Source: Escherichia phage Msk. From it: a stretch of 45,053 bases of DNA. Below, one piece after another: positions 1-45,053 of the stretch. Every line of letters begins with the position of its first letter. Positions within the stretch are counted from its first letter, which is position 1. The DNA is taken from sequence record MW057918, one strand, 5' to 3'. Both the position numbers and the translations under genes were made by a program. The notes under the pieces are model-generated. The model worked only from the letters and a program-made list of their open reading frames with translations. It was not told where the DNA came from and searched no databases.

Positions 1-150
1 TATAGCGAGAGAAGGTCTTAGCTTTAAACTTGGTGGTGATGATATATTTCCAGGTCAAGAATACGGTTGTCGTTGCTGGTCAGTTCCTGATTGGGAATCA
101 TAATGTGAGGATAAACGATGAATTTGATGGCTTTTAGTGAGGAGAATTAA

Positions 151-1236
151 ATGAGTAAAATCCGCTATGACAGCGCAAAGTTTAAGGCAACAATCGACGA
201 GAATGGATTCTTAGTCGATACACCAGTAGTCGCACGTCTAGGTGTGCAAGTCTACTACATGGAGGACGGTCGCACTGTTCGAGAGTTTCGCCCAGCAGAG
301 GAGGTTTTCAAGGATGAATCACTCTCCAGCTACCAGGGTAAGCCAATGACTCTGGATCATGTTTTCGTTAACTCAGAGAACGCTAAAGAGGTAGTGGTAG
401 GTTCCGTTACTGGCAAAGCTGAGCCATTGGGTAGCTCAGTGGTTGCTCCGATTGTTGTTTACGATAACACAGCCATTCAGGAAGCTATGGCAGGTAACGC
501 CAAGGAGTTATCCGTTGGTTACTCTGCAATTCTTGACGAAACCCCTGGCTGGGGTGACCCTATTACTGGTGAGTACGTACTTAAATCTGATGGTGATCAA
601 TTCGATGCGCCAGATGGTTGGCAGGAGTTCGACGCAATTCAGCGTGACATTAAAGTGAACCATCTCGCAATGGTGTATCGAGGTAGGGCAGGTATTGCCA
701 AATTGAATATGGACGGTGAGCAGGAAAACCCGTATACTACTGACGTTGATATCAATAAAGAGGATAAACAGGAAATGATTAAGATTAAACTCGACGGCGC
801 GCAGGAATTTGAGGTTGCCCCGGAAATCGCTTCTCACATCGAAGCACTGAACGCAAAGGCTGACACCGCAATCGCTGAGCGCGATGCACTGAAAGCTAAA
901 GTTGATGCAATGCCTGCTGAAATTGAGGCCGCAGTTGCTAAAGCGAAAGCTGACGCTGATGCCCTGGCGGCTCTGGTAGCTGTTGCCGCTGAAGCTGGTG
1001 TCAAGGCTGACGGCCTGGATGCTAAAGGCATTAAAGTGGCTTACGTTAAAGAAATCTCCGGCCTTGATGTTGGCGAGAAGTCTGACGCGTACATCGACGC
1101 AGCGTTCGACATTGCCAAAGAATCTGATAAAATGGCTGAAGTACGTAGAGCGACTACCGCTTCCGACAAATCTGACAGCGCCGTAGAGCCTAAGAAATTA
1201 GACCCGCGTGCTCGTTTAGCTAAAATTAAGAAATAA
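151..1236 (+). CDS. Prohead protease/scaffolding-like protein with Ala/Lys-rich coiled-coil C-terminus
   Basis: 361-aa ORF directly upstream of decoration-like and major capsid genes; C-terminal third is low-complexity AEAKA-rich as in scaffold proteins; position in head module. Confidence 0.45.
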   Translation: MSKIRYDSAKFKATIDENGFLVDTPVVARLGVQVYYMEDGRTVREFRPAEEVFKDESLSSYQGKPMTLDHVFVNSENAKEVVVGSVTGKAEPLGSSVVAPIVVYDNTAIQEAMAGNAKELSVGYSAILDETPGWGDPITGEYVLKSDGDQFDAPDGWQEFDAIQRDIKVNHLAMVYRGRAGIAKLNMDGEQENPYTTDVDINKEDKQEMIKIKLDGAQEFEVAPEIASHIEALNAKADTAIAERDALKAKVDAMPAEIEAAVAKAKADADALAALVAVAAEAGVKADGLDAKGIKVAYVKEISGLDVGEKSDAYIDAAFDIAKESDKMAEVRRATTASDKSDSAVEPKKLDPRARLAKIKK

Positions 1237-1247
1237 GGAGTTATAAC

Positions 1248-1466
1248 ATGGCAATTCGTTCCGTAGCACTGGCTGGTATGGTTTCTGATACCTCTCTGTA
1301 CAACATCGATGGCGCTTGTGTAGTTGGCGGCGCAGCAGCCATTCCGGTTGGCACTTTTGTTGGCGTTACATCCGCTCAGCCTGTAGATGGTCACAAGGTT
1401 GTTGGACTCCCAGTCGTAACTGGCTCGGCAGTTAAACCTTATGGTGTTGTTGTTAAATCTCAATAA
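1248..1466 (+). CDS. Head decoration-like small Gly/Val-rich protein, N-terminal segment (same frame as 1512-1757, separated by a TAA)
   Basis: Strong SD AAGGAG 8 nt upstream of ATG; Gly/Val/Ala-rich beta-type composition; located between scaffold and capsid genes. Confidence 0.45.
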   Translation: MAIRSVALAGMVSDTSLYNIDGACVVGGAAAIPVGTFVGVTSAQPVDGHKVVGLPVVTGSAVKPYGVVVKSQ

Positions 1467-1511
1467 GAGACTCCAGATGGCACAGCTCGCGTAAATGAAG
1501 CGGTTAACGTA

Positions 1512-1757
1512 ATGACACATGGTCGAGTCTGGGTTCGTACAAATCTAGCGGCTGCGCCAGCTTTTGGTGGCAAGGTTTTTGTAAACGCGAGTGGCGTTGT
1601 TGTCGCAGAAGCGGCAGGTGCTACTTGGGAGACTGGTTTTACATTTGCTGGTGGTTACATTAAAAACACGAGCACAGACCCGCAAGACCTAAGCGTTGAT
1701 GGCGCACTAGTTGAAGTTCAGCTTATTCAATCCGCAGGCTCAACTGTTGCAGCTTAA
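1512..1757 (+). CDS. Head decoration-like protein, C-terminal segment (possibly continuous with 1248-1466)
   Basis: Same reading frame as 1248-1466 with a single intervening TAA at 1464-1466; no convincing SD of its own; followed by strong terminator. Confidence 0.35.
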   Translation: MTHGRVWVRTNLAAAPAFGGKVFVNASGVVVAEAAGATWETGFTFAGGYIKNTSTDPQDLSVDGALVEVQLIQSAGSTVAA

Positions 1758-1774
1758 TAATTAAGATATATAAA

Positions 1775-1797
1775 GCCTCCTTCGGGAGGTTTTTTTA
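1775..1797 (+). terminator. Rho-independent terminator (CCUCC-UUCG-GGAGG hairpin plus U-run)
   Basis: aagcctccttcgggaggttttttt seen directly. Confidence 0.7.
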
Positions 1798-1803
1798 TGT
1801 CAT

Positions 1804-1831
1804 TGCGTGGGCTAAAAACTCGTGTATAATG
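1804..1831 (+). promoter_or_regulatory. Sigma70-like promoter upstream of major capsid gene (-35 TTGCGT, 16-bp spacer, -10 TATAAT)
   Basis: ttgcgtgggctaaaaactcgtgtataat; consensus-like hexamers at canonical spacing. Confidence 0.5.
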
Positions 1832-1868
1832 AATACGTAAACACATAACTGAAAAGGAACAATAAAGA

Positions 1869-2813
1869 ATGGCCATTAAATTTGATGCAGAACAAGCAAA
1901 AATCACCGCTCACCTCGAGCAAATGGGCGTAGAAAAAGCTGATGCCGCTGGTATCTGGACCGTTAGCCAGCTCACCGCTGCTCTGAACCGTGCTTACGAA
2001 AAAGAATACGCAGAAAACTCAGTTGTTAATATCTTCCCTGTAACAAATGAAATTCCTGGTCACGCGAAGTATTTCGAATACCCAGAGTTTGATGGTGTTG
2101 GCATTGCTCAGATTATCGCTGACTACTCTGACGATCTGCCGCTGGTTGATGCGTTTATGACCGAGAAACAAGGCAAAGTGTTCCGTTTCGGTAACGCATT
2201 CCTGATTTCTACCGATGAAATTAAAGCGGGTGCTGCAACTGGTCAGTCTCTGTCAACTCGCAAGCAGGCATTGGCTTTCGAAGCGCACGATAACTTGCTG
2301 GATAAACTGGTGTGGTCTGGTTCCACTCCTCACGGTATCGTAAGTGTATTCGATCAACCGAACATCAACAACGTTGTTGCCACTCCAAACTGGAGCGTCG
2401 CGCAGAACGCGATTAATGACGTCACTGCGATGATTGATGCGGTTGAGAGCTCAACCCAGGGCCTACATCATGTAACTGACATTCTGCTTCCAGCTTCCGC
2501 TCGTCGAGTGATGCAGGGACTGGTTCCGCAGACAAACCTGAGTTACGGCGAATTGTTCACTCGTAACAACCCGGGTCTGACCATTCGCTTTATGCAGTTC
2601 CTGGACAACTACGATGGCGCAGGTGGCAAGGCTGCTCTGGCGTTTGAAAAGAATCCACTCAATATGTCTATTGAGATTCCAGAAGCTACTAACGTACTTC
2701 CTGGGCAGCCCAAGGACTTGCACTTTAAGTACCCTGTAACATCAAAGGCGACGGGTTTGATCGTTTATCGTCCACTGACGATGGCTGTAATGAAAGGTAT
2801 CACCTTCGCGTAA
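1869..2813 (+). CDS. Major capsid protein
   Basis: 314-aa ORF after scaffold/decoration genes, own promoter and strong terminators on both sides; size and position typical of HK97-fold MCP; not verified by homology search. Confidence 0.55.
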   Translation: MAIKFDAEQAKITAHLEQMGVEKADAAGIWTVSQLTAALNRAYEKEYAENSVVNIFPVTNEIPGHAKYFEYPEFDGVGIAQIIADYSDDLPLVDAFMTEKQGKVFRFGNAFLISTDEIKAGAATGQSLSTRKQALAFEAHDNLLDKLVWSGSTPHGIVSVFDQPNINNVVATPNWSVAQNAINDVTAMIDAVESSTQGLHHVTDILLPASARRVMQGLVPQTNLSYGELFTRNNPGLTIRFMQFLDNYDGAGGKAALAFEKNPLNMSIEIPEATNVLPGQPKDLHFKYPVTSKATGLIVYRPLTMAVMKGITFA

Positions 2814-2817
2814 TAAA

Positions 2818-2842
2818 CCGCCCTCTTCGGAGGGCTTTTTTT
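2818..2842 (+). terminator. Rho-independent terminator
   Basis: gccctcttcggagggcttttttt. Confidence 0.7.
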
Positions 2843-2906
2843 ACGTCTGTACCAAATGGAATTGTTGGGTTATAATCACTCAATCAGATAAACAAAGGAG
2901 ACAAAA

Positions 2907-3152
2907 ATGATTCGTTTAGAACACACTGGCGCTTGCCTTATCGTTTACAAGGGTGAGAAATATTTGCCTGGTGACACTTTCGAGGTTGATGTAATTTGCG
3001 ACGGACTCAAGCGTTTAATCGCAGAGGGTAAACTCACTATTGAAGGTGACGCTAAAGCAACCAAGCAAATCGCGCAAGAAATTGTTAGCAAGAAAAAGCG
3101 CAAAGAACCGAAAACCATCTCCGAAGCTGAGACTGGTAACGAGTACAAATAA
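2907..3152 (+). CDS. Hypothetical small head/neck-associated protein
   Basis: 81-aa ORF with SD AAAGGAG; Lys-rich C-terminus; in structural module. Confidence 0.4.
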   Translation: MIRLEHTGACLIVYKGEKYLPGDTFEVDVICDGLKRLIAEGKLTIEGDAKATKQIAQEIVSKKKRKEPKTISEAETGNEYK

Positions 3153-3193
3153 CAAACAGGGCGCTTCGGCGTCCTTTATTGTATGGAGCTAAT

Positions 3194-3595
3194 ATGAATG
3201 ATGCAATTTTGGCGTTTATGCGCTCTCTTGTTCCTGCGCTTAAAGCGGTGGATGACGAAGCAATTAATGTATGGATTGATTTGGCACGTCTATATGTATG
3301 CGAAAGCAAGTTTGGCGCAGACAAAGATAAGGCCGTAGGACTTTACGCGCTACACCTGATGCTTTCTGATGGCGCATTTAAGGGTGAGAGTGAAAGTCTG
3401 GAAACATACAGTCGAAGAATGGCAAGTTACGCACTGAGCGGTGAATTCTCTATCACCTATGATAACCAATCAGCAATCCAAGGTGATTTATCATCTTCCT
3501 CCTGGGGCCGCATGTACAAAGCACTGCTCCGCAAGAAAGGTGGCGGCTTTGGATTTATTACTTCCGCTGGTGGCGGCGGGTGCGGTTGCCGATGA
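3194..3595 (+). CDS. Hypothetical structural protein (head-tail joining region)
   Basis: ATG at 3194 preceded by GGAG; ORF track start at 3179 is a TTG extension; Gly-rich C-terminus. Confidence 0.4.
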   Translation: MNDAILAFMRSLVPALKAVDDEAINVWIDLARLYVCESKFGADKDKAVGLYALHLMLSDGAFKGESESLETYSRRMASYALSGEFSITYDNQSAIQGDLSSSSWGRMYKALLRKKGGGFGFITSAGGGGCGCR

Positions 3596-3963
3596 ACTAC
3601 AGCGAAATCGAATCAATCACTCGCTCTGGCATTGACTTCTTTAGTGATGCCAATGGCGTTTATGAAATGAGTACTGGTGATGGATATGTTGAAATCGTTA
3701 ACGGCGTTGAAGTTGAAGTTCCTTCGCAAACACTTCAGCTAAAAGGCTTGGTGCGAGAAATCAAGACGCGAGATATCGATGGCGAGTTTATCCAGTTTGG
3801 CGATAAGCGCGGAATCTTCACGGCACAGGTAGAAATCAAGCAGGGTTATCAGATTAAAGTTGATGGCGAGACTTTTGTTGTTGTTGATCCTCGCCCAGTT
3901 AAACCAACTGGTACAGTTGTTGGTTATAGACCAATTCTTCGTAGGGTGACTACTTATGGCTAG
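3592..3963 (+). CDS. Hypothetical structural protein (head-tail connector/closure candidate)
   Basis: ATGA start/stop overlap with upstream gene; position between capsid and tail genes. Confidence 0.4.
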   Translation: MNYSEIESITRSGIDFFSDANGVYEMSTGDGYVEIVNGVEVEVPSQTLQLKGLVREIKTRDIDGEFIQFGDKRGIFTAQVEIKQGYQIKVDGETFVVVDPRPVKPTGTVVGYRPILRRVTTYG

Positions 3964-4405
3964 TTTTATACCGAAGGCTAATGGCGGGGTTATTGAATTT
4001 AGCCGTTCCATTTCTGAATGGATAGATAAGGTTGAATCTGGAGTTGATGAGGTTGTTGCAGGAACCATTATCAAGACAGCCAAGGGTCTGGTAGATCAGT
4101 CACCGGTTGACACTGGTAGATTTAAAGCCAACTGGCAAATAACAGCAAACTCCCCGGCTCAGCAGTCAGTAATTGACTATGATAAACTTGGAACAGAGAC
4201 CAAAAGAGCACTCGCAAGACAGGCAAGGGCGGTAGCCAGAGCAAAGGGAACAAAGGTCATTTACATAACAAACAGGCTTGATTACTCAATTCACCTTGAG
4301 TATGGCGGCTCGGGTCAAGCACCAAACGGCATTATTAGGATTGTTCAGATGCGGCTTGGTCGATACTTCCAGGAAGCAGTAGAGGAGGCTAAACGTGCAC
4401 TATGA
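3956..4405 (+). CDS. Hypothetical structural protein (tail completion/neck candidate)
   Basis: 149-aa ORF, translationally coupled to neighbours. Confidence 0.4.
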   Translation: MASFIPKANGGVIEFSRSISEWIDKVESGVDEVVAGTIIKTAKGLVDQSPVDTGRFKANWQITANSPAQQSVIDYDKLGTETKRALARQARAVARAKGTKVIYITNRLDYSIHLEYGGSGQAPNGIIRIVQMRLGRYFQEAVEEAKRAL

Positions 4406-4796
4406 ATTGTCTATAGCTGCCAGGAAATATGTTAATGATTTGCTGGTGAGTAGCTTCCCAGTCAGATATCCAGTATCTTGGGAAAACGTTGCTTTCACTC
4501 CTCCAGCAGATGGCTCTATCTGGCTAAAGTATGACTACATCGAGGTTGACACCGTAACATACGGGCTGAGCAGGAAGTGCAAATACTATGTAGGGATGGT
4601 GCAGGTTTCTGTCTTCTTCAGTCCAGGCACTGGCATTGATAAGCCTAGACAAATCGCTAATCGATTGGCAGAATCTATCGTTGATGGTACAATGCTTGAC
4701 AGCGGGACCATTTATGAGTCTGGAGTTGTTAACCCGGTTATCAAATCCAAGTCTGGGTGGTTTATCCCGGTTCATTTTTATGTTCGTCTAGACTAA
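4395..4796 (+). CDS. Hypothetical structural protein (tail terminator candidate)
   Basis: GTG start after GGAGG; overlaps upstream stop; 133 aa. Confidence 0.4.
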   Translation: MHYELSIAARKYVNDLLVSSFPVRYPVSWENVAFTPPADGSIWLKYDYIEVDTVTYGLSRKCKYYVGMVQVSVFFSPGTGIDKPRQIANRLAESIVDGTMLDSGTIYESGVVNPVIKSKSGWFIPVHFYVRLD

Positions 4797-4811
4797 CAAA
4801 AGGAAAAATAC

Positions 4812-5468
4812 ATGGCTCATCTCAGCAATGGCACGCAGGTCTTCGTAGAAGGCTCTCGCGGTGACACAATTGATGTAACTGCAATTTCTAACGCAGCTAC
4901 CCCTGTTTTAACTGTATCTGACGCCTCTGGCTTGGTTGTTGGTGATTACCTGCTTTTCACCTCATCGGCCTCTACACTTCTGGCTGACAAGCAAGTACGA
5001 ATTACTGCAATTTCTGGCACTTCGGTAACAGTTGAAGGTATTGATACCTCCAACACCACTAAGTTCCCTGCTGGCTTAACTGGTGAAGTTGTTAAGATTA
5101 CTTCATGGTTCGAAGTCCCGTGTGTTCAGGACGTATCTACTGACGGCGGCGAACAGCAGTTTGTTAACTTCCAGTGCCTTTCTGATGACCGCGAACAGCA
5201 GATTCCGACTTATAAATCTGCGGTAACAAACACCTTCACCTTTGCTCACGAGTACACCAACCAGGTCTATCCGGTTCTGCGTAACTACGATGAGTCTGGC
5301 CAGGTTGTCGCGATTCGTCTGTTCGTACCTCGCGCTCAGGAAATGCGTTTGCAGTCCGGCACTATCACTTTCAACGACACCCCTACCATTGGTGTTAACG
5401 AGATCGAAACGGTATCCATCGCAGTATCAATTCGTGGTCGCCTGTCCTCTGTAGCAGCTGAAGTTTAA
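4812..5468 (+). CDS. Major tail protein
   Basis: 218-aa ORF immediately upstream of chaperone/tape-measure block, followed by strong terminator; Thr/Ser/Val-rich. Confidence 0.5.
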   Translation: MAHLSNGTQVFVEGSRGDTIDVTAISNAATPVLTVSDASGLVVGDYLLFTSSASTLLADKQVRITAISGTSVTVEGIDTSNTTKFPAGLTGEVVKITSWFEVPCVQDVSTDGGEQQFVNFQCLSDDREQQIPTYKSAVTNTFTFAHEYTNQVYPVLRNYDESGQVVAIRLFVPRAQEMRLQSGTITFNDTPTIGVNEIETVSIAVSIRGRLSSVAAEV

Positions 5469-5474
5469 AACACA

Positions 5475-5498
5475 AACCCTCTTCGGAGGGTTTTTTAT
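5475..5498 (+). terminator. Rho-independent terminator
   Basis: ccctcttcggagggtttttt. Confidence 0.7.
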
Positions 5499-5501
5499 TG
5501 C

Positions 5502-5544
5502 ATAGCACTTTTGCTAAAGCACTTATTCAGCTTTACTGTATAGT
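5502..5544 (+). promoter_or_regulatory. Motif-class promoter (variant ATAGCACTTTTGCTAAAG, 22 bp, TATAGT) driving 5578-5826
   Basis: Motif variant with 4-nt core spacer followed after exactly 22 bp by tatagt and conserved leader catctaaacgaaa. Confidence 0.4.
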
Positions 5545-5577
5545 TATCTCATCTAAACGAAATGAGAGATTAAAGAA

Positions 5578-5826
5578 ATGAATAACGTTAAAAACATCAT
5601 CAAACTTGCTGCAGTTCTTGTTGCTTTTTATGCAGTAGTTCAGATTGTTAACCCAACTGGCGAGGCTGATGCCAATAGCAAGGCAAACAAATATACCGTT
5701 GAGTTCGCTAAAGCTGAGCGAGCATGCCAGGAGCTTGTGGGTAGTAAAGTTGACCAAATCATGAAATATGGCAAAGAGGTCTGCAAGGACTCAGCTGCTA
5801 AGATTGCAAAAGAAAACACTAAGTAA
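5578..5826 (+). CDS. Small secreted/membrane protein with N-terminal hydrophobic segment
   Basis: 82 aa; hydrophobic N-terminus KLAAVLVAFYAVVQIV; own motif-class promoter inside tail cluster. Confidence 0.4.
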   Translation: MNNVKNIIKLAAVLVAFYAVVQIVNPTGEADANSKANKYTVEFAKAERACQELVGSKVDQIMKYGKEVCKDSAAKIAKENTK

Positions 5827-5865
5827 TAGAATACATACTCACAAACAATAAGAGGATTAACTAAG

Positions 5866-6180
5866 ATGGCTAAGTTCAAACTTTCACTGGCAGCACTCCC
5901 TGACTTCAAGCTTCCGGTAAAATTCAAGCTGGCTAACGACCAGGATGTAGAGGTTATCTTTACAGTCAAGCATAAGAAAACATCTGAGCTTCAGGAGCTT
6001 TTGCAGAAAGAAGACTTGAGTACTAAAGAATTGATTATGGCAATCGCCTCTGATTGGGATTTGGAAGAAGAATACAACGAGGATAACGTTAATGAGTTCT
6101 CCGACCTGTTCCCAGCGTCAACAGTTGCACTGACTACCGCTTACATGCAGGCACTGGCAGGCCAGCGGGTAAAAAACTAA
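5866..6180 (+). CDS. Tail assembly chaperone (lambda gpG-like)
   Basis: 104-aa acidic protein directly upstream of tape measure gene; ends at slippery AAAAAAC. Confidence 0.6.
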   Translation: MAKFKLSLAALPDFKLPVKFKLANDQDVEVIFTVKHKKTSELQELLQKEDLSTKELIMAIASDWDLEEEYNEDNVNEFSDLFPASTVALTTAYMQALAGQRVKN

Positions 6181-6500
6181 AGAGGGCGGTGTATCTACAG
6201 TACCAGTCAGATCCAACAGATGCCGAACTGGAAGCTATTGGGATGCGCCGCTCTGATTACGAAGACGAAGAGCCTGAAGTTTTGCACTTCGACGATAACA
6301 TGATGAAGGCGTGGGACATTTATTGTTCAATGGCGACACAGTGGAGAGTCGGAGCCAACGGACCAACGGGCCTAGATTACAACGTGCTAAATTTCCTCTT
6401 TAGAGTGTATAATGTTTCTGAAGAGGAATTGGTACTCAGCGATTTACGCATCCTTGAAGCTAAGGCTCTCGAGATGATGGATAACCTGATAAAAAAATAA
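6171..6500 (+). CDS. Tail assembly chaperone frameshift extension (gpGT-like, -1 frame)
   Basis: A AAA AAC heptamer at 6171-6177 immediately before stop; -1 frame open to 6500. Confidence 0.5.
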   Translation, partial: KKLKRAVYLQYQSDPTDAELEAIGMRRSDYEDEEPEVLHFDDNMMKAWDIYCSMATQWRVGANGPTGLDYNVLNFLFRVYNVSEEELVLSDLRILEAKALEMMDNLIKK

Positions 6501-6523
6501 CCCGCTTCGGCGGGTTTTCTATT
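6500..6523 (+). terminator. Hairpin/attenuator before tape measure gene
   Basis: cccgcttcggcgggttttctatt. Confidence 0.4.
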
Positions 6524-6535
6524 ATGGAGGCTTAG

Positions 6536-9514
6536 ATGGCAACAAATGAATTAGCTGGAATCACACTAGCCGTAGACGTCTCGCAGGTAGACAGAGGTAC
6601 GCAGTCCCTGCAGAAGTTCAGGCAGGCAAACCAGCAAGCCGCTTCCGGCATTAGTGAGTTCGTCAATGCTGAGCAGGTTGCTAAAAACCAGGCTAGAGAT
6701 ACCGCTCGCGCACTTGCTGAGCAACAAGCATCTTTAGCTAAATTGCAAACGGCTATTGACCCAACTGCGGCAAAGTTCCGTAAGCTGCAAGAGGCAGCGG
6801 TGGGTCTTGATAAGGCGTTTGCTGCTGGCGTAGTTCCTGATGAGGAGTTTTTCCGCTTAGGTGAGGCACTTGAAACGCAGAACGCAAAACTTGCTCGATC
6901 ACGTGCAGCGCTAACTGAAGAGGGTAGGGCAGCAGCTCAAGCCGCAAAGGATAAGGCAAAGGCAAAGGCTGAAGCTGATAGGTTCATTGCGTCACTTGAG
7001 CGTCAGGCTCAGGCGGCAACATTGACGCGTGAGGAGTACTTAAAATTACAGGCTGCTCAGCTTGGCGTAAGTTCTCAGGCAGCGCCTATTATTGACAGAA
7101 TCGCCGATGCATCACAGAAGGCAAACACCCAGCTAATTGCTCAGAGCAAGGCATTTCAACGCTCTGGATTAAGCGCGGGTCAATACAAGGCTGCAATCTC
7201 TCAATTGCCAGCGCAGATTACAGACATTGGGACATCACTTGCTGGCGGCATTCCGATTTGGCTTATTGCAATTCAGCAAGGCGGGCAAATTAAGGATGCA
7301 TTTGGAGGTATTGGTAACACCTTTAGATTCGCGCTAGCAGCCTTAAATCCATTCAATGTTGCTGTTGGGGTTTTGGGTGGCGCGCTTGTTGCTCTAGGTA
7401 TCGGTGCTGCCCAGGCAGAGAGTGAATTCAGAGCATTAAATTCTGCCATTGCGTTCTCAAACAACTCCACAATCGCATCAATCTCGCAGGTTAGAGATTT
7501 GGTTAGCTCTGTTTCTGATGCTACTGATGCAACCAGAGGACTTGTGACTAGCATCGCAACAAGCCTTATTGAGCAAGGGAACCTTACGCTGACGCAGATT
7601 GACAAGATTACTAAATCTACCGCCAGATGGGCGCAGTTGACAGGTAAGGATGCAAAGGAAATTACTGGTTACTATAACCAGATTGCGAGCGACCCAATTC
7701 AAGGACTTGCTGATTTAGACAAGAGGTTTAACTTCCTTACACAGGGGCAGTTAACAACAATTGAAAGATTGAGAGAGACTAGGGGTGAGGTTGAAGCCGT
7801 AACTGCTGCTATTGATATATTTAGCAAATCACAGGAGGCAAACCTTAACGATATTGCAGCCCAGCTTACTCCTCTTGAATTGGCCTGGAATGACTTCAGG
7901 AAGTACATATCTGATGTATGGGATGCAATTAGTCGCAGAACGGTTGGGGCGCTAAACCTGTTTGTTGACGTAATCGCCGGAACAATTGAGCAAATTAGGG
8001 TCTTCATCAACCAGGGTGATGTGCTGATTGGTGAATTCGTAATTAGCGCAACACAGGCACTGCAGAACATCCCCGGCCTTGATGGTGTTGGTGATGATGT
8101 TATCAAGGGGCAGCAGAAGATTATCGATGCAGCTAAGAAGCAAAACATTGAGCTAGAGAAGTCTATCAAGGAGCGCGATGCCAGAATCAGAGAAGGAGAA
8201 CTTGGTTACGTTACTCGCAGAGAAAATCAGAATACCAATGAGCAGTCAGGCACTGATGAGGAGTTTGCAAAAAGGAAGAAAGCACTTCAGGATGAACTTG
8301 ATGCGATCAAGAAGAACAGGAAAGAAGAAAATGGTAGGGTTAAAGAGCAAAGAGACCTTACAATTGGTTACGAATCTGGCGTACTTGCACTACAGGCACA
8401 ACTCAAGGTGCTTCAGGAAAACAGGGATATTGGCGCAGTAATAAGCAATGAGCGCAAGCAGTATCTTCAGGAGGAGGCTAAATTCAGGATTCTTGAGCAG
8501 AGGCAACTTGATGGCTCAATTACCAAAGAGCAAGCAAGGCTTCTAATTGAAAAGGATAAAGTTCTTGCACTCGCAAGGCAGAAAGCTGAGTTAGGCGATC
8601 AGATTGTTTTGCAGGAGCGCGCCAATAAGTTAGCTGAAGATAACCGCAAGAAGATTCTTCAGATTAACAACGAAGCAAGCAATATTAATTTGGGGGCTGG
8701 TTTGTCATCTCGCGAGCAGCAGAGGGCAAGAGAGATTCAGGCTCTCCAGTCCAATCAGGTTAATGCTGGTGGCTCTCTTGATGATTTTGATTTTCAGCAA
8801 TTACTGGAAGCAAGAAAGGAATACTACAAGCAGGAGGATAATCTTAGGTCTGATTGGCAAGCTGGCGTAACATCAACGCTTGCAGACTTGGCTGAGAAAT
8901 ATACAGACTACAATCAGATAGCTAAGGATTTAACTGTTGCGGCATTCGATGGAATTACAGACCAGATTACAAACCTTGTAACCACTGGTGAGACCAACTT
9001 CAGGGAGTTCACCGCAAACATCCTCAAAATGATTGCGAAGATTGCAACTCAGTTACTTTTGGTTAAGGCCATCGAATCAACATTGACTAGTTTTGGTGGT
9101 GGAGGAGGTAACGCGTTTGGCTCAATTGCTTCCGGGTTAGGTTTCGCTGGTGGCGGCTACACTGGTGATGGTGGAAAATATCAGCCAGCAGGAACGGTAC
9201 ACCGAGGTGAGTTTGTATTCACAAAAGAAGCGACAAGCAGAATTGGTGTGAAAAACCTTTACGCACTAATGAAAGGTTACGCGAATGGCGGTGTTGTTGG
9301 TGGCCCTTCTGGTTATGCGAATGGTGGATTGGTTTCTGGAGGCGCAGATGTTAATGTTAGCGGGATTACTGTTAGCGTTAATAGTGGGATTGGAAGCAAC
9401 CCAGAGCAGGCCAAGGCGCTGCAAAATGGCGTTAAGGCAATCGTAGCTGAAGAGATTGCTCAGTCATTCCAGCAGGGGGGCAGAGCTTATCAGTACCTTC
9501 GCGGATTCAACTAA
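6536..9514 (+). CDS. Tail tape measure protein
   Basis: 992-aa ORF, long coiled-coil-type low-complexity regions, Gly-rich C-terminal segment, canonical position after G/GT. Confidence 0.8.
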   Translation: MATNELAGITLAVDVSQVDRGTQSLQKFRQANQQAASGISEFVNAEQVAKNQARDTARALAEQQASLAKLQTAIDPTAAKFRKLQEAAVGLDKAFAAGVVPDEEFFRLGEALETQNAKLARSRAALTEEGRAAAQAAKDKAKAKAEADRFIASLERQAQAATLTREEYLKLQAAQLGVSSQAAPIIDRIADASQKANTQLIAQSKAFQRSGLSAGQYKAAISQLPAQITDIGTSLAGGIPIWLIAIQQGGQIKDAFGGIGNTFRFALAALNPFNVAVGVLGGALVALGIGAAQAESEFRALNSAIAFSNNSTIASISQVRDLVSSVSDATDATRGLVTSIATSLIEQGNLTLTQIDKITKSTARWAQLTGKDAKEITGYYNQIASDPIQGLADLDKRFNFLTQGQLTTIERLRETRGEVEAVTAAIDIFSKSQEANLNDIAAQLTPLELAWNDFRKYISDVWDAISRRTVGALNLFVDVIAGTIEQIRVFINQGDVLIGEFVISATQALQNIPGLDGVGDDVIKGQQKIIDAAKKQNIELEKSIKERDARIREGELGYVTRRENQNTNEQSGTDEEFAKRKKALQDELDAIKKNRKEENGRVKEQRDLTIGYESGVLALQAQLKVLQENRDIGAVISNERKQYLQEEAKFRILEQRQLDGSITKEQARLLIEKDKVLALARQKAELGDQIVLQERANKLAEDNRKKILQINNEASNINLGAGLSSREQQRAREIQALQSNQVNAGGSLDDFDFQQLLEARKEYYKQEDNLRSDWQAGVTSTLADLAEKYTDYNQIAKDLTVAAFDGITDQITNLVTTGETNFREFTANILKMIAKIATQLLLVKAIESTLTSFGGGGGNAFGSIASGLGFAGGGYTGDGGKYQPAGTVHRGEFVFTKEATSRIGVKNLYALMKGYANGGVVGGPSGYANGGLVSGGADVNVSGITVSVNSGIGSNPEQAKALQNGVKAIVAEEIAQSFQQGGRAYQYLRGFN

Positions 9515-9544
9515 TTAATGGGGCTTCGGCCCCTAAGGATTTTT

Positions 9545-9895
9545 ATGGCTATTGATACTTTTAACTGGTGCACGCAGATTCAGGGCGGGTCCGCATCTTT
9601 CAGTAACACAAACAACGTCCGCATTGTTAGCTTCGGTAATGGTTATGAGGCTAGAGGCACTGGCGGTTATCGCAGCAATAAGCGCAGCTACCAGATGACC
9701 TACACTAACAAGGACTGGAGAGATGTGATGGATTTCTGCCTCAACCACATCATTACCCCGTTCTTCTGGACTACGCCGCAGGGCGACACATCCATGTTCG
9801 TTATTCAGCAGGATAGTATTAGCGTTACACCAGTCAGTAAGGAAGTTCAGACTGTAAGCATGCAATTCGTAGAAGTATTTAGTTCAATGCGTTAA
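9545..9895 (+). CDS. Minor tail protein (lambda gpM-like)
   Basis: ATG at 9545 with AAGGA SD; about 117 aa, first gene after tape measure as in lambda M-L-K-I-J order. Confidence 0.5.
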   Translation: MAIDTFNWCTQIQGGSASFSNTNNVRIVSFGNGYEARGTGGYRSNKRSYQMTYTNKDWRDVMDFCLNHIITPFFWTTPQGDTSMFVIQQDSISVTPVSKEVQTVSMQFVEVFSSMR

Positions 9896-9898
9896 ACT

Positions 9899-9922
9899 AA
9901 GCCCCTATGCGGGGCTTTTTTA
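9899..9922 (+). terminator. Rho-independent terminator/attenuator
   Basis: agcccctatgcggggctttttt. Confidence 0.5.
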
Positions 9923-9934
9923 TTGGAGAAATAT

Positions 9935-10690
9935 ATGCTAAGTTCAAAGTTTGAAAATCAGTTGCAAAGCCTTTTCCCTGGCGAGATTGTGACGCTAATC
10001 CAGGTTGACGGAACCTCCTTCGGAAGTCTCGTTTACAACTTCCACAATGAGAACATTTCATACACGCCAGAAGAGATTATGATGGCTCAAATGAATGGCG
10101 AGCCACTACCAGAGAAGACTATTACATTTCGTGGTGAAGAGTATGGCCCCAGACCTTTTGGTATCTCGGGCATCAATATGACCTCTGACGGCAAGGCCAA
10201 CAAAGTTACGCTAACAGTATCAAACGTAGACCAGCGAATTAGCGCATTGATTCGAACATACAACGGACTTGTTAAAGCTAAGGTTACCATCTGGATTACT
10301 ACGCGAGACAACATCAACGAAGATGGAAGCATTGCTGATGGGGACTATCGCAGATTTGTTTACTTCATTGAGCGACCGAAGCAGGTTGATTACAAAACCG
10401 CATCATTTGAGCTAAGTAGCCCAATGGATATGGATGGCATTTACATCCCAGCGAGACCTGTTCAGTCTGTTTGCTATTTCGCCTCTAGGGGCTGGTATCG
10501 AAGTGGTAATGGTTGCACCTATGCTGGTAATAGATATTTCGACAAGGATGATAATCCAGTGGCGGACCCTTCATTAGACTTCTGTGCGGGGACTGTCAAT
10601 AGCTGCAAAATCAGGTTTGGTGAGAATAATCAGTTAGATTTCGGCGGTTGCGCTGCCGCAAGCCTTCAGGCTAAAGCCAACCAGAGTTAA
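9935..10690 (+). CDS. Minor tail protein (lambda gpL-like)
   Basis: ATG at 9935 after GGAGAAA; C-terminal Cys cluster as in gpL Fe-S region; position. Confidence 0.55.
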   Translation: MLSSKFENQLQSLFPGEIVTLIQVDGTSFGSLVYNFHNENISYTPEEIMMAQMNGEPLPEKTITFRGEEYGPRPFGISGINMTSDGKANKVTLTVSNVDQRISALIRTYNGLVKAKVTIWITTRDNINEDGSIADGDYRRFVYFIERPKQVDYKTASFELSSPMDMDGIYIPARPVQSVCYFASRGWYRSGNGCTYAGNRYFDKDDNPVADPSLDFCAGTVNSCKIRFGENNQLDFGGCAAASLQAKANQS

Positions 10691-10700
10691 GGGGGAGCAA

Positions 10701-11459
10701 ATGTTAACACCAAAAGTTAAGCTGCAAATATTCCAGCATGCAAAAGAAGTTTACCCGCACGAATGTTGCGGGGTTGTAACGCAGAAGGGCCGAGTCCAGA
10801 AATACCACAGAATCACCAATGCCAGTAAAGACCCAGAAAATGAGTTTATCCTTGATTCAAATGATTATTCTGATATCGCATTTGGCTTAGCTGACAATGA
10901 GTCAATTGTTTACGTAGTTCACTCCCACACGGGTGATGGAGTCACAACAAGACCTAGCCCAGCGGATATTTGCAGCTGCAACGAGTGTGAGATTCCTTAT
11001 GTTATCGTCAGCATTCCGGAGGGAGATATGCGCATCCTTGAGCCATCATCTATGCCACTGATTGGTCGCCCGTGGGGGCTTGGTAGCTTTGATTGCTGGG
11101 GGCTTGTGATGGAATTCCACAAGAAATACGGAGTAAAACTGAATGACTACCGCGTCAATTACCCGTGGTGGGAGAAACGGTACAATGAAAATATCTATGA
11201 CGACAACTGGATTAAGGAAGGATTTGAGCTGGTAAAAACTTCAGATATTCCTATTGGCTCGATGATTATGATGCAGGTGCAAAGCGAGGTGACAAACCAC
11301 GCAGGAATCTACATTGGCAATAACAGATTCATTCATCACCTTTATGGCAAAATGAGCTCCGTTGATATCTACTCCGATTACTGGCGAGAGCGCACAGTGC
11401 GAATCGTTCGCCATAAGGATTTACCAGAGGATGTAATTTATGACCCAGAAACTGATTGA
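10701..11459 (+). CDS. Tail tip assembly protein (lambda gpK-like; JAMM/MPN plus NlpC/P60-type domains)
   Basis: HSHTGDG...S..D JAMM-like motif and Cys/His-containing peptidase-like region; position. Confidence 0.6.
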   Translation: MLTPKVKLQIFQHAKEVYPHECCGVVTQKGRVQKYHRITNASKDPENEFILDSNDYSDIAFGLADNESIVYVVHSHTGDGVTTRPSPADICSCNECEIPYVIVSIPEGDMRILEPSSMPLIGRPWGLGSFDCWGLVMEFHKKYGVKLNDYRVNYPWWEKRYNENIYDDNWIKEGFELVKTSDIPIGSMIMMQVQSEVTNHAGIYIGNNRFIHHLYGKMSSVDIYSDYWRERTVRIVRHKDLPEDVIYDPETD

Positions 11460-12012
11460 TATTAAGTTAGGCTTGTCTCTAGGCCGCAAGTTTGGAAAGA
11501 TTCACCAGATGGCAGTGAATAGCGTGCCAGAGGCTATGCGAGCGCTTTGCTCTCAGATTCCTGCATTCAAGGAGTTCATGAGCAGCCACGTTGGGCAGAA
11601 CACAAGATACGCAGTCTTTGTAGATGGTAAAAATGTGAACGAGCATCGAATCTCTGATTTTAGTGCCGTTCAGGAGATACGCATCTTGCCAATCCCGCAA
11701 GGCAGAAAGTCCGGCGGTTTGTTTCAGACAATTTTAGGTGCAGCGCTTATCACGGTTGGCATCTTCACTGGGCAGATTTATCTTGTTGGTGCTGGCGTAT
11801 CTTTGGCAGCAGGTGGTATTGCCCAGCTACTCTCACCGCAGGCAACTGGATTAAAGACCCAGAACAACCAAACAAGCAACAGAGCATCTTACGCATTTGG
11901 CTCCGCTGTAAACACGGTGGCTGCTGGTTATCCTGTTTGCCTTCCTTACGGCTATCGGACGGTTGGAGGATCTGTGTTTAGTGCCGGCAGCTACGCTGAA
12001 GATAATGCTTAA
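11440..12012 (+). CDS. Tail assembly protein (lambda gpI-like)
   Basis: 190 aa, overlaps K-like gene, hydrophobic Gly/Ala-rich C-terminal half; position. Confidence 0.5.
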   Translation: MTQKLIDIKLGLSLGRKFGKIHQMAVNSVPEAMRALCSQIPAFKEFMSSHVGQNTRYAVFVDGKNVNEHRISDFSAVQEIRILPIPQGRKSGGLFQTILGAALITVGIFTGQIYLVGAGVSLAAGGIAQLLSPQATGLKTQNNQTSNRASYAFGSAVNTVAAGYPVCLPYGYRTVGGSVFSAGSYAEDNA

Positions 12013-12019
12013 ATATCAT

Positions 12020-12043
12020 ACCCGCCTAGTGCGGGTTTTTTAT
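12020..12043 (+). terminator. Hairpin with U-run between I-like and J-like genes
   Basis: cccgcctagtgcgggtttttt. Confidence 0.45.
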
Positions 12044-12053
12044 TTAGTGTAGA

Positions 12054-15000
12054 ATGGCACAAATGATCAAAACAAACATGAGGCTTTGTGATATGGCTGA
12101 AGATATTAAGATTTATGGTGCTAAAGGCGGCAGCCAGAAGCAGCATCAACCAGTGGAGCAGGAAGACAACCTGATTTCATTAAACAAGGTCAAGGTATTA
12201 CTTGCGGTTGCTGACGGCGAGGTTGACCCTAACTTCTCAATGAAAGATTTATACCTTGCTGACGTTCCGGTGCAAAACCAGGATGGTAGCTACAATTATG
12301 AGGGTGTTCGCGCTGAGTTCCGTGCTGGCACGCAGTATCAGGACTATATCGCCGGGCTTGACGGTGCTAACTCAGAGATTCAGGCATCCAGAGAAATCAA
12401 GAACGATACCCCGTACATCATTGCGGTTAACAATACTCAGCTTTCAGCAATTCGAGTTAAGCTATTCTGGCCTCGACTGGTCAAGCAAGAGAGCAACGGT
12501 GACCTGAACGGAACTACATGTGAGTATGCAATTGATCTTTCTGTTAATGGTGGCGCTTATCAGGAATATACTCGCGGAGTTGCTAACGGCAAGACCACTA
12601 CAGGTTACGACCGCAGCATTCGCGTGAACCTTCCGGCTGAATTTGATAGCGCACTGGTTCGCATCCGTAAGATCACACCAGACTCAACAAGTAGCACCCT
12701 GGTTAACGGAATGCAGATAACAACCTATCAGGAGGTAATCGACGCTAAATTCCGCTATCCGCTTACAGCCCTGGTTTATGTTGAGTTCGGCTCTGACCTT
12801 TTCCCTAACGGGATTCCAACAATCTCAATCAAGAAGAGATGGAAGCTGATTCAGGTCCCAACTAACTACGACCCTGAAACCAGAACTTACAGCGGGACAT
12901 GGAATGGCCTATTCAAAATGGCATGGTCAAACAACCCAGCGTGGGTTCTGTATGACTTAGTGACAAACCGCCGCTACGGTCTTGATCAGCGAGAGTTGGG
13001 TGTAGAGATTGATAAGTGGGGCCTGTATGAAGCCGCGCAATTCTGTGACCAGATGGTTCCTGATGGTAAGGGTGGAATGGAGCCGCGCTACCTGTGCGAC
13101 ATGGTTGTACAGAATAAAGTTGAGGCTTACACGCTAATTCGTGACATCTGCTCAATCTTCCGTGGCCTGACTTTCTATGACGGCGAAAAGATTGGTATTG
13201 TGGTTGATAAGCCACGCAACCCATCATACATCTTCACGAATGATAACGTTGTTAATGGATTGTTCAGCCGCACATTTGCCAGTGATAAGAGCCTTTACAC
13301 CACTGCAAACGTTCAGTTTGATGATGTTGAGAACAACTATCAGCAAGATGTTGAGCCTGTTTTTGAGCTCGAGGCCACTCGCCGATTCGGCTTCAATCCA
13401 GTCGACCTTACGGCAATCGGCTGCACTCGAAGAAGTGAAGCAAACAGACGCGGCAGATGGCTCCTAAAAACCAATCTGAGAAGCGAAACTATCAGCTTCA
13501 CCACTGGGTTGGAGGGCATGATTCCGATGATTGGCGAGGTGATTGCGGTCAATGATGCTGCATGGTCTAGCAACTATCAGCTAAACCTTTCCGGTCGTAT
13601 TGAATCAGTTCAGGGGTTGCAGGTTTTTACCCCGTTTAAAGTTGACGCAGCGCCAGGTGACAGAATTCTTCTGAACAAACCCGACGGAAGCCCTGAAGCA
13701 AGAACTATTGCCAGCATTTCGGAAGACGGTAGAACCATCAACCTGAACACGGCGTTCAGCTTTGTAGCTCAGCCTGATACTGTGTTCGCAATTGATAAGG
13801 ATAATCTGGCACTTCAGCAATATGTTGTGACCGGTATTCAAAAAGCAGATACTGATGGTAAGGACTCATTCCAGTATACGATTACTGCGGTAGAGTACGA
13901 CCCTAACAAGTATGACGAGATCGACTACGGCGTTAACATTGCTGACCGCCCGACTTCAATTGTAGAGCCTGACAGATTATCGCCACCAGAAAACCTGACG
14001 GTATCAAGCTACAGTAAGGTTGTTCAGGGTTTATCAGTTGAGACGATGGTTATCGGATGGGATAAGGCTCCATACGCAAAAACCTACAATGTTCAGTGGA
14101 GGAAAGAGAATGGCAACTGGATTAACGTACCAAGAACAGCTAGTACAGAGGTTGATATCGAAGGTATTTACGCAGGAATCTATGACGTTAGGGTTCGCAG
14201 CGTATCAGATACTGAAAACGTGTCTGCCTGGTCTGATATTGTAACGGTATCGCTAACTGGCAAGATTGGTCGCCCATCTGCGCCTACGGTTATCACGGCG
14301 TCAACTGATGAGGTATTTGGCATCCGTGTTAAATGGGGATTCCCTGATGGCTCTGGTGATACTGCTTACACTGAGCTTCAGCAGGTTCCTGATAATGGCG
14401 ATGGTACTTACAATCCTGATAACGCAAGCTTGCTGACGTTGCTGCCTTATCCAGCCTATGAATACTGGCATACTCCTATTCAGCCAGGTAAGGTTATCTG
14501 GTATCGCGCAAGATTGATTGACAGAATAGGTAATACGTCTGATTGGTCTAGTTTCGCAAGAGGCATGAGTACTGACGACGAAAACATTATCAATGATTAC
14601 ATCAAAGTTGATATTGAAGGCTCAGAAGGATTCAAATACCTCGAGCAGAATGCGATTCAAAAGAATCAGGACATTCAGAACCAGGCAGAATCAATTCTTG
14701 AGAACGCATTAGCTAATGACACTGATGTTCGTCGCATGACTAAGGAGAACGGCAAACGTAAGGCTGAATATGTTCAGGCTGTTAATCTCATAGCCGATGA
14801 GACTCAGGCGCGTGTAGAGGCTCTCGCAGCTCTTAAAGCGCAGATAGATGATGAAGTTGTAGCATCGATTACAGAAGTTCAGACAGCGCTAGCCACCGAG
14901 ACAGAAGCAAGGACTACTGCAGACACGGCTCTATCAGCAAGATTGGGTGATAACGAGGCGGCACTAAACCAGAAACTGGATGCTTTCTCTAATGCCACAT

Positions 15001-15479
15001 CCACTGGTGTGCAGTACGGAATTAGTCTTGGCCTTAAATACAATGGACAGACTTATTCATCCGGCATGAGTATGGAGCTTGTTGGCACTGGTGGTAATGT
15101 TCGCAGTCAGTTCATCTTTGACGCAAACAGATTCGCAATCAGTAATGGTATTGGTTCTGGCTCCGGTCAATGGCAGCTCCCCTTCGTTGTCGAGAACGGA
15201 AACGTAATGATCCAAAGCGCAGTAATCGGAGATGGCTCAATTACTAACGCGAAGATTGGTAACAGGATTCAATCTAACAGCTACGTTCCTGGCTCTCAAG
15301 GATGGGCGATTGACAAGTCAGGAAGTGCGGAATTTAGTAACGCCACTGTAATGGGTAACCTGTATGCCAATAATGGTAACTTCGCATTTAACGGAACCAA
15401 TAACACGGTTCAGATTAACAATAACGGAATCACTGTAAACTTACCGAACGGAGGAAGAGTGGTAGTTGGAGTGTGGTAA
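12054..15479 (+). CDS. Central tail fiber / host specificity protein (lambda gpJ-like)
   Basis: 1141-aa ORF at end of tail cluster; size and position match gpJ. Confidence 0.75.
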   Translation: MAQMIKTNMRLCDMAEDIKIYGAKGGSQKQHQPVEQEDNLISLNKVKVLLAVADGEVDPNFSMKDLYLADVPVQNQDGSYNYEGVRAEFRAGTQYQDYIAGLDGANSEIQASREIKNDTPYIIAVNNTQLSAIRVKLFWPRLVKQESNGDLNGTTCEYAIDLSVNGGAYQEYTRGVANGKTTTGYDRSIRVNLPAEFDSALVRIRKITPDSTSSTLVNGMQITTYQEVIDAKFRYPLTALVYVEFGSDLFPNGIPTISIKKRWKLIQVPTNYDPETRTYSGTWNGLFKMAWSNNPAWVLYDLVTNRRYGLDQRELGVEIDKWGLYEAAQFCDQMVPDGKGGMEPRYLCDMVVQNKVEAYTLIRDICSIFRGLTFYDGEKIGIVVDKPRNPSYIFTNDNVVNGLFSRTFASDKSLYTTANVQFDDVENNYQQDVEPVFELEATRRFGFNPVDLTAIGCTRRSEANRRGRWLLKTNLRSETISFTTGLEGMIPMIGEVIAVNDAAWSSNYQLNLSGRIESVQGLQVFTPFKVDAAPGDRILLNKPDGSPEARTIASISEDGRTINLNTAFSFVAQPDTVFAIDKDNLALQQYVVTGIQKADTDGKDSFQYTITAVEYDPNKYDEIDYGVNIADRPTSIVEPDRLSPPENLTVSSYSKVVQGLSVETMVIGWDKAPYAKTYNVQWRKENGNWINVPRTASTEVDIEGIYAGIYDVRVRSVSDTENVSAWSDIVTVSLTGKIGRPSAPTVITASTDEVFGIRVKWGFPDGSGDTAYTELQQVPDNGDGTYNPDNASLLTLLPYPAYEYWHTPIQPGKVIWYRARLIDRIGNTSDWSSFARGMSTDDENIINDYIKVDIEGSEGFKYLEQNAIQKNQDIQNQAESILENALANDTDVRRMTKENGKRKAEYVQAVNLIADETQARVEALAALKAQIDDEVVASITEVQTALATETEARTTADTALSARLGDNEAALNQKLDAFSNATSTGVQYGISLGLKYNGQTYSSGMSMELVGTGGNVRSQFIFDANRFAISNGIGSGSGQWQLPFVVENGNVMIQSAVIGDGSITNAKIGNRIQSNSYVPGSQGWAIDKSGSAEFSNATVMGNLYANNGNFAFNGTNNTVQINNNGITVNLPNGGRVVVGVW

Positions 15480-15483
15480 TAAA

Positions 15484-15512
15484 TAAAGCCCCTTAATTGG
15501 GGCTTTTCTTTT
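15484..15512. terminator. Bidirectional rho-independent terminator between convergent genes
   Basis: aagccccttaattggggctttt with A-run upstream and T-run downstream. Confidence 0.6.
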
Positions 15513-16482
15513 AGTAGAAGTTTGGAATGAATGGAAGTTCCATTGATATGTTCGTGTCGAAAGGAAACCGAGCGCCTGATTGCGTCGAGTAGTTACCAAT
15601 TACAGAGCCAGGAACAGCCCTAACAGAGCCTCCAGACATGCAGACCCCCTTGTACCTTAAGTTGTTATAACCTCCAGTAACTCTAGTCGTAGCGCCGCAT
15701 CTAAGCAGCGGGAAGAATCCACCATTTATTGACTGGTATCCATTATTGATCTGAATGAATCCACCAAGAACAAATGGGCGGCGAACACTTGAAAAAACAA
15801 TCTGACCAGAACTATTCGACATTGTTAGTCCTGGTCCGGCTGGTGGGGGTTCATTTCTGAATATCACCAACTGAACATAAGTACTTGCCGCAATATCATC
15901 TGTACCTCCGTAGGTTATATCCCTACACCATATTGTTGATCCATCTGATTCAAGTGATACGTTTGGATTATCCCACTTGCCGAATGGTATGCCGCTAACT
16001 GGTAGCGATGCCGCCCTGTTAACCTGTATTCCTCCAACCCATGCTGCTGACATTAGTCTAGAGTTGCTTGATATAGCAAGGAAATCAGTTGAGTTTTCAA
16101 CGAGTATCCCTGGGCTTGATGAAGATGATGCTGGTAGAATTTCAAAGCAATTCCCAGCAAAGTCAATTATTCGACCTTTAGCACCATTGAAGTTGCTGAG
16201 CGTTATCCTACCAGTGCCGTCATTTACCTTTTGAAACCCGTTCATGTAATAAACTTCGGGTATAACATCATAAGCGTCAACGTGGACTGCCTTCGTTGGT
16301 ATGCAGAAAGCCGTAGAACCGGGGGACATTGTCAATCCAAAATCCCACGAACTTGCTGGGGTTGAAAGTCCATTGGTATTTATTGATCCAGTCACAGCAG
16401 GCGCCCTTAATCCTGCCGTTATTTCCATCGCTGGTCTTCCGTCATTGAGGTCAATCAATATACCCTGCGGCATTATTTCCAC
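15511..16482 (-). CDS. Putative receptor-binding / tail fibre-like protein (Gly/Ser/Thr/Asn-rich)
   Basis: 323-aa beta-rich composition; convergent with J-like gene; cotranscribed with and overlapping the lipoprotein gene by 10 nt. Confidence 0.35.
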
Positions 16483-16718
16483 TCCTTACTGCCATGATCT
16501 GCAACAGATCCGCCGTAACCTCCGCCAGCTTTGCTTTCAATGCCAGCGTATCGAATATCAACCTCACCAGCCGGAACAACCAAACCGCCTTTCCACTTAG
16601 CTACGCACACGCCGTTTGCTTGCGTTGCACACCAACCATCAGGACGGGGACCTGATGAACAACCAACTGCCATGATTACTGCTGCTGCGATGATTGCTGA
16701 TTTGATGAAGTTATTCAT
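16473..16718 (-). CDS. Lipoprotein, putative superinfection-exclusion (Cor/Llp-like)
   Basis: ATG at 16718 with AAGGAA SD; signal peptide ending in lipobox AVGC followed by Cys-containing mature part; ORF-track 5' extension rejected. Confidence 0.5.
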
Positions 16719-16756
16719 TTTGTATTCCTTAGTAATTTCGTTTCGATGGAGTAATA

Positions 16757-16800
16757 GTATCGCATCCTTGCGATCAGTGTTTAGCAATTCGTGCTATTTA
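16757..16800 (-). promoter_or_regulatory. Motif-class promoter (TAAATAGCACGAATTGCTAA, 22 bp, TACTAT) for lipoprotein operon
   Basis: Perfect motif on minus strand at 16781-16800, hexamer 22 bp downstream, conserved leader ccatcgaaacga. Confidence 0.5.
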
Positions 16801-17473
16801 TTCTTTCTTTCGCAATTTTAAAGTAATCCGAATCAAGCTCTATACCTATAAAGCTCCTTCTTGTATTGACGCATGCCACGCCAGTGGTTCCGCTACCCAT
16901 GCAGTTATCAAGAACTGTATCCCCTTCGTTTGTATATGTATTAATCAGGTATTCCATTAACGCTACGGGCTTTTGGGTAGGGTGTGCGCCTGTTTCTGTT
17001 GCGAATTCAAGAATTGTGGTTGGGTATCCAGTAACTGTTTGTCTTGTTGTCTTACTGCACTCATTGTAATTTCCGCGATTGGTTCTTGAAACCATCACAT
17101 CCGTTTGCCTTGTCCCTTGCGGGTTGTATGTTGGCTGATTTGCATAAAACACCGCTATATCTTCAGTGTTTATAAGTGGTTGCTTTTTCGCATTTAGATG
17201 TCCAGTAGGTTTTGATTTTTTCCAAATCCAGCAATATTTAAATTCCTTTAGATTGCTTGTTATCAGCGCGGACGTGAAAGGCTGTGCGCAAGTAAGAACA
17301 ACCGCCCCACGGCTTATGCGGCGGTATTGACGCCAAAGTAACCGCAAATCGATGATGACATCCCATCTGTTTCTCGTTGTTCCATACGGCAAATCACATA
17401 AAATAAGGTCTATACTCTTGTCTGGGATATCATTCATCATCTCTAAGCAGTCGCCATTCATTAATTTAATCAT
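16781..17473 (-). CDS. DNA methyltransferase, beta-class N6-adenine/N4-cytosine type (DPPY motif before FxGxG motif)
   Basis: [10 protein letters not shown] (motif IV) near N-terminus, NCMGSGTTG (motif I) near C-terminus, PTQKP segment; no adjacent restriction gene. Confidence 0.8.
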
Positions 17474-17511
17474 TTTCTATCTCTCTCTTCGTGTTTTTGA
17501 TGTGGTAATAA

Positions 17512-17553
17512 TACAGCCGCCGCTGCGGAATGTCTTTAGCTATTCGTGCTATT
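17512..17553 (-). promoter_or_regulatory. Motif-class promoter (variant AATAGCACGAATAGCTAA) for methyltransferase gene
   Basis: Variant motif at 17536-17553 on minus strand, tattat about 23 bp downstream. Confidence 0.4.
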
Positions 17554-17610
17554 GTATACGCGTAATCGATGTAACTCGATGTATACAATTTCATCCGCGG
17601 AAAATGGTAT

Positions 17611-17706
17611 ACGCGCTGTTACGCCAATTTACGCATTAGTTACATTGAAATATCTATATATATCAACCTTTTACTCTTATTATTATTATTATACATATTA
17701 CTGTGT
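17611..17706. repeat. AT-rich intergenic block with (TTA)n microsatellite; homologous to 36971-37073
   Basis: tatctatatatatcaacc...ttattattattatta shared with second locus; several GTATAC palindromes nearby. Confidence 0.6.
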
Positions 17707-17947
17707 ATATCATGTAACTACTTCTATAGAGCGTTCCGGTTATAATTTTAATATCATGTGGATTTATACAGTATTGCGTGGCAGCTATACTAATGCACCC
17801 CCTGCAAGAAACGGTATACACGATATACACGATGGTTACATTTAGCTATAGCTGGGATGAGATGCCATTTTACGTAACAAGTGGCAATGCCTACACGGAA
17901 TTACAATGATTCGCACGTAAACTTAAATCAACGATTGGCAAAACCAA

Positions 17948-17975
17948 TTGGACTGGTTACCGTGCTGAATATATA
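17948..17975 (+). promoter_or_regulatory. Sigma70-like early promoter (-35 TTGGAC, 16-bp spacer, -10 TATATA) for plus-strand operon starting at 18015
   Basis: Hexamers at canonical spacing about 40 bp upstream of first ATG. Confidence 0.4.
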
Positions 17976-18014
17976 GTTAACCCATCTAAAGCAAACAACC
18001 AGAGAGATACAGAA

Positions 18015-18209
18015 ATGACCCACTACATTATCAAAGAGAAAAACAACGCACTGTTCGGTGATTGCTACTTTGGTGGCCCTGCTGGATACACCACAGATAA
18101 GAGTGAAGCTGACAGATTCGAGACTAAAGAAGAAGCCCGAGATGTGCTGACTGGCTACTTCACCGAGGAAGACCTCAAGTCTGTTAAAGTAGTTAAGGTT
18201 AAGGAATAG
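18015..18209 (+). CDS. Hypothetical small protein
   Basis: 64-aa ORF, first gene of plus-strand early operon. Confidence 0.4.
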   Translation: MTHYIIKEKNNALFGDCYFGGPAGYTTDKSEADRFETKEEARDVLTGYFTEEDLKSVKVVKVKE

Positions 18210-18212
18210 GAT

Positions 18213-19178
18213 ATGAGCTTTAAAGTTTTTACGAGAAATGAGCTAAGCAACGAGGCTTACCACTCTGAGACTGATCACATCTCAGGATCCTCACTTGTCG
18301 AGATTATTCAGGGTTCACCAGCCAAGTGGAAATTCAAGCAGCGCAATAGCGATAGCAAGGCTCTTAAGTTTGGCACCCTAAGCCACACGATGATTTTAGA
18401 GCAAGATGTATTTGATAAAGAATACCTTCGAGCTACAGACCTTGACGCGATTGAAGGATTAATTACAAGCCAGGCTGGACTGTCGGCAGCACTTAAAAAA
18501 AATGGCGTGGCTGGCACGTCCGGGAAGGGCTGTAGCGAGCTCGTGGAGATGATGTACAGCTCTGGCGAGGATTGGCCTGTTAAATGGCTAATTGAGCAGC
18601 AGGAGAGCGCTCAAGCGCTTGTGGAGGGTAAGGAGCTAGTTAGTGCCGCTGACTACGATAAAGTTGTGGCTATGCGTGAGGTTCTTTGCAATATACCGGC
18701 ATATAATGCAATCGTGAATAGTGAGACAGCACAAAAAGAGCTATCAATATTCGGTGAGATTCTTGGTGTCGGCGTGAAGATTCGAATTGACCACGTTGAC
18801 GTTGTTGATGGGGTGGTAATGATCAACGATTATAAAACTACCGCAGACGCAAGCCCGGAAGGGTTTGGTAAATCGGCATTCTCGCACGGATATCTTGCAA
18901 AAATGGCATTGCAGCGAGATCTGTTTGTGAAGGCATTTAACGAGAAGCGCAAGGTTGTTGTGGGATTACTGGCACAGGAGAAGGTAGAGCCATACTTGCC
19001 AATGCGATACACGCTAACAGATGAACAGCTACGAATCGGTAGATTGCAGTATCTTGAGGCGCTTGCCACTTACAAGAAGTGCAAGGAGCTTGATATCTGG
19101 CCTGGCTACTCAAATGGCATTACAGAGCAAGAGCTATTGGTTCCTGAGTGGGCATTAAAACAATACAAAGAAATCTAA
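18213..19178 (+). CDS. PD-(D/E)xK family exonuclease (recombination exonuclease)
   Basis: IDHVD...MINDYKT nuclease motif; followed by annealing protein and SSB. Confidence 0.65.
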   Translation: MSFKVFTRNELSNEAYHSETDHISGSSLVEIIQGSPAKWKFKQRNSDSKALKFGTLSHTMILEQDVFDKEYLRATDLDAIEGLITSQAGLSAALKKNGVAGTSGKGCSELVEMMYSSGEDWPVKWLIEQQESAQALVEGKELVSAADYDKVVAMREVLCNIPAYNAIVNSETAQKELSIFGEILGVGVKIRIDHVDVVDGVVMINDYKTTADASPEGFGKSAFSHGYLAKMALQRDLFVKAFNEKRKVVVGLLAQEKVEPYLPMRYTLTDEQLRIGRLQYLEALATYKKCKELDIWPGYSNGITEQELLVPEWALKQYKEI

Positions 19179-19222
19179 ATAGCACTAATTGCTAAAAACA
19201 AAATTGAAAGATTGGGTATGAT
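19177..19222 (+). promoter_or_regulatory. Motif-class promoter (AAATAGCACTAATTGCTAAA, 22 bp, TATGAT)
   Basis: Motif overlaps exonuclease stop codon; hexamer at 19217-19222; leader taccacatcaacaacgaacgagg. Confidence 0.45.
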
Positions 19223-19253
19223 TACCACATCAACAACGAACGAGGTTAATCTA

Positions 19254-19403
19254 ATGAAAGTCTACATTGTAACGTCACACGATCAATATGATTACGATAC
19301 AGAAATTGTGTCCGCATTCCTTAGTGAAGAACTAGCAAGTGCATTTATTGACAAGTCAATCTTGCCATGCCTAATGATTGAAGAAGTGGAGGTATCTGAG
19401 TAA
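19254..19403 (+). CDS. Hypothetical small acidic protein (MKVYI family; paralog of 35622-35801)
   Basis: ATG at 19254 downstream of motif promoter; N-terminus MKVYIVTSHDQYDYD resembles MKVYILNGYTNYDGF of minus-strand ORF. Confidence 0.45.
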   Translation: MKVYIVTSHDQYDYDTEIVSAFLSEELASAFIDKSILPCLMIEEVEVSE

Positions 19404-20053
19404 TGCAAATTTCAGAGTCATGCAAATCAATTTTAAACGCGCTGCACACTGCTAAATCGCTATTCGCAAAGGCTGAAAAGTCTAAGCAGAACTCACACCT
19501 TAAGAATAAATACGCTACCCTAGAAGACGTTTTGGCGGCCGTTGAGCCTGGACTTGATGAGTGCGGATTGGTGATGTTCCAGAGTGTGCTTGATGATGAA
19601 CAAACTAATCGCATGAAGGTTGAGACAAAGCTATTTCACGCAGAGTCAGGAGAATGGGTTAGCTTCTTGATGATTGTACCAATCAGTAAGAATGATGCGC
19701 AAGGTTACGGCTCAGCTTTAACATACGCTCGACGCTACGGAATCACGGCAGCTTTAGGTCTTAGCCAGGCGGATGATGATGGTAATCTAGCAGCTAAAGG
19801 TGTTAAAGACTTTAAGAGAGAACTCGAGAAATGCAATAATCTAGATGAGCTTCGTAATGTATGGAAAGAAGCCAAGCAATCACTTGATGCGGCAGGATGG
19901 AAGGTTTTTGAGCCTCACATTATCGAGAGAAAAGCAGAAATCGAAGCAAATGCGATGACTGGCTTTAACCCAGCAACACCAAAGAAAGTTGCAGAAAAAA
20001 GTAGTCCTGAAGAAAAGATTAAAGTAGAATCACAACAAATCGACACGTTCTAA
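19403..20053 (+). CDS. Single-strand annealing protein, ERF-like
   Basis: GYGSALTYARRYG segment and placement between exonuclease and SSB; family assignment from memory of motif only. Confidence 0.45.
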   Translation: MQISESCKSILNALHTAKSLFAKAEKSKQNSHLKNKYATLEDVLAAVEPGLDECGLVMFQSVLDDEQTNRMKVETKLFHAESGEWVSFLMIVPISKNDAQGYGSALTYARRYGITAALGLSQADDDGNLAAKGVKDFKRELEKCNNLDELRNVWKEAKQSLDAAGWKVFEPHIIERKAEIEANAMTGFNPATPKKVAEKSSPEEKIKVESQQIDTF

Positions 20054-20094
20054 ATTTAACGGGGCTTCGGCCCCAACAATAGAGAGATAAAAAC

Positions 20095-20529
20095 ATGCAC
20101 GTAATTACCGGTCAGATTCGCCGCGCTCCGTTCACCAAAGAAGGTCAAAACGCCAATGGTAACTGGAAGATGTTTGCGGTTGATTTGAGTGAGAGATACA
20201 AGGATAAAGATGGTCAAACTCAGTACACAAACTACCGCGCAGTACTTTTCGCCAAAGAGTCGATGCTGGATTGGTATAACGAAGCATTTCAGGAAGGTAA
20301 AGTTGTCAGCCTAAGCGCCGAGAGTTTGTCGGTTGATGTTCGCGATAAAGATGGCAAGACTTACGTTACAGTTAATATGAATAATCCTCGACTGGAATTT
20401 AGTCAGCGAGGTGATTCAGCGACACAACAGCAGATGCAAAACCAACAGCGTCAGCAACAGAAGCAGCAGCAACAACAGCGACAACAGCCACAACAGCAAA
20501 GTCAATTTGACGACGACATTCCTTTTTGA
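20095..20529 (+). CDS. ssb: Single-stranded DNA-binding protein
   Basis: OB-fold-sized N-terminal domain, Q-rich linker, canonical acidic C-terminal tail DDDIPF. Confidence 0.85.
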   Translation: MHVITGQIRRAPFTKEGQNANGNWKMFAVDLSERYKDKDGQTQYTNYRAVLFAKESMLDWYNEAFQEGKVVSLSAESLSVDVRDKDGKTYVTVNMNNPRLEFSQRGDSATQQQMQNQQRQQQKQQQQQRQQPQQQSQFDDDIPF

Positions 20530-20539
20530 TGTAAAATAT

Positions 20540-20566
20540 AAAGCCCCTTTCGGGGCTTTTTTATTT
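20540..20566. terminator. Bidirectional rho-independent terminator (ssb operon / tailspike)
   Basis: aaagcccctttcggggctttttt flanked by A-run and T-run. Confidence 0.7.
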
Positions 20567-23015
20567 AATAAATTTTTACATCTGGAGAAATTCCAACGCA
20601 AGTCCAGCGCGAGAACTTGGCATCATAAACGAATGACATTCCAATTTGTCTCCCCTCAGATGGAGTTGTGAATGAGCCAACTCTAAACTTATTGCTAAAT
20701 GAAACGGATGGACGCCGGCCGCCTGAAAGGTTGTAAATTATGAAGTCTATCCTCTGTGCATCTCTTGCGTTATCCTGAACATCAATAACTACAGGACTTG
20801 AATCAATTACAACGGTTGCAAGACTTGTTCTTAGTGGGTTAAATAGAATACTACCACCAGATAGCTGAACCCTTTTTTGAACGGGGTTAGAAGAATCCGT
20901 GTACAACCCTGTGTTTATATTATACAAAGCCTCCCATGAATTCAGTTTTGAGTCATCAATCACTGTTGCATACTGCCCAAATAGTATAGTCCCTTCTACA
21001 TGGTTTCCTGAAGCTCCATTATAAAAATCAAAACCAGAAGCTGATCCACCAACAAACCTATTAGCTCTAGCTCCGTTAACTTGAATTGATGGAGACTGAA
21101 AACCTGACTTCAGGCCATTGAACAAGTTTCCTGTCGCCGTCTTCCTAAGAACGACGTCACCACCAGAGTTGACCTCAAGGTCGCAACCAATAACAGTGTT
21201 AGTTACTGCTGTTATGCCTAGGTCTGACTCATGACCGAAAGAAAACCCATACTTATTTCCCTCGCTGGTTCCACCAATAAATGTCGTATTACTGCAGAAT
21301 GTAGCCTCAATTCCTGATTCTGTTACATGCTCGCAAGTTGGGTTAATAAAAAGATCTGCAGATGTGCCGCGGAAGTTCACAGCGCCAGCCTCTGCGTCAA
21401 TTAATATGCCGTACGTAGGCGTCGTTGTGAAGGTCTCAACGTTACCAGAGCACACAAAGTTATTATGCACGCATAGCTGAGTCCACCAGCAGTGTAAACC
21501 AGCCCTTCTAATGTTCGTAGCCATTAGGTTGTCAAAGCATGATGATATGACACCCCTTAATGAAAAGCCATCACTAGCATACCCATTCCCATCGACAATG
21601 ATGTTGCTCATATATGAGTTGTATGCCCAATAATCTAGGTTTACATCCCTATGATCCATTTGGATGACGTAATCATGAGGTCCGCTAGTTAGTGAGATTC
21701 TTGCGCCTTTCTCACCGATAATTGTTGCTGGCCTCAGAAAGTTTAATGGCTGAGATGTAAGATAATTACCTTTAGGAATATGTATAGCAATAGCGTTGTT
21801 TCTAGATGCCTCAACAGCGGCAAGCAATGCCTGAGTATCATCTGTTACACCATCACCAACAGCGCCAAAGTCCTTCTTAATATCGACATGAGTAAGTAAA
21901 GCGTTTACCTCTGGCTTTGAGTAAACATCAAGATTTGTTCTTGCTGCTGACTTATTTGCAACATCAGAGAAATTCAATGATTTTTGAAAAGTCTCATTTT
22001 TTGAATAAACATCAAGATTTGTTCTTGCTGCTGACTTATTTGCAACATCAGAGAAATTCAATGATTTTTGAAAAGTCTCATTTTTTGAATAAACATCAAG
22101 TAAGTTTCTAGCCCTCGATGCCGTAGCTCCACCTCCGGACTTGCCAGCCTCAACCATCACCATTTCCCTACCTGGTGCATAAACCCTGCTTCCGGGCGCT
22201 CCCACAAACTGAATGTAAATCTCCCTGCTATACTGGTTGCTTGTTGAAGATTGGCCTACAACTCGCAAGGAGTGCGTGGTTGTATTGCTTGACTTTGATA
22301 TTACCTGAATGCATAAAGCAGCAATTGATGTTCCAAATGTTGAGATTATGTCATTTGGAGCATTTATCATTGATGAAACGTTAACCATATAAAGGCCACC
22401 GGATTTAAAAACAAATTCCTGCCAATCAAAATTGCTTATCAATGGCGTAGTGTCTGTCGCCAATCCATATCCGGCAAGAGTTACCAACGTTCCGGCATCC
22501 CCGGCGTTATTAATTGCTTTAATCGTCTGATCTCTTGCTGCAGTGGTCGTGTCTCTTGCACTAATAGCAGTAGCGGCGCTCTCTTCGGCAGCAATCTGGC
22601 TAGCAAGAGCCTCAGCAGCTCCAGTGGTGGATTGTTTTGCAAGCTGCTCGAAGAGAGGCCAGTCGAAAGTGTCTTGACCAATAAATTGCAACAATCCTTC
22701 GATTGATGTCTCCTTTGACTGGTAGTAACGCAAAGTCTCTGCTACATCCTGAGCCAACCCCTGAACGGTAATTCCATCGTGCGCAAGAATTGCATAACCA
22801 GTTCCGGAAGGAACAGTTTCAGAGTTAGGGTTGTAAACATTAATCTGAGTATCGCTGATGATTTCAGAGATGGTATAAATCTTCAGGGGGCTGGTTTTAA
22901 AAATAATGGTTGCACCTACGCGAATAAGTGTAAGCGGTGCTTTCCATGTTGTACCCACGCCAGTTACCTCGCCATTTGCGGCCAGCGACGCTGTTCCTAA
23001 GTCATAAATTGCCAT
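20565..23015 (-). CDS. Tailspike with pectate-lyase-type beta-helix (putative polysaccharide depolymerase)
   Basis: ATG at 23015 with GGAGAA SD; DFGAVGDGVTDDTQAL signature of pectate_lyase_3-type tailspikes; internal perfect 28-aa tandem repeat. Confidence 0.7.
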   Translation of the reverse strand: MAIYDLGTASLAANGEVTGVGTTWKAPLTLIRVGATIIFKTSPLKIYTISEIISDTQINVYNPNSETVPSGTGYAILAHDGITVQGLAQDVAETLRYYQSKETSIEGLLQFIGQDTFDWPLFEQLAKQSTTGAAEALASQIAAEESAATAISARDTTTAARDQTIKAINNAGDAGTLVTLAGYGLATDTTPLISNFDWQEFVFKSGGLYMVNVSSMINAPNDIISTFGTSIAALCIQVISKSSNTTTHSLRVVGQSSTSNQYSREIYIQFVGAPGSRVYAPGREMVMVEAGKSGGGATASRARNLLDVYSKNETFQKSLNFSDVANKSAARTNLDVYSKNETFQKSLNFSDVANKSAARTNLDVYSKPEVNALLTHVDIKKDFGAVGDGVTDDTQALLAAVEASRNNAIAIHIPKGNYLTSQPLNFLRPATIIGEKGARISLTSGPHDYVIQMDHRDVNLDYWAYNSYMSNIIVDGNGYASDGFSLRGVISSCFDNLMATNIRRAGLHCWWTQLCVHNNFVCSGNVETFTTTPTYGILIDAEAGAVNFRGTSADLFINPTCEHVTESGIEATFCSNTTFIGGTSEGNKYGFSFGHESDLGITAVTNTVIGCDLEVNSGGDVVLRKTATGNLFNGLKSGFQSPSIQVNGARANRFVGGSASGFDFYNGASGNHVEGTILFGQYATVIDDSKLNSWEALYNINTGLYTDSSNPVQKRVQLSGGSILFNPLRTSLATVVIDSSPVVIDVQDNARDAQRIDFIIYNLSGGRRPSVSFSNKFRVGSFTTPSEGRQIGMSFVYDAKFSRWTCVGISPDVKIY
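21923..22100. repeat. Perfect 84-bp tandem duplication (2 copies plus 10-bp partial) inside tailspike coding sequence
   Basis: Identical 84-bp units at 21923-22006 and 22007-22090 seen directly. Confidence 0.85.
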
Positions 23016-23036
23016 TGTGTAAATTCTCCATTTGTA

Positions 23037-23055
23037 AAATAGCACGAATTGCTAA
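23037..23055. promoter_or_regulatory. Motif copy (AAATAGCACGAATTGCTAA) 22 bp upstream of tailspike start codon
   Basis: Motif lies between a TACAAT hexamer and the tailspike SD on the minus strand; lacks the usual downstream hexamer/leader. Confidence 0.35.
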
Positions 23056-23079
23056 GTTGGATTGTAGCATCTTTCAGGC

Positions 23080-23106
23080 ATAAAAAAAACCTCCCAAAGG
23101 AGGTTA
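23080..23106 (-). terminator. Rho-independent terminator after primase gene
   Basis: minus strand reads acctcctttgggaggtttttttt. Confidence 0.65.
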
Positions 23107-24030
23107 GTCTATTAATTCGCTTGCTTTGTATATTCGCTTTCTTATGCCAGACTTGAAAAAATTATCATCATTTGGCATTACAACATCAAGATTGCGATCA
23201 TCAGCAACGGCAAGTAAATCAAAAGAGTGGCGAGTACAAGCGACGCGTAACTTGTAGTTTCTAAGCGCATAAGCAACCATTTCCATGTTGTAGCTGGAGT
23301 GGCAAACAAGCACGCAGCGGTTGCCACTAGCAAGATGAACGCGAACACCATCAATCCAATTATCGACCAGATAAGCGTACTCACTATCCTTAAAGGCACC
23401 AATAACAGCCACAGATTGGCGAGTATAATCTTTTGCAGCATAACTAACATCTCCCTCTTCATTTATAAAAATTACATTGCACATCTCATCTGACACGCCG
23501 TCACTATAAGCCATAAAGCACGGCACTGCGTGTATTAGTTCACCAGATTTAGCCCTACCAACATCAAAGCCGAACTCGCTATAGATACCCTCGTATATAC
23601 TGAGTGGAGTTGATTCTACTCTTTCCGTCCTTCCCATTATCTCTAAGCATCTTTCGTGGTCAATCTGAGCGCCCATTTTGTATGGTGATGTTCTTGAAGC
23701 TCTTTTGTTTGCTTTTGATATAACCTCTACTGGAACTAGATTCAGCCAATCACCAAGCGTATCTATTGTTTCACTATAACTCATTCCGGAACACTTCATT
23801 ACCCAACCAACACCAGAATCATTTCCGCACTGGTTGCATATTGCTGCGCCATTTCCCTTTTCCTGACCTAACTCATCAGTGAAGCGAAACCTATCCCTTC
23901 CAAAGCAGTAAGGGCACGGACCATGTTTCTTGCTGAGATTCTCCTTTGTCCATCCAAGGTGCGATGAGTAGAAATCACTCCACATTCCCTTCATTTTTGC
24001 TATCACTTCGTTCTTATCATGGTGACTCAT
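23104..24030 (-). CDS. Putative DNA primase (zinc-binding motif plus TOPRIM-like region)
   Basis: ATG at 24030 with GGAGGT SD; CPYCFG...CNQCG zinc-ribbon-like motif; acidic D-rich TOPRIM-like C-terminal half. Confidence 0.45.
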   Translation of the reverse strand: MSHHDKNEVIAKMKGMWSDFYSSHLGWTKENLSKKHGPCPYCFGRDRFRFTDELGQEKGNGAAICNQCGNDSGVGWVMKCSGMSYSETIDTLGDWLNLVPVEVISKANKRASRTSPYKMGAQIDHERCLEIMGRTERVESTPLSIYEGIYSEFGFDVGRAKSGELIHAVPCFMAYSDGVSDEMCNVIFINEEGDVSYAAKDYTRQSVAVIGAFKDSEYAYLVDNWIDGVRVHLASGNRCVLVCHSSYNMEMVAYALRNYKLRVACTRHSFDLLAVADDRNLDVVMPNDDNFFKSGIRKRIYKASELID

Positions 24031-24062
24031 AGTTACCTCCATAAACAATAAATGCACTATAC

Positions 24063-24102
24063 ACAATGTATAGCGCCACTGTTTATCAATTCGTGCTATT
24101 TC
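24063..24102 (-). promoter_or_regulatory. Motif-class promoter (variant AAATAGCACGAATTGATAAA, 22 bp, TATAGT) for primase
   Basis: Motif at 24086-24102 minus strand, hexamer 22 bp downstream. Confidence 0.4.
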
Positions 24103-24578
24103 CCTTGCTCTTTAGCTTTTCGCGCTGCCTCGTTAGCGGCCTTAATCTTGCGCCATGATCGACACTCTGTCTTGGTGGCTAATTCAGCCTCAGTAACAAC
24201 ACGCAGCATGTGACGCTTTTTGCAACGAAGAGTTAGCGGCTTCCCGTTACCGTCGAATTGCAAATCTGGTCGGCAGAATGTGGCGCGAAAACCTTCTCCA
24301 TTTCGCTTGTAGTAGTTGTGCGACAGCTGGGCGCCACGTGCCGATATCATGCCGCGCTTAAACCATTGTTCTACAGCCTGTGGTGTTACCTTTAACTGCT
24401 TTGCGATATTCGCCTTTGTGCCGAAGAAATCAAGAACTATCTCCAGGCGTGCCCGTAACCCTGCTCTTACTTCATCCTTTAAAACGTAGTAACCTGAAGG
24501 TCGTTTACGTTGCTTTTTGTCTTCAGTGCGGATAGTTCCGTTGTTGCCGTTAATGGTTCTCTTGTCGACTGTATTCAT
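24096..24578 (-). CDS. Putative HTH DNA-binding regulator (Cro/YdaS-like) with basic C-terminus
   Basis: TKANIAKQLKVTPQAVEQWFKRG helix-turn-helix-like segment; divergent from helicase gene. Confidence 0.45.
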   Translation of the reverse strand: MNTVDKRTINGNNGTIRTEDKKQRKRPSGYYVLKDEVRAGLRARLEIVLDFFGTKANIAKQLKVTPQAVEQWFKRGMISARGAQLSHNYYKRNGEGFRATFCRPDLQFDGNGKPLTLRCKKRHMLRVVTEAELATKTECRSWRKIKAANEAARKAKEQGK

Positions 24579-24679
24579 CTTATTACCTCAATAGCATTTT
24601 TTGTTAAAAGTAATTCTGATTTGATGTTAGTATTGTACTTAATTGAACGCTACAAGACAATTTTTATAGGAGTTTAGAT

Positions 24680-26674
24680 ATGTTGCCTATCGAGAAGCTG
24701 GTTGCAAACTTCGATAAAGAAAGAATCAAGCAGATTCAGAAAGATTACCAGTTTGGCGAGATAACCCCTTACGAATTCCAGTGCGTTACATTTGACGTAA
24801 TTGGGAAGGCTATTGGCAAGTACGAAGCGCCATTTATCGCAGACCTTTCCGTATCGGCTGGTAAGACAATCATTCTTGCTATGATTGGAAAGCGAATGGA
24901 GCAGCTTGGTCTTCCTTATATGGTTCTCTCTCGCCAGTCAGAGATAATCAGCCAGAACTCAGAAGAGCTTCGTAATTTCGGGATCCGTAACAGCGTATAT
25001 TGCGCTGGCCTTAACGTTAAATCAGTTTACTACCCAACCATAGTTGCTAGCGAAGGAACTGCGGCTAATGGCTTATTTAAGGGGCTTGGTGACTATGTTC
25101 CTGCCGTTATAGCTATAGATGAATGTCACATGCTTGATACCATAGATATTGTGGAAGCCGAAGAGAATGAAGAAACATTTGAGCAAATGAGCACAAAGAA
25201 GGGCGAGATGGTTTTTAAGGATGGCGTTAATACTGGATTGCTTGGTACTGGTCGTGCGCAGTACACGCTAATAATCACTGAGATGAAGCGTCGCTGCCGT
25301 GAAAAATACGGGCGGGAGCTTCGTATATTCGGCCTTACTGGTAGCCCTTATCGAAACAATGACCATATCGTCGTCAGCAATCCAAACATCCGTGGGTTCT
25401 GGCGAAAAGCTGTGATTCATGTTCCAACAAATTACCTTGTTGATTTGGGATTCGTGGTTCCTACTGTTTATGGCGAGGTTGGCGATTTAGGTTATGACCT
25501 TAGCGAGTTTGTTCCAGACGGTAGTGATGGCGTGAAAGACTTTAGCAGAAAAGAAATGGATGCAATGGTCGCAAAGATTCACGACAACCAAACCATGACA
25601 CAAAAGATAATGCAGTTTGTCGTCAAAATACTGGAGACTCGCAACGCCGCATTGGTCACCTGCGCCGGAAAACTCCATTGCAGCGAAGCGGCTTCCGCAC
25701 TGCCTGACGGATACCCTTACGCTATTATCACCGATTCTACCGGAGAGAGGAAGCGCAGAGAGATTCTTGCAGATTGCCAGACTGGAAAGTACAAGATTAT
25801 CTTTCAGATTGGATGTCTAACCACGGGTGTAAACCAACCGCTGTGGGATACTAGCGTCATACTACGCAAGATTGGCAGTCTAACCTTAATGATTCAGCTT
25901 CTTGGTCGTGGCATGCGAAAACTAAAAAAGGCGCACATAGATGCTGGGTTCAAGAAGGAGGACCACTTGGTATTAGACTTTGCCGGAGCGCTTGATGACA
26001 TGGCAGAGCTTTACTTTGACCCGATAATTGAAGAGATTCAGGCTGAAAAGTTTAAAACATCAAGGAGGAGTGGTGATGAGGTTCGCCAGTGTCCGCAGTG
26101 TGGATATGATAACTCGCCATTTGCTCGACGCTGTAGCAATAAGATTAATGGCGTTAGATGCGATCACTTTTTCCAGTTCACAACATGTGAGGATATTACC
26201 GACCAACAAACAAAGGCGGTAATCAAGAAAGGTTGTGGAACTAAAAATGACATAGCAGCAAAAGTTTGTCGTGAATGCGGAGAAATGCTTAAAGACCCAA
26301 ACGCTAACCTGACTGGAAAGATGTATCGTCGCGGAGACTATTTGCGTGTTTATGACTTCCAGGTTGGATTAAGCAAAAATAAAACTGGTATAGTAGTTAA
26401 GTATAATATCATGGCGCACAACGGAGAGAGGTTTAACGCGTGGGAGTTCTTTAACCCAGAATCAGACCATAGGGTTTGTAGTGTGCTTTGGAAAAACTTT
26501 TGCCTTGCTCACATTGAAAATCGCGCTGAAGCAGCACGGATTGGTAAAATTCGTAACGCAAAAATGATTATGATGAATGTAGATAAATTCCGTGCTCCAG
26601 TGCAAGTTACACACAGGAAGAACGGAAAGGGGAAGGATGTGATCGCATACAAGAATTTTGGAGAATTGAAATGA
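24680..26674 (+). CDS. SF2 helicase (DExH-box) with C-terminal Cys-rich zinc-finger-like region
   Basis: Walker A VSAGKT, DECH box, later helicase-C-like region, multiple CxxC pairs. Confidence 0.7.
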   Translation: MLPIEKLVANFDKERIKQIQKDYQFGEITPYEFQCVTFDVIGKAIGKYEAPFIADLSVSAGKTIILAMIGKRMEQLGLPYMVLSRQSEIISQNSEELRNFGIRNSVYCAGLNVKSVYYPTIVASEGTAANGLFKGLGDYVPAVIAIDECHMLDTIDIVEAEENEETFEQMSTKKGEMVFKDGVNTGLLGTGRAQYTLIITEMKRRCREKYGRELRIFGLTGSPYRNNDHIVVSNPNIRGFWRKAVIHVPTNYLVDLGFVVPTVYGEVGDLGYDLSEFVPDGSDGVKDFSRKEMDAMVAKIHDNQTMTQKIMQFVVKILETRNAALVTCAGKLHCSEAASALPDGYPYAIITDSTGERKRREILADCQTGKYKIIFQIGCLTTGVNQPLWDTSVILRKIGSLTLMIQLLGRGMRKLKKAHIDAGFKKEDHLVLDFAGALDDMAELYFDPIIEEIQAEKFKTSRRSGDEVRQCPQCGYDNSPFARRCSNKINGVRCDHFFQFTTCEDITDQQTKAVIKKGCGTKNDIAAKVCRECGEMLKDPNANLTGKMYRRGDYLRVYDFQVGLSKNKTGIVVKYNIMAHNGERFNAWEFFNPESDHRVCSVLWKNFCLAHIENRAEAARIGKIRNAKMIMMNVDKFRAPVQVTHRKNGKGKDVIAYKNFGELK

Positions 26675-27090
26675 ATATTACAGACAAAGTTGATTACATT
26701 GAGTTTTACCCGGGCCCGGTTAAGTCATGTCCTAAAGAGGATGACGAACAAATCTTTTGTTCTGATTGGGTTAAGTATAACTACCCGGATATGGTATTTT
26801 TCCACTGCGTGAATGAGGGTAAGAAAACCATTGGTCAAGCAAGAAAGGACCAGGCTAAAGGATTGCTTAAAGGGGTTTCGGACTGCTTATTCCTTATACC
26901 TGAATCACTGCGAGGCAAATACCCATTTGGCGCTATAGAGCTAAAGAGAGCAGGTAAAACGCAAGCTAGCCCAGTTAGCGATGAGCAGAAGTCATTCCTA
27001 AAAAGCGTAAGAGAATCAGGTGGCTTCTCCGCAGTAGCCTATGGCAGAGGTGGCTTTCTTGCAGCATTCGCAGAGATGATTCGAAAATAG
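26671..27090 (+). CDS. VRR-NUC domain nuclease
   Basis: GAIELKRAGKTQASPVSDEQKSFL pattern typical of VRR-NUC; overlaps helicase stop. Confidence 0.6.
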   Translation: MNITDKVDYIEFYPGPVKSCPKEDDEQIFCSDWVKYNYPDMVFFHCVNEGKKTIGQARKDQAKGLLKGVSDCLFLIPESLRGKYPFGAIELKRAGKTQASPVSDEQKSFLKSVRESGGFSAVAYGRGGFLAAFAEMIRK

Positions 27091-27133
27091 CACGAATTGC
27101 TAAAGACGAATCGGTGAGGTGGTGTATTATCAA
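27085..27133 (+). promoter_or_regulatory. Motif-class promoter copy 1 of duplicated block
   Basis: aaatagcacgaattgctaaag, 22 bp, tattat, leader catcgaaacgaaa. Confidence 0.45.
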
Positions 27134-27166
27134 CTCATCGAAACGAAACACTCACAAAAAAGGTGA

Positions 27167-27266
27167 GAAGTTGCAAACGTAGGCCGGAGCAACGAAAGAC
27201 GTTTCAAAATATGATGTGACAAACCCATGAGAAAGGAAGTTGCAAACGTAGGCCGGAGCAACGAAA
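27167..27266. repeat. Two direct copies of 31-bp element gaagttgcaaacgtaggccggagcaacgaaa (27167-27197, 27236-27266)
   Basis: Exact direct repeat 69 bp apart in a non-coding region; contains gttgc/gcaac inverted repeat. Confidence 0.8.
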
Positions 27267-27294
27267 ATCACATCATAATAAATTATAACTTAGT

Positions 27295-27343
27295 AAATAG
27301 CACGAATTGCTAAAGAGGAATCGGTGAGGTGGTGTATTATCAC
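27295..27343 (+). promoter_or_regulatory. Motif-class promoter copy 2 of duplicated block, driving 27377
   Basis: Near-identical to 27085-27150 (aaatagcacgaattgctaaag...tattatca...catcgaaacga). Confidence 0.5.
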
Positions 27344-27376
27344 TTCATCGAAACGAGACGCAGAGAGAGAAATAAA

Positions 27377-27571
27377 ATGTCTACTATCTTTACTGGTAAA
27401 ATCTACGAATCACGCAAAACTGGTTACGAGTATGAATTAGTAATCACCGCTGATGGTTATGTTCTTGACGATGGTGAAGGTTATTCTTTCGAAGTCAGCC
27501 CAACCTACAAAGATGATTTAGAAACTGTTAAAAACGAATTTGGCGAAAAATTTGATGAGATATCTGAATAA
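27377..27571 (+). CDS. Hypothetical small acidic protein
   Basis: ATG at 27377 after AGAGAGAAATAAA; ORF-track 5' extension would overlap the promoter. Confidence 0.45.
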   Translation: MSTIFTGKIYESRKTGYEYELVITADGYVLDDGEGYSFEVSPTYKDDLETVKNEFGEKFDEISE

Positions 27572-27789
27572 TGCAAATCTTAACCTTTGACAAACAATGG
27601 GAGCTATTTCAGGCAATGGCGGTTCAGGAGCTACACAATGCTGGTTATAAAGGTGACTCATGGTTTTTAGCAGGATGCCTTGATTACAGCTTTGAAGAAG
27701 ATTACTTGCGAACGGACATCGAAACATGGCGCGAACGCATGGTTGCAGACATTGCAGAAATGAAGAAAGATATCCCGGAGGATTTTTAA
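27571..27789 (+). CDS. Hypothetical protein
   Basis: 72-aa ORF coupled by ATGA-type overlap. Confidence 0.4.
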   Translation: MQILTFDKQWELFQAMAVQELHNAGYKGDSWFLAGCLDYSFEEDYLRTDIETWRERMVADIAEMKKDIPEDF

Positions 27790-27868
27790 CAATGAAAATC
27801 GTAGATAAAGAGATTTTCCAGATTGCTCAAATTTATGCGAAGCAAGCAGTTAGAGATAATGACAATTA

Positions 27869-28162
27869 TTGCTGGATGCTAGCAAAAGAGTATATAAAAA
27901 TGGCTTATGGCTTATGATAGTTGAAACCGGACGAGACGCAGTATGGGCGCACTGTGGAGAGGCGGGGTTGCAGGATGACATTAAGCAGATATCCCGCTTC
28001 TTTGACATAAAAGATATCAGCGTTGTGTTTAATGGTAAATTCTCTTACATGGATGAGCGACCAAGAAAATACGTAAGAGTTAAGCCAGGTGTGAGAATTG
28101 ATGTTAATGAGTTCCTTAAATCAAAGGGACTCAAGTTTAAGATAACGAATCCTAAGGATTGA
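27869..28162 (+). CDS. Hypothetical protein (true start may be the internal ATG near 27913)
   Basis: 97-aa ORF; alternative coupled start downstream. Confidence 0.35.
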   Translation: MLDASKRVYKNGLWLMIVETGRDAVWAHCGEAGLQDDIKQISRFFDIKDISVVFNGKFSYMDERPRKYVRVKPGVRIDVNEFLKSKGLKFKITNPKD

Positions 28163-28313
28163 TTATGAAGCCACAAGAATATTCAGCATTGGTTAACGGG
28201 TTGCTTGATATTTCTATAAAATTCAAGGACACGCAGCAGTTAAGAGAGCAGCTATCGCGAGAACTATCAAGGCATGGTATTAGGCCGAGACATAAGATGA
28301 AAAAGGATTAAAC

Positions 28314-28565
28314 ATGTTGGGTTTAGATTTTCAGCCAGATCATTATGATTTAGTTCATGGCAGTAGCGGTGCTAAGTTTAGGGCGATACCTATTGCTGAT
28401 TGGTTCCCACCTGATTATGTGGATGTTAATGCTAAGACGAAGGATGGTAAGTGGGTACATATTTACTACTCGCCAGCTTGCGGTAATCTATGCATGACAG
28501 ACCTGGACCAGAAATTAGCAATTAGTGCGGATTTAATTGATTATTGGTTGAAAGAGGTTGTATGA
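28314..28565 (+). CDS. Hypothetical protein
   Basis: 83-aa ORF. Confidence 0.4.
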   Translation: MLGLDFQPDHYDLVHGSSGAKFRAIPIADWFPPDYVDVNAKTKDGKWVHIYYSPACGNLCMTDLDQKLAISADLIDYWLKEVV

Positions 28566-28646
28566 AGTACGCCGCCCTAGTAGCATTAGTACCACTGTTT
28601 AGCTTTACTATCTTATATTTTATCGTGATGAACTAAGGACTTAAAA

Positions 28647-29777
28647 ATGGCAGTAGCAAAGATTACCAACGAGCAGCTTATCGAAGAGTTGAAAAATGGC
28701 ATGACTAACAAGGCGATTGCAGAGAAGTATGGCATGAACATTCGCAACGTCGAGCTTCGTCGCAGCAAGTTGGCTAAGAGTGGAGTTGGGCATGGTAATG
28801 AGGGTATCAATAAGCTAGTACCGGATGGATATTTAGTCAAGGGCACTTCAACCATGATTGATGCGGAAGGGAATGAGAAGCTGCGCTGGGTTAAGACGAG
28901 CGTTGATAATGAGCGCCTTGAGGTTTTAATGGAGCAAGCTCGAGAAGCGTTTTGCTCTGAGTTGCCAAAGGCAGATTCGGTCAACCACTCAGGTAATGAG
29001 GTCAATTCTGAATTAATGACTCTTTACCCGATTTTCGATATCCATATCGGCATGATGGCTCATCGACATGAGTCTGGTGAAAATTATGACACGAACACAG
29101 CAGAGAAATTGATGGGGTCATATTTTGACCATGCAATTTCTGTATCACCAGCCTCGGAGAAAGCCGTGATTTTAGTTGGCGGCGACTTCCTTCACTCTGA
29201 TGGACTGGAGGCTGTAACCCCAGCAAGCGGACACTGCCTTGATCAAGATAGTCGATATGCCAAGTTAGTTTATGTAGCAATTCGATCAATTCGCGGTGCG
29301 GTAGAGAAGATGCTTAAGAAACACAAGGAGGTCGAGATTCAAATCATAGAGGGCAATCATGATCAAAGTGGTATGATTTGGCTTCGCGCTGCAATGGCTG
29401 CATTTTATGAAAGAGAGAGTCGAGTGTTTGTTGATACCAGTCCGGCAATCATGCACAAGACGCGATTTGGCTCAACATTACTTGGTTACACGCACGGTCA
29501 CACGATGAAGAAAGCCGAGGGTCGACTAGCAGCAATGGCGACCGACTACCGCAAAGACTTTGGTGAATGTGAGTTTGTTTACTGCCACTCCGGCCATTTC
29601 CATCATGCAACTGTTACAGAGTGCACTCTTGGGATTGATGAAGTCCACCCTGCACTTGCTAGCAAGGATGCATATGCGGCACGGGGAGGGTGGAGATCAT
29701 ATCGACAAGCGGCTGCAATTATTTACCACAAGAATTTTGGCGAGGTTGGTCGACACATTTATCGCCCAGGTATGTAA
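28647..29777 (+). CDS. HTH domain fused to calcineurin-like metallophosphoesterase
   Basis: N-terminal MTNKAIAEKYGMNIRNVELRR HTH-like; MPP motifs DIHIG, GGDFLHSD, EGNHD, GYTHGH, GHFH. Confidence 0.6.
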   Translation: MAVAKITNEQLIEELKNGMTNKAIAEKYGMNIRNVELRRSKLAKSGVGHGNEGINKLVPDGYLVKGTSTMIDAEGNEKLRWVKTSVDNERLEVLMEQAREAFCSELPKADSVNHSGNEVNSELMTLYPIFDIHIGMMAHRHESGENYDTNTAEKLMGSYFDHAISVSPASEKAVILVGGDFLHSDGLEAVTPASGHCLDQDSRYAKLVYVAIRSIRGAVEKMLKKHKEVEIQIIEGNHDQSGMIWLRAAMAAFYERESRVFVDTSPAIMHKTRFGSTLLGYTHGHTMKKAEGRLAAMATDYRKDFGECEFVYCHSGHFHHATVTECTLGIDEVHPALASKDAYAARGGWRSYRQAAAIIYHKNFGEVGRHIYRPGM

Positions 29778-29851
29778 ATAGTACTTTTTGTTAATAAAGC
29801 CTCAAAGGATTGAGGCAAAATGAATAAACGATAAAGAGATGAGGAATTGTA

Positions 29852-30325
29852 ATGATTTACGTATTTGATATCGATGGAACTATAGCTAATAATGAGCATA
29901 GAAGTAACCTCTTGCCATTCAGCGACCTTCACTTGACTTCAAGTTGGAAGGATTACAATAAAGCCTGTTCTGGAGACTCACCAATAATTCCAATGATAAA
30001 CATGATGAATACGTTATCCGACTCATCGCCAGTTTACATCATGACCTCAAGAAGTGATGAAGTTGAATGGAGGACTCTTGAGTGGCTTAAGGATAATGAG
30101 GTTGAGTATGATTCGATATACATGAGAAGTCGATATGACAACCGAAAAGATTACAAAATAAAAGAGGAATGGCTTAATGAAATCAGTGGTGGCGATAAAA
30201 GCAATGTGATTATTTTTGAAGATAACCCACAAGTAATTAAGCACCTAAGAAGTTGCGGATACACCGTTATGGCTGTATGTGAATATGAAGACCTACCTAA
30301 AGACTGCGAATCTCACGGAGAATGA
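29852..30325 (+). CDS. HAD-superfamily phosphatase (T4 Pnk 3'-phosphatase-like / nucleotidase)
   Basis: Motif I FDIDGT at N-terminus; C-terminal FEDNPQV...GY pattern resembles T4 Pnk phosphatase domain end. Confidence 0.55.
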   Translation: MIYVFDIDGTIANNEHRSNLLPFSDLHLTSSWKDYNKACSGDSPIIPMINMMNTLSDSSPVYIMTSRSDEVEWRTLEWLKDNEVEYDSIYMRSRYDNRKDYKIKEEWLNEISGGDKSNVIIFEDNPQVIKHLRSCGYTVMAVCEYEDLPKDCESHGE

Positions 30326-30879
30326 AAATGACTAAATTATTTATCCTTAATGGCCCAGCTGGAGTTGGCAAGGACACTATAGCGGATATGATGGTTGAGA
30401 CTGGTGTCGCAAAAGAAAAGGTATCATTCAAGTCACCAATATTTAGAGTTGCAAAAGGAATGCTATCAAGCGATGAATTTGATGAATTCATCAAGAATTA
30501 CGACAATAGAGACTATAAGGAATCACCTCATAGATTTCTTGTCGGTATGACAGTTCGTGAATTTATGATTTGGATTAGCGAGTCTGTAATGAAGCCAGCC
30601 TTTGGTGATGATGTTTTCGGTAAAAGGCTAGCGCAGTCACTTGGTGATGGCTGCTACATTTGCGCTGACGGTGGATTTGCTAGCGAGATTAAGCCACTGA
30701 TCGACGCTGGTGTTGAGGTCACGTTAATCAGATTGCATAGGGCAGGGTACACATTTGATGGCGATAGTCGCTCATACATTCACGGGGTGTGCGCAAGAGA
30801 AATTGATGTTCGTGTTGTTGATTGTGATATTAATGGAACATCAGCATTGGTAAGGCACGTAATAAATAGCACAAATTGA
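30322..30879 (+). CDS. P-loop kinase, deoxynucleoside-monophosphate-kinase-like
   Basis: Walker A NGPAGVGKDTIAD resembles T4 gp1 dNMP kinase P-loop SGVKRSGKDTTAD; 4-nt overlap with HAD gene. Confidence 0.45.
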   Translation: MKMTKLFILNGPAGVGKDTIADMMVETGVAKEKVSFKSPIFRVAKGMLSSDEFDEFIKNYDNRDYKESPHRFLVGMTVREFMIWISESVMKPAFGDDVFGKRLAQSLGDGCYICADGGFASEIKPLIDAGVEVTLIRLHRAGYTFDGDSRSYIHGVCAREIDVRVVDCDINGTSALVRHVINSTN

Positions 30880-30909
30880 TAAAGATAATAATAAAAACTT
30901 AGTTATCAT
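30864..30909 (+). promoter_or_regulatory. Motif-class promoter (variant AAATAGCACAAATTGATAAAG, 22 bp, TATCAT)
   Basis: Variant motif overlapping kinase stop; leader acatcgaaacgag. Confidence 0.4.
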
Positions 30910-30950
30910 TAACACATCGAAACGAGATTAACTAAACGAGGAAACACAAA

Positions 30951-31127
30951 ATGACTAAAATGATTTATTGCACCAAAAACAACTCCAAGACTCTGCCATT
31001 TACAGTTAACCAGCCGTACAACGCAGAGTACCAGGGCGATGGATATTACAAGATTTATGGAGACGATATGACGCACATCTTAGCGCCGATTGATGGTTCG
31101 TTGGTTGAATTTATTATCGCTGACTAG
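30951..31127 (+). CDS. Hypothetical small protein (58 aa; not in ORF track)
   Basis: ATG with GAGGAAA SD downstream of motif promoter; translation done by eye. Confidence 0.35.
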   Translation: MTKMIYCTKNNSKTLPFTVNQPYNAEYQGDGYYKIYGDDMTHILAPIDGSLVEFIIAD

Positions 31128-31152
31128 CGCAGCAAAAACATAATGTTACGAA

Positions 31153-31180
31153 CGGGGAGCCTTTTGGCTCCCTTTTTTTA
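31153..31180 (+). terminator. Rho-independent terminator
   Basis: ggggagccttttggctcccttttttt. Confidence 0.7.
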
Positions 31181-31257
31181 TGCTTCTTTTCCGAGCGGTG
31201 CTAATGTATCATTCTTTTATTAACTTAAGAATTGACAAATACATAAAGGTGGATCAC

Positions 31258-31473
31258 ATGAGGGAAGTAATCAACGCCGCTACAGCATCAACTGGCGGTG
31301 CTGCGTTTACTGGAGCGGCAACTGGTCAAATGACTATAGCAATAATCAGCCTTATCGCTCTAATCATTTTTGGAGCTTGGGGTGCTTACTGGAAGTATAA
31401 GGATAGTCAAGCTATCAGGCGGGCGCTTGAATCTGGAGACTTGAAAATAGCAATCAATATAAGGAGCAAATAA
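31258..31473 (+). CDS. Putative holin (single TMD)
   Basis: ATG at 31258 after AAAGGTGGA; 71 aa with hydrophobic segment and charged C-terminus, immediately upstream of endolysin. Confidence 0.5.
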   Translation: MREVINAATASTGGAAFTGAATGQMTIAIISLIALIIFGAWGAYWKYKDSQAIRRALESGDLKIAINIRSK

Positions 31474-31959
31474 ATGAAGCAGAAGCTGCTAATTGGCGCG
31501 GCTACGGCTGCGGCGATATACATCGCAGCGCCGCTTGTTGAGCTCGTTGAGGGTGTGGAGAATAATCCTTACATGGACATTGCCGGAATCCCTACGGTAT
31601 GTTCCGGTATTACTGGACCTGATGTTGTTTGGGGTAAGACTTACAGCAATAGGGAGTGCCGGAACCTACTGGAGAAGCACATCCAGATTCATGCTAAGTA
31701 TGTTCAGGATGCGGTTACTTACCCAATTGCACAGCAGACAAGGGCAGCGTTAATTAGCTTTAGCTACAACGTTGGTGGTCATGCCATGAAGAACTCAACG
31801 GCAGTTCGACTTATCAACCAGGGTAAAGTGGAGCAGGGTTGCAAGGCTCTCGGAATGTGGAATAAGGCTACCGTTAATGGAAAAAAGGTTGTCGTTAAGG
31901 GTTTGGTGAATCGCAGGAATGAGGAGATTAAGTTATGCTTAAGCGGATTGCAGCGTTAG
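31474..31959 (+). CDS. SAR endolysin (T4-lysozyme-type catalytic E-D-T triad with N-terminal signal-arrest-release domain)
   Basis: Hydrophobic N-terminus LLIGAATAAAIYIAAPL followed by E-x8-D-x5-T pattern. Confidence 0.7.
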   Translation: MKQKLLIGAATAAAIYIAAPLVELVEGVENNPYMDIAGIPTVCSGITGPDVVWGKTYSNRECRNLLEKHIQIHAKYVQDAVTYPIAQQTRAALISFSYNVGGHAMKNSTAVRLINQGKVEQGCKALGMWNKATVNGKKVVVKGLVNRRNEEIKLCLSGLQR

Positions 31960-32324
31960 TAATGTGCGTAGCTTTATCTGGATGTTCAGCAACATCTGCT
32001 CTGACCGGCTTGATTGGCAGTAAGCCAGAGATTAGCGCTCAAGCTGGTGCAGAGAACAATAAGATTGGGGTTGGGTTAACTAATAAGGTTGACTCCAGTA
32101 ACTCAAGTGATGCTTCCGTTAAGGATTCTAGTGTTGGCTCTCTGGATAGCTCTAGCGGCAAAAAGACCTCTGACAACTCGATTAAGGCATCCACAATAAC
32201 TGCTGAAAAGATTGAGATCACCAATAACGACTCTTCCGCTCTTCCGTGGATTGGAACAGGGGCTATGGGGTTGCTGGTTTTTATTCTCCTGGCAGTAATC
32301 TTAAGACGTAAAAAAGCCCCTTGA
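31935..32324 (+). CDS. Unimolecular spanin (N-terminal lipoprotein signal plus C-terminal TMD), T1 gp11-like
   Basis: Lipobox LSGC near N-terminus, Ser-rich periplasmic region, C-terminal TMD then RRKK; overlaps endolysin 3' end. Confidence 0.6.
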   Translation: MLKRIAALVMCVALSGCSATSALTGLIGSKPEISAQAGAENNKIGVGLTNKVDSSNSSDASVKDSSVGSLDSSSGKKTSDNSIKASTITAEKIEITNNDSSALPWIGTGAMGLLVFILLAVILRRKKAP

Positions 32325-32345
32325 TAGGGGCTGTATATTTTTATC
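32310..32345. terminator. Bidirectional terminator between lysis cassette and minus-strand genes
   Basis: aaaaagccccttgataggggctgtatattttt. Confidence 0.55.
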
Positions 32346-32356
32346 TACAACTAACT

Positions 32357-32569
32357 TTAAAGTGGGATTAACTGCATTGATTCCACTCTAATTTCAATCC
32401 CGCGCACAAGTCCTTCCAGGCTTGTGGTGATGAATGACTCCGATACGTATCCACCATCAGAGATGGTAGCGATAATGTCACCATCACCCTGCTCTTTAAT
32501 ATCCACGGTCAGGAGGTTGGCTTTTGCTTTTGCAAGTACTGCCATCAGTTTTTCTACTGTGCTCATTTT
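32357..32569 (-). CDS. Hypothetical small protein
   Basis: Start taken at Met of MSTVEKL; ORF-track extension rejected. Confidence 0.35.
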   Translation of the reverse strand, partial: KMSTVEKLMAVLAKAKANLLTVDIKEQGDGDIIATISDGGYVSESFITTSLEGLVRGIEIRVESMQLIPL

Positions 32570-32676
32570 ATATACTCCTGTCTTAATATTATTTTCGGGT
32601 TGGCTTTTAAGCACCCGCGCTTCGATGGATTAATAATAGCAAAAGCCCTCTAGGGGCTTTTAACAAAAAGGGCTAT

Positions 32677-33012
32677 TTAATAGAATAATTCGTCGTCAGT
32701 CATTTTTCCTATGTTCATCATCTCTTTTATGTACTTGCTCTCATACCCGCTAAGTGACTCAAAGTTGAAGCTAAATGGCCTATTTAAACTCCCCTTGCTA
32801 ACAAACTCCCCACACTTACCATCAATGTATCCAGCAGTTAACATCTTTGCGCAAAACTCCTTTGAAGCAGCGCTGCAAAACTCTCTATGCGATAACCCTG
32901 CCGCCTTGCTAAATCTCTTAGAATCCTTATGTTGGTAGATGAATCGCGCCAAATGCTGGCGCGTGAAATAGGAATACGACTCGCAGAACTTAAATATATC
33001 GAGCAGGAACAT
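32677..33012 (-). CDS. Hypothetical protein
   Basis: 111-aa ORF. Confidence 0.4.
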   Translation of the reverse strand: MFLLDIFKFCESYSYFTRQHLARFIYQHKDSKRFSKAAGLSHREFCSAASKEFCAKMLTAGYIDGKCGEFVSKGSLNRPFSFNFESLSGYESKYIKEMMNIGKMTDDELFY

Positions 33013-33101
33013 AATTAACTCCAGGATATGCTTAAAACAACTACGATACCAAAAATCAATACAAAGAAATCAAGCAATATAAGTAGAATTTCAATCATCT
33101 A

Positions 33102-34685
33102 TCACCCCAGCAGTCGTGGATTAATGTAAACTTTATCACCAATCAGGCACGTATAGTTTTTCTCATCAAGCATTGGTAGTAAGTGGTCTTTAATCTTCGT
33201 CATTACTCCCGCTTGACCCTCGAACGGCTTAACCTTGCGAGCAGCTTCATATAGAGACCGGATGCCTACTACGCCTTTCCCATTTTTTACTTGCTTAATC
33301 AGAATATCAATCAGCTTATTCATCTCTGCATTGTCGCCAGCGTGACCCGCAGCGTTGGCAGATGACAAATAAGTCTTGCTAAGTTCCTGGAACATAATTA
33401 CAGCTTCCTGCATTGTATCAAGCTCAATTTCTCTCGACTTCTGAGGGCTACCGCCATTTGGGTTGAACCAGTTACGCACAGTGTGAAGAACCGCCGCAAT
33501 CCTGATTGCCTGCTTATCGAACTTACCCAACGCGCCTCGCAACATTGTGTGTGAATACTTCCCGCCGTCAGCAAGGTGCGGTTCCATTTCCTGACGAGCG
33601 CGGTTGAGATATTTCATTGCTGAATTACTAACTGTCAACTTAACTTCTTGCTCATTCATTATCTCGTGAACTAAACGGAAGTAATCAGCCTTCAACCCGG
33701 CATCAATTGGCTCATAAGTCGATTCGCCATTTTCATCAACGAATACACGCTCGCCCAGGAGTGACTTTTCACGTACAAGCAGGAAACGCTCAGATACACC
33801 GATACCACGCGCGCCAGCGTTCATGATAGCGTTGATTGTCTCATCCTGCGCAATTACAGAGATGCAACCCATAGCTACGAAGCTCATGTTGTTTTCAGCG
33901 TTAGCACGAGCGATAGATACGTTGCCAGCATCCCATGCCTTCAGTACAAGCTCGCTGTTCGTTTTCTTTGATCCGTCACCATAGGTCATGCCAAGTAGTG
34001 AGTTTACACTCGTTGCCTCATCCGAGATTACTGCAAAGTTACCCTGACGATTGTTTATTCGCGCAAGACCTTCCGGTGTGGTATCTGAAACCGGGAAAAC
34101 GATATCGCATAGTTTCTCGAGCTTTTCCTCAAGATCTTCTTTCTCCTCAAAAAGCGATTTCATCTCAGATGGTGACTTTTCCTGCTTCATCTCTTTGGAT
34201 AACGCAGATAGTTTAGCCATAATCTTTTTGCGCTCGCGCTTTCGAACTTCATTCAGTCGCTGAGTCTCGGCAATCATTGGCGCAATAGAAAGTGAGTTAA
34301 TTGCTGATTTACCAGTCGATGGTGGCTGACTCGTTACGACGTAAAGCGAGGTTGGCTGCTGAGTTCCGTGATACTCTACGGTAAAACGTCCAAGCATGGC
34401 AGCGGAAATACACCCCAGGAAGTGCATGTATGCGGACGACTCCGGGAATTGCACGCTCCGAGCAATGTTAGCTGACAGCTTACCAACAACATCAATATCA
34501 TTTCCGAGTGATATTACAGGGTACTTATCATTTGCCGCATCAATCTCGACAGGAGCCTTCCAGAATGATTGAGACTGGCGATAGCCATTTGCATTAATAG
34601 CGACGCGCAAAGGTGGAAGGTTGTCTGCGGCAGCAATTGCCATAACCTGTTCAACAGATAGTTTATCTTCGTTGAAATCAAACAT
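33102..34685 (-). CDS. P-loop NTPase of unknown function (possible replication-associated ATPase, DUF3987-like)
   Basis: Walker A-like SQPPSTGKSA and Walker B-like FAVISDEATS; N- and C-terminal segments duplicated in pseudogene 37864-38283. Confidence 0.4.
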   Translation of the reverse strand: MFDFNEDKLSVEQVMAIAAADNLPPLRVAINANGYRQSQSFWKAPVEIDAANDKYPVISLGNDIDVVGKLSANIARSVQFPESSAYMHFLGCISAAMLGRFTVEYHGTQQPTSLYVVTSQPPSTGKSAINSLSIAPMIAETQRLNEVRKRERKKIMAKLSALSKEMKQEKSPSEMKSLFEEKEDLEEKLEKLCDIVFPVSDTTPEGLARINNRQGNFAVISDEATSVNSLLGMTYGDGSKKTNSELVLKAWDAGNVSIARANAENNMSFVAMGCISVIAQDETINAIMNAGARGIGVSERFLLVREKSLLGERVFVDENGESTYEPIDAGLKADYFRLVHEIMNEQEVKLTVSNSAMKYLNRARQEMEPHLADGGKYSHTMLRGALGKFDKQAIRIAAVLHTVRNWFNPNGGSPQKSREIELDTMQEAVIMFQELSKTYLSSANAAGHAGDNAEMNKLIDILIKQVKNGKGVVGIRSLYEAARKVKPFEGQAGVMTKIKDHLLPMLDEKNYTCLIGDKVYINPRLLG

Positions 34686-34742
34686 TACTTCTCTCCGTGT
34701 TGTTTCTGAGAGGCCATTATATCAACGACCTCTTACAATTCA

Positions 34743-34761
34743 TTATCAATTTGTGATATTG
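34743..34761 (-). promoter_or_regulatory. Degenerate motif-class promoter (ATATCACAAATTGATAAT, 22 bp, TATAAT)
   Basis: Half-motif followed by tataat at 22 bp on minus strand upstream of 33102-34685. Confidence 0.3.
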
Positions 34762-34871
34762 GTTGTTCTTAATCCACTTTAGGCACATCCACAATCCAGC
34801 CCCATAAAATGCAATCTTAAGAATTTCAACCAACAAAAGGATAATAAAGTAACCACCACCAAGTAAATCAA

Positions 34872-35111
34872 TCATTTTTTAATCTCCATTTCCACAATTT
34901 CATAACTTATGTAATTATTTATCATTCCAATAAGTGATTTTTGGTATGTTTTCATATGCTCCCTAGCGGAATCTTCATCAAGATGCGCTGATATGTTGTG
35001 AAAATTGTATTCATAATCCATGCCCATTAGTATGTATATCTTATCGTGCGCCTTAATGAGGTTATTTGATTTTATTTCCCCAAGCGACCATCCTTTTCCT
35101 TTTCTAATCAT
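34872..35111 (-). CDS. Hypothetical protein
   Basis: 79-aa ORF. Confidence 0.4.
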   Translation of the reverse strand: MIRKGKGWSLGEIKSNNLIKAHDKIYILMGMDYEYNFHNISAHLDEDSAREHMKTYQKSLIGMINNYISYEIVEMEIKK

Positions 35112-35461
35112 TTGTATTGAGCCTCAAATCGATAGTCGCCGCAAACTGTAACAAAGCCAACATCTTCGTCACGATATAGCTGCCAGGCGCTGCCCTCTTT
35201 ATCGTAAATGTATCCAGCACGCTGCCCAAGTCCAGCATGGAGATCTACTTGATATCTCTTCCCTTCAGTGAAGTACTTACGAATGGATGAGCGATGATTA
35301 ACATTTGTGCAGTAAATGGTCTTTGTCTTGATGTACTTGCCCCGCTCTTCAAGGTTAATCCATTTTCCATCTTTCTTGATTTGCTCTACTCCATTTTTAA
35401 CGCGAGCTTTATAGAGTACATTTTCGTTGCTGATCCAGTTTTTAGTTAGTGTAGTAGTCAT
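35108..35461 (-). CDS. Hypothetical protein
   Basis: 117-aa ORF with 4-nt overlap. Confidence 0.45.
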   Translation of the reverse strand: MTTTLTKNWISNENVLYKARVKNGVEQIKKDGKWINLEERGKYIKTKTIYCTNVNHRSSIRKYFTEGKRYQVDLHAGLGQRAGYIYDKEGSAWQLYRDEDVGFVTVCGDYRFEAQYK

Positions 35462-35621
35462 TTTGTTACTCTCTTAGTTGTCCACATGAATTTGTTAGGT
35501 ACTGATTTGCGCACGATTCGCACAACAATCTTGTCAACCTTCTGAACTAAACCGTAAATCTTTCCATCAGGTGAGGCTCGGTAAAAAGCCTCATCAATTG
35601 CGTCATTAAAGTTGTCGAACA

Positions 35622-35801
35622 TTAAATCTCTACCTTAACGTCAAACTCTTCAATAAGATAATAATCAGGACCAATTTCAAGATCTTTATCGATACCTGAT
35701 AGTCTATTTTTTTCCAATTCAGCCAGTTCATATGTATCAAAAACACCAAAAATTTCAAAACCGTCATAGTTAGTGTAACCATTAAGTATGTAAACTTTCA
35801 T
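35622..35801 (-). CDS. Hypothetical small acidic protein (MKVYI family; paralog of 19254-19403)
   Basis: 59-aa ORF not in track; downstream of motif promoter at 35856-35874. Confidence 0.4.
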   Translation of the reverse strand: MKVYILNGYTNYDGFEIFGVFDTYELAELEKNRLSGIDKDLEIGPDYYLIEEFDVKVEI

Positions 35802-35855
35802 TTTTTATCTCCCGTTTAGATGAGATGAATATACAGGAAAAGCCCCTGAAGGGTT

Positions 35856-36017
35856 TTAGCAATTCGTGCTATTGCGTGCCTTTTCTATCGCCTTAAGCAT
35901 AATTTCGTGACTTTCCAGTAAGTCCTCTCGGAACCAGTCCCCGCAAGGCCAACCCTTTCCGCTGTATGCGCTAATAACTTCCAGATCGAAGTAGTTTATC
36001 TCAGATGGTAATAGCAT
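35856..36017 (-). CDS. Hypothetical small protein ending in NSTNC (C-terminus encoded by promoter motif)
   Basis: 53-aa ORF translated by eye; last five codons plus stop are the motif AATAGCACGAATTGCTAA. Confidence 0.3.
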   Translation of the reverse strand: MLLPSEINYFDLEVISAYSGKGWPCGDWFREDLLESHEIMLKAIEKARNSTNC

Positions 36018-36028
36018 CAGTAATCATC

Positions 36029-36214
36029 CTATTCTTCTGGTTCGAAATCCCATACGATATATTCGCCTAATCTCTGAATTTCCGCACCAGACAGAAAATC
36101 GCCTAAAGCGAAAGATCTGTCTTCATCAGTTTTAAACGACTCCAAAGGGTACCGCTCGTAAAACTTATTAATTAAGTGTGCAATGTCAAATTTATCTGAT
36201 TGATTAGTCATCAC
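36029..36214 (-). CDS. Hypothetical small acidic protein
   Basis: 61-aa ORF. Confidence 0.35.
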   Translation of the reverse strand: MMTNQSDKFDIAHLINKFYERYPLESFKTDEDRSFALGDFLSGAEIQRLGEYIVWDFEPEE

Positions 36215-36450
36215 TTCACCTCGTCAAAAGTTGCAATACCAGGAATAAACATTTTAACCTTCCAGCCTTCGATAGCAATCCAGCCAGAATCGTTCTTGTG
36301 CGGTCTCTCAGCGCCATTAATCAACCACTCGTTCGGGATTACCTTGCCGTTAATGATTAGTGGCTCAGCGTCGTATACAGAGCCTTTAACGAACGGTGTT
36401 AACACTTTTTTGTCGGTACTTGTAATGCAATTGGTGCAGCGAATTTTCAT
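36211..36450 (-). CDS. Hypothetical protein with N-terminal CxxC
   Basis: 79-aa ORF, 4-nt overlap. Confidence 0.4.
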   Translation of the reverse strand: MKIRCTNCITSTDKKVLTPFVKGSVYDAEPLIINGKVIPNEWLINGAERPHKNDSGWIAIEGWKVKMFIPGIATFDEVK

Positions 36451-36461
36451 ATCTCAATCCT

Positions 36462-36640
36462 CAAATAAATGGTAGGCATTCGGCGCATCCAAGTCCATCA
36501 CAGCACAGGAATTCATCCTCTGACTGGAATTGCTTAGCCAAATATATGTCTAACTTTCCGCGCAACACAAGGTCGGTGTAATCTTCGTTAAGCTCAATCA
36601 GTGCGCAATCGTGGCGCAATTCATCTTTATCAATCTTCAT
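36462..36640 (-). CDS. Hypothetical small Cys-rich protein
   Basis: 59-aa ORF translated by eye with CCDGLGCAEC segment. Confidence 0.3.
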
Positions 36641-36970
36641 ATCTATACCCTCGTTGTTGGTGAGTTAACTATAGCCTCGCCACCAGCACATGTCTTTAGC
36701 AAAAAGTGCTATTCATTAGATTTATGTATTGTTGCATATATTGCAATGATTCACATGATTATTGCACATACAGCAATATTGCTTCAGATGCAATGATGTT
36801 TTTGATTGTTGCGGATTGAGCAATTAAGTGGTGAGTGAGTGAATGAAAGATGGATGGACTACCATACAAGTTGATTTTGATTCTTGCTAAGCTACTTTCA
36901 CGCATACACGTTATAAAAGTTATGCCGTGTAGATGCGCCAGCTCCCCGTTGGAATCATGTACGTCTATCA

Positions 36971-37073
36971 CGCTAAATTACGCAATGGTTACATAATAAT
37001 ATCTATATATATCAACCATTTAGTACTATTATTATTATTATTATTATATACGCGTATATAATGTATATAGTGG
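36971..37073. repeat. AT-rich intergenic block with (TTA)6-7 microsatellite and TATACGCGTATA palindrome; homologous to 17611-17706
   Basis: Shared tatctatatatatcaacc-(tta)n block; palindrome atatacgcgtatat seen directly. Confidence 0.6.
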
Positions 37074-37342
37074 ATATTGGATATTGCGATAGTTTTCTAT
37101 GATTTTTTCCTACAAGTGTAGGAATTGGATGACACTGTAGGAATAAATAGGCATATATGGGCCAATGCTCCATGAAAGCCGATGTACAAGCTATACGCAG
37201 TGGTTACATTGAGCTATATCTGGGGTTTGGAACTGAAAAGCGTAAATAAATTGAATTCAACCATAAATAACAATTGATAACATGTAACCTCAATGATACC
37301 ATGCACCCATCTTAACGAGAGCAACCAATCAGGAGTATATCT

Positions 37343-37864
37343 ATGTCAAATCGCATTCAACCAGTAAGCCTTGGTGATGTTATCCGCTACATGGCTAAGC
37401 AGGCACTTAAGGCCGACAACAGGACTTTTCATGCTCCAATCAATCTTATAGCTCGCCAGGTTTACGGGCTAACGTCTGATGATATGGGTCGAATCAGCGC
37501 TGAGGATCTAGATAGTGGTGGCAAATACAGCCTGGCAAAGCTGAAGGCTTCATATGTCTCTAACACGGTTGCCAGGATGCCAGAAATTCAGGCGGCGAAC
37601 GTTCGGGCTAAGCTGTCAATCAAGGACGGAGACTTCGGGGATGATGTTGATGTTCGATGCGCATACATCACCTTGGTTGATGGGGCAATACAAACGGGAA
37701 GGAGAGTTAAAGCCAACAATCAGATTGCACAGAATGCGGTGAACGACTTCAAGGATAGAATCCTTAAGCTGATGCCATCTGTGACAGATTTTGAAGGAGA
37801 TGAGATTACAGGAGCAATCAAAGCAATCAAGATGTACCAAGAAATGATTAAGGAGACAAAATAA
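37343..37864 (+). CDS. Hypothetical protein
   Basis: 173-aa ORF, first gene after large AT-rich intergenic region. Confidence 0.45.
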   Translation: MSNRIQPVSLGDVIRYMAKQALKADNRTFHAPINLIARQVYGLTSDDMGRISAEDLDSGGKYSLAKLKASYVSNTVARMPEIQAANVRAKLSIKDGDFGDDVDVRCAYITLVDGAIQTGRRVKANNQIAQNAVNDFKDRILKLMPSVTDFEGDEITGAIKAIKMYQEMIKETK

Positions 37865-38283
37865 TGGGGATGTTTGATTTTAACGAAGATAAGCTGACTG
37901 ATGATGAGATTATGAAGATTGCCATGCGGGACGGGCTTCCACCGCTGCGGGTTGCTATCAATGCCAATGGCTATCGGTAATCACAGAGATTCTGGTGCAG
38001 TGTTGAGGAGTTGCTAAGCACAAAACTCAGCAGTAAGTTAGGTGTGGTTGTGCGCAAGATTCACGGTCAGAGCAGGAATGGTAAAGGGGTTGTAGGTATT
38101 CGATCAACATACGAAGTGCTGAGAAAGGTCCAGCCATTTGCAGGACTCGGCGGGGTCATGTATGACATGAAAAACAACATCCTGCCATCGCTACAGGACG
38201 CGGGAATCATCTGCTTAATAGGGGATAAGATTTACGTTCATCCATACGTAGTGGGCATGCATGCGATAGAAGTTGAAGAGTAG
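37864..38283 (+). pseudogene. Nonsense-mutated, internally deleted paralog of the 33102-34685 P-loop ATPase gene
   Basis: N-terminal 38 codons match MFDFNEDKL...PPLRVAINANGYR of the large gene then TAA where the large gene has Gln; same frame continues into a C-terminal segment matching NGKGVVGIRS...CLIGDK(V/I)Y. Confidence 0.6.
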
Positions 38284-38411
38284 TGCAAAGACTGGGATGA
38301 AGGTGAGCGCGCTAGTAGACTACCATACCACTTGCGGTACAGTGAGGAAGAGGTGGAGAAGGCCATCGAGTTCTTCCGGAAAGCGAAAGCTCTCCTGAAT
38401 GGTGAATATTA

Positions 38412-38627
38412 ATGCTTATAAAATGCGTTTACGTAAGGCAAGCCAATAGCCACAACCTTTCAGTTGTAAATGGCGGGATATACGTAGCTAAGCCAATACC
38501 TTGTTTTAATGGCTCATACCACATCAAGATTGATGACAATGAGTACATAGTAAAGACGGTAGGTGAAGCCCTCATGATAAAGAGCCTAGGTATCATAATG
38601 GCTAAATTCGAAATCGTTAGCAAATAG
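38412..38627 (+). CDS. Hypothetical small protein
   Basis: 71-aa ORF; stop codon lies inside motif copy at 38622-38641. Confidence 0.4.
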   Translation: MLIKCVYVRQANSHNLSVVNGGIYVAKPIPCFNGSYHIKIDDNEYIVKTVGEALMIKSLGIIMAKFEIVSK

Positions 38628-38668
38628 CACGAATTGCTAAACAATGGATCGGGTAGTCAGCTATGATT
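38622..38668 (+). promoter_or_regulatory. Motif-class promoter (CAAATAGCACGAATTGCTAAA, 22 bp, TATGAT)
   Basis: Perfect motif, hexamer at 38663-38668, leader taccccatcgacaacaaagagg. Confidence 0.5.
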
Positions 38669-38697
38669 ACCCCATCGACAACAAAGAGGAAATTAAG

Positions 38698-38886
38698 GTG
38701 ATTAACCTAACTGATGATGAGTGCATTGCTGTAATAAAGGTTTCTAAGTTGATGAGTCAAAGATTTGACACGCTTTCACTAAAGCATGGTTTTGCCTGGG
38801 AGATTTTTGATGATCATGTCAACCTGGATGACTTCATGTCAGCATCTATTAAGATTAAAGAATATATAAAAGAGGTGAGTGAATAA
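38698..38886 (+). CDS. Small ribbon-helix-helix-like protein, paralog 1 (GTG start)
   Basis: GTG after AAAGAGGAAA; INLTDDECIAVIK N-terminus resembles the two downstream paralogs; ATG at 38644 rejected because it sits between motif and -10. Confidence 0.35.
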   Translation: MINLTDDECIAVIKVSKLMSQRFDTLSLKHGFAWEIFDDHVNLDDFMSASIKIKEYIKEVSE

Positions 38887-38887
38887 G

Positions 38888-39079
38888 ATGATTACTATCA
38901 ACCTGTCAGAGGAGATGGCTGCCGACCTTCTTGATTCGCTAAGCCTGGTCAAAATTCGCTACGGAACTTACCACAGAAGCGAATCAGTAAAGGAGGTGGT
39001 AAAGCAAGTTAAGCAGCAGGTCGGAGTGGTCAAGATCGAATTGCAGAACACCCCATACGATTTTAAGAAAGGTGAATAA
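38888..39079 (+). CDS. Small ribbon-helix-helix-like protein, paralog 2
   Basis: ATG at 38888 after GAGGTGAG; N-terminus MITINLSEEMAADLLDSL has RHH-like beta-strand/helix pattern. Confidence 0.4.
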   Translation: MITINLSEEMAADLLDSLSLVKIRYGTYHRSESVKEVVKQVKQQVGVVKIELQNTPYDFKKGE

Positions 39080-39080
39080 G

Positions 39081-39299
39081 ATGATTACAATTAACCTGTC
39101 AGATAAGCAAGCAGCAGAACTGAAGTCCATGCTGTCAATCTTTGAGAAGCCAAATGACCGAGCAATTTCAAAAGAGGTTATTACTCAAATCAACAACCAG
39201 CAATTCGACGTAAGTGACTTCGAGTCATCACGACAGTACGAGGCGCTTAGCGTCAATGCGGCATACCTGACTAATTGGGATAAGGCGACTAATAAATGA
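39081..39299 (+). CDS. Small ribbon-helix-helix-like protein, paralog 3
   Basis: Identical start context AGGTGAATAAGATGATTAC; N-terminus MITINLSDKQAAELKSML. Confidence 0.4.
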   Translation: MITINLSDKQAAELKSMLSIFEKPNDRAISKEVITQINNQQFDVSDFESSRQYEALSVNAAYLTNWDKATNK

Positions 39300-39525
39300 T
39301 TCTAAATGTTGATTTTGCAAGCTCCAGAGCTTGTAATATTTTGGATTCCGACGCGGCATGAAGTTGATTGCTGTAGTAAACGAACGCGGAATCCTCACAG
39401 TTAAATAACCGAAGACTGGCGTGCATATGCACGTAAAAGAAAATGGCGGAAGAGTTTTTATCAGATCAATGTCTGGTGAAACAATGGTAGCATCCTCAAA
39501 AATATAAGTACAAGGCGAATAAGAA

Positions 39526-39669
39526 ATGATTTACATCCATACATACTACACTGGTAAGTTTAACAGCGTTAAGCACGTTCGAGTGTACGAGGGGTTTCAT
39601 AAAGCATTTGAGCAGCAGAGGGTTCTTGGTGGAACTATTAAGTGGTGTGAAGTTGTCAAAGAATGCTAA
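39526..39669 (+). CDS. Hypothetical small protein (47 aa)
   Basis: ATG with AAGGCGAATAAGAA upstream; stop overlaps motif; preferred over antisense ORF 39496-39708. Confidence 0.3.
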   Translation: MIYIHTYYTGKFNSVKHVRVYEGFHKAFEQQRVLGGTIKWCEVVKEC

Positions 39670-39713
39670 ATAGCACGAATTGCTAAACGCAGTCGCCACG
39701 GATGGCATATAAT
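39668..39713 (+). promoter_or_regulatory. Motif-class promoter (AAATAGCACGAATTGCTAAA, 22 bp, TATAAT)
   Basis: Perfect motif and perfect -10 hexamer at 39708-39713; leader tacccagtcaacacaaagagag. Confidence 0.55.
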
Positions 39714-39743
39714 TACCCAGTCAACACAAAGAGAGATTGAGAA

Positions 39744-39914
39744 ATGTTAACGATAATGATGACTAACCTTGAGTTAAATGAATTCAGCATTCTAGCTTTT
39801 ATTATGCCAATACTGCTAATTCTTCCATTCGCTGCGTACGTCGTAATGAAAGATAATGCAGAGTGGAAGCGGATTGATAAGAAAATCAAAGAAGCAACGC
39901 ACAGGAATAAGTAA
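39744..39914 (+). CDS. Small membrane protein
   Basis: 56-aa ORF with hydrophobic core FSILAFIMPILLILPFAAYVV. Confidence 0.35.
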   Translation: MLTIMMTNLELNEFSILAFIMPILLILPFAAYVVMKDNAEWKRIDKKIKEATHRNK

Positions 39915-39915
39915 A

Positions 39916-40155
39916 ATGTTCGGACTAAATGAAGCTATGTTTAATGCAGTAAAGCGCCAGGCTAAAAAGCTCAACGATAAGTATGAGTCATTAAGCAAGC
40001 TTGACCGCAAGAATGATAAGTTAGTTGCGGGTATAATCACTGAGATTTGGCAACCAGTTTCTACAGTTATTAGCAGGGATCGATTTGTGTGGGTAGCCGG
40101 GTATCTCAAAGGTCGAGTTGGTCATGACGAGAATGGGAATAGCCTTTATGAGTGA
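39916..40155 (+). CDS. Hypothetical protein
   Basis: Start at internal Met MFGLNEAMF; ORF-track 5' extension overlaps upstream gene. Confidence 0.35.
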   Translation: MFGLNEAMFNAVKRQAKKLNDKYESLSKLDRKNDKLVAGIITEIWQPVSTVISRDRFVWVAGYLKGRVGHDENGNSLYE

Positions 40156-40478
40156 GTTAACAATCTGGTTTATCGCGGGACTGATTGCTTGGGGTTACTT
40201 TTTAATCGTTTAGATGAGATTGTTAAAAAGAGCTTGCATCACTGACCGGAATTATCTAACATTAACAACGTAGACAAACGAGGCCACCAAGTGGCAACGG
40301 CGCACGGAGCGAACTACACGGTAAGCCCGCTGTTCATTAAGTAGCATATGCGGCACATTGGACCAAGAGGATAAGGCGTAAACCTCAACCCTTATGGGAC
40401 TTGGAAGACCTAGCGCAAATAGGCAGATTAACCGGCTGTATCAGGCAGCCCCGGAGCCGTAACCGGGACTCATTCAAA

Positions 40479-40556
40479 GCTCCGCTAGCTCAATTGGATA
40501 GCAGCAACGACCTTCTAAGTCGTAGGTTACTGGTTCGAGGCCAGTGCGGAGCGCCA
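40479..40556 (+). tRNA. tRNA-Arg (anticodon UCU)
   Basis: Cloverleaf by eye: acceptor GCTCCGC/GCGGAGC, anticodon stem ACGAC/GTCGT with loop CTTCTAA, T-arm ACTGG-TTCGAGG-CCAGT, discriminator G and encoded CCA. Confidence 0.75.
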
Positions 40557-40582
40557 AATTTAACCAATAATCCTGGGGGATT

Positions 40583-40769
40583 CATGAAAATTGTAACATT
40601 CATCGTGAAAGATTCAGAAACAGGTTCCGTTCAGAAGTTTAACGCAAAGATGGACTTCACGGAAACCCGAGTGGTCAAAGGATCACTTAATGGAGTTTCT
40701 GTATCCGCGCAGCTTCCGCATGGTTTTGATTACTTATTCGGAAAACAATCAGCAAATGACGATGAGTAG
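40583..40769 (+). CDS. Hypothetical small protein
   Basis: ATG at 40583 after GGGGGATT; longer ORF-track version overlaps the tRNA. Confidence 0.35.
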
Positions 40770-40953
40770 CTTGTGGGATGTGAAGTTGTCCATTCGCTTA
40801 ATGGGCCGCTCGTGCAAGAATTGCACTCAAGATTACATCGCGTCAGTTGCCGCAATCAGCGCTGAGGATGCGGTAGCGAAAGTAAAGAGTATGTCAGGAG
40901 CTGCCCCTGATACTCACAAATTCCTGGTAGCTTACGTTCGTGAGCGAAAGTAA
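40756..40953 (+). CDS. Hypothetical small protein
   Basis: Overlapping coupled start; 65 aa. Confidence 0.3.
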   Translation: MTMSSLWDVKLSIRLMGRSCKNCTQDYIASVAAISAEDAVAKVKSMSGAAPDTHKFLVAYVRERK

Positions 40954-40996
40954 AAAGCGTTATACCCTCGTTAAGTTTCGTTTCTCTCGTTGTTTT

Positions 40997-41023
40997 TAGC
41001 CCTCGCTTGAGGGCTTTTTTTCG
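40997..41023 (+). terminator. Rho-independent terminator
   Basis: agccctcgcttgagggcttttttt. Confidence 0.7.
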
Positions 41024-41064
41024 TCTGTAATATGGTATAATCTGACCTCAACAAAGGAGGATTT

Positions 41065-41571
41065 ATGAGCAAAGCAGCATTAAAGATTGGTGAGGGAAAC
41101 TTCAAGGCGCTCTACAACAAGAAGTATGGCGATATTGCTATGGTCGCAATCAACCGTAAGTACACGCCCGAGGAGGTATTTGACTTTGCAGTGAGATACT
41201 TTTCATGGGCTGAGAATGAGGCAATCAAGGCCATTGAGACGGCTGCATTCCAGGGTGTGGTTAGCGAGAGCCTGGTTCACAAGCCTCGAGTGTTCACCTT
41301 AACTGGCCTGGCGCTATTTATGGGTGTCAATATCAATAGATTCGCTCGCTGGCGTACTGAGGCTGGTTACTCTGACGTGATGGAATTCATTGATAACGTA
41401 ATTTATGAGCAGAAGTATCAGCTTGGCGTTGCAGGCATCATCAACTCCACAATCGTTGGTAAAGAGTTAGGGATTGATAAGCCGCAGGAGATTACCATTA
41501 GCAACAACTCCACAGCTAACGACGTTGATAGCATGAAGGAAGCGCTGGAGTCTGTGATTAGTAAGTTATAA
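41065..41571 (+). CDS. Terminase small subunit
   Basis: 168-aa ORF immediately upstream of large terminase with strong SD AAAGGAGG; assignment by position. Confidence 0.45.
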   Translation: MSKAALKIGEGNFKALYNKKYGDIAMVAINRKYTPEEVFDFAVRYFSWAENEAIKAIETAAFQGVVSESLVHKPRVFTLTGLALFMGVNINRFARWRTEAGYSDVMEFIDNVIYEQKYQLGVAGIINSTIVGKELGIDKPQEITISNNSTANDVDSMKEALESVISKL

Positions 41572-41589
41572 CAATAAGAGGGTATAACA

Positions 41590-43155
41590 ATGTCTTTAGT
41601 GTGGGAAGAAATGACCATTCAGGAGAAGATGGCGGTTAAGGCTATATCAGAACACAGCTTCGAGGGTTTCCTTCGGTGCTGGTTTTCAATAACCCAGGGA
41701 GAACGATACATCCCTAACTGGCATCACAAGTACTTGTGCAGAATCATTGACGAGATTATCGCAGGAGAGCGCAAGGATACCATCATTAACATAGCGCCGG
41801 GCAGCGGAAAGACGGAAATCGCTTCAATACACTTCCCGGCATACTCGATGGTTAAGCTGAAGAAGGTGAGGAATCTTAACATCTCATTTGCCGACTCCCT
41901 TGTAAAGCGCAACTCGAAACGCGTACGTGACCTTATCAAGTCTCAAGAATTTCAATCACTCTGGCCTTGCAAGTTTGGCACATGCAAGGATGATGAGCTT
42001 CAGGTTCTTGATGAGAGCGGAAAGGTTAGGTTTGAGTCAATATCAAAGGCGGCTGGAGGCCAGATTACTGGTGCTCGCGGTGGCTACATAACTGAAAATT
42101 ACAGTGGTGCGGTGTTGTTAGATGATTTCGATAAGCCCGCAGATATGCTTTCTCCGGTTTATCGAGCTAATAACCACGTAATGCTCAAGAACACAATTCG
42201 ATCACGTCGCGCTAGCTCTGTAAAAGGAAAAGCGACACCAATCATTTCGATACAGCAGCGTCTGCACGTCAATGACTCAACCTGGTTCATGATGGAAGGT
42301 GGGATGGGCATCGATTTTGACTTGATTAAGATACCAGCGCTAGTTACTGAGGATTACATCGACTCGCTCCCTGACTGGATTAAAGAGCAGTTTGCGGAAG
42401 ACGTTTTAAGCAGTGAGTACATTGAGAGAGATGGCGTAAAGTACTATAGCTACTTCCCAAAAAAGGAGTCAGTAAACGACCTGGTTGCGATGTGGGATAG
42501 TGACCCGTACACTTTTCTCAGCCAGTATCAACAAGAACCAGTAGCACTTGGTGGCAATCTGATTAACGTAGACTGGTTCCAGCGTCTTAGTGATACATTC
42601 AGGCATCCAGCCAAGTACGATTATAGATTTATAACTTGCGATACTGCGATGACCACAAAGAGTTATAGTGACTTCTCTGTACTTCAGTTGTGGGGATATA
42701 AGGATGCTAAGATTTACCTGATAGACCAGCGCAGGGGTAAATGGGAGGCTCCAGAATTAGAGGCTGAATTACTTGACTTCGAGAAGAAATCAAGGGCAAC
42801 CAGTCAGTCAGATGGCATCCTACGAAAAATCATTATCGAGAAGAAAGCCTCTGGTATCGGCTTGATTCAATCTGCAGGCAGGGTAATGCGAACTCCGATA
42901 GAGCCATACGTACCGGATAGCGACAAGCTGACTCGCGTGATGAGCGCGTTACCACAGATCAAGGCTGGTAACGTCGTCCTTCCAGAGTCTGCGCCATGGC
43001 TAAATGGATTGCTTACGGAGGTTGCGGCTTTTACGGCAGATGACTCGCATAAGCACGACGACCAAATTGACTGTCTAACAATGGCAGTAAACCTTGTTCT
43101 CAATATCGCGGATGATCCTAAGGCACGACTAATGCGCATAGCGGGAATTAAATAG
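41590..43155 (+). CDS. Terminase large subunit
   Basis: 521 aa; P-loop-like GSGKTE, acidic Walker B-like VLLDDFD, C-terminal nuclease-like acidic residues; followed by portal. Confidence 0.8.
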   Translation: MSLVWEEMTIQEKMAVKAISEHSFEGFLRCWFSITQGERYIPNWHHKYLCRIIDEIIAGERKDTIINIAPGSGKTEIASIHFPAYSMVKLKKVRNLNISFADSLVKRNSKRVRDLIKSQEFQSLWPCKFGTCKDDELQVLDESGKVRFESISKAAGGQITGARGGYITENYSGAVLLDDFDKPADMLSPVYRANNHVMLKNTIRSRRASSVKGKATPIISIQQRLHVNDSTWFMMEGGMGIDFDLIKIPALVTEDYIDSLPDWIKEQFAEDVLSSEYIERDGVKYYSYFPKKESVNDLVAMWDSDPYTFLSQYQQEPVALGGNLINVDWFQRLSDTFRHPAKYDYRFITCDTAMTTKSYSDFSVLQLWGYKDAKIYLIDQRRGKWEAPELEAELLDFEKKSRATSQSDGILRKIIIEKKASGIGLIQSAGRVMRTPIEPYVPDSDKLTRVMSALPQIKAGNVVLPESAPWLNGLLTEVAAFTADDSHKHDDQIDCLTMAVNLVLNIADDPKARLMRIAGIK

Positions 43156-43166
43156 CCGTGATAAAC

Positions 43167-43192
43167 TAAGCCCCTATATGGGGATTTTCTAT
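43167..43192 (+). terminator. Hairpin with U-run between terminase and portal genes
   Basis: aagcccctatatggggatttt, near-identical to 9899-9922. Confidence 0.45.
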
Positions 43193-43203
43193 TGGAGAAA
43201 AAC

Positions 43204-44472
43204 ATGGTTAAGACAGACAGCTACGCCAATATCTTTCTAGGCGGCAGTGATGGTAGTGAGATTTACGGGAGTTTGCAGAGCCAATCCCCTACAATTCTGG
43301 CTTCGCTTTATGCGGACAATGCGCTGGTGCGTCGAATCATCGACACAATCCCGGAAACAGCACTAGCGGCAGGATTCCACATTGATGGAATTGATGATGA
43401 GCCTGCATTCTGGTCGCGCTGGGACTATCTAGAACTAACAAAGCACATCAATGAAGCCTGGTCGTGGGCTAGATTGTTCGGTGGGGCAGCAATTGTTGCT
43501 ATCGTTAAGGACAATAGAGCTCTAACAAGCCCGGTCAGAGAAGGGGCGGAACTTGAAACCGTTCGCGTTTACGACCGTACTCAAGTAAAAGTACAAACTC
43601 GCGAAGAGAATCCCCGCAACGCACGTTTTGGCAAGCCACTAACCTATCGCGTCACCACTAATGAGAGCGATATGTTCTATGATGTGCACTACAGCCGAAT
43701 TCACATCATTGACGGAGAGCGAATCCCTAACGTAATGCGTCGGCAGAATGATGGCTGGGGCCGCAGCGTTCTTTCCAGTGACATTCTTGACTCAATCAAG
43801 GATTACACCAACTGCGAAAGACTCGCCACCCAACTACTGAGACGAAAGCAGCAAGCAGTGTGGAAAGCCAAAGGTCTGGCTGAGTTGTGTGATGATAGCG
43901 AGGGATTTGGTGCCGCAAGGTTGCGCCTAGCACAGGTTGATAACAATAGCGGCGTTGGTCAGGCGATTGGCATTGACGCGGAATCTGAAGAGTATAGCAT
44001 CCTAAACTCTGATATTGGCGGGATTGATGCGTTCCTGGATAAGAAGTTTGACAGAATCGTTGCACTGAGCGGCATTCATGAGATTATCCTGAAGAATAAG
44101 AACGTTGGCGGCGTATCATCAAGTCAGAACACCGCATTGGAGACATTCCATAAACTAGTCGATCGCAAGCGTAACGCTGAACTACTGCCGATTCTCGGGT
44201 TCCTGATTCCGTTCATTTCAGACGAGCAAGAATGGTCAGTGGAGTTTAATCCCCTAGCGCAGGAATCAAGTAAGGATAAGGCCGAGATTCTTGAGAAGAA
44301 CGTAAACAGCATTGCGACACTAATTGCAGCTGGCGCTATGGACATTGACGAAGCTAGGGATACATTGCGCACAATCGCTCCAGAGGTTAAGATTAGTGAC
44401 GGTTCAGTAGAAACAGAGGTGACAATTAGTGAAGCCAGTAATGACCCGCTGGAAGTACCCACAGACAATTGA
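43204..44472 (+). CDS. Portal protein
   Basis: ATG at 43204 after GGAGAAA; about 420 aa following TerL; assignment by position and size. Confidence 0.6.
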   Translation: MVKTDSYANIFLGGSDGSEIYGSLQSQSPTILASLYADNALVRRIIDTIPETALAAGFHIDGIDDEPAFWSRWDYLELTKHINEAWSWARLFGGAAIVAIVKDNRALTSPVREGAELETVRVYDRTQVKVQTREENPRNARFGKPLTYRVTTNESDMFYDVHYSRIHIIDGERIPNVMRRQNDGWGRSVLSSDILDSIKDYTNCERLATQLLRRKQQAVWKAKGLAELCDDSEGFGAARLRLAQVDNNSGVGQAIGIDAESEEYSILNSDIGGIDAFLDKKFDRIVALSGIHEIILKNKNVGGVSSSQNTALETFHKLVDRKRNAELLPILGFLIPFISDEQEWSVEFNPLAQESSKDKAEILEKNVNSIATLIAAGAMDIDEARDTLRTIAPEVKISDGSVETEVTISEASNDPLEVPTDN

Positions 44473-45053
44473 GAGCCAGGTAAACCGCAATCTTAGCATT
44501 GCGGTAACTGAGCTAATTTCAGCAATGAGGGAATCAGCAACAAGACTTAAAATTGATACTGCAGAGGAGCTGGAGGAAGAGGATGGATATCTTGACGGGA
44601 TAATTGCGGCGCTGGTGGCTTCATTTATATCAACAATCCCAACCATAGGTGCAGCTATATACAGATACAATAGCTCGCAATTTCTTGTGCTTGCAATCAA
44701 GACTGGCGGGAGGTCAAACCCTAGCGTTCTAGACCTTGAAGTTAATGGCATCAATGGCGATGAGCCGTGGTATAATGATGACCTTAATCAGTGGGTTTAC
44801 ACCACAAACAAGTCAGTGATTAAATTGCTGAATAACATTAAAGATGACTTTTTGCAGACGGCGTCAACAATCCAGAATGGGGACTACGTTAAGTTATCCG
44901 ATAGGTACAAAACATACAGGAAGCGAACGGCAAACATTGCATCTGGAATTGTCTCAAGTCTGAACTCAACACTTATGAGACGTAGGCTTGAGGATGCTGG
45001 TGTTAGCCGATACGTCTGGCATGGAATGCTAGATGAAAGAGAGCGCCAATCTC
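44441..45053 (+). CDS. Head morphogenesis protein (Mu F / SPP1 gp7-like), 3' end beyond window
   Basis: Frame open from 44423 to window end; ATG at 44441 (alternative 44525); follows portal as in many siphophages. Confidence 0.4.
   Translation, partial: MTRWKYPQTIESQVNRNLSIAVTELISAMRESATRLKIDTAEELEEEDGYLDGIIAALVASFISTIPTIGAAIYRYNSSQFLVLAIKTGGRSNPSVLDLEVNGINGDEPWYNDDLNQWVYTTNKSVIKLLNNIKDDFLQTASTIQNGDYVKLSDRYKTYRKRTANIASGIVSSLNSTLMRRRLEDAGVSRYVWHGMLDERERQS

Follow-up and report, generated by a model that had tools for sequence, protein, structure and literature searches.

The put RNAs of phage HK022 (putL and putR), which are factor-independent antiterminators, are about 70 nt long, comprise two stem-loops, lie just 3′ of early promoters and act in cis by binding the beta-prime zinc-binding domain (PMC9378689). 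In T4-type phages, repeated promoter-containing cassettes (PeSL, promoter-early stem-loops) flank small accessory genes, and PeSL recombination gives rise to insertions, deletions and replacements between close relatives (PMC2839356). A 21-nt intergenic direct repeat (DR) with the consensus aaATAGCACnnnTTGnTAAAA has been reported for TLS, T1, Rtp and Rogue1, its role being left as an open question in the TLS paper (PMC11447400). Here we describe a block in Escherichia phage Msk (OzMSK, MW057918), an Rtp/T1-like coliphage whose 45,053-nt stretch is referred to as the window. We conclude that this block is a predicted accessory unit from which a structured RNA is transcribed, and not a DNA repeat element. 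It is not discussed in the OzMSK paper, and our literature searches returned no match for the DR 19-mer or the loop sequences described below, nor did they turn up a transcriptome for any T1-like phage.

In agreement with the original prediction, the block closely follows the helicase and VRR-NUC genes; it is built from two pairs of direct repeats. The near-identical promoter duplicate that had been proposed is a 70-nt repeat with 91% identity and a spacing of 210 nt (27080-27149 and 27290-27359). The second pair (27167-27211 and 27236-27280) begins with the two exact 31-nt copies noticed earlier, each of which does contain a GTTGC...GCAAC inverted repeat. Both the 31-mer and the 24-nt spacer/-10 core of the promoter repeat, AATCGGTGAGGTGGTGTATTATCA, occur exactly twice in the window, where 0 copies are expected (100 shuffles). 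We further identified a perfect 10-nt inverted repeat (27210-27219 and 27268-27277), missed before, that encloses the second 31-mer. The features, all on the plus strand, are as follows.

27080-27149, plus: predicted promoter cassette copy 1, resident (repeats, motif scan)
27085-27104, plus: 21-nt T1-type DR of copy 1, aaATAGCACgaaTTGcTAAA, 0 mismatches to consensus
27125-27130, plus: -10-like TATTAT of copy 1, after a 20-nt spacer
Near A27137, plus: predicted start of copy 1, with the conserved initial transcribed sequence CATCGAAACGA
27140-27205, plus: RNA domain u1, a three-way junction (fold, covariance model R1)
27167-27197, plus: 31-nt exact repeat copy 1 (from the final base of P1a through AA and the complete P2 hairpin to GAAA)
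27210-27277, plus: RNA domain u2, a three-way junction (inverted repeat, fold, R1, RNAalifold)
27236-27266, plus: 31-nt exact repeat copy 2 (u2 P2 hairpin with its flanks)
27278-27294, plus: AT-rich unstructured linker from the RNA module to promoter copy 2 (sequence, fold)
27290-27359, plus: predicted promoter cassette copy 2 (repeats; spacer equal to that of copy 1)
27295-27314, plus: DR of copy 2, 0 mismatches to consensus
27335-27340, plus: -10-like TATTAT of copy 2, predicted start near 27347
27377-27571, plus: first downstream gene, 64 aa (MSTIFTGKIYESRKTGYEYEL...), from the ORF list, conserved in phiA2-1 and ES

Both promoter copies agree with the T1/TLS cassettes in carrying the aaATAGCACnnnTTGnTAAAA consensus, in being intergenic and co-oriented with the gene 3′ of them, and in having the standard orientation with a standard -10-like hexamer 3′. 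The window holds 11 occurrences of the promoter motif AAATAGCACGAATTGCTAAAGA at ≤3 mismatches and about 15 full DR cassettes, each with a -10-like hexamer about 20 nt 3′ of the DR. Copy 1 departs from the T1/TLS pattern in its distance to the start codon, which is usually about 76 nt and here is about 290 nt because the RNA module has been inserted. Up to ...catcgaaacgaaacac, copy 1 shares its sequence with the lone promoter that phiA2-1 and ES carry at this site, and the leader of copy 2, ...catcgaaacgagacgcagagagagaaataaa, is of the type found at the second promoter of phage ES.

The first promoter had been expected to transcribe about 200 nt holding only tiny ORFs before the first real gene at 27377. 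No plus-strand ORF of ≥30 aa occurs within 27151-27323, and the start at ATG 27377 fits the homologues in phiA2-1 and ES, which lie directly 3′ of a DR promoter; the predicted leader, however, is about 240 nt. The GenBank CDS begins at GTG 27329, inside promoter copy 2, whereas the homologues start at the ATG equivalent to 27377, so the OzMSK CDS is probably annotated too long. Short minus-strand ORFs (39-58 aa) also overlap the block. ARAGORN found no tRNA or tmRNA in it. Terminator-like sites are absent from the DR cassettes and their immediate surroundings (27080-27360), the linker has no terminator-like hairpin with a U-run, and the plus strand is free of terminator-like sites from 26346 to 31154.

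What looked like 31-nt "iterons" correspond to the P2 hairpins in a tandem pair of RNA domains. Each domain consists of a closing stem, P1, a small hairpin, P1a, and a hairpin, P2, which has a 5-bp stem and a near-invariant 14-nt loop, AAACGUAGRMCGGA. The pairings of the two units are as follows.

u1 P1, plus: 27140-27145 (GAAACG) with 27200-27205 (CGUUUC)
u1 P1a, plus: 27151-27155 (CUCAC) with 27163-27167 (GUGAG)
u1 P2, plus: 27170-27174 (GUUGC) with 27189-27193 (GCAAC)
u1 loop, plus: 14 nt, 27175-27188, with an inner C-G/G-C step of 27178-27179 with 27185-27186
u2 P1, plus: 27210-27219 (UAUGAUGUGA) with 27268-27277 (UCACAUCAUA)
u2 P1a, plus: 27225-27226 (CC) with 27235-27236 (GG)
u2 P2, plus: 27239-27243 with 27258-27262, loop 27244-27257
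u2 junction strands, plus: CAAAC, and GAAAA at 27263-27267

For the OzMSK leader, the minimum-free-energy and centroid folds both give two three-way junctions (z = -4.0), which bears out the RNA folding check proposed at the outset; the K64-1 leader likewise folds into two junctions (z = -4.35). The OzMSK minus strand folds about equally well as the plus strand. Against the covariance model R1, u2 scores 86.8 bits and u1, which was left out of the model, 45.2 bits (E = 2e-9) over the full model length. The architecture of u1 is the same in TH27 u1 and K64-1 u1, and the K64-1 stems differ from those of OzMSK (P1 GAAAG/CUUUC, P1a AAUCCA/UGGAUU). Units are 60-70 nt long, and P1 begins about 3-15 nt from the predicted transcript start.

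Comparison of the homologous units indicates that the module is very probably a selected structured RNA. The 12 full units have 93.1% paired cells, a proportion that drops to 23-40% once the partners are slid, and compensatory changes are seen in 11 of 18 pairs, with a covariation score reached by none of 500 shuffles. These counts have to be read with the relatedness of the sources in mind: many of the 13 genomes are close kin or carry recently transferred cassettes, so independent substitutions are far fewer than the cells counted. RNAalifold independently recovered the P1, P1a, P2 and P2b helices from 12 homologous units. The 15 distinct P2 hairpins are 100% paired, with two-sided changes in four of the five stem pairs and a constant loop. 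When folded singly, 15 of 19 units form the three-way junction, the two ECO104 units and u1 of SP-126 and of the gut contig being without a convincing P1. The helices covary while the junctions and loops stay constant, 33 of 71 alignment columns being invariant, and the transcribed strand of the 12-unit alignment holds 13 G.U cells against 3 A.C or C.A cells. The small structured RNA offered as a candidate in the original prediction is thus resolved into two tandem three-way-junction domains that covary across 13 phages.

A small protein-coding gene does not account for this conservation. The stem substitutions are compensatory and show no period of three, the unit spacing (62, 67, 69, 70 or 71 nt) takes all three values modulo 3, and the only frame open in the other units, one on the minus strand, is interrupted by a stop codon in OzMSK u1.

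The same data bear on a DNA-level element, be it an iteron origin, a single-strand initiation signal, a titration site or a recent neutral duplication, some of which had been put forward for this block. Such an element would suit the position just after the helicase and VRR-NUC genes, the exact repeats with their internal dyad symmetry and the comparable folding of the two OzMSK strands, yet we consider it barely credible. Iteron origins usually have three or more direct repeats conserved as double-stranded DNA, set in helical phase beside an AT-rich unwinding element, whereas here there are two, 69 bp apart, with a period of 62-71 bp in the homologues. The repeats covary as hairpins and are not conserved as sequence, and their wobble pairs favour the transcribed strand. 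Compensatory stem changes of this kind are not predicted by a double-stranded DNA binding site, which speaks against protein titration at the DNA level. Nor is the position relative to replication genes conserved among phages: outside OzMSK, the module sits among small early genes. As the block is missing from T1 and the closest relatives of OzMSK, which must still replicate, it cannot be an essential origin. Absence from close relatives had also been named as a sign of neutral duplication, and the block is indeed absent from them; in distant phages, however, it is conserved with covariation, which is the opposite of neutral, and conservation across three unrelated phage groups excludes neutrality.

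Using blastn and pattern scans, we found the module in 13 phage genomes and one human-gut metagenome contig. The carriers are OzMSK, TH27, FSL SP-126, F20, Solomon, VAC2, Shfl1, ULIM2, ECO104 4-5-2, the Hafnia phage TS33 and the Klebsiella jumbo phages K64-1, RCIP0023 and Muenster. They range over five lineages of Drexlerviridae, a Guernseyvirinae/Jersey-like phage and 350-kb jumbo phages, in a sporadic distribution with one unit or two in tandem per carrier. Every copy lies directly 3′ of, and co-oriented with, an early-type predicted promoter, which is a DR promoter in Drexlerviridae, TTGCAA-17-TATAGT in TS33 and TTGACA-16-TATAAT in K64-1. The module was not found in T1, and at the OzMSK locus it is missing from phiA2-1, CY1, TR1-3, ES and other nearest relatives.

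Searches of 5,426 E. coli genomes, PLSDB plasmids and 185,579 species genomes returned no module, the four pattern matches in GTDB species genomes all being stemless and therefore due to chance. JGI and ENA metagenomes yielded one genuine match. In IMG/VR, the exact hairpin 24-mer had no match, the 14-mer loop alone gave about 120 chance matches, and full patterns recovered only the SP-126, F20 and Shfl1 isolates. None of the 4,227 families of Rfam 15 matches the module: nothing relevant appeared for 27000-27450 at E ≤ 10, nor anything for the K64-1, TS33 and Shfl1 loci at E ≤ 1, and the sole match in the window at gathering score is a tRNA-Arg. The module represents a previously undescribed RNA motif family, carried sporadically by virulent Enterobacterales phages.

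Comparison of neighbouring genomes shows how the module is placed. Relative to phiA2-1, OzMSK carries a 210-bp insertion in a slot that is empty in phiA2-1 and filled by a 62-aa gene in ES, and relative to RaK2, K64-1 carries a 192-bp promoter-plus-RNA insertion that lies just 5′ of a resident promoter. These indels and replacements separate close relatives; at the OzMSK slot they are bounded by DR cassettes, and in K64-1 they abut the resident promoter. The near-identical second promoter of OzMSK is likely to be the scar of a cassette insertion by recombination between repeated promoters. In this respect the locus resembles the PeSL cassettes, with three arrangements at one slot (OzMSK, ES and phiA2-1) and the K64-1 versus RaK2 indel. 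It differs from them in that the PeSL stem-loop is a terminator within the repeated cassette, whereas the repeated DR promoter has no terminator, and the structured RNA, with its conserved loops and covarying stems, is the cargo.

Genes 3′ of the module belong to at least four unrelated families, and no neighbour protein that might serve as a dedicated partner is common to all carriers. In Shfl1 and F20, it stands in front of homologues of T1 orf75 and orf5, T1 itself being without it. Nine phages have an ORF Shine-Dalgarno sequence within about 10-40 nt 3′ of the module, and in OzMSK and K64-1 no ORF separates it from the next promoter. A clear intrinsic terminator 3′ of the module was found in no carrier; TS33 has a weak terminator-like hairpin with four U directly after the unit. 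The "clusters" common to most loci are only spurious ORFs over the element itself, and the ORFs called across it, such as Shfl1p06, the 52-aa ORF in VAC2 and the ULIM2 ORF, are almost certainly spurious.

Several described elements resemble parts of this arrangement. A mini-CRISPR, solitary repeat or ToxI-like element is suggested by two identical 31-nt repeats 38 nt apart, directly behind a promoter. However, the repeats are unequal within SP-126, Shfl1, ULIM2, ECO104, K64-1 and the gut contig, where pairing is kept; what would be the "spacer" is occupied by conserved structural elements, namely the 5′ strand of P1, CAAACCC and P1a; unit periods run from 62 to 71 nt; and there is neither a similar repeat in E. 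coli genomes or plasmids nor a toxin gene or terminator 3′. Kissing loops formed via GGCC or CCGG palindromes were rejected, these being lost in Tunavirus, ECO104 and gut-contig variants. We also considered pairing with host REP sequences through the loop segment GUAGGCCGGA, which we take to be the start of the REP sequence. Loop positions 9-10 vary (GC, AC, GA, AA), as fits an apical pentaloop and not an antisense seed. By inspection, the hammerhead ribozyme shares the type-III topology, but its CUGANGA core is absent and Rfam gives no match; a K-turn in P2 is fitted by the non-bulged strand, but the bulged strand has CG where GA is required; and the DR read as a sigma-54 promoter (TAGCAC-N3-TTGC) has the wrong spacing and no GG.

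Our best overall explanation, to which we would give an even chance, is a promoter-driven two-domain RNA that arrived by an insertion that left the promoter scar and acts as a cis-acting leader. The resident DR promoter, copy 1, would drive an RNA of about 140 nt that folds into the two tandem three-way-junction domains and would form the 5′ end of a long mRNA isoform reading through promoter 2 into the 27377 operon. The invariant loop and junction nucleotides would provide a docking surface for a component common to all hosts, which may be RNA polymerase, an RNase, an RNA chaperone or a small ligand, and the transcript might gain 5′-end protection, stability or altered elongation. From the conservation pattern, we infer that the module functions at the RNA level by binding a conserved host factor or ligand. 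That it does so in cis as a leader, and not in trans, falls slightly short of an even proposition. In its favour, no clear terminator follows any copy, a Shine-Dalgarno sequence lies close 3′ in nine phages, and P1 begins near the predicted transcript start; against it, no expression platform is visible, in the form of either a terminator or Shine-Dalgarno sequestration, and invariant loops would be superfluous in a simple 5′ stabiliser.

In OzMSK and K64-1, the module has its own predicted promoter and meets the next one without an intervening ORF, a layout just as compatible with a trans-acting RNA. The module would then be cut from, or accumulate from, the transcript and titrate or act as a decoy for a host protein, for which an RNA-binding regulator, a nuclease or a defence sensor would be candidates, so that it would be the non-coding equivalent of the small early anti-host genes found in the same slots. 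Several observations suit this role: the self-contained promoter-plus-RNA insertion in these two phages, the small accessory ORF in the ES slot, a sporadic spread over Drexlerviridae, a Guernseyvirinae phage and jumbo phages that is typical of accessory or anti-host cargo, the one or two copies expected of a titrating element, and invariant loops that imply a specific partner common to Escherichia, Salmonella, Klebsiella and Hafnia. We nevertheless regard a trans-acting accessory RNA as unlikely. No phage shows a terminator or other defined 3′ end, and in most it is joined to an mRNA, with the Shine-Dalgarno sequence only a few nucleotides further 3′. No host RNA in the E. coli, PLSDB and species genomes searched resembles it, so it is not a mimic of a host RNA. 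A CsrA sponge in particular was rejected, since the GGA motifs it needs are not conserved and are missing from the K64-1 u2 loops.

Returning to action in cis, a more specific form is an RNA polymerase modifier like HK022 put, in which the nascent two-hairpin domain would bind the very polymerase transcribing it and suppress downstream pausing and termination without a protein factor. The likeness is considerable: the module is phage-encoded, with about 70 nt per unit (60-70 nt) and two hairpins on a closing stem, a few nucleotides past the predicted transcript start of an early-type promoter directly 5′, and it could act as nascent RNA whatever gene follows, in keeping with the unrelated genes 3′ of it, although such activity of the OzMSK module is hypothetical. 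Adding a promoter with the module 5′ of a resident promoter would also make sense on these terms, intrinsic terminators abound between the gene modules of T1-like genomes, and in TS33 a terminator-like hairpin follows directly. The OzMSK motif nevertheless differs from put in being a closed three-way junction whose 14-nt loop is conserved and which often occurs in tandem, whereas put has no tandem duplication. A search with R1 at E ≤ 1 returned no match from HK022 24000-40751, a segment that we take to contain the PL/PR region and in whose record put sites are not annotated, and thus shows no sequence or structure homology there; Rfam gives no match either. No terminator context is evident here either: Shfl1 has no terminator within 1.5 kb 3′, the first on the OzMSK plus strand lies at a distance of 3.8 kb, past another two DR promoters, and T1, with an equally terminator-rich layout, is without the module. 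On balance, a put-like modifier appears improbable.

Tandem aptamers occur in several riboswitch classes, and a pair of them sensing a metabolite or ion could tune early gene expression. Like such riboswitches and orphan RNAs, the module has covarying helices, invariant junctions and loops (the 33 invariant columns), a 5′ UTR location and tandem copies. It differs from them in having no Rfam match and in occurring in phages only, with no trace in the bacterial genomes searched. No homologue shows an expression platform, with neither a terminator nor Shine-Dalgarno pairing; OzMSK and K64-1 do not even have an adjacent ORF; and the downstream genes are unrelated and follow no apparent metabolic logic. 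We therefore hold a riboswitch to be very improbable.

As for what the leader or its RNA might contribute, the same 14-nt loop and junction nucleotides recur in three unrelated lineages and four enterobacterial genera. This raises the possibility, which we rate as rather unlikely, of a novel kind of phage effector RNA that has a conserved host machine as its direct target and moves between phages as a promoter-plus-RNA moron. Were the target RNA polymerase, the module would join put as another type of factor-independent antiterminator, with an unrelated structure; alternatively, the RNA would act as a decoy blocking an RNA-targeting defence or decay enzyme.

For annotation, the element corrects both the ORFs called over it and the OzMSK CDS start in promoter 2. 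For genome evolution, the locus offers a concrete example of 21-nt T1-like repeats serving as recombination joints for the swapping of small early cassettes, and the motif behaves as mobile accessory cargo with its own predicted promoter. Virulent coliphages have so far yielded few structured non-coding RNAs, and the present one falls outside Rfam. Its clear covariation, together with its near-invariant unpaired nucleotides, points to a specific conserved host target or ligand.

The gap at 27085-27376 in OzMSK, an Rtp/T1-like Drexlerviridae phage (45,053 bp; record PQ659294.1 by megablast; PMC13035648), was originally described as holding a duplicated promoter cassette and an exact pair of 31-mers. 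A repeat search of the window found both where described, and for repeats of 70 and 31 nt the chance expectation is none. The block and its neighbours are as follows.

Ending at 27090: VRR-NUC gene, the 5' neighbour
27080-27149 and 27290-27359: 70-nt cassette, copies 1 and 2, 91% identity
27140-27205 and 27210-27277: tandem RNA domains u1 and u2
27167-27197 and 27236-27266: 31-mer, two exact copies
27210-27219 and 27268-27277: perfect 10-nt inverted repeat surrounding the second 31-mer
ATG 27377: small conserved gene, the 3' neighbour

GenBank places the start of this last gene (CPTvBecoSOzMSK_052, 27329-27571) at GTG 27329, within promoter copy 2. In phiA2-1 and ES a GAGAGA-rich ribosome-binding site precedes the ATG equivalent to 27377, where the homologues begin, so the protein is probably 64 rather than 80 aa long. 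Other repeats were seen elsewhere in the window. An 84-nt unit at 21916-22083, tandemly duplicated at 99% identity, may lie within the tail-spike gene, for which internal repeats and assembly variability are reported (PMC13035648). A dispersed 101-nt repeat (17616-17716 and 36965-37065) shows 78% identity, and a 50-nt one (38879-38928 and 39072-39121; 80%) seems to mark where two small paralogous genes begin (GTGAATAAGATGATTAC...).

The duplicated cassette carries the direct-repeat (DR) motif AAATAGCACGAATTGCTAAA, which a motif scan found about 15 times in the window, always directed at a gene.

Plus strand: DR cassettes at 19179, 27087, 27297, 30866, 38624 and 39670
Minus strand: DR cassettes at 16797, 17552, 24099, 32676, 35872 and 36712
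Others: the remainder of the total of about 15

Each cassette comprises the motif, some 20 variable bases, a TAtnAT hexamer, a conserved ..CATCGAAAC.. stretch, a purine-rich ribosome-binding site and the start codon; within OzMSK only the copy at 27087 has a long leader, of about 240 nt to ATG 27377. The same 21-nt repeat, aaATAGCACnnnTTGnTAAAA, was reported in phage TLS about 76 nt 5' of start codons, and also in T1, Rtp and Rogue1, its role being given as unknown and an open question (PMC11447400). The conserved 21-mer holds a palindrome, TAGCA-N5-TGCTA. Its TTGCTA, 22 nt from the -10-like hexamer, is too distant for a sigma-70 -35 element, and the palindrome centre, at about -41 relative to the predicted start, would correspond in position to a class II activator site. 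Large E. coli myoviruses, both rV5-like and others, also carry the cassette at ~80% identity over ~80 nt (V5, APECc02, Schickermooser). If transcribed, as copy 2 would be in read-through RNA from promoter 1, the promoter spacer and -10 region GGUGAGGUGGUGUAUUAUCACUUCAUC (27320-27350, also 27110-27140) is predicted to fold into an extended hairpin rich in G.U pairs.

Searching with blastn using the central 150 nt of the block matched only TH27 (Nouzillyvirus) and Salmonella phage FSL SP-126 (Tlsvirus). A second round, with these two as queries, added F20, Solomon and VAC2 (Webervirus), Shfl1, ULIM2 and ECO104 4-5-2 (Tunavirus), Hafnia phage TS33 (Guernseyvirinae) and, weakly, Klebsiella jumbo phage K64-1; a metagenome scan yielded one human-gut contig. 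Complete two-unit copies are present in K64-1, RCIP0023 and Muenster. Rfam 15 had nothing for the module at gathering thresholds, and relaxing the cut-off to E <= 10 for the OzMSK block and to E <= 1 for the loci of K64-1, TS33 and Shfl1 brought up no family either; the only Rfam or ARAGORN match in the genome is a tRNA-Arg (anticodon TCT) at 40479-40556. A literature search returned no text match to the loop sequence. The module is absent from 5,426 complete E. coli genomes, from PLSDB and from one genome per species of 185,579 prokaryotic species, and IMG/VR holds it only in three isolate genomes. On these grounds the RNA family appears undescribed, rare and limited to virulent phages of Enterobacterales.

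Side-by-side comparison revealed a common unit in all copies. A closing stem, P1 (4-10 bp), leads through the junction strand (C)AAAC to a small hairpin, P1a, then AA, then hairpin P2 with a 5-bp stem and a 14-nt loop (AAACGUAGRMCGGA), and closes through GMAAA with the 3' half of P1. The OzMSK "iteron" is P2 with its immediate flanks. The structure was written by hand and scored on an alignment of 12 full units. Paired cells make up 93.1%, falling to 23-40% once the 3' partners are displaced by 1-3 columns, a control that allows for relatedness, although cells are not independent events since several carriers are close relatives. Both sides change at 11 of 18 pairs; none of 500 shuffles reached the covariation score, but shuffles ignore this kinship. 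RNAalifold, with the alignment as sole input, recovered the same four helices.

The 15 distinct P2 hairpins use eight stem sequences, every one fully paired (for example GUUGC/GCAAC, GCGGU/ACCGC, GGGGC/GCCUC, GUGAU/AUCAC and GCGUU/AACGC), and 10 of their 14 loop positions are invariant. Since C4-G12 and G5-C11 never vary, and positions 3 and 13 change together, A/G giving way to G/U, in two independent units (u1 of the gut contig and u2 of K64-1), the pattern suggests a short inner helix under a UAGNN pentaloop cap. The loop core GUAGGCCGGA (27175-27188, 27244-27257) has the sequence with which the E. coli REP consensus begins, a likeness regarded as coincidence because loop positions 9-10 vary among homologues.

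Folded in isolation, 15 of 19 units adopt the same three-way junction. Unit u1 folds likewise in both OzMSK and TH27: P1 there is GAAACG/CGUUUC, and P1a, CUCAC/GUGAG, is longer. When both were left out of the covariance model, it still scored OzMSK u1 at 45 bits over full model length. The entire OzMSK leader is predicted to form two tandem junctions (z = -4.0), as is that of K64-1 (z = -4.35), where P1 and P1a are wholly different in sequence.

Every copy lies immediately 3' of a promoter and is co-oriented with it, whether the promoter is DR (Drexlerviridae), TTGCAA-17-TATAGT (TS33) or consensus TTGACA-16-TATAAT (K64-1). On the transcribed strand the alignment shows G.U in 13 cells, versus 3 A.C or C.A cells, which would be wobble pairs on the opposite strand. 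Covariation, tandem folds and promoter co-orientation support the prediction of a non-coding RNA and argue that the motif is a real, selected structured RNA, apparently a new one. An iteron origin or protein-titration site, also proposed, is rejected: the wobble bias, the covarying stems and the lack of any module copy in T1 leave DNA-level readings scarcely credible. Nor is the module coding. Units are spaced by 62, 67, 69, 70 or 71 nt depending on the phage, so no reading frame can span both conserved cores, and the sole frame open in all other units (minus-strand, pyrimidine-rich) is interrupted by a stop codon in OzMSK u1. Three annotated ORFs cross the element.

L134 (Shfl1) 1413-1643, minus strand: Shfl1p06
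L133 (VAC2) 1459-1617: QZE50433
L135 (ULIM2) 1378-1587: WPJ69992

As spacing and the u1 stop exclude coding, these are probably spurious, artefacts of open purine- or pyrimidine-rich motif frames.

The stems have wholly diverged across three phage groups, loop and junctions are constant, and we know of no dedicated RNA-binding protein common to the groups; this makes a host component that Escherichia, Salmonella, Klebsiella and Hafnia all possess, or else a small ligand, the likeliest partner. We tentatively favour a cis-acting leader, which would sequester the 5' end and bring a factor to the transcript or polymerase, because no copy is followed by a clear terminator, a ribosome-binding site lies 10-40 nt 3' of the module in nine phages, and P1 starts 3-15 nt from the predicted transcript 5' end. 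A trans-acting decoy or sponge RNA, to which the OzMSK and K64-1 modules with their own promoter and no ORF would conform, is a serious though less likely alternative. A polymerase modifier like the put antiterminator RNAs of HK022 appeals because the unit is of similar size, is placed alike and does not depend on which gene follows (PMC9378689), but no homology to put was found in HK022 24000-40751 and the terminator context is inconsistent, making it improbable. A riboswitch, which here would be without any expression platform, is very unlikely. In TS33 (L137 1491-1590) a single unit precedes a hairpin, AGCAGG..CCUGCU, and ACUUUUAA, a weak terminator-like site and the sole case of the motif adjoining anything like such a platform.

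From its genomic distribution, the module is accessory cargo. First genes 3' of it belong to at least four unrelated families, and no neighbouring protein is common to all carriers. In Shfl1 and F20 it lies 5' of genes whose annotations cite similarity to T1 orf75 and orf5; T1 itself has a bare DR promoter before each (gaps of ~78 nt). The nearest relatives at the OzMSK locus (phiA2-1, CY1, TR1-3; ~85% identity) have a single promoter; because it runs on as ...catcgaaacgaaacac-acaaagagag..ATG, copy 1 must be the resident promoter, and ~210 bp were added in OzMSK. Phage ES has, in the same place, a promoter, a 62-aa ORF, a second DR promoter and the conserved gene. Copy 2 of OzMSK combines a DR and leader of the ES second-promoter flavour with the spacer of copy 1, a mosaic as would be expected from unequal recombination between DR cassettes. 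Relative to RaK2, K64-1 carries a 192-bp insertion of consensus promoter plus two-unit RNA just 5' of a resident promoter, an independent case of the same pattern. Such insertions recall the PeSL cassettes known from T4-type phages (PMC2839356), with the difference that the cargo is the structured RNA, which is not a component of the repeated joint. The evolutionary setting of the motif is informative.

Follow-up and report, generated by a model that had tools for sequence, protein, structure and literature searches.

The gene at positions 28647 to 29777 raises the question of which reaction is catalysed, and on which substrate, by a phage metallophosphoesterase (MPP) that carries an N-terminal helix-turn-helix (HTH) segment. 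The window, the whole 45,053-bp stretch of DNA that was analysed, is a rotated form of PQ659294.1 (Escherichia phage vB_ecoS_OzMSK, a T1-like siphovirus), with window position 28647 corresponding to record position 36929. The coding sequence is 100% identical to PQ659294.1 36929-38059 (GenBank XLM52772.1), which is labelled 'putative phosphatase' in GenBank, with the remark that it contains an SSF56300 metallo-dependent phosphatase domain. The gene goes unmentioned in the OzMSK paper.

The gene, its domains and its family

The features of the gene and of its product, which we will call the window protein, are as follows.

28636..28639, + strand: ribosome-binding site AGGA, read from the sequence, 7 nt upstream of the ATG
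28647..29777, + strand: CDS of the HTH-MPP protein, 376 aa plus stop, ATG start, from the ORF list
28647..28781, + strand: N-terminal tri-helical HTH (residues 1-45), helices 8-16, 21-27 and 32-44, net charge +4
28782..28820, + strand: flexible linker (residues 46-58), where the pLDDT of the AlphaFold2 model falls to 62-67
28821..28958, + strand: family-specific beta-hairpin plus helix module (residues 59-104), strands 62-71 and 77-86, helix 88-103
29004..29774, + strand: metallophosphoesterase catalytic domain (residues 120-376), motifs I-V
MPP motifs I and II: D131-x-H133; G179-D180-x-x-H183-x-D185
MPP motifs III to V: G236-N237-H238-D239; H283; G316-H317-x-H319
Conserved MPP insert VTPxSGHxLDxDxR: residues 190-203

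The same AGGA is annotated as a ribosome-binding site in PQ659294.1 at record positions 36918-36921. The reading frame and all of the motifs quoted in the initial annotation are present, and the motifs are conserved in an alignment with 99 relatives. The quoted peptides lie at residues 19-44 (MTNKAIAEKYGMNIRNVELRRSKLAK), 131-135 (DIHIG), 178-185 (GGDFLHSD), 235-239 (EGNHD), 280-285 (GYTHGH), and 316-319 (GHFH).

The AlphaFold2 model, built with a 100-sequence alignment, has a mean pLDDT of 92.8 and consists of a three-helix HTH and an MPP sandwich, with the hairpin module in between and a second linker separating this module from the MPP domain. The pLDDT is ~95 over HTH residues 11-40, and a run on residues 1-120 without an alignment gives a pLDDT of 58. 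In the model the last strands span residues 355-372 of 376, and there is no C-terminal domain beyond the MPP sandwich. The hairpin module has the consensus 'PDGYxVKGxSTxxDxxGxxxxxWVKT', in which W81 is 96% conserved and G75 and K83 are also conserved. No Pfam model covers this module in the window protein or in the 100 relatives that were scanned.

The evidence for the HTH differs between the single protein and its family. In the window protein alone, Pfam GerE, HTH_28, and HTH_24 match weakly, at E values of ~0.2. Among 100 relatives, on the other hand, HTH_1 is matched by 25, HTH_8 by 21, and Sigma70_r4_2 by 13 (best E 1.5e-9), while GerE is matched by six (best E 2.4e-8). When the family profile is compared with the PDB, GerE ranks first (E 0.027, residues 7-60), ahead of more than ten LuxR/FixJ-type HTHs. 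Judged by these profile matches, the HTH assignment is solid for the family and weak for the window protein by itself. The HTH-like segment proposed in the initial annotation is borne out by the three-helix bundle of the model together with the HTH matches of the relatives; these describe a tri-helical HTH with a basic recognition helix, and DNA binding is predicted. The HTH is kept in ~93% of the diverse relatives although its sequence diverges fast, and it is basic throughout the family, with a median net charge of +4. It is the sole recurrent fusion partner, duplicated in some longer relatives (P0221), and no fusion to any other kind of domain was found among the relatives.

The window protein matches PHROG 704 ('DNA repair exonuclease') over its full length (E 4.3e-151, residues 4-376 onto 2-388 of 390), and the sister family PHROG 284 shares with it the category DNA/RNA metabolism and an exonuclease annotation. 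Relatives are found by tblastn in 2017 phage records, and coverage is at least 80% in 1946 of these; Escherichia, Klebsiella, Salmonella, Vibrio, Rhodobacter, and Ruegeria are among the hosts of the matched phages. An exhaustive search (E<=1e-3) yields 4648 clusters at 50% identity, whose representatives are mostly 370-420 aa long. The gene is persistent in 508 of 522 Drexlerviridae (PMC13164509). Because of the whole-length PHROG 704 match and the huge family, the fusion of an HTH to an MPP is the rule and not an oddity; what had looked atypical in the initial annotation is the standard arrangement of PHROG 704. A profile scan of genome contigs returned only two loci, both resembling T1-like phage DNA in bacterial or metagenome-assembled (MAG) assemblies, and since these look phage-derived they are uninformative on cellular homologues.

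A literature search found no experimental study of any member of the family. The name 'DNA repair exonuclease' is a propagated label, and it is consistent with the fold evidence from the predicted structure discussed below. The gene is an ordinary member of a catalogued phage family in an already annotated genome, and its value lies in how large and persistent the family is and how easily it could be tested, with no surprise at the OzMSK locus itself. Among non-structural genes it is one of the most persistent in T1-like phages, it occurs commonly in Jersey-like, K1G-like, Vibrio, and roseophage groups as well, and its name is purely inferred. Assigning its function would cover thousands of phage genes.

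The catalytic domain and its affinities

Conservation was assessed in an alignment of the window protein with 99 diverse relatives of 30-57% identity. Residues D131, H133, G179, D180, D199, N237, H238, H283, G316, and H319 are invariant, D185 and D239 are conserved in at least 90% of the sequences, H183 in 97%, and H317 in 98%, while D201 and R203 are also invariant or nearly so. All five MPP metal-binding motifs (DxH, GD, GNH(D/E), H, and GHxH) are present, and because conservation of the metal ligands is complete or at least 98%, the motifs are functional signatures and not chance matches. The model shows the two-sheet beta-sandwich of the MPP fold. Median identity of the relatives to the window protein is 39% in the MPP domain, 48% in the hairpin, and 19% in the HTH, which makes hairpin residues 59-87 the best conserved stretch beyond the active site.

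The Pfam Metallophos model (PF00149) does not match the window protein even at E<=1, so the MPP assignment rests on the motifs, the fold, and the relatives. The same model matches 25 of the 100 relatives (E<=0.01); the family is a divergent MPP branch, which this model barely reaches. Likewise, a single-protein sequence search of the PDB returned nothing at E<=10, and weak matches came from the family profile only.

Several lines of comparison point to the nuclease side of the superfamily. The only MPPs matched when the family profile is run against all PDB sequences are Mre11 (E 0.03-0.1) and the MPE nuclease, and Mre11 is also the best Foldseek match of the model. The fold scores of small phosphodiesterases follow closely (MJ0936 13.9, LpxH 13.6, Rv0805 12.3, GpdQ 12.1; the last two represent the class III cyclic-nucleotide phosphodiesterases, to which CpdA also belongs), and for this predicted structure fold comparison draws no clean line between nucleases and small-molecule phosphodiesterases. 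In an hhalign comparison, the family aligns with T4 gp47, an SbcD-like protein annotated as needed in recombination and host-DNA degradation, over 183 columns spanning motifs I-V (E 1.1e-4), at a probability of only 56%. Motif II, GDFLH with the conserved H183, is of the Mre11 GDLxH type, as in the alignment with the T. maritima protein, and not of the PPP GDxxDRG type. The sole NCBIfam trace is a sub-threshold one to PdeM, a DNA-damage endonuclease, and the window protein does not reach the curated cut-off of the PdeM/MPE model TIGR04123 (150 bits).

The initial annotation had listed Ser/Thr phosphatases beside Mre11/SbcD-type nucleases. A PPP-type Ser/Thr/Tyr protein phosphatase analogous to lambda NinI would share the superfamily motifs and agree with the GenBank label 'putative phosphatase', and lambda NinI likewise lies just upstream of the late/lysis region. 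However, GDxxDRG, GNHE, and profile similarity to lambda phosphatase are not found in the window protein. Homology to the lambda enzyme, which would have counted against the initial annotation, is not indicated, since the hhalign probability between the family and lambda NinI is 0.9% and motif II is non-PPP, and we consider a protein phosphatase barely credible. The Mre11/SbcD-type nuclease is the favoured option of the two.

Taken with the predicted DNA-binding domain, this affinity leads us to give roughly an even chance to the protein being a DNA-directed nuclease or end-processing enzyme. It would be a stand-alone binuclear (Mn2+/Mg2+) MPP of the DNA-nuclease branch (PolD-DP1/Mre11/SbcD-like), docked on duplex DNA by the basic recognition helix (residues 32-44), with the short linker as a tether. 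The catalytic domain would cleave phosphodiester bonds at nearby ends or nicks, as a 3'->5' exonuclease and/or an endonuclease that frees 5'-dNMPs, and the motif-II histidine and the TPxSGHxLDxDxR loop may aid substrate handling. We infer DNA as the substrate and the polarity of cleavage, and with them a role in DNA breakdown or end processing during infection, which could include host-chromosome degradation or the trimming of replication and recombination intermediates.

Gene neighbourhood and possible roles

In OzMSK the HTH-MPP gene is part of a rightward transcription unit, with a helicase, a VRR-NUC protein, and six small ORFs upstream. The features downstream are as follows.

29852..30325, + strand: HAD 3'-phosphatase, Pnkp-type, stand-alone, 157 aa (Pfam HAD_PNKP, E 1.7e-16)
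30322..30879, + strand: P-loop kinase of the T4 gp1 dNMP-kinase type, 185 aa (PHROG 139, E 1.6e-41)
31154..31173, + strand: intrinsic terminator, 8-bp GC-rich stem plus T7, the first strong + strand one downstream

A terminator scan found no + strand terminator-like site from 28647 to 31154. The terminator closes a unit made up of the MPP gene, the phosphatase, the kinase, and a DUF7244 (SH3-like) ORF, and the lysis cassette follows.

This position bears on the view that the protein is bifunctional or mainly regulatory: the HTH would be a sequence-specific regulator of transcription or replication, for instance of the nearby late or lysis genes, and the MPP would have an accessory or sensing part. 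The gene is immediately upstream of the lysis cassette in T1-like phages; the relatives match Sigma70 region 4, GerE, and LysR-type HTH models at E values as good as 1.5e-9, and the rapid divergence of an HTH that nevertheless stays present (the 19% median identity given above) is what would be expected for lineage-specific DNA targets. On the other hand, a strong terminator stands between the MPP transcription unit and the holin gene, the adjacency to lysis genes is lost outside Drexlerviridae, and the catalytic residues are all invariant, so enzymatic activity is under selection. We regard a bifunctional or mainly regulatory protein as very improbable.

The two enzymes downstream suggest a metabolic context for the proposed nuclease. 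The HAD family aligns with the phosphatase domain of T4 Pnkp (probability 97.4%, E 1e-11), and the best PDB match of the HAD protein is the RNA-repair protein Pnkp1. The start of the kinase gene overlaps the phosphatase stop codon (ATGA). In hhalign comparisons, T4 gp1 matches the kinase over 138 columns (probability 90%, E 1.6e-6), whereas with T4 Pnkp the alignment is confined to the 23-column P-loop. The possibility that phosphatase and kinase form a split polynucleotide kinase/phosphatase was considered and rejected on this difference.

The trio of the MPP with a Pnkp-type 3'-phosphatase and a dNMP kinase suggests DNA breakdown or end processing that feeds nucleotide salvage. In such a line the 3'-phosphatase would unblock 3'-phosphate ends, the MPP would free 5'-dNMPs, and the gp1-type kinase would convert these to dNDPs. 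We give this salvage role in OzMSK less weight than the nuclease or end-processing reading itself. Kinase genes have been proposed to serve nucleotide supply (PMC13164509).

The wider occurrence of the pair was followed in 249 fetched loci, of which 83 are T1-like and ~150 come from two divergent environmental clades (marine/alphaproteobacterial-type). The phosphatase-kinase pair is directly downstream of the MPP gene in 31 of the 83 T1-like loci, in K1G, and in PP99; it is missing in the other 52 T1-like loci and adjoins the MPP gene in none of the ~150 environmental-clade loci, where a single HAD gene and a single kinase gene occur in separate loci and non-adjacent. The trio is found in three unrelated phage groups: besides its occurrence in T1-like phages, it forms a separate cassette within the tail genes of Kagunavirus K1G, and in the T7-like Pectobacterium phage PP99 a 5'-3' exonuclease and endonuclease VII precede it and DNA ligase follows. 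The pair is an add-on in some enterobacterial phages, and it cannot define the core function because it is absent from most of the family.

The location of the MPP gene itself is also variable. In T1-like phages it precedes the lysis genes, and in Rhodobacter phage RcLkye it follows them. A Vibrio phage has it beside an HNH gene and RDJL Phi 2 beside ribonucleotide reductase, and in SETP3 it is in a cassette within the tail genes, alone with Ant. In a group of ~80-kb marine contigs the gene lies between lambda L/K/I-like tail genes and an ORF of >1600 aa, which is J-like in L139. BLAST clustering of the neighbours in the fetched loci shows no partner gene conserved across clades. Since its position varies and no partner is conserved across clades, the protein is functionally autonomous, and the variable position suggests an accessory gene more than a member of a replication module.

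A second use of a Pnkp-type phosphatase would be the healing of nucleic-acid ends, for counter-defence or repair. According to this explanation, the MPP would strip 3'-phosphates, 2',3'-cyclic phosphates, or adducts from DNA or RNA of the phage that host nucleases have cut, working with the 3'-phosphatase, and a host or phage ligase would seal the ends. In bacterial Pnkp an MPP domain serves such healing as a 2',3'-cyclic phosphodiesterase, and the product of the downstream gene is clearly homologous to the 3'-phosphatase domain of T4 Pnkp, with Pnkp1 as its best PDB match. The ligase gene that follows the trio in PP99 and the moron-like cassettes of K1G and SETP3, in which the MPP gene adjoins a superinfection-immunity gene, are also in agreement. 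However, the MPP domain of Pnkp belongs to the lambda-phosphatase branch, to which the HTH-MPP family shows no affinity. In addition, the partner kinase belongs to the dNMP-kinase (T4 gp1) type and not the polynucleotide-kinase type, the annotation of the phage genome includes no RNA ligase, and most family members have neither a phosphatase nor a ligase as neighbour. End healing is therefore considered unlikely.

The cassette-like variable location may keep a host-directed or counter-defence role in play. Instead of a housekeeping exonuclease, HTH-MPP could be a mobile, HTH-guided effector that is passed between phage genomes as a cassette and acts on the host, either as a site-directed nuclease that starts the destruction of the host chromosome or as a counter-defence enzyme that strips nuclease-made end blocks or nucleotide signals; in both versions the fast-evolving HTH would set lineage-specific targets. 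In the nuclease version HTH-MPP could underlie the classical host-DNA-degradation and transduction phenotype of T1 'gene 2.5'. We hold this host-acting reading to be decidedly unlikely.

The initial annotation had also suggested a nucleotide-signal-degrading anti-defence enzyme. Such a phosphodiesterase would destroy the signals of CBASS, Pycsar, Thoeris, or type III CRISPR systems. This suggestion has gained no positive support. The PADLOC models do not match the window protein at E<=0.1, the main text of the EVADES compendium mentions no MPP, and a literature search found no phage MPP tied to anti-defence. Furthermore, an HTH kept in ~93% of the members has no obvious use in a soluble signal-degrading enzyme, and the persistence of the gene in nearly all Drexlerviridae is unlike that of typical accessory anti-defence genes (PMC13164509). 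The chance of an anti-defence phosphodiesterase is remote. A DNA-directed nuclease or end-processing enzyme is the reading we prefer, and knowing the function could clarify host-DNA degradation and nucleotide recycling by T1-type phages, which are well known for contaminating laboratories and are also candidate therapeutics. These processes bear on the generalized-transduction potential of such phages.

Comparison with known systems

A literature search did not find a description of an architecture in which an HTH and a hairpin are joined to a partner-less Mre11/DP1-like MPP. Lambda NinI and the other PPP Ser/Thr phosphatases belong to the same superfamily, and NinI is also a phage-encoded MPP ahead of late genes, but they differ in motif II, rank low in the structural comparison, and have no detectable profile relationship to the family.

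Mre11, SbcD, and T4 gp47 have a C-terminal capping domain and are partnered by Rad50, SbcC, and gp46, respectively. The window protein has no such domain, and none of these partners is encoded alongside it; conversely, its HTH and hairpin module are missing from Mre11/SbcD, and the identity is only 13-18%. No Rad50/SbcC/gp46-like SMC ATPase gene is present in the 45-kb genome, and none recurs in the ~250 related loci. The T1 gp09-like ATPase, the only large ATPase candidate, was considered as the missing Rad50/SbcC partner and rejected, as it is a DUF3987 protein. Because it has neither the capping domain nor a Rad50/SbcC partner, the window protein is not a canonical Mre11/SbcD. At the level of pathways T4 offers a parallel, since gp46/gp47 are annotated for host-DNA degradation and gp1 for the phosphorylation of dNMPs.

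The small subunit of PolD, DP1, is an archaeal 3'-5' proofreading exonuclease with an OB-fold domain and a DP2 partner. The window protein has neither, nor a polymerase partner, as DNA polymerase genes are lacking in T1-like phages, and the identity is 14%. The name 'DNA polymerase II small subunit' has been given to some phage proteins by automatic annotation.

MPE/PdeM, the ligase-associated Mn2+-dependent ssDNA endonuclease, is likewise a stand-alone MPP without an ATPase partner. It gives weak local matches near motif III (NCBIfam E 0.0015; PDB 6nvo E 0.47), and its ligase context resembles that of the HTH-MPP gene in PP99. Finally, PHROG 704 is the HTH-MPP family of T1-like, Jersey-like, and K1G-like phages, and the window protein does not differ from it: with the same length, HTH, hairpin module, and MPP motifs, it is a typical member.

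Gene order of the three-gene block

The gene for the HTH-MPP, a metallophosphoesterase with an N-terminal helix-turn-helix (HTH), is followed by genes for a Pnkp-type 3'-phosphatase and a T4 gp1-type dNMP kinase. Drexlerviridae, Kagunavirus, and Autographiviridae, three phage groups unrelated to one another, all keep this order and orientation, and start and stop codons overlap within the block.

Occurrences of the HTH-MPP/phosphatase/kinase block
28647-30879, the window
5001-7167, locus L002 (K1G)
4007-6324, locus L088 (PP99)

In K1G, the block forms a reverse-oriented cassette within the tail genes, and in PP99 a DNA ligase gene lies downstream of it. The three-gene block looks like a horizontally mobile module.

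Tail-module contigs, architectural variants and oddly assigned genomes

A different setting has been observed in one clade of IMG/VR contigs (L139, L161, L131, L155, and L153; about 49-83 kb, some with 65-67% GC; region around 3100-11200 in each locus). Here, the MPP gene is located directly 3' of lambda L/K/I-like tail-tip genes on the same strand and is immediately followed by an ORF of >1600 aa, which extends past the locus edge and whose N-terminus is J-like in L139. In this clade, the MPP is an enzyme gene set inside a tail module.

The architecture of the family also varies, as seen in P0221 (482 aa), P0162, the tblastn matches H32 and H51, Q45PV2, and A0A0N7CGC6. Some members carry two N-terminal HTHs in tandem. 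The gene is apparently split in Salmonella phage 36, Jk06, Klebsiella phage KB2 and the like, with the HTH and the MPP on different fragments or the sequence divided among several ORFs; such forms may reflect frameshifts, insertions, or annotation errors.

Near-identical T1-like genomes have been deposited as 'Campylobacter phage A110b' and 'Pseudomonas phage PsgS01F' (MG065688.1 and PP134917.1), and related contigs occur within a 'Bacillota bacterium' MAG and a Nitratidesulfovibrio assembly (L005 and L006). These cases are probably T1-like coliphage contamination or have mis-assigned hosts, which fits the reputation of T1-like phages as laboratory contaminants.

Intergenic elements and neighboring genes in the window

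Features around the block in the window
29799-29816, perfect 7-bp hairpin GCCTCAA-AGGA-TTGAGGC in the 74-bp MPP-phosphatase intergenic gap
30951-31173, DUF7244 (SH3-like) ORF of 58 aa, then a terminator, between kinase and holin
33102-34685, - strand, T1 gp09-like 'putative ATPase' of 527 aa (DUF3987 protein, E 1.7e-41)

The hairpin has a terminator score on the minus strand alone, and no gene ends there; on the + strand, A-rich sequence follows it. It may serve in RNA stability or processing.

Upstream, six small ORFs (27329-28565) separate the VRR-NUC gene from the MPP gene. Four match conserved PHROGs labelled as of unknown function (6031, 2676, 2817, and 4596), the ORF at 28159-28311 has a weak match only, and none of the five tested gave a Pfam family above threshold.

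Downstream, the terminator after the DUF7244 ORF (31154-31173) is the strongest intrinsic one of the region. The SH3 protein (DUF7244) has been described as belonging to the shell of the lysis module in Drexlerviridae (PMC13164509). OzMSK has genes for both the phosphatase and the kinase in addition to the DUF7244 ORF; only seven cases of this combination were found in that study (PMC13164509).

Follow-up and report, generated by a model that had tools for sequence, protein, structure and literature searches.

A conserved DUF3987, MCM-like AAA+ protein, the probable replication helicase of the T1-like phage vB_ecoS_OzMSK, and its motor-less mini-paralog

The genome of Escherichia phage vB_ecoS_OzMSK (Drexlerviridae; hereafter OzMSK), analysed here as a window of 45,053 nucleotides, carries on its minus strand, at positions 33102–34685, a gene for a protein of 527 aa with an ATG start (record locus CPTvBecoSOzMSK_067). 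The open reading frame is exactly the one originally predicted, and so is its setting: it lies inside a minus-strand block (32357–36640), where it is adjoined by small genes of no assigned function, and is separated by about 7–9 kb from the genes for the primase (23104–24066) and the SF2 helicase (24680–26674). The protein matches the Pfam family DUF3987 (PF13148) with 143 bits (E = 1.7e-41), far above the gathering threshold of 27 bits, which bears out an earlier guess of a DUF3987-type replication ATPase; all 120 homologs listed also carry PF13148. NCBIfam has no model for the protein. PHROG 2373, annotated "DNA helicase", matches it from end to end (E = 3.5e-258), and according to the record annotation it is similar to T1 gp09, of which it is the ortholog, across its whole length. 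The gene is thus assigned to the DUF3987-type (MCM-like AAA+) replication helicases conserved in T1-like coliphages, and in itself it is ordinary.

The protein begins with a three-helix unit (residues 1–48; 34542–34685, minus strand), in which the structural model places helices at residues 11–21, 25–33 and 36–41. This unit has the motif LPPLRVAINANGYRQSxSFW and, as tblastn and an alignment with the mini copies demonstrate, recurs in a mini-paralog elsewhere in the genome. It is followed by the DUF3987 domain (residues 81–430; 33396–34445; positions 3–349 of the 364 in the Pfam profile), which comprises the AAA+ alpha/beta core and a helical lid. Sequence conservation was assessed in 33 homologs with identities down to 36%. 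In the Walker A motif or P-loop, SQPPSTGKSA (residues 119–128; 34302–34331), Q120, P121, P122, S123, G125 and K126 are invariant, and the DUF3987 signature QPPSxGK[ST] is preserved in every homolog of the set. In the Walker B motif, FAVISDEATS (residues 217–226; 34008–34037), F217, S221 and E223 are invariant, and D222 is found in 88% of the homologs. Both motifs had been recognised as Walker-like from the letters of the DNA; their invariance over such a range of identities indicates that they are real and not chance matches. E299 and R300 of an S-E-R-F motif (residues 298–301; 33783–33794) are likewise invariant, as is R383, which could be the sensor-2 arginine of MCM-like helicases. The S298-E-R300-F motif resembles the SRF motif of MCM proteins, and we take it, from what is known of MCM motifs, to be a candidate arginine finger. 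Directly after the P-loop helix comes a long, charged helical hairpin (residues ~129–195; 34101–34301; model helices 126–166 and 172–191), which is less conserved (majority frequency of 0.56) and causes spurious coiled-coil matches of the protein. A winged-helix (WH) domain, also present in the mini-paralog, forms the C-terminus (residues 465–527; 33105–33293).

The profile searches and structure prediction originally proposed as a check led to the DUF3987 and PHROG 2373 assignments and to an AlphaFold2 (AF2) model (pLDDT 89.1, pTM 0.87). The predicted fold is that of an AAA+ ATPase of the MCM-like kind, ending in a winged helix. In a Foldseek search with the model, MCM subunits accounted for essentially the whole of the top 50 PDB matches (best E = 2e-6); the superposition on the AAA+ modules of MCM covers about 250 residues, with a TM score of about 0.35 and 11–18% identity. 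The modelled AAA+ core and lid have the MCM-type topology that characterises SF6, MCM-like proteins. The link to MCM depends on the predicted structure only, since PDB sequence and profile searches with both the protein and the family profile returned nothing significant. Moreover, Pfam MCM (PF00493) does not match the helicase even at E ≤ 1, and its N-terminal 100 residues are all-helical in the model, the OB/zinc tier of MCM being absent. The protein therefore belongs to the same fold class and not to the MCM family itself: its likeness to the SF6 helicases archaeal MCM, eukaryotic MCM2-7 and MCM8/9 extends no further than the AAA+ module and the WH domain, and the charged hairpin of ~65 residues after the P-loop helix sets it apart from them. 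SCCmec Cch (5dgk) and the SaPI5 primase-helicase (7ola) are also structural neighbours, with a likeness much weaker than that of MCM. In structure comparison, the C-terminal WH domain resembles the origin-binding WH domains of ORC and Cdc6.

The helicase gene is under very strong purifying selection (dN/dS 0.008–0.056) and is syntenic in all seven genomes inspected; its termini are matched in 740 phage records, and its homologs are located on phage contigs of 45–53 kb. T1 gp09 (AAP49990) and the Drexlerviridae orthologs, of 522–531 aa, are orthologous over the full length, differ in nothing substantive and share the same synteny with the lysis cassette adjacent. The orthologs in PHROG 2373 are annotated as "DNA helicase" or "putative helicase", e.g. 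Rtp rtp67 and JulesPiccard bas03_0056. A literature search found no experimental work on the OzMSK helicase, T1 gp09 or their orthologs, and nothing relevant on a Drexlerviridae helicase as a defence trigger or an essential gene; the paper describing OzMSK does not discuss the gene.

Published work places the DUF3987 proteins among the SF6 replicative helicases and notes a wHTH at their C-terminus; fusion to an AEP or DnaG primase, or a position directly beside its gene, is frequent but not obligatory (PMC4889955). The only DUF3987 protein tested is AgaPH, a PriCT-DUF3987 helicase of a mobile element carrying pAgo. It is an oligomeric 5'→3' helicase that binds its primase and whose activity requires ATP as well as both Walker motifs, A and B (PMC11724360). 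Common to AgaPH and the OzMSK protein are the DUF3987 ATPase core, including the two Walker motifs, and a small domain at the C-terminus. They differ in that AgaPH has an N-terminal PriCT and an adjoining AEP PrimPol, whereas the OzMSK protein has the 45-aa three-helix unit, and a DnaG-type primase is encoded 9 kb away. The original prediction of an unclear role, with no helicase signature visible, is superseded by the full-length match to a helicase family, the predicted MCM-like fold, the placement of the family in SF6 (PMC4889955) and the helicase activity of one of its members (PMC11724360).

The presumed partner of the helicase is the T1 gp24 homolog, a DnaG-type primase (23104–24066, minus strand; Pfam Zn_Ribbon_Prim, E = 8e-12, and record annotation). 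Its gene, about 9 kb off on the same strand, is neither adjacent nor fused to the helicase gene, unlike in many DUF3987 systems, which counts against reading the protein as a fork helicase. Genes for SSB, Erf and RecE are also present in the genome. No gene for a DNA polymerase was found in the annotation inspected, and none for a replication initiator or loader could be recognised in it. The genome encodes a second helicase, an SF2 protein of 664 aa paired with a VRR-NUC nuclease (24680–26674, plus strand), which complicates the division of labour with the DUF3987 helicase. The divergent intergenic region between the helicase and the mini-paralog (36641–37342) is rich in repeats and in AT and contains a (TAT)n tract. 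It also holds a cluster of GCAAT/ATTGC sites, of marginal significance (seven sites in 110 bp against a maximum of six in 500 random placements); beyond this cluster, nothing like origin iterons was found near the helicase gene. A scan for sigma-70 promoters did not rise above shuffled sequences (13 found, 16 expected).

On the other side of this region, on the plus strand, the DUF7174 gene (phrog_4841; 37343–37864; Pfam DUF7174, E = 1.3e-50) is directly followed by a relative of the helicase without the motor (37864–38412), identified through its translation and the phrog_7327 profile. It consists of the N-terminal unit, the WH domain and a helical tail specific to its family, and is interrupted by two in-frame stops. 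In a tblastn search against the window, helicase residues 1–48 match 37870–38013 with 67% identity (E = 6e-16) and residues 465–527 match 38068–38256 with 56% identity (E = 2e-18), both pieces being in one frame. A tblastx comparison of the window with itself gave no other strong duplicate at the protein level. The idea of a larger inverted duplication embracing both divergent early arms was rejected, as only the helicase and mini-paralog segments match. The earlier claim that the helicase is the only gene with a pseudogenised paralog thus holds as regards the second copy; the copy itself is no decayed full-length gene, but a conserved motor-less mini-gene with two recent nonsense codons. The first stop is a TAA at codon 39 (37978–37980), where relatives have Gln (CAG in phage FP), and the second a TAG at codon 140 (38281–38283), where relatives have an invariant Trp (TGG in FP). 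With the first stop read as Gln, the OzMSK copy matches positions 1–131 of the 179 in the phrog_7327 profile (E = 2.5e-61). The record annotates the gene as two small coding sequences, _004 (37864–37980) and _005 (38050–38283), to both of which the annotators assigned ribosome-binding sites. In the predicted structure (pLDDT 83.5), the mini-paralog reproduces the secondary-structure elements of the helicase termini, and its WH domain matches WH domains of the replication type. Frame and sequence are kept past both stops, including the tail (38284–38412); compared with the intact orthologs of FP and JulesPiccard, the OzMSK copy has the two nonsense codons, a preserved frame throughout and a dN/dS of ~0.13 on its own branch. 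Read-through of the stops by a phage suppressor tRNA was discarded, since the only tRNA is Arg(TCT).

Most members of phrog_7327 are intact open reading frames of 174–190 aa, in contrast to the twice-interrupted OzMSK copy. Intact orthologs of 174–189 aa occur in 11 relatives, and more than 120 intact clusters are found. The gene lies directly 3' of the DUF7174 gene in all genomes examined (14 phage records and three metagenomic contigs). Its dN/dS is 0.12–0.43, and at least seven independent disruptions are distributed across the relatives. The identity between mini-paralog and helicase is flat, whether the pair is taken from the same genome or from different genomes, which points to one old duplication; the same equality led to the rejection of gene conversion, and of cognate co-evolution, between the mini-paralog and the termini of the helicase. 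No other architecture with the N-terminal unit and WH module was found among 1.84 billion representative proteins, and no paper deriving phrog_7327 from the helicase termini was encountered, outside any dedicated literature search. In the proposed scenario, a duplicated helicase gene would have lost the whole ATPase by one ancient internal deletion, leaving the N-terminal unit and the WH domain together with a new tail, and the OzMSK copy would recently have gained its two nonsense mutations.

Taken as a whole, these observations are best explained, with a probability of roughly 75%, by a replicative ring helicase (DUF3987, MCM-like SF6 AAA+) accompanied by a mini-paralog that is an accessory deletion derivative. 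The helicase would assemble into a hexamer, with ATP held at the subunit interfaces by K126 of Walker A, E223 of Walker B and, acting in trans, R300 of the SERF motif. The hexamer would then translocate on single-stranded DNA and open the phage replication fork. ATP-dependent unwinding by an oligomer agrees with the motifs and the predicted fold. MCM helicases move 3'→5' and AgaPH moves 5'→3', so the polarity of the OzMSK enzyme cannot be deduced from its relatives. The N-terminal three-helix unit and the C-terminal WH domain may be modules for docking to protein or DNA, serving loading at the origin, recruitment of the separately encoded DnaG-type primase, or both. DNA synthesis would be carried out by the host polymerase, since no phage polymerase gene is present in the annotation inspected. 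Most likely, then, the helicase acts in concert with the phage primase and the polymerase of the host.

Other roles for the 527-aa protein have been weighed. T1-like phages need recombination-dependent replication and concatemer formation, and the protein might mainly serve these processes as a motor for recombination or branch migration, in the manner of ComM or MCM8/9, acting with RecE, Erf and SSB and not at the fork. This is improbable, as the DUF3987 literature links the family to primases and replication, and the SF2 helicase and its VRR-NUC nuclease already constitute a more typical pair for fork remodelling or recombination; besides, if the protein were assigned elsewhere, the phage would have no ring-type replicative helicase of its own, although it could still use that of the host. 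A defence or anti-defence ATPase with no role in replication, the other option originally raised, agrees with the position in an early block of small genes of no assigned function and with the frequency of P-loop ATPases in defence systems. PADLOC, however, gave no significant match, its sole match being a JetC coiled coil (E = 0.004) that falls in the charged hairpin. The synteny, the 740 records and the low dN/dS are moreover typical of a core gene, as opposed to one engaged in an arms race, which makes a defence function very improbable indeed. A third proposal refines the replicative helicase reading and does not exclude it: the protein may be a self-loading initiator-helicase, comparable to SaPI Rep, SCCmec Cch, papillomavirus E1 or P4 alpha, whose WH domain recognises the origin, perhaps in 36641–37342; melting of the origin and loading would then both be its own work, with no separate loader. 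The resemblance of the WH domain to those of ORC and Cdc6, the presence of Cch and the SaPI5 primase-helicase among the structural neighbours, the lack of a recognisable initiator or loader gene in the annotation, and the GCAAT/ATTGC cluster and AT-rich (TAT)n tract between the two paralogs all favour it. Yet the cluster barely exceeds chance, and WH domains of MCM-type proteins often bind protein instead of DNA; self-loading is possible, though less likely than not.

Either the OzMSK mini-paralog died very recently, or it is split but retains its function. In the latter case, a 38-aa N-terminal peptide and a 77-aa WH piece (starting from the GTG at 38050) would be made and work separately. 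The lesions fall between the structural modules, both pieces have annotated ribosome-binding sites, and the conserved frame and sequence after the stops and the branch dN/dS of ~0.13 are in keeping with continued use; very recent inactivation, however, explains the low value equally well. Of the six nonsense lesions seen across the phages, all but one fall between modules, in segments 37–56 and 132–160 (P = 0.02 after correction for stop-codon opportunity), a clustering to be read with the small sample and with the definition of the segments after the data had been seen. Furthermore, Rtp retains only 19 codons of the gene, and many relatives apparently have none, a near-full-length match being found in 109 of the 740 matching records; the mini-paralog is therefore dispensable. 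A working split gene is, on balance, rather doubtful. As for the family at large, we hypothesise that the mini-paralog most likely shares the binding partners of the helicase termini, as a competitor or as an adaptor or bridge. A more far-reaching and tentative suggestion is that phrog_7327 is a functional "headless helicase": with the two docking modules that it has kept, it would occupy whatever the helicase binds (the primase, a loader, origin DNA or a host factor), either to regulate the timing of replication or to act as a decoy for a host system by which the helicase is sensed. If this were true, an accessory gene of conditional benefit would be the reading of purifying selection combined with seven or more independent losses, and lesions clustered between the modules would indicate that these can still act once separated.

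T1-like phages are common contaminants in laboratories and fermentations and candidates for phage therapy. For one of their core genes, the vague label of a putative ATPase can now be replaced by the well-supported assignment to an MCM-like replicative helicase. The more useful by-product is the recognition that phrog_7327, present in about 100 sequenced Drexlerviridae genomes, is an ancient internal-deletion derivative of the helicase that has kept only the terminal docking modules. Closely related phages differ in having an intact, a split or a deleted allele, which makes the mini-paralog a natural experiment. No description of the origin or the loading mechanism of T1-type replication was found, and phrog_7327 offers a testable handle on what the helicase termini bind and on how this type of replication is started or regulated.

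Phage vB_ecoS_OzMSK (PQ659294.1, 45,053 bp), a siphovirus of the T1/Rtp type (Drexlerviridae), originates from an outbreak of lysis in laboratory BL21(DE3) (PMC13035648). Its record is 100% identical to the window over a 4-kb stretch (32000-36000); the window is rotated, base 1 of the record corresponding to position 36772. As an observation, the original prediction holds in all its details. The ORF at 33102-34685(-), 527 aa, had been called exactly, and the guess that its product is DUF3987-type was right, as Pfam DUF3987 (PF13148) matches residues 81-430 with a score of 143 bits (cut-off 27). The role described as unclear in the original prediction is largely resolved by existing knowledge: PHROG 2373 'DNA helicase' is matched by the entire protein (E=3.5e-258), and several public records already label this protein type 'DNA helicase'. 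PQ659294.1 lists a 'putative ATPase', similar to T1 gp09 along its whole length. Among T1-like phages, the protein is the conserved replicative helicase, MCM-like in type, and as such known already.

The Walker A-like SQPPSTGKSA occupies residues 119-128, and FAVISDEATS residues 217-226. Homologs of 510-532 aa, all with PF13148, are encoded on phage contigs of 45-53 kb. In an alignment of 33 homologs, with identity down to 36%, the P-loop QPPSxGK[ST], the Walker B glutamate E223, an S-E-R300-F motif and R383 are invariant. In phage FP (L018, 2336-3952), the annotated helicase begins 11 codons further upstream and is 538 aa long, an N-terminal extension absent from all other orthologs. The AlphaFold2 model built from the alignment is confident (pLDDT 89.1, pTM 0.87). 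From the N-terminus, it predicts three helices that form a small unit (residues ~10-41), then a linker and the alpha/beta core of the ATPase, in which a long charged hairpin of helices (residues 126-191) follows the P-loop directly; a helical lid and a C-terminal winged helix (residues 472-521) complete the chain. The protein lacks the N-terminal OB/zinc tier that MCM has, and Pfam MCM does not match. Since no solved structure is detected with either the single sequence or the family profile, the kinship to MCM is one of fold, not of family.

DUF3987 proteins have been described as divergent SF6 (MCM-like) phage helicases with a C-terminal wHTH, frequently adjacent or fused to primases, and a replicative role was proposed for them (Kazlauskas et al., PMC4889955). 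For the PriCT-DUF3987 protein AgaPH, an oligomeric 5'->3' helicase, activity has been demonstrated; it needs ATP and the protein's own Walker A and B motifs, and AgaPH binds its cognate primase-polymerase (PMC11724360). For T1 gp09 and its Drexlerviridae orthologs, the literature search turned up no experiments. The helicase gene lies in a leftward early block (32357-36640) adjoining the lysis cassette, an arrangement kept in FP, JulesPiccard, AHP42, ESCO41, P818 and e4/1c. Elsewhere, OzMSK encodes a DnaG-type primase with Zn_Ribbon_Prim (23104-24066), RecE, Erf, SSB, a Cro-like regulator and a 664-aa SF2 helicase homologous to T1 gp22 (24680-26674); no DNA polymerase gene is present in the annotation inspected. 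Given these genes, the DUF3987 protein is the sole ring-type helicase candidate.

Across seven phages its dN/dS is 0.008-0.056, as is typical of a core enzyme, and for this reason the favoured explanation, with a probability of about three in four, is a fork helicase, an AAA+ hexamer that would cooperate with the phage primase and host polymerase; we infer its polarity, oligomeric state and partners alike. Compatible with this role is a more tentative proposal that the protein also acts as an initiator, loading itself via the winged helix. The main true rival, a function in recombination or branch migration, is improbable. Such work is suggested for the SF2 helicase instead, because its pairing with a VRR-NUC nuclease points to fork remodelling or recombination rather than fork unwinding. 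The two genes share a 4-nt overlap; in this region (24680-27090), Helicase_C is the SF2 protein's only match above Pfam cut-offs, and zinc-ribbon domains and a ParB_C-like segment match its C-terminal part weakly, below them. A defence or anti-defence role, also offered earlier, is very unlikely. Neither PADLOC nor NCBIfam returns anything significant.

A tblastx comparison of the window with itself reveals only one strong protein-level duplicate, at 37864-38412(+). By tblastn, helicase residues 1-48 match 37870-38013(+) with 67% identity and residues 465-527 match 38068-38256(+) with 56%. Both pieces share one frame with nothing between them, so the entire ATPase (residues 49-464) is missing. 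The translation reads MGMFDFNEDKLTDDEIMKIAMRDGLPPLRVAINANGYR-stop-SQRFW...AIEVEE-stop-CKDWDEGERASRLPYHLRYSEEEVEKAIEFFRKAKALLNGEY-stop, the in-frame stops being TAA 37978-37980 and TAG 38281-38283; relative to FP, the closest intact relative, these are Gln39->stop and Trp140->stop. The pseudogenised paralog of the original prediction is a real second copy with two stops, not a decayed gene copy but a member of phrog_7327 ('unknown function'; E=2.5e-61 when Gln is put at the first stop). Since dN/dS on the OzMSK branch is low (~0.13) and the frame is preserved, including the tail beyond the second stop, either inactivation was very recent or the pieces may still function. A phage suppressor tRNA reading the stops is excluded, the sole tRNA being Arg(TCT). 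Immediately upstream, in the window (37343-37864) and at the corresponding place in 14 phage records and three contigs, there is always a DUF7174 / phrog_4841 gene. This constant adjacency, in which the stop codon of one gene often overlaps the start codon of the next, suggests that the two are translationally coupled and functionally linked.

As a family, phrog_7327 is real, and most of its members are intact. One uninterrupted ORF of 174-189 aa is present in FP, JulesPiccard (Bas03), P818, XT34, 50EP, BUCT-XGG-1, CJ19, e4/1c, AHP42, UDF157lw and ESCO41. A profile search recovers more than 120 intact clusters (171-192 aa, contigs of 44-52 kb), none with a Pfam domain, and of 740 phage records that match the query, ~109 have the gene at near full length. 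Among 1.84 billion representative proteins, an exhaustive HMM search gave only 45 clusters, comprising intact minis, T1-type helicases and ~25 short fragments, with no other architecture. Intact orthologs show dN/dS of 0.12-0.43; constraint on the mini-gene is 5-10 times looser than on the helicase, yet still clear. In JulesPiccard (L010, 822-1361), the last ~12 residues (…MDLYRRWNAVGK) diverge from the conserved FYRKAKxLLNGE tail, probably through a late frameshift, which inflates the dN/dS of that branch to ~0.6. Among seven genomes, helicase termini are 78-100% identical and mini copies 32-96%; mini-to-helicase identity is ~60-76% in the N-terminal and ~40-50% in the C-terminal unit, and equal for same-genome and cross-genome pairs. 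This flatness argues for one ancient duplication, followed by internal deletion, and against gene conversion or cognate co-variation.

Though otherwise under purifying selection, the mini-gene has suffered at least seven independent disruptions. In FP numbering, stops lie at codons 39 and 140 in OzMSK, 14 in TR2, 40 in CEB_EC3a, ~149 in Veterinaerplatzvirus 2005IV (representing 43 vB_EcoS records of equal length, 44,219 bp) and 52 in metagenomic contigs L026 and L027; contig L025 has a frameshift at ~43. Replacement is nearly complete in Rtp (L024, NC_007603.1, 1064-1383), where the annotated 19-aa 'rtp2' (MFDFTEEKLTDEQVMRIVE) is the remaining stub and the ORF rtp3, which carries a lipoprotein-like signal (…LTGC…), takes up the rest. 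Five of six nonsense lesions fall in the inter-module segments 37-56 and 132-160 of the model (P=0.02, allowing for sites where one-step stop mutations are possible), a clustering that is a lead only, because the segment limits were set with the data already known and n is small.

Between helicase and mini-paralog, the divergent intergenic region of the two early arms (36641-37342) holds the window's densest GCAAT/ATTGC cluster (seven in 110 bp, 36740-36850; maximum six in 500 random placements), within which the perfect palindrome GCAATATTGC falls on base 1 of the record. An AT-rich (TAT)n tract (~37020-37070) follows ~250 bp beyond; the region may serve as an operator array, a pac region or an origin. 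The palindromic motif TAGCA-N5-TGCTA, 15 bp long (extended consensus AAATAGCACGAATTGCTAAA), is present at 18 sites where 1.7 would be expected, a count reached in 0 of 100 shuffles. Nine sites are exact (16782, 19180, 23040, 27088, 27298, 35857, 36697, 38625, 39671) and nine have one mismatch; nearly all lie between genes or at the edge of one, in both transcription arms, also upstream of the early block containing the helicase. As no T-run follows, the motif resembles a site for regulator binding or RNA processing, not an intrinsic terminator. The motif recurs in a 70-nt direct repeat (27080-27149 and 27290-27359, 91% identical) which, at 27080-27360 just past the VRR-NUC gene, encloses a 45-nt pair (27167-27211 and 27236-27280, 87%). 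A weak protein-level direct repeat (tblastx, 25 aa, 64% identity; 38873-38947 and 39066-39140) sits among the small ORFs of the rightward early block.

The helicase finding alone is ordinary, and the part worth following up is the mini-paralog. The phrog_7327 proteins are conserved, repeatedly lost and uncharacterised motor-less mini-helicases that keep only the terminal docking modules of the helicase, and it is conceivable, if somewhat doubtful, that they compete for the partners of the helicase or form a bridge to them.

Follow-up and report, generated by a model that had tools for sequence, protein, structure and literature searches.

Paired AT-rich modules in the genomes of T1-like phages: candidate replication origins or early-gene control sites

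Escherichia phage vB_ecoS_OzMSK is a T1-like siphovirus whose genome carries two copies of an AT-rich, non-coding module. The window is the whole stretch of DNA that was analysed (MW057918, 45,053 nt) and corresponds to the complete genome. The module is duplicated, conserved across the family at two positions and extremely unstable as a duplex, and its two copies co-evolve within genomes. Its blocks carry no coding, RNA or promoter signals, and the phage encodes a primase and a predicted MCM-like helicase. The two copies are read here as paired replication-origin-type elements (an unwinding element plus initiator-binding repeats), comparable to oriL and oriR of SPP1; this reading is given a probability of about 0.45. 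Since easily melted modules are kept at the same two places in every relative examined, they provide the T1 family with its first concrete candidate sites for replication origins or for the control of early genes.

T1 belongs to the seven classical T phages and is notorious for contaminating laboratories and fermentations. The analysis provides two candidate sites, each about 100 bp long and found family-wide, and an MCM-like candidate helicase of an unexpected class. If the modules are origins, T1-like phages could be engineered or disabled through them, and a bacterial virus would serve as a model for MCM loading; if they control early promoters, the switch of two immediate-early operons would be defined. 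No transcriptomic or origin-mapping data for any T1-like phage were found in the searchable literature, and no description of the paired modules in the accessible literature. The 2024 reannotation of phage TLS found no origin-type repeats and left the basics of replication and regulation open (PMC11447400). The only origin proposed for a T1-like phage is a guess from GC skew, for Sfin-1. GC skew was rejected here as an origin indicator: it merely follows gene orientation.

The features of locus 2, followed by those of locus 1, are given below.

36461-36640, minus strand: 59-aa gene, left neighbour of the locus 2 gap, beginning at the gap edge.
36668-36713, minus strand: leftward promoter of the 21-nt direct repeat class; box AATAGCACTTTTTGCTAAAGA at 36693-36713.
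36727-36850: conserved non-coding segment, candidate pac region, locus 2 only; motifs ATTGTTGC (36728, 36805) and TGCAATGAT (36742, 36789); inverted arms 36732-36747 and 36778-36793.
36960-36994, plus strand: four phased short repeats (TAC/CAC core every 9-11 bp) adjoining the left side of the AT core; read from sequence as TACGTC, CACGC, TACGC and GGTTACAT.
36965-37065, plus strand: shared block 1 (D5), paralogue of 17616-17716; 78% over 101 nt.
36990-37049: AT-rich core, 88% A+T, z = 5.1; candidate DNA-unwinding element.
37010-37022, plus strand: IHF core match TATCAACCATTTA, an exact fit to the consensus WATCAANNNNTTR, with an AT tract upstream.
37029-37046, plus strand: (TTA)6 microsatellite within the AT core, identical in FP.
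37043-37062: perfect 20-bp palindrome ATTATATACGCGTATATAAT.
37071-37148: variable spacer, with TGGATATTGGATATT (37071-37085), the CCTACAAGTGTAGG hairpin (37109-37122) and TGTAGGAAT twice (37117, 37136).
37180-37224, plus strand: shared block 2 (D17), paralogue of 17812-17856; 80% over 45 nt, E 1.6e-6; a second phased array TGTACAAGC, TATACGCAG, TGGTTACAT, then the near-palindrome AGCTATATCT and GGGG.
37274-37302, plus strand: rightward sigma70-type promoter of the 37343 operon, TTGATA-17-TACCAT with a TG extension; score 12.4.
From 37343, plus strand: first gene of the rightward operon, right neighbour of the locus 2 gap.
17508-17553: locus 1 counterpart of the leftward box promoter; box at 17533-17553.
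17616-17856, plus strand: locus 1 partner module; D5 17616-17716, D17 17812-17856; AT core 17641-17700; IHF core 17661-17673; (TTA)5 17677-17691; GTTACA at 17639 and an inverted copy at 17713.

The non-coding AT-rich region to the left of the 37343 operon, proposed in a first-pass annotation, is present; the gap measures 702 bp (36641-37342). Two tiny CDS of the GenBank record lie inside it (36850-36996 and 37157-37249). Both are interrupted by internal stops or frameshifts in JulesPiccard, L015, L011 and Rtp, so that the gap is effectively non-coding. No ORF of the shared blocks is kept across these four relatives. No Rfam family was found in the blocks, the sole match of the whole window being a tRNA (40479-40553). 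A small RNA or coding role was rejected for the blocks, with no Rfam match and no tiny ORF kept. Three small CDS of the record are probably spurious under either reading of the modules.

In a whole-genome search, the best non-self match of locus 2 in OzMSK is D5 of locus 1 (E 1e-20). D17 is collinear with D5 at both loci. The exact 19-mer ATATCTATATATATCAACC is found in the OzMSK genome only at the two loci, and the flanking stretches ACGC..TTACGC..GTTACAT and GTATAT.ATGTA also align between them. The homology to locus 1 claimed earlier for a 69-nt string (located at 36978-37046) is therefore upheld by pairwise alignment: it consists of two collinear blocks and not merely of TTA repeats. A similarity restricted to simple AT repeats had been set beforehand as grounds for refutation; the similarity observed extends past simple sequence into the flanks. 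The element is a true duplicate with both copies under constraint, and the two-locus layout was recovered in every T1-like genome examined. The "divergent strand switch" proposed as its setting is not a defining feature: the locus 1 copy of TLS lies between two plus-strand genes. The earlier wording, a regulatory or origin-like element, coincides with the two leading explanations considered below. That annotation did not include D17, the pac-proximal segment on the left or, at both loci, the 21-nt box promoter of the left edge.

The core 36990-37049 is the least stable 60-bp duplex of the 45-kb OzMSK genome, and the locus 1 core (17641-17700) is the second least stable (z = 4.5). The two cores rank first and second in windows of 40, 60, 100 and 200 bp (z = 3.4-5.1). 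These top two ranks hold in six complete genomes, OzMSK included, from four Drexlerviridae subfamilies (z = 4.3-5.9; third place, at most 3.8). In 63 of 68 RecE-anchored loci, the least stable 60-mer falls in the 1 kb upstream of recE (about 8% expected by chance; median offset -352; z 4.84 versus 2.92). It lies 1.6-5.6 kb upstream of gp09 in all 48 gp09-anchored loci. On this stability ranking, both cores have the property expected of the unwinding element of an iteron-plus-DUE origin.

The two copies of one genome are far more alike than copies of other clades. Across relatives, the best non-self match of locus 2 is locus 1 of the same genome (E 1e-20 to 3e-35). Among 19 non-redundant genomes, the median score of locus pairs is 59 within genomes, 20 between genomes and 11 for shuffles; the own partner locus ranks first in 10 of the 19 and among the top 3 in 15. 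The locus 1 block is nearly invariant across about ten Braunvirinae phages, and, when OzMSK is compared with FP, conservation is far higher in the D5-D17 stretch than in the adjoining left segment. The similarity of the locus 1 flank tracks the distant gp09 better than the neighbouring RecE (rho 0.74 versus 0.56; partial 0.64, P = 0.0003). The locus 2 flank tracks gp09 poorly (rho 0.40). The co-variation signal of flanks and proteins is thus mixed, suggestive for gp09 at locus 1 and not at locus 2, and gp09 may be simply a good proxy for phylogeny. The module was found in none of 72,556 plasmids or 5,426 E. coli genomes outside T1-like phages. A single match in a bacterial assembly resembles a contaminating phage contig.

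Short repeats flank the cores. The phased repeats on the left side are kept at both loci in OzMSK, Rtp and JulesPiccard. GTTACA (7 observed, 0.64 expected) and TACGC (10 observed, 1.5 expected) are enriched in the two loci, and GTTCAC also shows locus-specific enrichment. The flanking repeats are specific to lineages and found at both loci: GTTACA in five phages, GTTCAC/GTGAACA in TLS. They are short (6-7 bp) and degenerate, and are candidate initiator-binding sites. A strict test (a hexamer on the left and its complement on the right, at both loci) is passed by 7 of 19 genomes and by 7% of mismatched controls; OzMSK has this inverted layout at locus 1 (the GTTACA pair) and lacks it at locus 2. 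In 5-8 of 22 genomes, a hexamer of the left flank turns up again at both loci, 140-260 bp downstream of the core (other windows, 0-2).

The replication proteins of the phage, a primase and a predicted MCM-like helicase, imply that an origin is needed. The gp09 model is confident (pLDDT 87.7, pTM 0.85) and ends in a C-terminal winged helix (residues 450-527). In a Foldseek search against the PDB, 50 of 50 among the matches listed are MCM subunits (E down to 2e-6), and gp09 is predicted to be an MCM-like helicase. gp24 is a phage primase with a Zn ribbon that matches the N-terminal half of a 667-aa primase family; the T1 record annotates the primase as similar to P4-family alpha primases. gp23 is a Cro-like HTH protein. 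Sequence searches of gp09, the primase and gp23 against the PDB gave nothing significant. As initiators, gp09 and gp23 are candidates only. An oriC-like origin based on DnaA and GATC was rejected: no DnaA box (TTWTNCACA) was found in either locus of six phages, and no GATC in locus 1 of six phages or in either OzMSK locus. The lack of DnaA boxes and GATC clusters excludes host-type initiation, so that the origin reading rests on phage functions.

As origins, the modules would act in cis, each with its AT core, its phased lineage-specific flanking repeats and a second array about 200 bp downstream, two per genome. A phage-encoded initiator would bind the flanking repeats; the best candidate is gp09, via its terminal domains, or else the Cro-like gp23 could serve. 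The AT core would then melt, aided by negative supercoiling behind the strong early promoter that lies about 280 bp downstream and fires away from it. In most phages, the divergent leftward promoter may contribute supercoiling; in Braunvirinae, IHF bending inside the core may assist melting. The helicase would be loaded, gp24 would prime and the host polymerase would elongate. Both copies could fire. Alternatively, labour may be split, as proposed for SPP1: one copy would start theta replication and the other, by recE-erf-ssb, would stall forks and lead to recombination-dependent concatemer synthesis. Protein binding, melting and initiation at the modules are what we infer from these features. 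The fullest version, in which two archaeal-like origins loaded by MCM (gp09), one by pac and one by recE-erf-ssb, are opened by transcription and split theta and concatemer roles that feed headful packaging, is unlikely as a whole.

The closest parallel is SPP1, whose two origins carry the same direct repeats together with an AT-rich unwinding element (PMC6316719). Two sites with the same repeats and an AT-rich segment are likewise found in OzMSK. Both are pac-type headful siphoviruses (SPP1 is virulent, about 44 kb), and both encode a 5'-3' exonuclease, an annealing recombinase, an SSB and a junction nuclease (in OzMSK: RecE, Erf, SSB and VRR-NUC). However, SPP1 and T1-like phages share no sequence homology, and the T1-like proteins have no relationship to the SPP1 initiator gp38 or to its DnaB-type helicase gp40. 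SPP1 oriL lies within the initiator gene, whereas the T1-like modules are intergenic, upstream of early promoters. Binding and in vitro initiation have been demonstrated for SPP1; the T1-like modules are known from their sequence.

Other replicons share part of the layout. In the satellite phage P4, ori and crr are two cis-acting regions kilobases apart with the same short iterons. The likeness lies in the two separated cis regions and in the T1-like primase, which resembles P4-family alpha primases; but P4 alpha is a fusion of primase, SF3 helicase and iteron-binding domain, whereas the T1-like primase is separate and the helicase MCM-like. The P4 type I iteron (TGTTCACC) probably contains the TLS-type GTTCAC, and there may also be a resemblance to the OmpR F1 site; neither likeness counts as evidence here. 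Archaeal origins have an AT-rich unwinding element between inverted origin-recognition boxes and load MCM. An AT core between inverted short repeats is found in 7 of 19 genomes, and the phage gp09 appears MCM-like with a winged helix; on structural similarity only, it would be the replicon-encoded MCM-family helicase that an archaeal-type origin calls for. However, the inverted layout is not universal and is lacking at OzMSK locus 2, and the repeats are 6-7 bp. The lambda origin has phased repeats beside an AT-rich segment, and its activation needs nearby transcription. It differs in being a single origin that is located in the initiator gene O and has four iterons of 18-19 bp. The authors of the TLS study sought lambda-like repeats and reported none (PMC11447400).

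Promoters lie on both sides of the blocks. The leftward promoter of locus 2 reads, in order, box, -35-like AAGACA, 17 nt and TATAGT ending at 36668; its box has 3 mismatches to the OzMSK consensus and it lies upstream of the minus-strand gene 36461-36640. The 21-nt direct repeat consensus aaATAGCACnnnTTGnTAAAA, oriented with transcription, was described for phage TLS (PMC11447400). One copy of these repeats (DR1-DR18 in TLS) lies within each OzMSK locus, with the same consensus and orientation. They are a separate element from the shared AT-rich block: they number 13-14 copies per genome, contain GC and a TAGCA-N5-TGCTA dyad, and have promoter-like -35 and -10 sequences downstream. The rightward promoter 37274-37302 is conserved (JulesPiccard, 13.2; Rtp, 10.8; T1, 11.7 with TTGACA), and its equivalent was predicted by the TLS authors as P01, one of just three consensus promoters, two of which are at these loci. 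At locus 1, a promoter scoring at least 12 lies at about -70 from recE in 35 of 69 loci; in 24 loci, the promoter near recE is the best plus-strand match of the 13-kb locus. In OzMSK, the locus 1 promoter is at 17935-17977. Each module thus has an early sigma70-type promoter about 250-300 bp downstream, in the same orientation. A weight-matrix scan of eight loci gave no positionally conserved sigma70 promoter within D5/D17. A promoter inside the shared blocks was rejected, the conserved ones being outside (37274-37302 and 36668-36696).

The stereotyped distance and the same orientation upstream of early promoters would fit a transcriptional role equally well. The modules would then be far-upstream control regions of two immediate-early rightward operons (small early genes past locus 2, recE-erf-ssb past locus 1), in which bendable AT-rich DNA and arrays are bound by a regulator of the host or the phage (IHF in Braunvirinae), and this regulator strengthens, times or silences the sigma70 promoters; the two copies would be accounted for by co-regulation. 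The strength and co-orientation of the promoters at both loci and among orthologues, the stereotyped spacing of core and gene start (median -352), the position of the second array roughly 100-150 bp upstream of the promoter and the IHF core of 17 of 18 Braunvirinae copies all favour such control. Regions upstream of promoters, too, are typically AT-rich and TATA-rich. However, the core is farther from the promoter than UP elements or class I/II activators usually act, the second array and the promoter are unequally spaced at the two loci (about -110 versus -140 to -155) and the IHF core is missing outside Braunvirinae. Nor does a regulator site need to be one of the two most unstable duplexes of the genome, and it is with the replication helicase, not with the gene under its supposed control, that the locus 1 flank co-varies. 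Control of this kind is the main rival of the origin reading and is considered rather unlikely.

A role in packaging was also considered. The locus 2 region has, in its left part, a separate candidate pac segment. The terminal repeat of the T1 record is 1..2800 and T1 base 1 aligns to 36727-36850; the Rtp and OzMSK records begin at a homologous base (window 36772), and, according to the SU57 paper, the T1 pac site lies in an untranslated region matching this segment. T1 and TLS genome ends map to it by homology, about 215 bp from the shared block; locus 1 has no link of this kind to a genome end. The modules could hold TerS binding sites by the pac cut (compare lambda cosB, or P1 pac with its IHF site), the locus 1 copy being a secondary or decoy packaging site. 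The locus 2 core is just about 215 bp away from the base at which the T1 terminal repeat and the TLS pac assignment start, and within the terminal redundancy; PhageTerm assigned no termini for OzMSK and several possible ends for SU57, and TLS pac was mapped by restriction fragments and hence approximately (PMC11447400). However, that mapping describes one pac fragment, and an equally conserved copy 19 kb away by recE misfits a single-pac headful scheme. The motifs shared with the T1 genome end, GATTGTTGC and TGCAATGAT, are in 36727-36850, a different, locus-2-only segment apart from the shared blocks. Flank similarity does not track TerS residues 12-50 (rho 0.30; partial 0.13; P = 0.19), and the TerS N-terminus was rejected as flank reader on this basis. 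Packaging recognition is very unlikely. A lack of any specific function (AT-rich filler, a relic duplication or generic H-NS/Fis-binding DNA) is likewise very unlikely: AT-rich sequence does build up in non-coding DNA, and there is clearly no conservation of the palindrome, the TGGATATT repeat or the spacer, but the modules occupy the same two positions across four subfamilies (63 of 68 and 48 of 48 loci), the locus 1 block and the D5-D17 stretch are strongly conserved and the two copies co-evolve within genomes.

Several features of the blocks are confined to some lineages. The OzMSK genome has three exact IHF core matches (on consensus only), two of them in the blocks (37010-37022 and 17661-17673). 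No IHF core was found in the Rogue1, T1 and TLS blocks, and IHF was rejected as a family-wide function, its core consensus being confined to Braunvirinae. The TTA run is longer at locus 2 than at locus 1 (6 versus 5 units), as first reported; among relatives, it has 4-7 units at locus 2 and 5-6 at locus 1, a variation that slippage, also suggested then, would give. The palindrome reported at its end is longer than claimed, a perfect 20-mer. Besides OzMSK, the perfect form is seen in its closest relative FP alone; others (including JulesPiccard and L015) have CGTG, and locus 1 lacks the palindrome. It is confined to this lineage and probably incidental, and was rejected as the key feature. TGGATATTGGATATT, also named in the first annotation, is not a conserved feature either, Rtp lacking it, and the TGGATATT repeat is lineage-specific. 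The spacer is not found in locus 1; at locus 2 it is unrelated in Rtp and is kept in JulesPiccard and Rogue1.

All 45,053 bases of the window together make up the complete genome of vB_ecoS_OzMSK (record PQ659294.1; the window is rotated, base 1 of the record being window base 36772), a T1-like siphovirus. Among named phages, vB_EcoS_FP and JulesPiccard (Drexlerviridae, Braunvirinae) are closest to it. Locus 2 is a gap of 702 bp (36641-37342), bounded by a leftward small-gene arm, equivalent to the gp1-gp10 side of T1 and including the helicase candidate gp09, and by a rightward small-gene arm that leads to the terminase. Locus 1 (17474-18014) is flanked by a leftward DNA methylase gene and by the rightward recE-erf-ssb operon.

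The homology between the loci proposed by the first-pass annotation is real, and all strings that it quoted are found where it placed them. Two collinear blocks are shared: block 1 (36965-37065 versus 17616-17716; 78% identity over 101 nt; E = 1e-20) and block 2 (37180-37224 versus 17812-17856; 80% over 45 nt; E = 1.6e-6). E values are from a whole-genome search with the low-complexity filter off, in which locus 1 is the best non-self match of locus 2. The annotation's own proviso, a similarity limited to simple AT repeats without flanking homology, does not apply, because the match covers non-repetitive sequence: the flanks ACGC..TTACGC..GTTACAT and GTATAT.ATGTA align between the loci, and the exact 19-mer ATATCTATATATATCAACC is found nowhere else in the genome. 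The palindrome is also present; its length had been understated.

Features of locus 2, from left to right
36668-36713, leftward: promoter of the '21-nt direct repeat' class, at the left edge of the region
36727-36850: conserved segment found in locus 2 only; inverted arms 36732-36747 / 36778-36793; motifs ATTGTTGC and TGCAATGAT
36960-36994: four repeats with a TAC core, phased every 9-11 bp, first part of shared block 1
36990-37049: AT core, following the TAC-core repeats, with an IHF core match and (TTA)6
37010-37022: exact match to the IHF core consensus, inside the AT core
37043-37062: palindrome, perfect 20-mer, last part of shared block 1
between blocks 1 and 2: variable spacer
37180-37224: shared block 2, a second phased array with GGTTACAT and a near-palindrome at its end
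37274-37302, rightward: strong sigma70-type promoter; counterparts are kept in JulesPiccard, Rtp and T1

An equivalent of the rightward promoter was predicted independently by the TLS authors (PMC11447400). No conserved promoter was found within the shared blocks, and an Rfam search gave no match in the locus 2 region. Close relatives have stops or frameshifts in two small GenBank CDSs of PQ659294 inside the gap (36850-36996 and 37157-37249), both of them probably spurious; a third small one (17547-17846, locus 1) overlaps the conserved non-coding block. aTTACgcaatGGTTACATAaT (36976-36997) may resemble the OmpR F1 site of ompF (TTTACTTTTGGTTACATATT), with a half-site spacing of 11 bp, not 10 bp.

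The two AT cores (60 bp each) rank first and second in duplex instability in the OzMSK genome for all window sizes tried. The top two ranks are likewise held in six of six complete genomes from four subfamilies (OzMSK, JulesPiccard, Rtp, Rogue1, T1, TLS), with z = 4.3-5.9 versus at most 3.8 for third place. Viral contigs supplied 68 RecE-anchored loci (locus 1 counterparts) of about 13 kb. In 63 of them the 60-mer with the lowest stability is found less than 1 kb upstream of recE, where about 8% would be expected by chance; its offset is stereotyped, with a median of -352. In all 48 gp09-anchored loci having enough upstream sequence, the corresponding 60-mer occupies the locus 2 position. A divergent strand switch, the context first proposed, is not required, since the TLS locus 1 module (28707-29117 of the TLS record) lies between tspJ and recE, both on the plus strand. 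In about ten Braunvirinae-type phages, the locus 1 block is nearly unchanged, (TTA)n has 4-7 units at locus 2 and 5-6 at locus 1, 17/18 copies retain the IHF core, and the perfect palindrome is limited to OzMSK and FP. The IHF core was not found outside Braunvirinae, nor was the block found in the plasmids or E. coli genomes searched. The 24-nt core recurs without a mismatch at 5664-5687 of NZ_VSMK01000220.1, in a Nitratidesulfovibrio liaohensis assembly; this 46,669-bp contig, T1-like in size, is most likely a coliphage contaminant.

The two copies co-evolve, resembling each other within a genome more than between genomes (19 non-redundant genomes with both loci captured; median core-to-core alignment scores 59 and 20; shuffled control, 11). 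The partner core from the same genome scores highest in 10 genomes and is among the best three in 15. The lineage-specific parts common to both copies are short repeats adjoining the core: GTTACA in Braunvirinae, Rogue1 and T1; GTTCAC/GAACA in TLS-like phages (in TLS, GTTCAC/GTGAACA replaces GTTACA at both loci); TGGGACA and TCTTACC in other clades. The same hexamer left of the core and its complement right of it occur at both loci in 7/19 genomes, versus 7% of the mismatched controls. This strict inverted arrangement is lacking at locus 2 of OzMSK. At both loci, a left-flank hexamer turns up again 140-260 bp downstream in 5-8 of 22 genomes, versus 0-2 for other windows.

Best supported, with a probability of about 0.45, is a reading of the modules as a pair of replication-origin-type elements. 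Each would combine an unwinding element with repeats bound by an initiator, and transcription from the early promoters behind which they are placed would supercoil the core open. SPP1, a pac-type siphovirus, offers a documented precedent with two sites of this kind: initiation takes place at one, and for the other a role in stalling forks and triggering recombination-dependent replication has been proposed (PMC6316719). Far-upstream control of two immediate-early operons is the main rival and less probable; in its favour, position and orientation relative to strong promoters are fixed. A packaging role for the modules is improbable. Modules without function are the least credible reading, conservation being a strong argument against them. 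In the portions of the T1-like literature examined, the replication origin is not identified and no paired module is described, and the TLS paper states that it found no iteron-type repeats (PMC11447400). The location of the T1 origin becomes directly testable.

The segment 36727-36850, distinct from the shared block, is a candidate pac region: T1 has ATTGTTGC and TGCAATGAT exactly at the start of its terminal repeat (bases 1-2800 of its record), T1 base 1 aligns inside the segment, the Rtp and OzMSK records open at the homologous base, and the Rogue1 record was likewise opened there. According to the literature, the pac site of T1 lies in this untranslated region. The segment stays a candidate because PhageTerm failed to assign the OzMSK genome ends.

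DnaA boxes are absent from both loci in 6/6 phages, and GATC from locus 1 of all six. GC skew, tried as an origin indicator, tracks gene orientation only. Candidates for trans-acting factors among the phage's own proteins are a primase that carries a primase-helicase zinc ribbon, a Cro-like HTH protein, a DEAD-type helicase and gp09 (33102-34685, minus strand; DUF3987, 'putative ATPase'). The AlphaFold model of gp09 is confident (pLDDT 87.7, pTM 0.85) and ends in an alpha-beta-alpha-alpha-beta-beta winged-helix unit (residues ~451-521). Subunits of MCM replicative helicases make up 50/50 of the Foldseek matches listed against PDB, where the gp09 sequence has no sequence-level match; the high-confidence prediction from its model is an MCM-like AAA+ helicase that carries a winged helix at the C-terminus. 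Across 22 genomes, similarity of the locus 1 flank follows gp09 identity (rho 0.74; partial 0.64 given RecE, P = 0.0003), best for its N-terminal 80 residues, and follows the adjacent RecE more weakly (rho 0.56). This co-variation is suggestive only, because similarity of the locus 2 flank does not follow gp09 (rho 0.40). Nor do the flanks follow the N-terminal region of the small terminase.

The 21-nt box AATAGCACGAATTGCTAAAGA has 13-14 copies, all oriented with transcription and confined to the non-structural half of the genome.

Copies of the 21-nt box (21 nt each), start positions
16778, 17533, 19178, 23038, 24080, 27086, 27296, 30865, 34740, 35853, 36693, 38623, 39669

Within the box lies a TAGCA-N5-TGCTA dyad; after the box come a -35-like AAGAC(A), 17 nt and TATTAT/TATAGT. 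The box was described previously in TLS, whose authors leave its function open (PMC11447400). A natural candidate for reading it is the Cro-like HTH protein (24096-24578, minus strand). The gap after the VRR-NUC gene holds a duplication (~210 bp) of a 21-nt-box promoter region (27080-27149 versus 27290-27359, 91%); nested within it is a repeat of 45 nt (27167-27211 / 27236-27280). A tandem duplication of 84 bp, with copies 99% identical, lies at 21916-22083, inside an 826-aa tailspike-like gene of the minus strand.

Follow-up and report, generated by a model that had tools for sequence, protein, structure and literature searches.

Positions 37864-38412 of the window (the whole 45,053-bp stretch of DNA that was analysed) very probably hold a recently inactivated, dispensable accessory gene, itself an old, motor-less derivative of the two ends of the phage's replicative helicase. 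The annotation of this region is corrected accordingly: two "hypothetical proteins" and an adjoining unannotated stretch represent three pieces of one disrupted gene. The corresponding family, phrog_7327, was previously of "unknown function" and can now be described as a probable motor-less derivative of an MCM-like helicase composed of N-terminal helices, a winged helix, and a tail, which provides a testable hypothesis for a widespread early gene of the Drexlerviridae. The OzMSK pseudogene itself is ordinary, and the origin of its family and the clustering of lesions at seams within the gene are of modest interest.

The window is the complete genome of vB_ecoS_OzMSK (record PQ659294.1) in rotated form, with window position equal to record position plus 36,771. 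OzMSK is a T1-like siphophage (Drexlerviridae, Braunvirinae) that differs from phage MSK by 9 nt; it is a highly virulent laboratory contaminant, was responsible for an outbreak of lysis in BL21(DE3) cultures, and was sequenced with Illumina technology to 557-fold coverage (PMC13035648). The text and supplements of that paper make no mention of the open reading frames (ORFs) of the short gene or of its stops (PMC13035648). In GenBank record PQ659294.1, the locus is represented by XLM52719 and XLM52720, both termed "hypothetical protein," while the tail-encoding stretch carries no annotation, and XLM52720 covers only positions 38050-38283 of the second fragment, from a GTG start.

Organization of the interrupted gene

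The short gene, its helicase paralog, and the associated features are as follows (window coordinates).

33102-34685, minus strand: putative parent paralog, a 527-aa DUF3987/SF6 MCM-like replicative helicase, T1 gp09-like (PF13148, E = 1.7e-41)
37343-37864, plus strand: DUF7174 gene (phrog_4841), upstream of the short gene
37864-38412, plus strand: the interrupted gene in full (phrog_7327 allele of OzMSK), with 182 sense-equivalent codons and the natural TAA
37864-37977, plus strand: fragment 1, 38 codons with homology to the N terminus of the helicase (MFDFNEDKL...LPPLRVAINANGYR); GenBank XLM52719
37978-37980, plus strand: first premature stop, TAA in place of CAA (Gln39) through a C>T transition, from ortholog comparison
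37981-38280, plus strand: fragment 2, 100 codons, linker and winged-helix domain (WHD), homologous to helicase residues ~437-527
38281-38283, plus strand: second premature stop, TAG in place of TGG (W140) through a G>A transition, from ortholog comparison
38284-38412, plus strand: fragment 3, C-terminal tail (...SRLPYHLRYSEEEVEKAIEFFRKAKALLNGEY), which is conserved and has a predicted disordered linker and helix
40479-40556, plus strand: tRNA-Arg, anticodon TCT, the sole tRNA of the genome, located amid early genes

The plus-strand frame 37864-38283 translates as MGMFDFNEDKLTDDEIMKIAMRDGLPPLRVAINANGYR-stop-SQRFW...AIEVEE-stop. The first-pass annotation had placed the end of the gene at 38283, but this is the second premature stop, and the frame runs on without indels to the natural stop codon, TAA at 38410-38412, with the last 42 codons encoding the conserved tail. 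The three fragments match the phrog_7327 profile in order, at positions 1-36 (E = 1.4e-18), 49-131 (E = 5.3e-32), and 141-179 (E = 5.5e-6). Fragment 1 also matches the helicase profile phrog_2373 (E = 5e-5), and fragment 3 is recognized by a hidden Markov model (HMM) of the short-gene family (E = 1.5e-16). The OzMSK gene aligns without gaps to the intact orthologs FP_0002, bas03_0065, and that of PH1062, and its fragments are undamaged apart from the two stops.

The short gene sits in a rightward early operon, and its ATG overlaps the stop codon of the DUF7174 gene (TAATG). DUF7174 is encoded directly upstream of the short gene in all relatives in which the upstream product was identified (L054 to L057 and L074), and in the GenBank records checked the upstream coding sequence abuts or overlaps the short gene. 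This arrangement suggests that the two genes form a translationally coupled module.

Relationship to the replicative helicase

The frame 37864-38283 had been described in the first-pass annotation as matching both ends of the 527-aa protein encoded at 33102-34685, and protein alignment returned two significant blocks rather than chance similarity. In BLASTP comparisons, residues 3-50 of the short protein correspond to helicase residues 1-48 (32/48 identical; E = 1e-20), and residues 69-131 correspond to helicase residues 465-527, the end of the protein (35/63 identical; E = 4e-23). Helicase residues 1-51 and 437-526 are matched by the family HMM (E = 5.8e-52). Both proteins contain a fixed set of motifs, MFDFNEDKL, LPPLRVAINANGYR, NGKGVVGIRSxYEAxRKVxPF, and CLIGDKxY. 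The genes lie on opposite strands approximately 3 kb apart, as had been noted, and the absence of the Walker motifs and ATPase core is equally real: DUF3987 (Pfam PF13148) occupies helicase residues 81-430, for which the short protein has no counterpart. With its stops repaired, the short protein gave no match in Pfam and contains neither an AAA+ core nor Walker motifs. Judged from these alignments, the short gene is not itself a helicase but is paralogous to the helicase termini. The family HMM detected no further paralogs of the module in the window, its matches being the helicase and the three pieces of the locus only.

The separation of the two copies appears to be old. Nucleotide identity between the short gene and the helicase gene is ~70% in the N-terminal block and ~58% in the C-terminal block, which indicates an old divergence. 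Among 12 genomes, the helicase termini are nearly invariant, whereas the short protein has diverged to 50 to 60% identity between clades, and this difference also points to an old duplication. Co-variation of the short gene with the helicase termini was considered and rejected, as the 12 genomes contained no such signal, the termini being nearly invariant while the short gene varies.

Intact orthologs and selection

In the closest GenBank relatives (vB_EcoS_FP, JulesPiccard/Bas03, and PH1062), a single intact ORF of 180 to 189 codons follows the DUF7174 gene. Approximately 106 phage records in GenBank contain a full-length match (tblastn), and each also encodes the long helicase. A search of 5.8 billion proteins yielded 326 protein clusters of the phrog_7327 family, and full-length proteins (173 to 192 aa) were present in 114 of the best 120 of these 326 clusters. 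A first single-protein scan of IMG/VR confirmed two loci, and an alignment-based scan was then used. At loci with both genes, the helicase is on the opposite strand, 2.5 to 3.4 kb upstream of the short gene, which is located directly 3' of the DUF7174 gene and is divergent from the helicase operon; this position is maintained in OzMSK. Members of the family, e.g., FP_0002 (QLF80565), bas03_0065 (QXV81892), and JK_46 of phage Jk06, are all annotated as "hypothetical protein." They share with OzMSK the position after the DUF7174 gene and the three-module sequence, at 83 to 95% amino acid identity for the closest. Unlike the OzMSK allele with its two premature stops, each is one intact ORF of 174 to 192 aa, and the OzMSK locus is not a single uninterrupted ORF of ~175 to 190 codons, as phrog_7327 members are.

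Pairwise dN/dS values for the short gene are 0.1 to 0.2, both overall and for each module. Together, these comparisons indicate that the motor-less architecture is ancient and under purifying selection. The first-pass annotation had attributed the missing middle of the gene to decay through internal deletion and had regarded the locus as the fossil of a duplication or inversion in this phage. Neither proposal holds, since the motor-less form is the normal architecture of intact phrog_7327 orthologs and the relatives carry an intact, divergent small gene in the same place, which contradicts the fossil reading, as do the low dN/dS values of these syntenic genes.

The closest intact relative, P0001, is encoded on Logan contig L054 with 97.1% nucleotide identity to the OzMSK gene and matches phrog_7327 over positions 1-179 (E = 2.4e-71). 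At the two OzMSK stop sites, L054 has CAA and TGG, and each stop can therefore be explained by one transition (C>T and G>A, respectively). The proposal of a literal CAA-to-TAA change at a glutamine codon is borne out, as CAA is the L054 codon at 37978-37980. Gln occurs at the first site in the helicase and in all intact orthologs. Trp occurs at the second site in 24/24 aligned sequences, and W140 is nearly invariant (at least 90% of 79 proteins). The view of the locus as degraded is thus correct with respect to the nonsense mutation, but degradation is limited to two point stops, the second of which (TGG>TAG) had been missed. Changes unique to OzMSK comprise nine synonymous and 12 nonsynonymous substitutions, small counts that resemble those of some intact relatives, and divergence between OzMSK and L054 is 2.9% for the short gene and 1.1% for the neighboring gene. 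These values are compatible with a recent relaxation of constraint, although the counts are too low to prove it.

Reality and consequences of the two stops

Both stops are genuine and do not result from sequencing error. A 1,637-bp Logan contig from SRR31488468 is 100% identical to the window over positions 37033-38669, both stops included, and gene calling on this contig gives the same split into 38 and 77 aa. As SRR31488468 may originate from the same laboratory, it confirms the assembly but does not necessarily represent an independent isolate. This contig and the 557-fold coverage exclude a base-calling error at the TAA, against which the first-pass annotation had cautioned, and the OzMSK lesions are substitutions at two separate sites, not homopolymer indels.

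The base following the stop codon is T in both cases, and TAA-T is an efficient termination context in Escherichia coli. No convincing Shine-Dalgarno sequence with a start codon at proper spacing was found 3' of the TAA at 37978-37980, and comparison with the intact relative L054 indicates that no new start codon was created in OzMSK. Normal translation in OzMSK would produce at most a 38-residue N-terminal peptide, and termination at this point suggests a recent pseudogene. The high virulence of OzMSK in turn suggests that the short gene is dispensable on BL21(DE3).

Lesions in related phages

Interruption of the gene is not restricted to OzMSK. In a survey of ~45 distinct sequences inspected as DNA, independent lesions were found in 12 of ~45 lineages (OzMSK and 11 others), and differences in codons and stop types among lineages indicate that the events were independent. 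The lesions are as follows.

TR3 (L070): stop at codon 12
IME542 (L008/L028): TGA at Gly34 and a later frameshift inside the WHD
OzMSK: TAA at Gln37 in MFDF numbering (codon 39) and TAG at Trp138 (codon 140)
EC3a (L020), ETEP102 (L010), and metagenomic L056/L057: TAA at Ser38 in each
L046: frameshift at about codon 42
L055: TGA at Cys50
L038, the L019 group, and DTL (L014): stops in the linker directly before the tail
L035: TAA within the tail

The L019 group is represented by a genome of 44,219 bp that matches the MK9072xx vB_EcoS records, with E. coli DSM 12242 as the host. GenBank annotation of the broken relatives shows either a shortened ORF or a division into two or three distinct hypothetical proteins.

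The placement of the lesions was assessed by a scan in which columns were weighted by one-step-to-stop mutations and post hoc choice of the window was allowed for. Five of 12 nonsense events fall within one 5-codon window, codons 34 to 38 (P = 0.0045), and none of the 12 falls within the winged helix, which constitutes 42% of the nonsense target (P = 0.015), although both values come from a small sample and ignore kinship. Four further nonsense codons are located in the pretail linker. The N-terminal and C-terminal blocks of helicase homology meet at the first hot spot (profile position ~38/39), and the second hot spot is the predicted disordered linker. A general nearest-neighbor test of lesion positions was not significant (P = 0.13), and clustering looked stronger before TR3, L055, and L056 were added. 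Nonrandom placement as a biological pattern is suggestive only. Clustering of lesions is nevertheless not predicted by plain neutral decay and counts against a simple pseudogene reading. Truncations at the seams could be tolerated while partial winged-helix fragments are harmful, and the pattern could reflect either retention of function by the fragments or recurrent selection for loss. The OzMSK fragments may likewise retain some function. The placement of independent knockouts hints, with moderate evidence, at modular function or recurrent selection.

An association of lesions with laboratory or fermentation hosts was rejected. The gene is broken in OzMSK and IME542, both on BL21(DE3), and in DTL, with E. 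coli K12 as its listed host. It is intact, however, in JulesPiccard (K-12) and in TR1, which came from fermentation broth, and there is no consistent host pattern.

Alternative explanations

Selection for a split or truncated gene is an unlikely explanation. The N-terminal helices, winged helix, and tail would then act separately, stops at the seams would be tolerated or favored, and the gain could be, for example, escape from a host defense that senses the full-length protein or a change in regulation; OzMSK would still make a useful 38-aa N-terminal peptide and perhaps a reinitiated WHD fragment. Recurrence of lesions in 12 lineages at different codons and with different stop types is consistent with this explanation, as is the concentration of nonsense codons at the homology seam and in the pretail linker, with none in the WHD, and GenBank annotators called a ribosome-binding site and a GTG ORF for the WHD fragment. 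However, the annotated GTG would remove part of the first WHD helix in the structural model, and neither a convincing restart signal after the TAA nor a start codon gained relative to the intact relative was found. In addition, the IME542 frameshift inside the WHD represents true decay, the TR3 stop at codon 12 falls outside the hot spots, and the nearest-neighbor test was not significant, with a small sample and kinship ignored. The N-terminal helices and WHD are also predicted to form one domain, such that a free 38-mer may not fold. It is quite unlikely that the short gene is a terminal-module mimic for which recurrent breakage at the seams between its three modules (codons 34 to 38 and the pretail linker) is adaptive rather than accidental. 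If this were true, breakage could provide escape from host immunity that senses the short protein, or a switch between full-length protein and fragments could regulate helicase loading; the double-stop allele of OzMSK would be an outcome of recurrent selection and may bear on the success of this phage as a contaminant.

Highly improbable is a recent duplication or inversion of the helicase gene, with decay of the new copy in this phage by internal deletion and nonsense mutation. Paralogy, opposite orientation, and lack of the ATPase core are all real and speak in its favor, but the short architecture is intact, in the same position and orientation, in many divergent genera, the copies are only 58 to 70% identical in DNA, the short gene has an additional conserved tail that the helicase lacks, and the short-gene family is under purifying selection. 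A sequencing or assembly artifact concealing an intact gene is scarcely credible. Suspicion might arise from the presence of two hypothetical ORFs in a region annotated at hobby level and from stops that are single-base differences from an intact relative, but the depth of Illumina coverage, the nature and separation of the two substitutions, the identical SRR31488468 contig, and the occurrence of analogous stops in many other independently sequenced phages all argue against it. Programmed read-through or recoding, which would give full-length protein at a regulated level, is extremely improbable: although the frame is kept through both stops without indels and relatives have stops close to the same position, sense codons are found there in >110 ortholog clusters, stop identity varies (TAA, TGA, and TAG) at positions several codons apart, and both OzMSK stops are followed by T, as in TAA-T. 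The OzMSK genome also contains no suppressor tRNA, tRNA-Arg(TCT) being the only tRNA found. Recent inactivation of an old, motor-less accessory gene remains the preferred explanation.

Predicted structures and possible function

Sequence searches gave no PDB homologs for either the helicase or the short protein. An AlphaFold2 model of the helicase, built with 60 homologs (pLDDT 89, pTM 0.87), had 27 Foldseek matches in the PDB at E values of ≤1e-3, all of which were MCM subunits, and in this model the helicase core is MCM-like. From the N to the C terminus, the predicted modules are a group of helices, an AAA+ core, and a winged helix. DUF3987 proteins have been described as SF6 helicases with a C-terminal wHTH domain (PMC4889955), and a member of the family was biochemically demonstrated to be a helicase that binds its primase (PMC11724360).

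The short protein was modeled with AlphaFold2 from the intact ortholog P0001 and 79 family members (pLDDT 84, pTM 0.70). The model has a single compact region (residues ~10 to 141) in which short helices (13-23, 27-35, 38-43, and 47-51) precede a helix-strand-helix-helix-hairpin winged helix, followed by a disordered linker (144-153) and a terminal helix (161-178). The winged helix has the element order H-E-H-H-E-E in both models, and the termini of the helicase model show the same order of elements as P0001. Foldseek comparison of the P0001 model with the PDB gave nothing significant (best E = 0.13), the weak neighbors being consistently winged-helix domains (ORC/Cdc6, kleisin/MukE-F, and CRP/FNR). 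Comparison with viral models (BFVD) retrieved family members and T1-like helicases. Weak but significant matches in BFVD were also obtained to a T1-like "DNA primase" of Vibrio phage Vc1 (E = 2.6e-4) and to JK_55P, another small protein of Jk06 (E = 1.9e-5). Other replication proteins of T1-like phages may therefore contain the modeled helical and winged-helix module as well.

The preferred explanation implies the following history. The ancestor would have been the phage's own MCM-like replicative helicase, from which the entire ATPase motor was presumably lost long ago, with retention of the N-terminal three-helix segment (codons 1 to 38) and the C-terminal winged-helix domain (codons ~39 to 130) and probable gain of a short linker and an amphipathic tail helix. 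In the OzMSK lineage, the gene would then have been interrupted twice, at codon 39 (CAA>TAA) and at codon 140 (TGG>TAG). We infer that the intact protein is a helicase-interface mimic or regulator that acts via surfaces common to the helicase termini. Its partner may be the one bound by those termini (the primase, DNA, or the helicase ring or neighboring subunits), and early in infection such binding would modulate or imitate the loading or activity of the helicase. Loss of the protein may be tolerated, or even favored, in some hosts.

The short protein resembles DUF3987/SF6 helicases of the T1 gp09 type (phrog_2373) in the N-terminal ~45 and C-terminal ~90 residues (winged helix), for which the same secondary structure is predicted, but lacks the AAA+ core, has an extra C-terminal linker and helix, and evolves much faster than the nearly invariant helicase termini. 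The WHDs of MCM, ORC/Cdc6, kleisin/MukE-F, and CRP/FNR-type systems mediate contacts with partners or DNA. The helicase model matches MCM subunits and the weak neighbors of the short-protein model are WHDs, but unlike the C-terminal WHDs of MCM and ORC/Cdc6, the short protein is free-standing, has N-terminal helices attached, and has no significant structural match. T7 gp4B and phiX174 A* are shorter forms of phage replication proteins; they are made by internal initiation within the gene of the longer form and retain the motor. By analogy, they are conceptually similar to the short protein as shorter relatives with common interaction surfaces, but the short protein has no motor and is the product of a gene of its own, which is transcribed divergently.

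Other features of the locus and early region

The 3' tail of the short gene (38300-38408, ~110 nt) has 82 to 90% nucleotide identity, synonymous positions included, in many Braunvirinae in which the preceding part of the gene has diverged beyond the reach of megablast. In DTL, the tail protein sequence is 100% identical to that of FP, and the remaining protein is 59% identical. The tail may represent a recombination junction or an embedded nucleic acid signal; a consensus scan for promoters and terminators found nothing in 38300-38408.

The divergent intergenic region at ~36641-37342, between two divergent early operons, contains a perfect (TAT)7 microsatellite (37027-37047) followed by short AT-rich repeats, GTATATAAT (2.7 copies) and ATATTGG (3.4 copies). 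Position 1 of PQ659294.1 (window position 36772) is in the same intergenic region. Downstream of the short gene, the small genes at 38879-39079 and 39072-39299 (both plus strand) are adjacent paralogs (25/55 identical; E = 1e-8) whose products have identical N termini (MNKMITINLS...). Their counterparts in L054 carry DUF7180, and this paralogy indicates a tandem duplication in the early region.

Follow-up and report, generated by a model that had tools for sequence, protein, structure and literature searches.

Two of three consecutive small genes in Escherichia phage vB_ecoS_OzMSK, here termed g2 and g3, are tandem paralogues of the DUF7180 family that share a duplicated start junction, and the gene that precedes them, g1, is an unrelated neighbour. 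This outcome partly confirms the first-pass annotation, which had taken all three for tandem paralogues of a ribbon-helix-helix (RHH) type.

Locus and gene organization

The window, that is, the whole stretch of DNA analysed, was identified by megablast as a circular permutation of vB_ecoS_OzMSK (Drexlerviridae; PQ659294.1, 45,053 bp; hereafter OzMSK), window coordinates being those of the record plus 36771. The nearest relatives are Braunvirinae/Rtp-like Drexlerviridae, for example JeanPiccard, JulesPiccard and the 'Campylobacter phage' A110b. Three plus-strand open reading frames had been placed at 38698-38886, 38888-39079 and 39081-39299, and these coordinates hold. They correspond to the GenBank coding sequences CPTvBecoSOzMSK_007, CPTvBecoSOzMSK_008 and CPTvBecoSOzMSK_009, annotated as hypothetical proteins, and are real, tightly coupled genes that lie after a single promoter-like module.

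38685-38690, plus strand: Shine-Dalgarno sequence AGAGGA of g1, read from the sequence
38698-38886, plus strand: g1, 62 aa, GTG start, acidic (pI 4.8), helical, of its own family
38888-39079, plus strand: g2, 63-aa DUF7180 paralogue
39081-39299, plus strand: g3, 72-aa full-length member of DUF7180 / phrog_16063

For g1, GenBank gives a ribosome-binding site feature at record positions 1916-1919, and the phage P818 carries an equivalent of the g1 Shine-Dalgarno sequence (GAGAGGAAAGAAAG-ATG). The stop-to-start gap is 1 nt at both the g1/g2 and the g2/g3 junction, with the Shine-Dalgarno sequence of the downstream gene located within the last codons of the preceding one; the three genes are translationally coupled. 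The GenBank start of CPTvBecoSOzMSK_008 is the GTG at 38879, which gives a product beginning MNKMITINL. The ATG at 38888 is the likelier start of g2, because all 41 of its 41 homologues begin with MITINLS. An Rfam scan of positions 38300-39800 gave no match to an RNA family.

g2 and g3 are paralogues and g1 stands apart

The relationship between g2 and g3 is apparent from pairwise and profile comparisons alike. The proteins begin with MITINLSE and MITINLSD, respectively, and BLASTP aligns them with 19/44 identities (E 2e-6). Both exceed the Pfam gathering score of 27 bits for DUF7180 (PF23805), g3 with 78.3 bits over residues 1-71 and g2 with 31.4 bits over residues 1-45; g2 has a short C-terminus of its own, its N-terminal 45 residues alone fitting the family model. 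Both likewise match phrog_16063 (E 2.1e-39 for g3). Homologues numbered 41 for g2, each at least 67% identical, and 341 for g3.

The tandem paralogy proposed for the three genes thus stands for g2 and g3 but not for g1, which is without pairwise or profile similarity to either. BLASTP of g1 against g2 and g3 gave no match at the N-terminus, g1 and four divergent homologues matched no Pfam family (DUF7180 included) and no PHROG, and an alignment of 10 g1 sequences, compared with DUF7180 in hhalign, returned 9% over 12 columns. That all three genes might nevertheless be diverged descendants of one ancestral small RHH gene, as first supposed, could draw on the start of g1, (M/V)INLTDDE, which is followed by a predicted helix, and on gene order, since a DUF7180 gene comes immediately after a g1-family gene in five of six phage contexts (OzMSK, A110b, P818, SU57 and IME253, but not P817). 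However, the resemblance of the g1 start to g2 and g3 spans only about five residues. The N-termini of the g1 family read MINLT, MIYLT, MIKLT or MNKLT, so that N3 is not kept (MIY, MIK, MNK) and only L4, T5 and E8 are conserved; the variable 'INL' and the retention of just these three residues indicate that the L-T-x-E-E of g1 is a generic strand end and helix N-cap. In addition, g1 is average among the 222 window open reading frames scored against an RHH profile, and its family gave 0.3% with RHH in hhalign, that is, no RHH signal. Common ancestry of the three is therefore most improbable; it is largely refuted by sequence, and we reject it for g1.

Judged by its sequence, g1 is not a DUF7180 member and belongs to a separate small acidic family, which is represented by 13 protein clusters and by 7 phage records and conserves W34, E35, F37, D38 and a V-N-L-D motif. 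The g2-g3 pair is also found behind other genes, encoding a P-loop NTPase in JeanPiccard or, in two metagenomic contigs, a protein of 86 aa. As a side observation, compared with that of A110b, g1 of OzMSK has two inserted nucleotides (TA) close to its 3' end, within 38860-38886, which change the C-terminus to EYIKEVSE (most homologues end in EYKRGE) and the stop codon from TGA to a TAA adjoining the g2 start.

The junction repeat and the origin of the tandem

A common start context had been described for the last two genes as AGGTGA(G/A)TAAGATGATTAC. Such a context is real for g2 and g3, but the exact shared string is the 17-mer GTGAATAAGATGATTAC; the string first given is exact at g3 and needs four extra bases at g2.

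38879-38895, plus strand: junction 17-mer GTGAATAAGATGATTAC, copy 1, g1 stop / g2 start
39072-39088, plus strand: junction 17-mer GTGAATAAGATGATTAC, copy 2, g2 stop / g3 start

These are the only two exact copies in the window, where 0 would be expected. The repeat contains a Shine-Dalgarno-like GGTGA in the last codons of the upstream gene, the stop codon TAA, one base and the ATG. Counting the first codons with the junction, about 33 of 35 nucleotides are identical between g2 and g3, and two of the differences in this region are synonymous (ACT/ACA and ATC/ATT). Synonymous changes in the MITINLS codons of g2, g3 and T1 indicate that constraint acts at the level of the protein.

The g2-g3 duplication may have been generated when the repeated junction, together with the N-terminal codons, recombined unequally, which would have made neighbours of two alleles of one gene that differ in their cassette. 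We infer this from the conserved junction and N-terminal codons together with the recombination of cassettes and tails among alleles. In P0112, the g2 cassette (KIRYG...) is joined to a tail of the g3 type in a single-copy allele. Phages of this kind encode Erf and exonuclease VIII recombinases, which are annotated in T1, TLS and KP36.

Distribution and cassette structure of DUF7180

DUF7180 is the 'MITINLS' protein of T1, TLS and the Rtp-like Drexlerviridae. Its members include PHROGs 16063, 9709, 11097 and 8335, T1 ST60 (114 aa, beginning MITINLSDKQA, 110 bits on the DUF7180 model), TLS gp21 (83 aa, beginning MITINLSEEQA, 108 bits) and JeanPiccard bas02_0068/0069; all 27 of the 27 aligned family members match the model. 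When 1.84 billion representative proteins were searched exhaustively with a profile, just 10 representatives were recovered, all from the same phage family, and no distant annotated relative outside it. Of 50,697 phage records, 106 carry a g3-type gene, and every one of these is a T1-like phage of enterobacteria; 4 have a gene of the g2 type. The MITINLS start and the location in a small-gene block upstream of terS/terminase are common to g2, g3 and the family at large. Duplication of DUF7180 is confined to a small subclade: most of the phages have one copy, whereas OzMSK has two in tandem, as do A110b, JeanPiccard, JulesPiccard and some metagenomic contigs. In the literature, we found no mention of DUF7180 or of the BASEL locus tags, nor the sequence of the promoter motif described below.

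The members are alike at their ends and differ in the middle. An exact MITINLS start is present in 147 of 172 members. Between residue ~16 and a block reading E-V-x-x-Q-I-N-N-Q-Q-F-D, these 172 members carry at least 14 cassette types that are unrelated to one another and measure 14-20 residues; the types of T1 and TLS come in addition.

38933-38992, plus strand: hypervariable central cassette of g2, residues 16-35, from the alignment
39126-39173, plus strand: hypervariable central cassette of g3, residues 16-31, from the alignment

The central cassette of g2, DSLSLVKIRYGTYHRSESVK, is the most NikR-like variant. Cassettes are recombined with differing C-termini, as in P0112, the 52-mer of P818 and P0113/P0162. 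Even between OzMSK and A110b, its nearest relative at this locus, where g1 is 93% and g2 97% identical, the g3 cassette is different. The A110b record (MG065688.1, UNVERIFIED) has peculiarities of its own: the phage is placed in Drexlerviridae/Braunvirinae and is nearly identical to coliphages although its label names Campylobacter jejuni as the host, and its g2 homologue has ATT at the position of the ATG start. These oddities may reflect a mislabelled host or a sequence error.

Evidence for a ribbon-helix-helix fold

The RHH reading of the first-pass annotation is plausible for g2 and g3, where a sequence pattern and above-background profile support speak for it, and is unsupported for g1. 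The start I2-T3-I4-N5-L6-S7-(D/E), with an amphipathic helix after it, parallels L5-T6-I7-T8-L9-S10-E11 of CopG and V4-T5-I6-T7-L8-D9 of NikR; CopG, NikR and the other reference sequences were validated against the PDB. The N-terminal domain of NikR and CopG (RHH_1-type; PDB 1q5v, 2bj1, 2wvb and 1b01) has the same order of strand, helix A, turn and helix B, and roughly the same element lengths, as would DUF7180, and the pattern h-T-h-(T/N)-L-(S/D)-(E/D) at the strand/helix junction is common to both. At helix B, g2 resembles NikR in G-x3-R-S-E-x-(V/I)-(K/R)-(E/D)-(V/I), its G26-T-Y-H-R-S-E-S-V-K-E-V corresponding to G-Y-N-N-R-S-E-A-I-R-D-I. Several cassettes have an R/N-S-x-E type of motif ahead of helix B (HRSES, TRSDSQ, NRSVEQ and SRSSEQ among the forms observed).

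Against a mini-profile of six NikR, CopG and antitoxin sequences, assembled after the resemblance to NikR had been noticed and therefore a partly post hoc reference, hhalign gave the g2 family 46.8% over 38 columns that span the strand, helix A, G-x3-RSE and helix B, with a range of 47-60% over 29-38 columns for the NikR/CopG references; the whole DUF7180 family scored 14-26% against this same mini-profile, again chosen post hoc. With NikR alone, g2 reached 60% (score 23.2). Equally small profiles of bona fide RHH families gave comparable values for CopG-NikR (54%, 22.5) and Arc+Mnt-NikR (61%, 23.9), so that the g2-NikR score is about that between genuine RHH families; other RHH pairs scored far lower (Arc+Mnt-CopG, 5%; Rv0298-Arc+Mnt, 0.2%). 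When alignment columns were shuffled, the g2-family score of 22.65 compared with a null of 9.8±2.4 and was reached by 1 of 200 shuffles, and the whole-family score of 20.7 compared with 8.2±1.8 and was reached by none of 200. The shuffle controls correspond to z of ~5-7, and reversed alignments gave ~1%. Among the 222 window open reading frames of 40-110 aa ranked by the RHH profile, g2 and g3 came first and second.

AlphaFold2 (AF2) models assign to g3 an extended segment at 1-7 and helices at 8-21 and 25-38, and to g2 an extended segment at 1-7 and helices at 8-25 and 32-53. The order of predicted elements in these models is that of an RHH protein (pLDDT 62-65).

Evidence against, and a protein-binding alternative

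Curated resources do not recognize an RHH fold. A Pfam scan of 27 DUF7180 members at E<=10 found no RHH family, the models of the Pfam clan Met_repress (RHH_1, Arc, MetJ etc.) gave no significant match to the g2/g3 family, and HMM searches of PDB sequences yielded no RHH protein and nothing relevant. The NCBIfam match to NikR (E 0.05, in 2 of 27 members) is at noise level, amid 14 unrelated families. The single sequences of T1 and TLS gave ~1% in hhalign. As alternative RHH references, CopG alone (5%) and Arc/Mnt (~0.1-0.4%) were tried and set aside.

The comparison with NikR and CopG also brings out differences. The strand of CopG and NikR has an arginine that contacts bases, whereas the candidate strand of g2 and g3 starts at Met1 and has no basic residue. 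Unlike NikR and CopG, the DUF7180 proteins are not basic (net charge 0 for the domain and 0 to -2 for the whole proteins), and they fall below every curated RHH threshold. Furthermore, the would-be RHH core and the phosphate-binding turn coincide with the hypervariable part of the family, whose length ranges over 14-20 residues. In the AF2 monomers of g2 and g3, the helices pack as a long hairpin, and the models match only helical hairpins or coiled coils.

Such features would also suit proteins that bind other proteins through a helical hairpin and not DNA, and that serve as effectors in host takeover or anti-defence. A conserved partner would then be bound by the invariant N-terminal peptide and QINNQQFD, while an arms race would drive exchange of the cassette, whether for evasion of host sensors or for keeping up with a variable host target. 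The acidic or neutral character of g2 and g3 would fit this possibility, as would the many cassette types and their exchange even between the closest relatives, the variable copy number, the absence of the gene from KP36 and the position ahead of the terminase among numerous small accessory genes. On the other hand, the models are of low confidence and their structural matches non-specific (all Foldseek E >1), no known anti-defence family was matched, and the full-length, in-register similarity of g2 to the RHH domain of NikR would go unexplained. We regard an effector role of this kind as possible but rather doubtful.

Weighing both sides, we favour the reading that the shared N-terminal domain of DUF7180 (~41-45 residues) may form a minimal RHH dimer and that the proteins may be DNA-binding regulators, an interpretation that is nearly, though not quite, an even call. 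A precedent comes from phage P22, whose small paralogous RHH repressors Arc and Mnt, of ~50-80 residues, are encoded close together in one regulatory region and act as separate homo-oligomers. Arc and Mnt have no detectable profile similarity to DUF7180 (hhalign 0.1-0.4%). Their strand residues differ from each other, giving different operator specificity, whereas the strand is identical in g2 and g3.

The promoter-like module and the transcription unit

A 21-bp element, AAATAGCACGAATTGCTAAAC, is present in 11 copies in the window, where 0 would be expected.

16779 (minus), 17534 (minus), 19177 (plus), 23037 (plus), 24081 (minus), 27085 (plus), 27295 (plus), 30864 (plus), 35854 (minus), 38622 (plus) and 39668 (plus): copies of AAATAGCACGAATTGCTAAAC found by motif scan
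38622-38642, plus strand: upstream element AAATAGCACGAATTGCTAAAC of g1-g2-g3, one of the 11 window copies
38662-38667, plus strand: -10-like hexamer TATGAT, 22 bp after TTGCTA

Ten of the 11 copies are followed, after exactly 22 bp, by a -10-like hexamer (TATnAT), the leader TACCnCATCGAAACGA and a Shine-Dalgarno sequence with a start codon. Most copies of the module point in the direction of the genes that follow, and many overlap the stop codon of the gene before; the same module is found in T1, TLS, IME253, P817, P818 and KP36. The 22 bp, in place of 17 bp, between TTGCTA and the hexamer set the two apart from a standard sigma-70 -35/-10 pair. A sigma-54 promoter was dropped as an interpretation, since the spacing does not suit -24/-12, and so was a symmetric operator, the palindrome of which is broken by one-armed variants.

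Several modules contain inverted repeats. GGGTA (38651-38655) and TACCC (38668-38672) bracket the hexamer at 38662, and in T1 (~3555-3580), TLS (~5160-5185) and IME253 the hexamer is bracketed by AAGGCCA TTTGATATAG TGGCCTT; the recurrence of such repeats in many modules would place the hexamer in the loop of a potential hairpin. In P818 (2429-2470 of contig L003) and in metagenomic contig L009 (1132-1175), the 22-bp spacer harbours a GC-rich hairpin and T-run (CCCGCCCCGGCGGGTTTTGTT), which implies that a terminator and the next promoter overlap there.

It had been suggested that the small proteins regulate the promoters of this motif. In its strongest form, DUF7180 would supply the dedicated regulators of the genome-wide motif, the strand reading the invariant ATAGCAC..TTGCTAAA. 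The MITINLS strand and the motif are indeed both nearly invariant in T1, TLS and the Rtp-like phages, and the commonest form of the motif has TAGCA-N5-TGCTA, which could fit two RHH dimers or one helix-turn-helix (HTH) dimer. The suggestion is weakened, however, by Klebsiella phage KP36 (Webervirus), which has at least 12 modules of the same architecture and no DUF7180 or MITINLS open reading frame (best hmmsearch E 0.3); the occurrence of modules without the protein argues that DUF7180 is probably not an obligatory factor of the module promoters. Moreover, in frequent variants (TAGCACTTTTTGTTA) only one arm of the palindrome is disrupted, the g1-g3 unit itself follows such a promoter, and a conserved HTH protein offers another candidate. 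A dedicated role of DUF7180 at the motif thus seems very unlikely. The HTH-type protein, of 160 aa and encoded at 24096-24578 on the minus strand, is the orthologue of T1 ST23, TLS gp57 and KP36 gp55, all of which are annotated 'transcriptional regulator', and is a candidate for binding the promoter motif. A promoter module, at 24081 on the minus strand, lies just downstream of the stop codon of its gene.

Downstream of g3, a stretch that is unannotated in GenBank contains the remains of a further gene.

39296-39506, plus strand: decayed gene with a frameshift and an in-frame TAA; the intact copy encodes 72-75 aa

It reads MILNVDFASSRACNIL..., is then frameshifted and continues as MKLIAVVNERGILTVK*PKTGVHMHVKENGGRVFIRSMSGETMVASSKI, the asterisk being the in-frame TAA. 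An intact gene of 72-75 aa follows g3 in the metagenomic contigs L009 and L010. A search for terminator patterns past g3 gave a single match, at 39315-39336 (1 found against 1.3 expected). As this hairpin lies within the decayed gene and does not exceed chance, it is doubtful as a terminator; with no credible terminator after g3, the transcription unit probably extends to about 39669. The copy of the 21-bp element at 38622 precedes g1, and the next, at 39668, comes after a gene whose product begins MIYIH. In TLS (gp21), SU57, JeanPiccard and IME253, the DUF7180 gene is directly followed by this MIYIH gene, whereas in OzMSK the decayed gene lies between g3 and it. The arrangement of a small-gene block upstream of the terminase, with the MIYIH gene, is the same in OzMSK, T1, TLS, SU57, JeanPiccard and IME253. 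Across Drexlerviridae subfamilies we also observed a syntenic block made up of the DUF7180 gene, the gene for MIYIH(T/S)Y... (39526-39669 in the window) and, further on, that for MFGLNEA... (39856-40155), present in OzMSK and TLS and partial in T1 and KP36.

Proposed function and significance

If g2 and g3 are RHH proteins, they would be small DNA-binding regulators within the small-gene block upstream of the terminase. The strand would run from I2 to S7 with T3 and N5 pointing outward, followed by helix A, an N-cap turn of the R-S-x-E type and a helix B extending to QINNQQ. Since the strand is invariant while the core of helix A, turn and helix B is swapped between alleles, we propose that the two proteins would read the same DNA half-site, probably as separate homodimers. 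The genome-wide promoter motif is probably not the target of g2 and g3 in the capacity of an obligatory factor. A host-takeover role, the other function suggested by the first-pass annotation, is a possible candidate.

It is conceivable, if unlikely, that DUF7180 is a minimal RHH class specific to Drexlerviridae, with a frozen ribbon, an exchangeable dimer-core cassette and mutually exclusive homodimers. The regulators would then begin right at the DNA-reading strand, and the half-site would be constant over T1, TLS and the Rtp-like phages. The cassette of helix A, turn and helix B would decide which subunits pair, so that tandem copies, or the alleles of co-infecting phages, would occupy the same sites as exclusive homodimers. 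To our knowledge, such a logic of 'immunity by dimerization' has not been described for RHH proteins.

The identification of g2 and g3 as further members of a known DUF is in itself a modest result, a routine and mostly ordinary re-annotation. If the RHH assignment is true, however, it would give the first functional handle on DUF7180, a family present in the classic phage T1 and in ~100 sequenced relatives, and would single out candidate regulators for a family of phages with an essentially uncharacterized transcription programme. The constant ends and swapped centre amount to a clear case of cassette-style diversification inside a 70-residue protein, and the DUF7180 cassettes would be a useful test case for the way in which phages vary an interaction surface.
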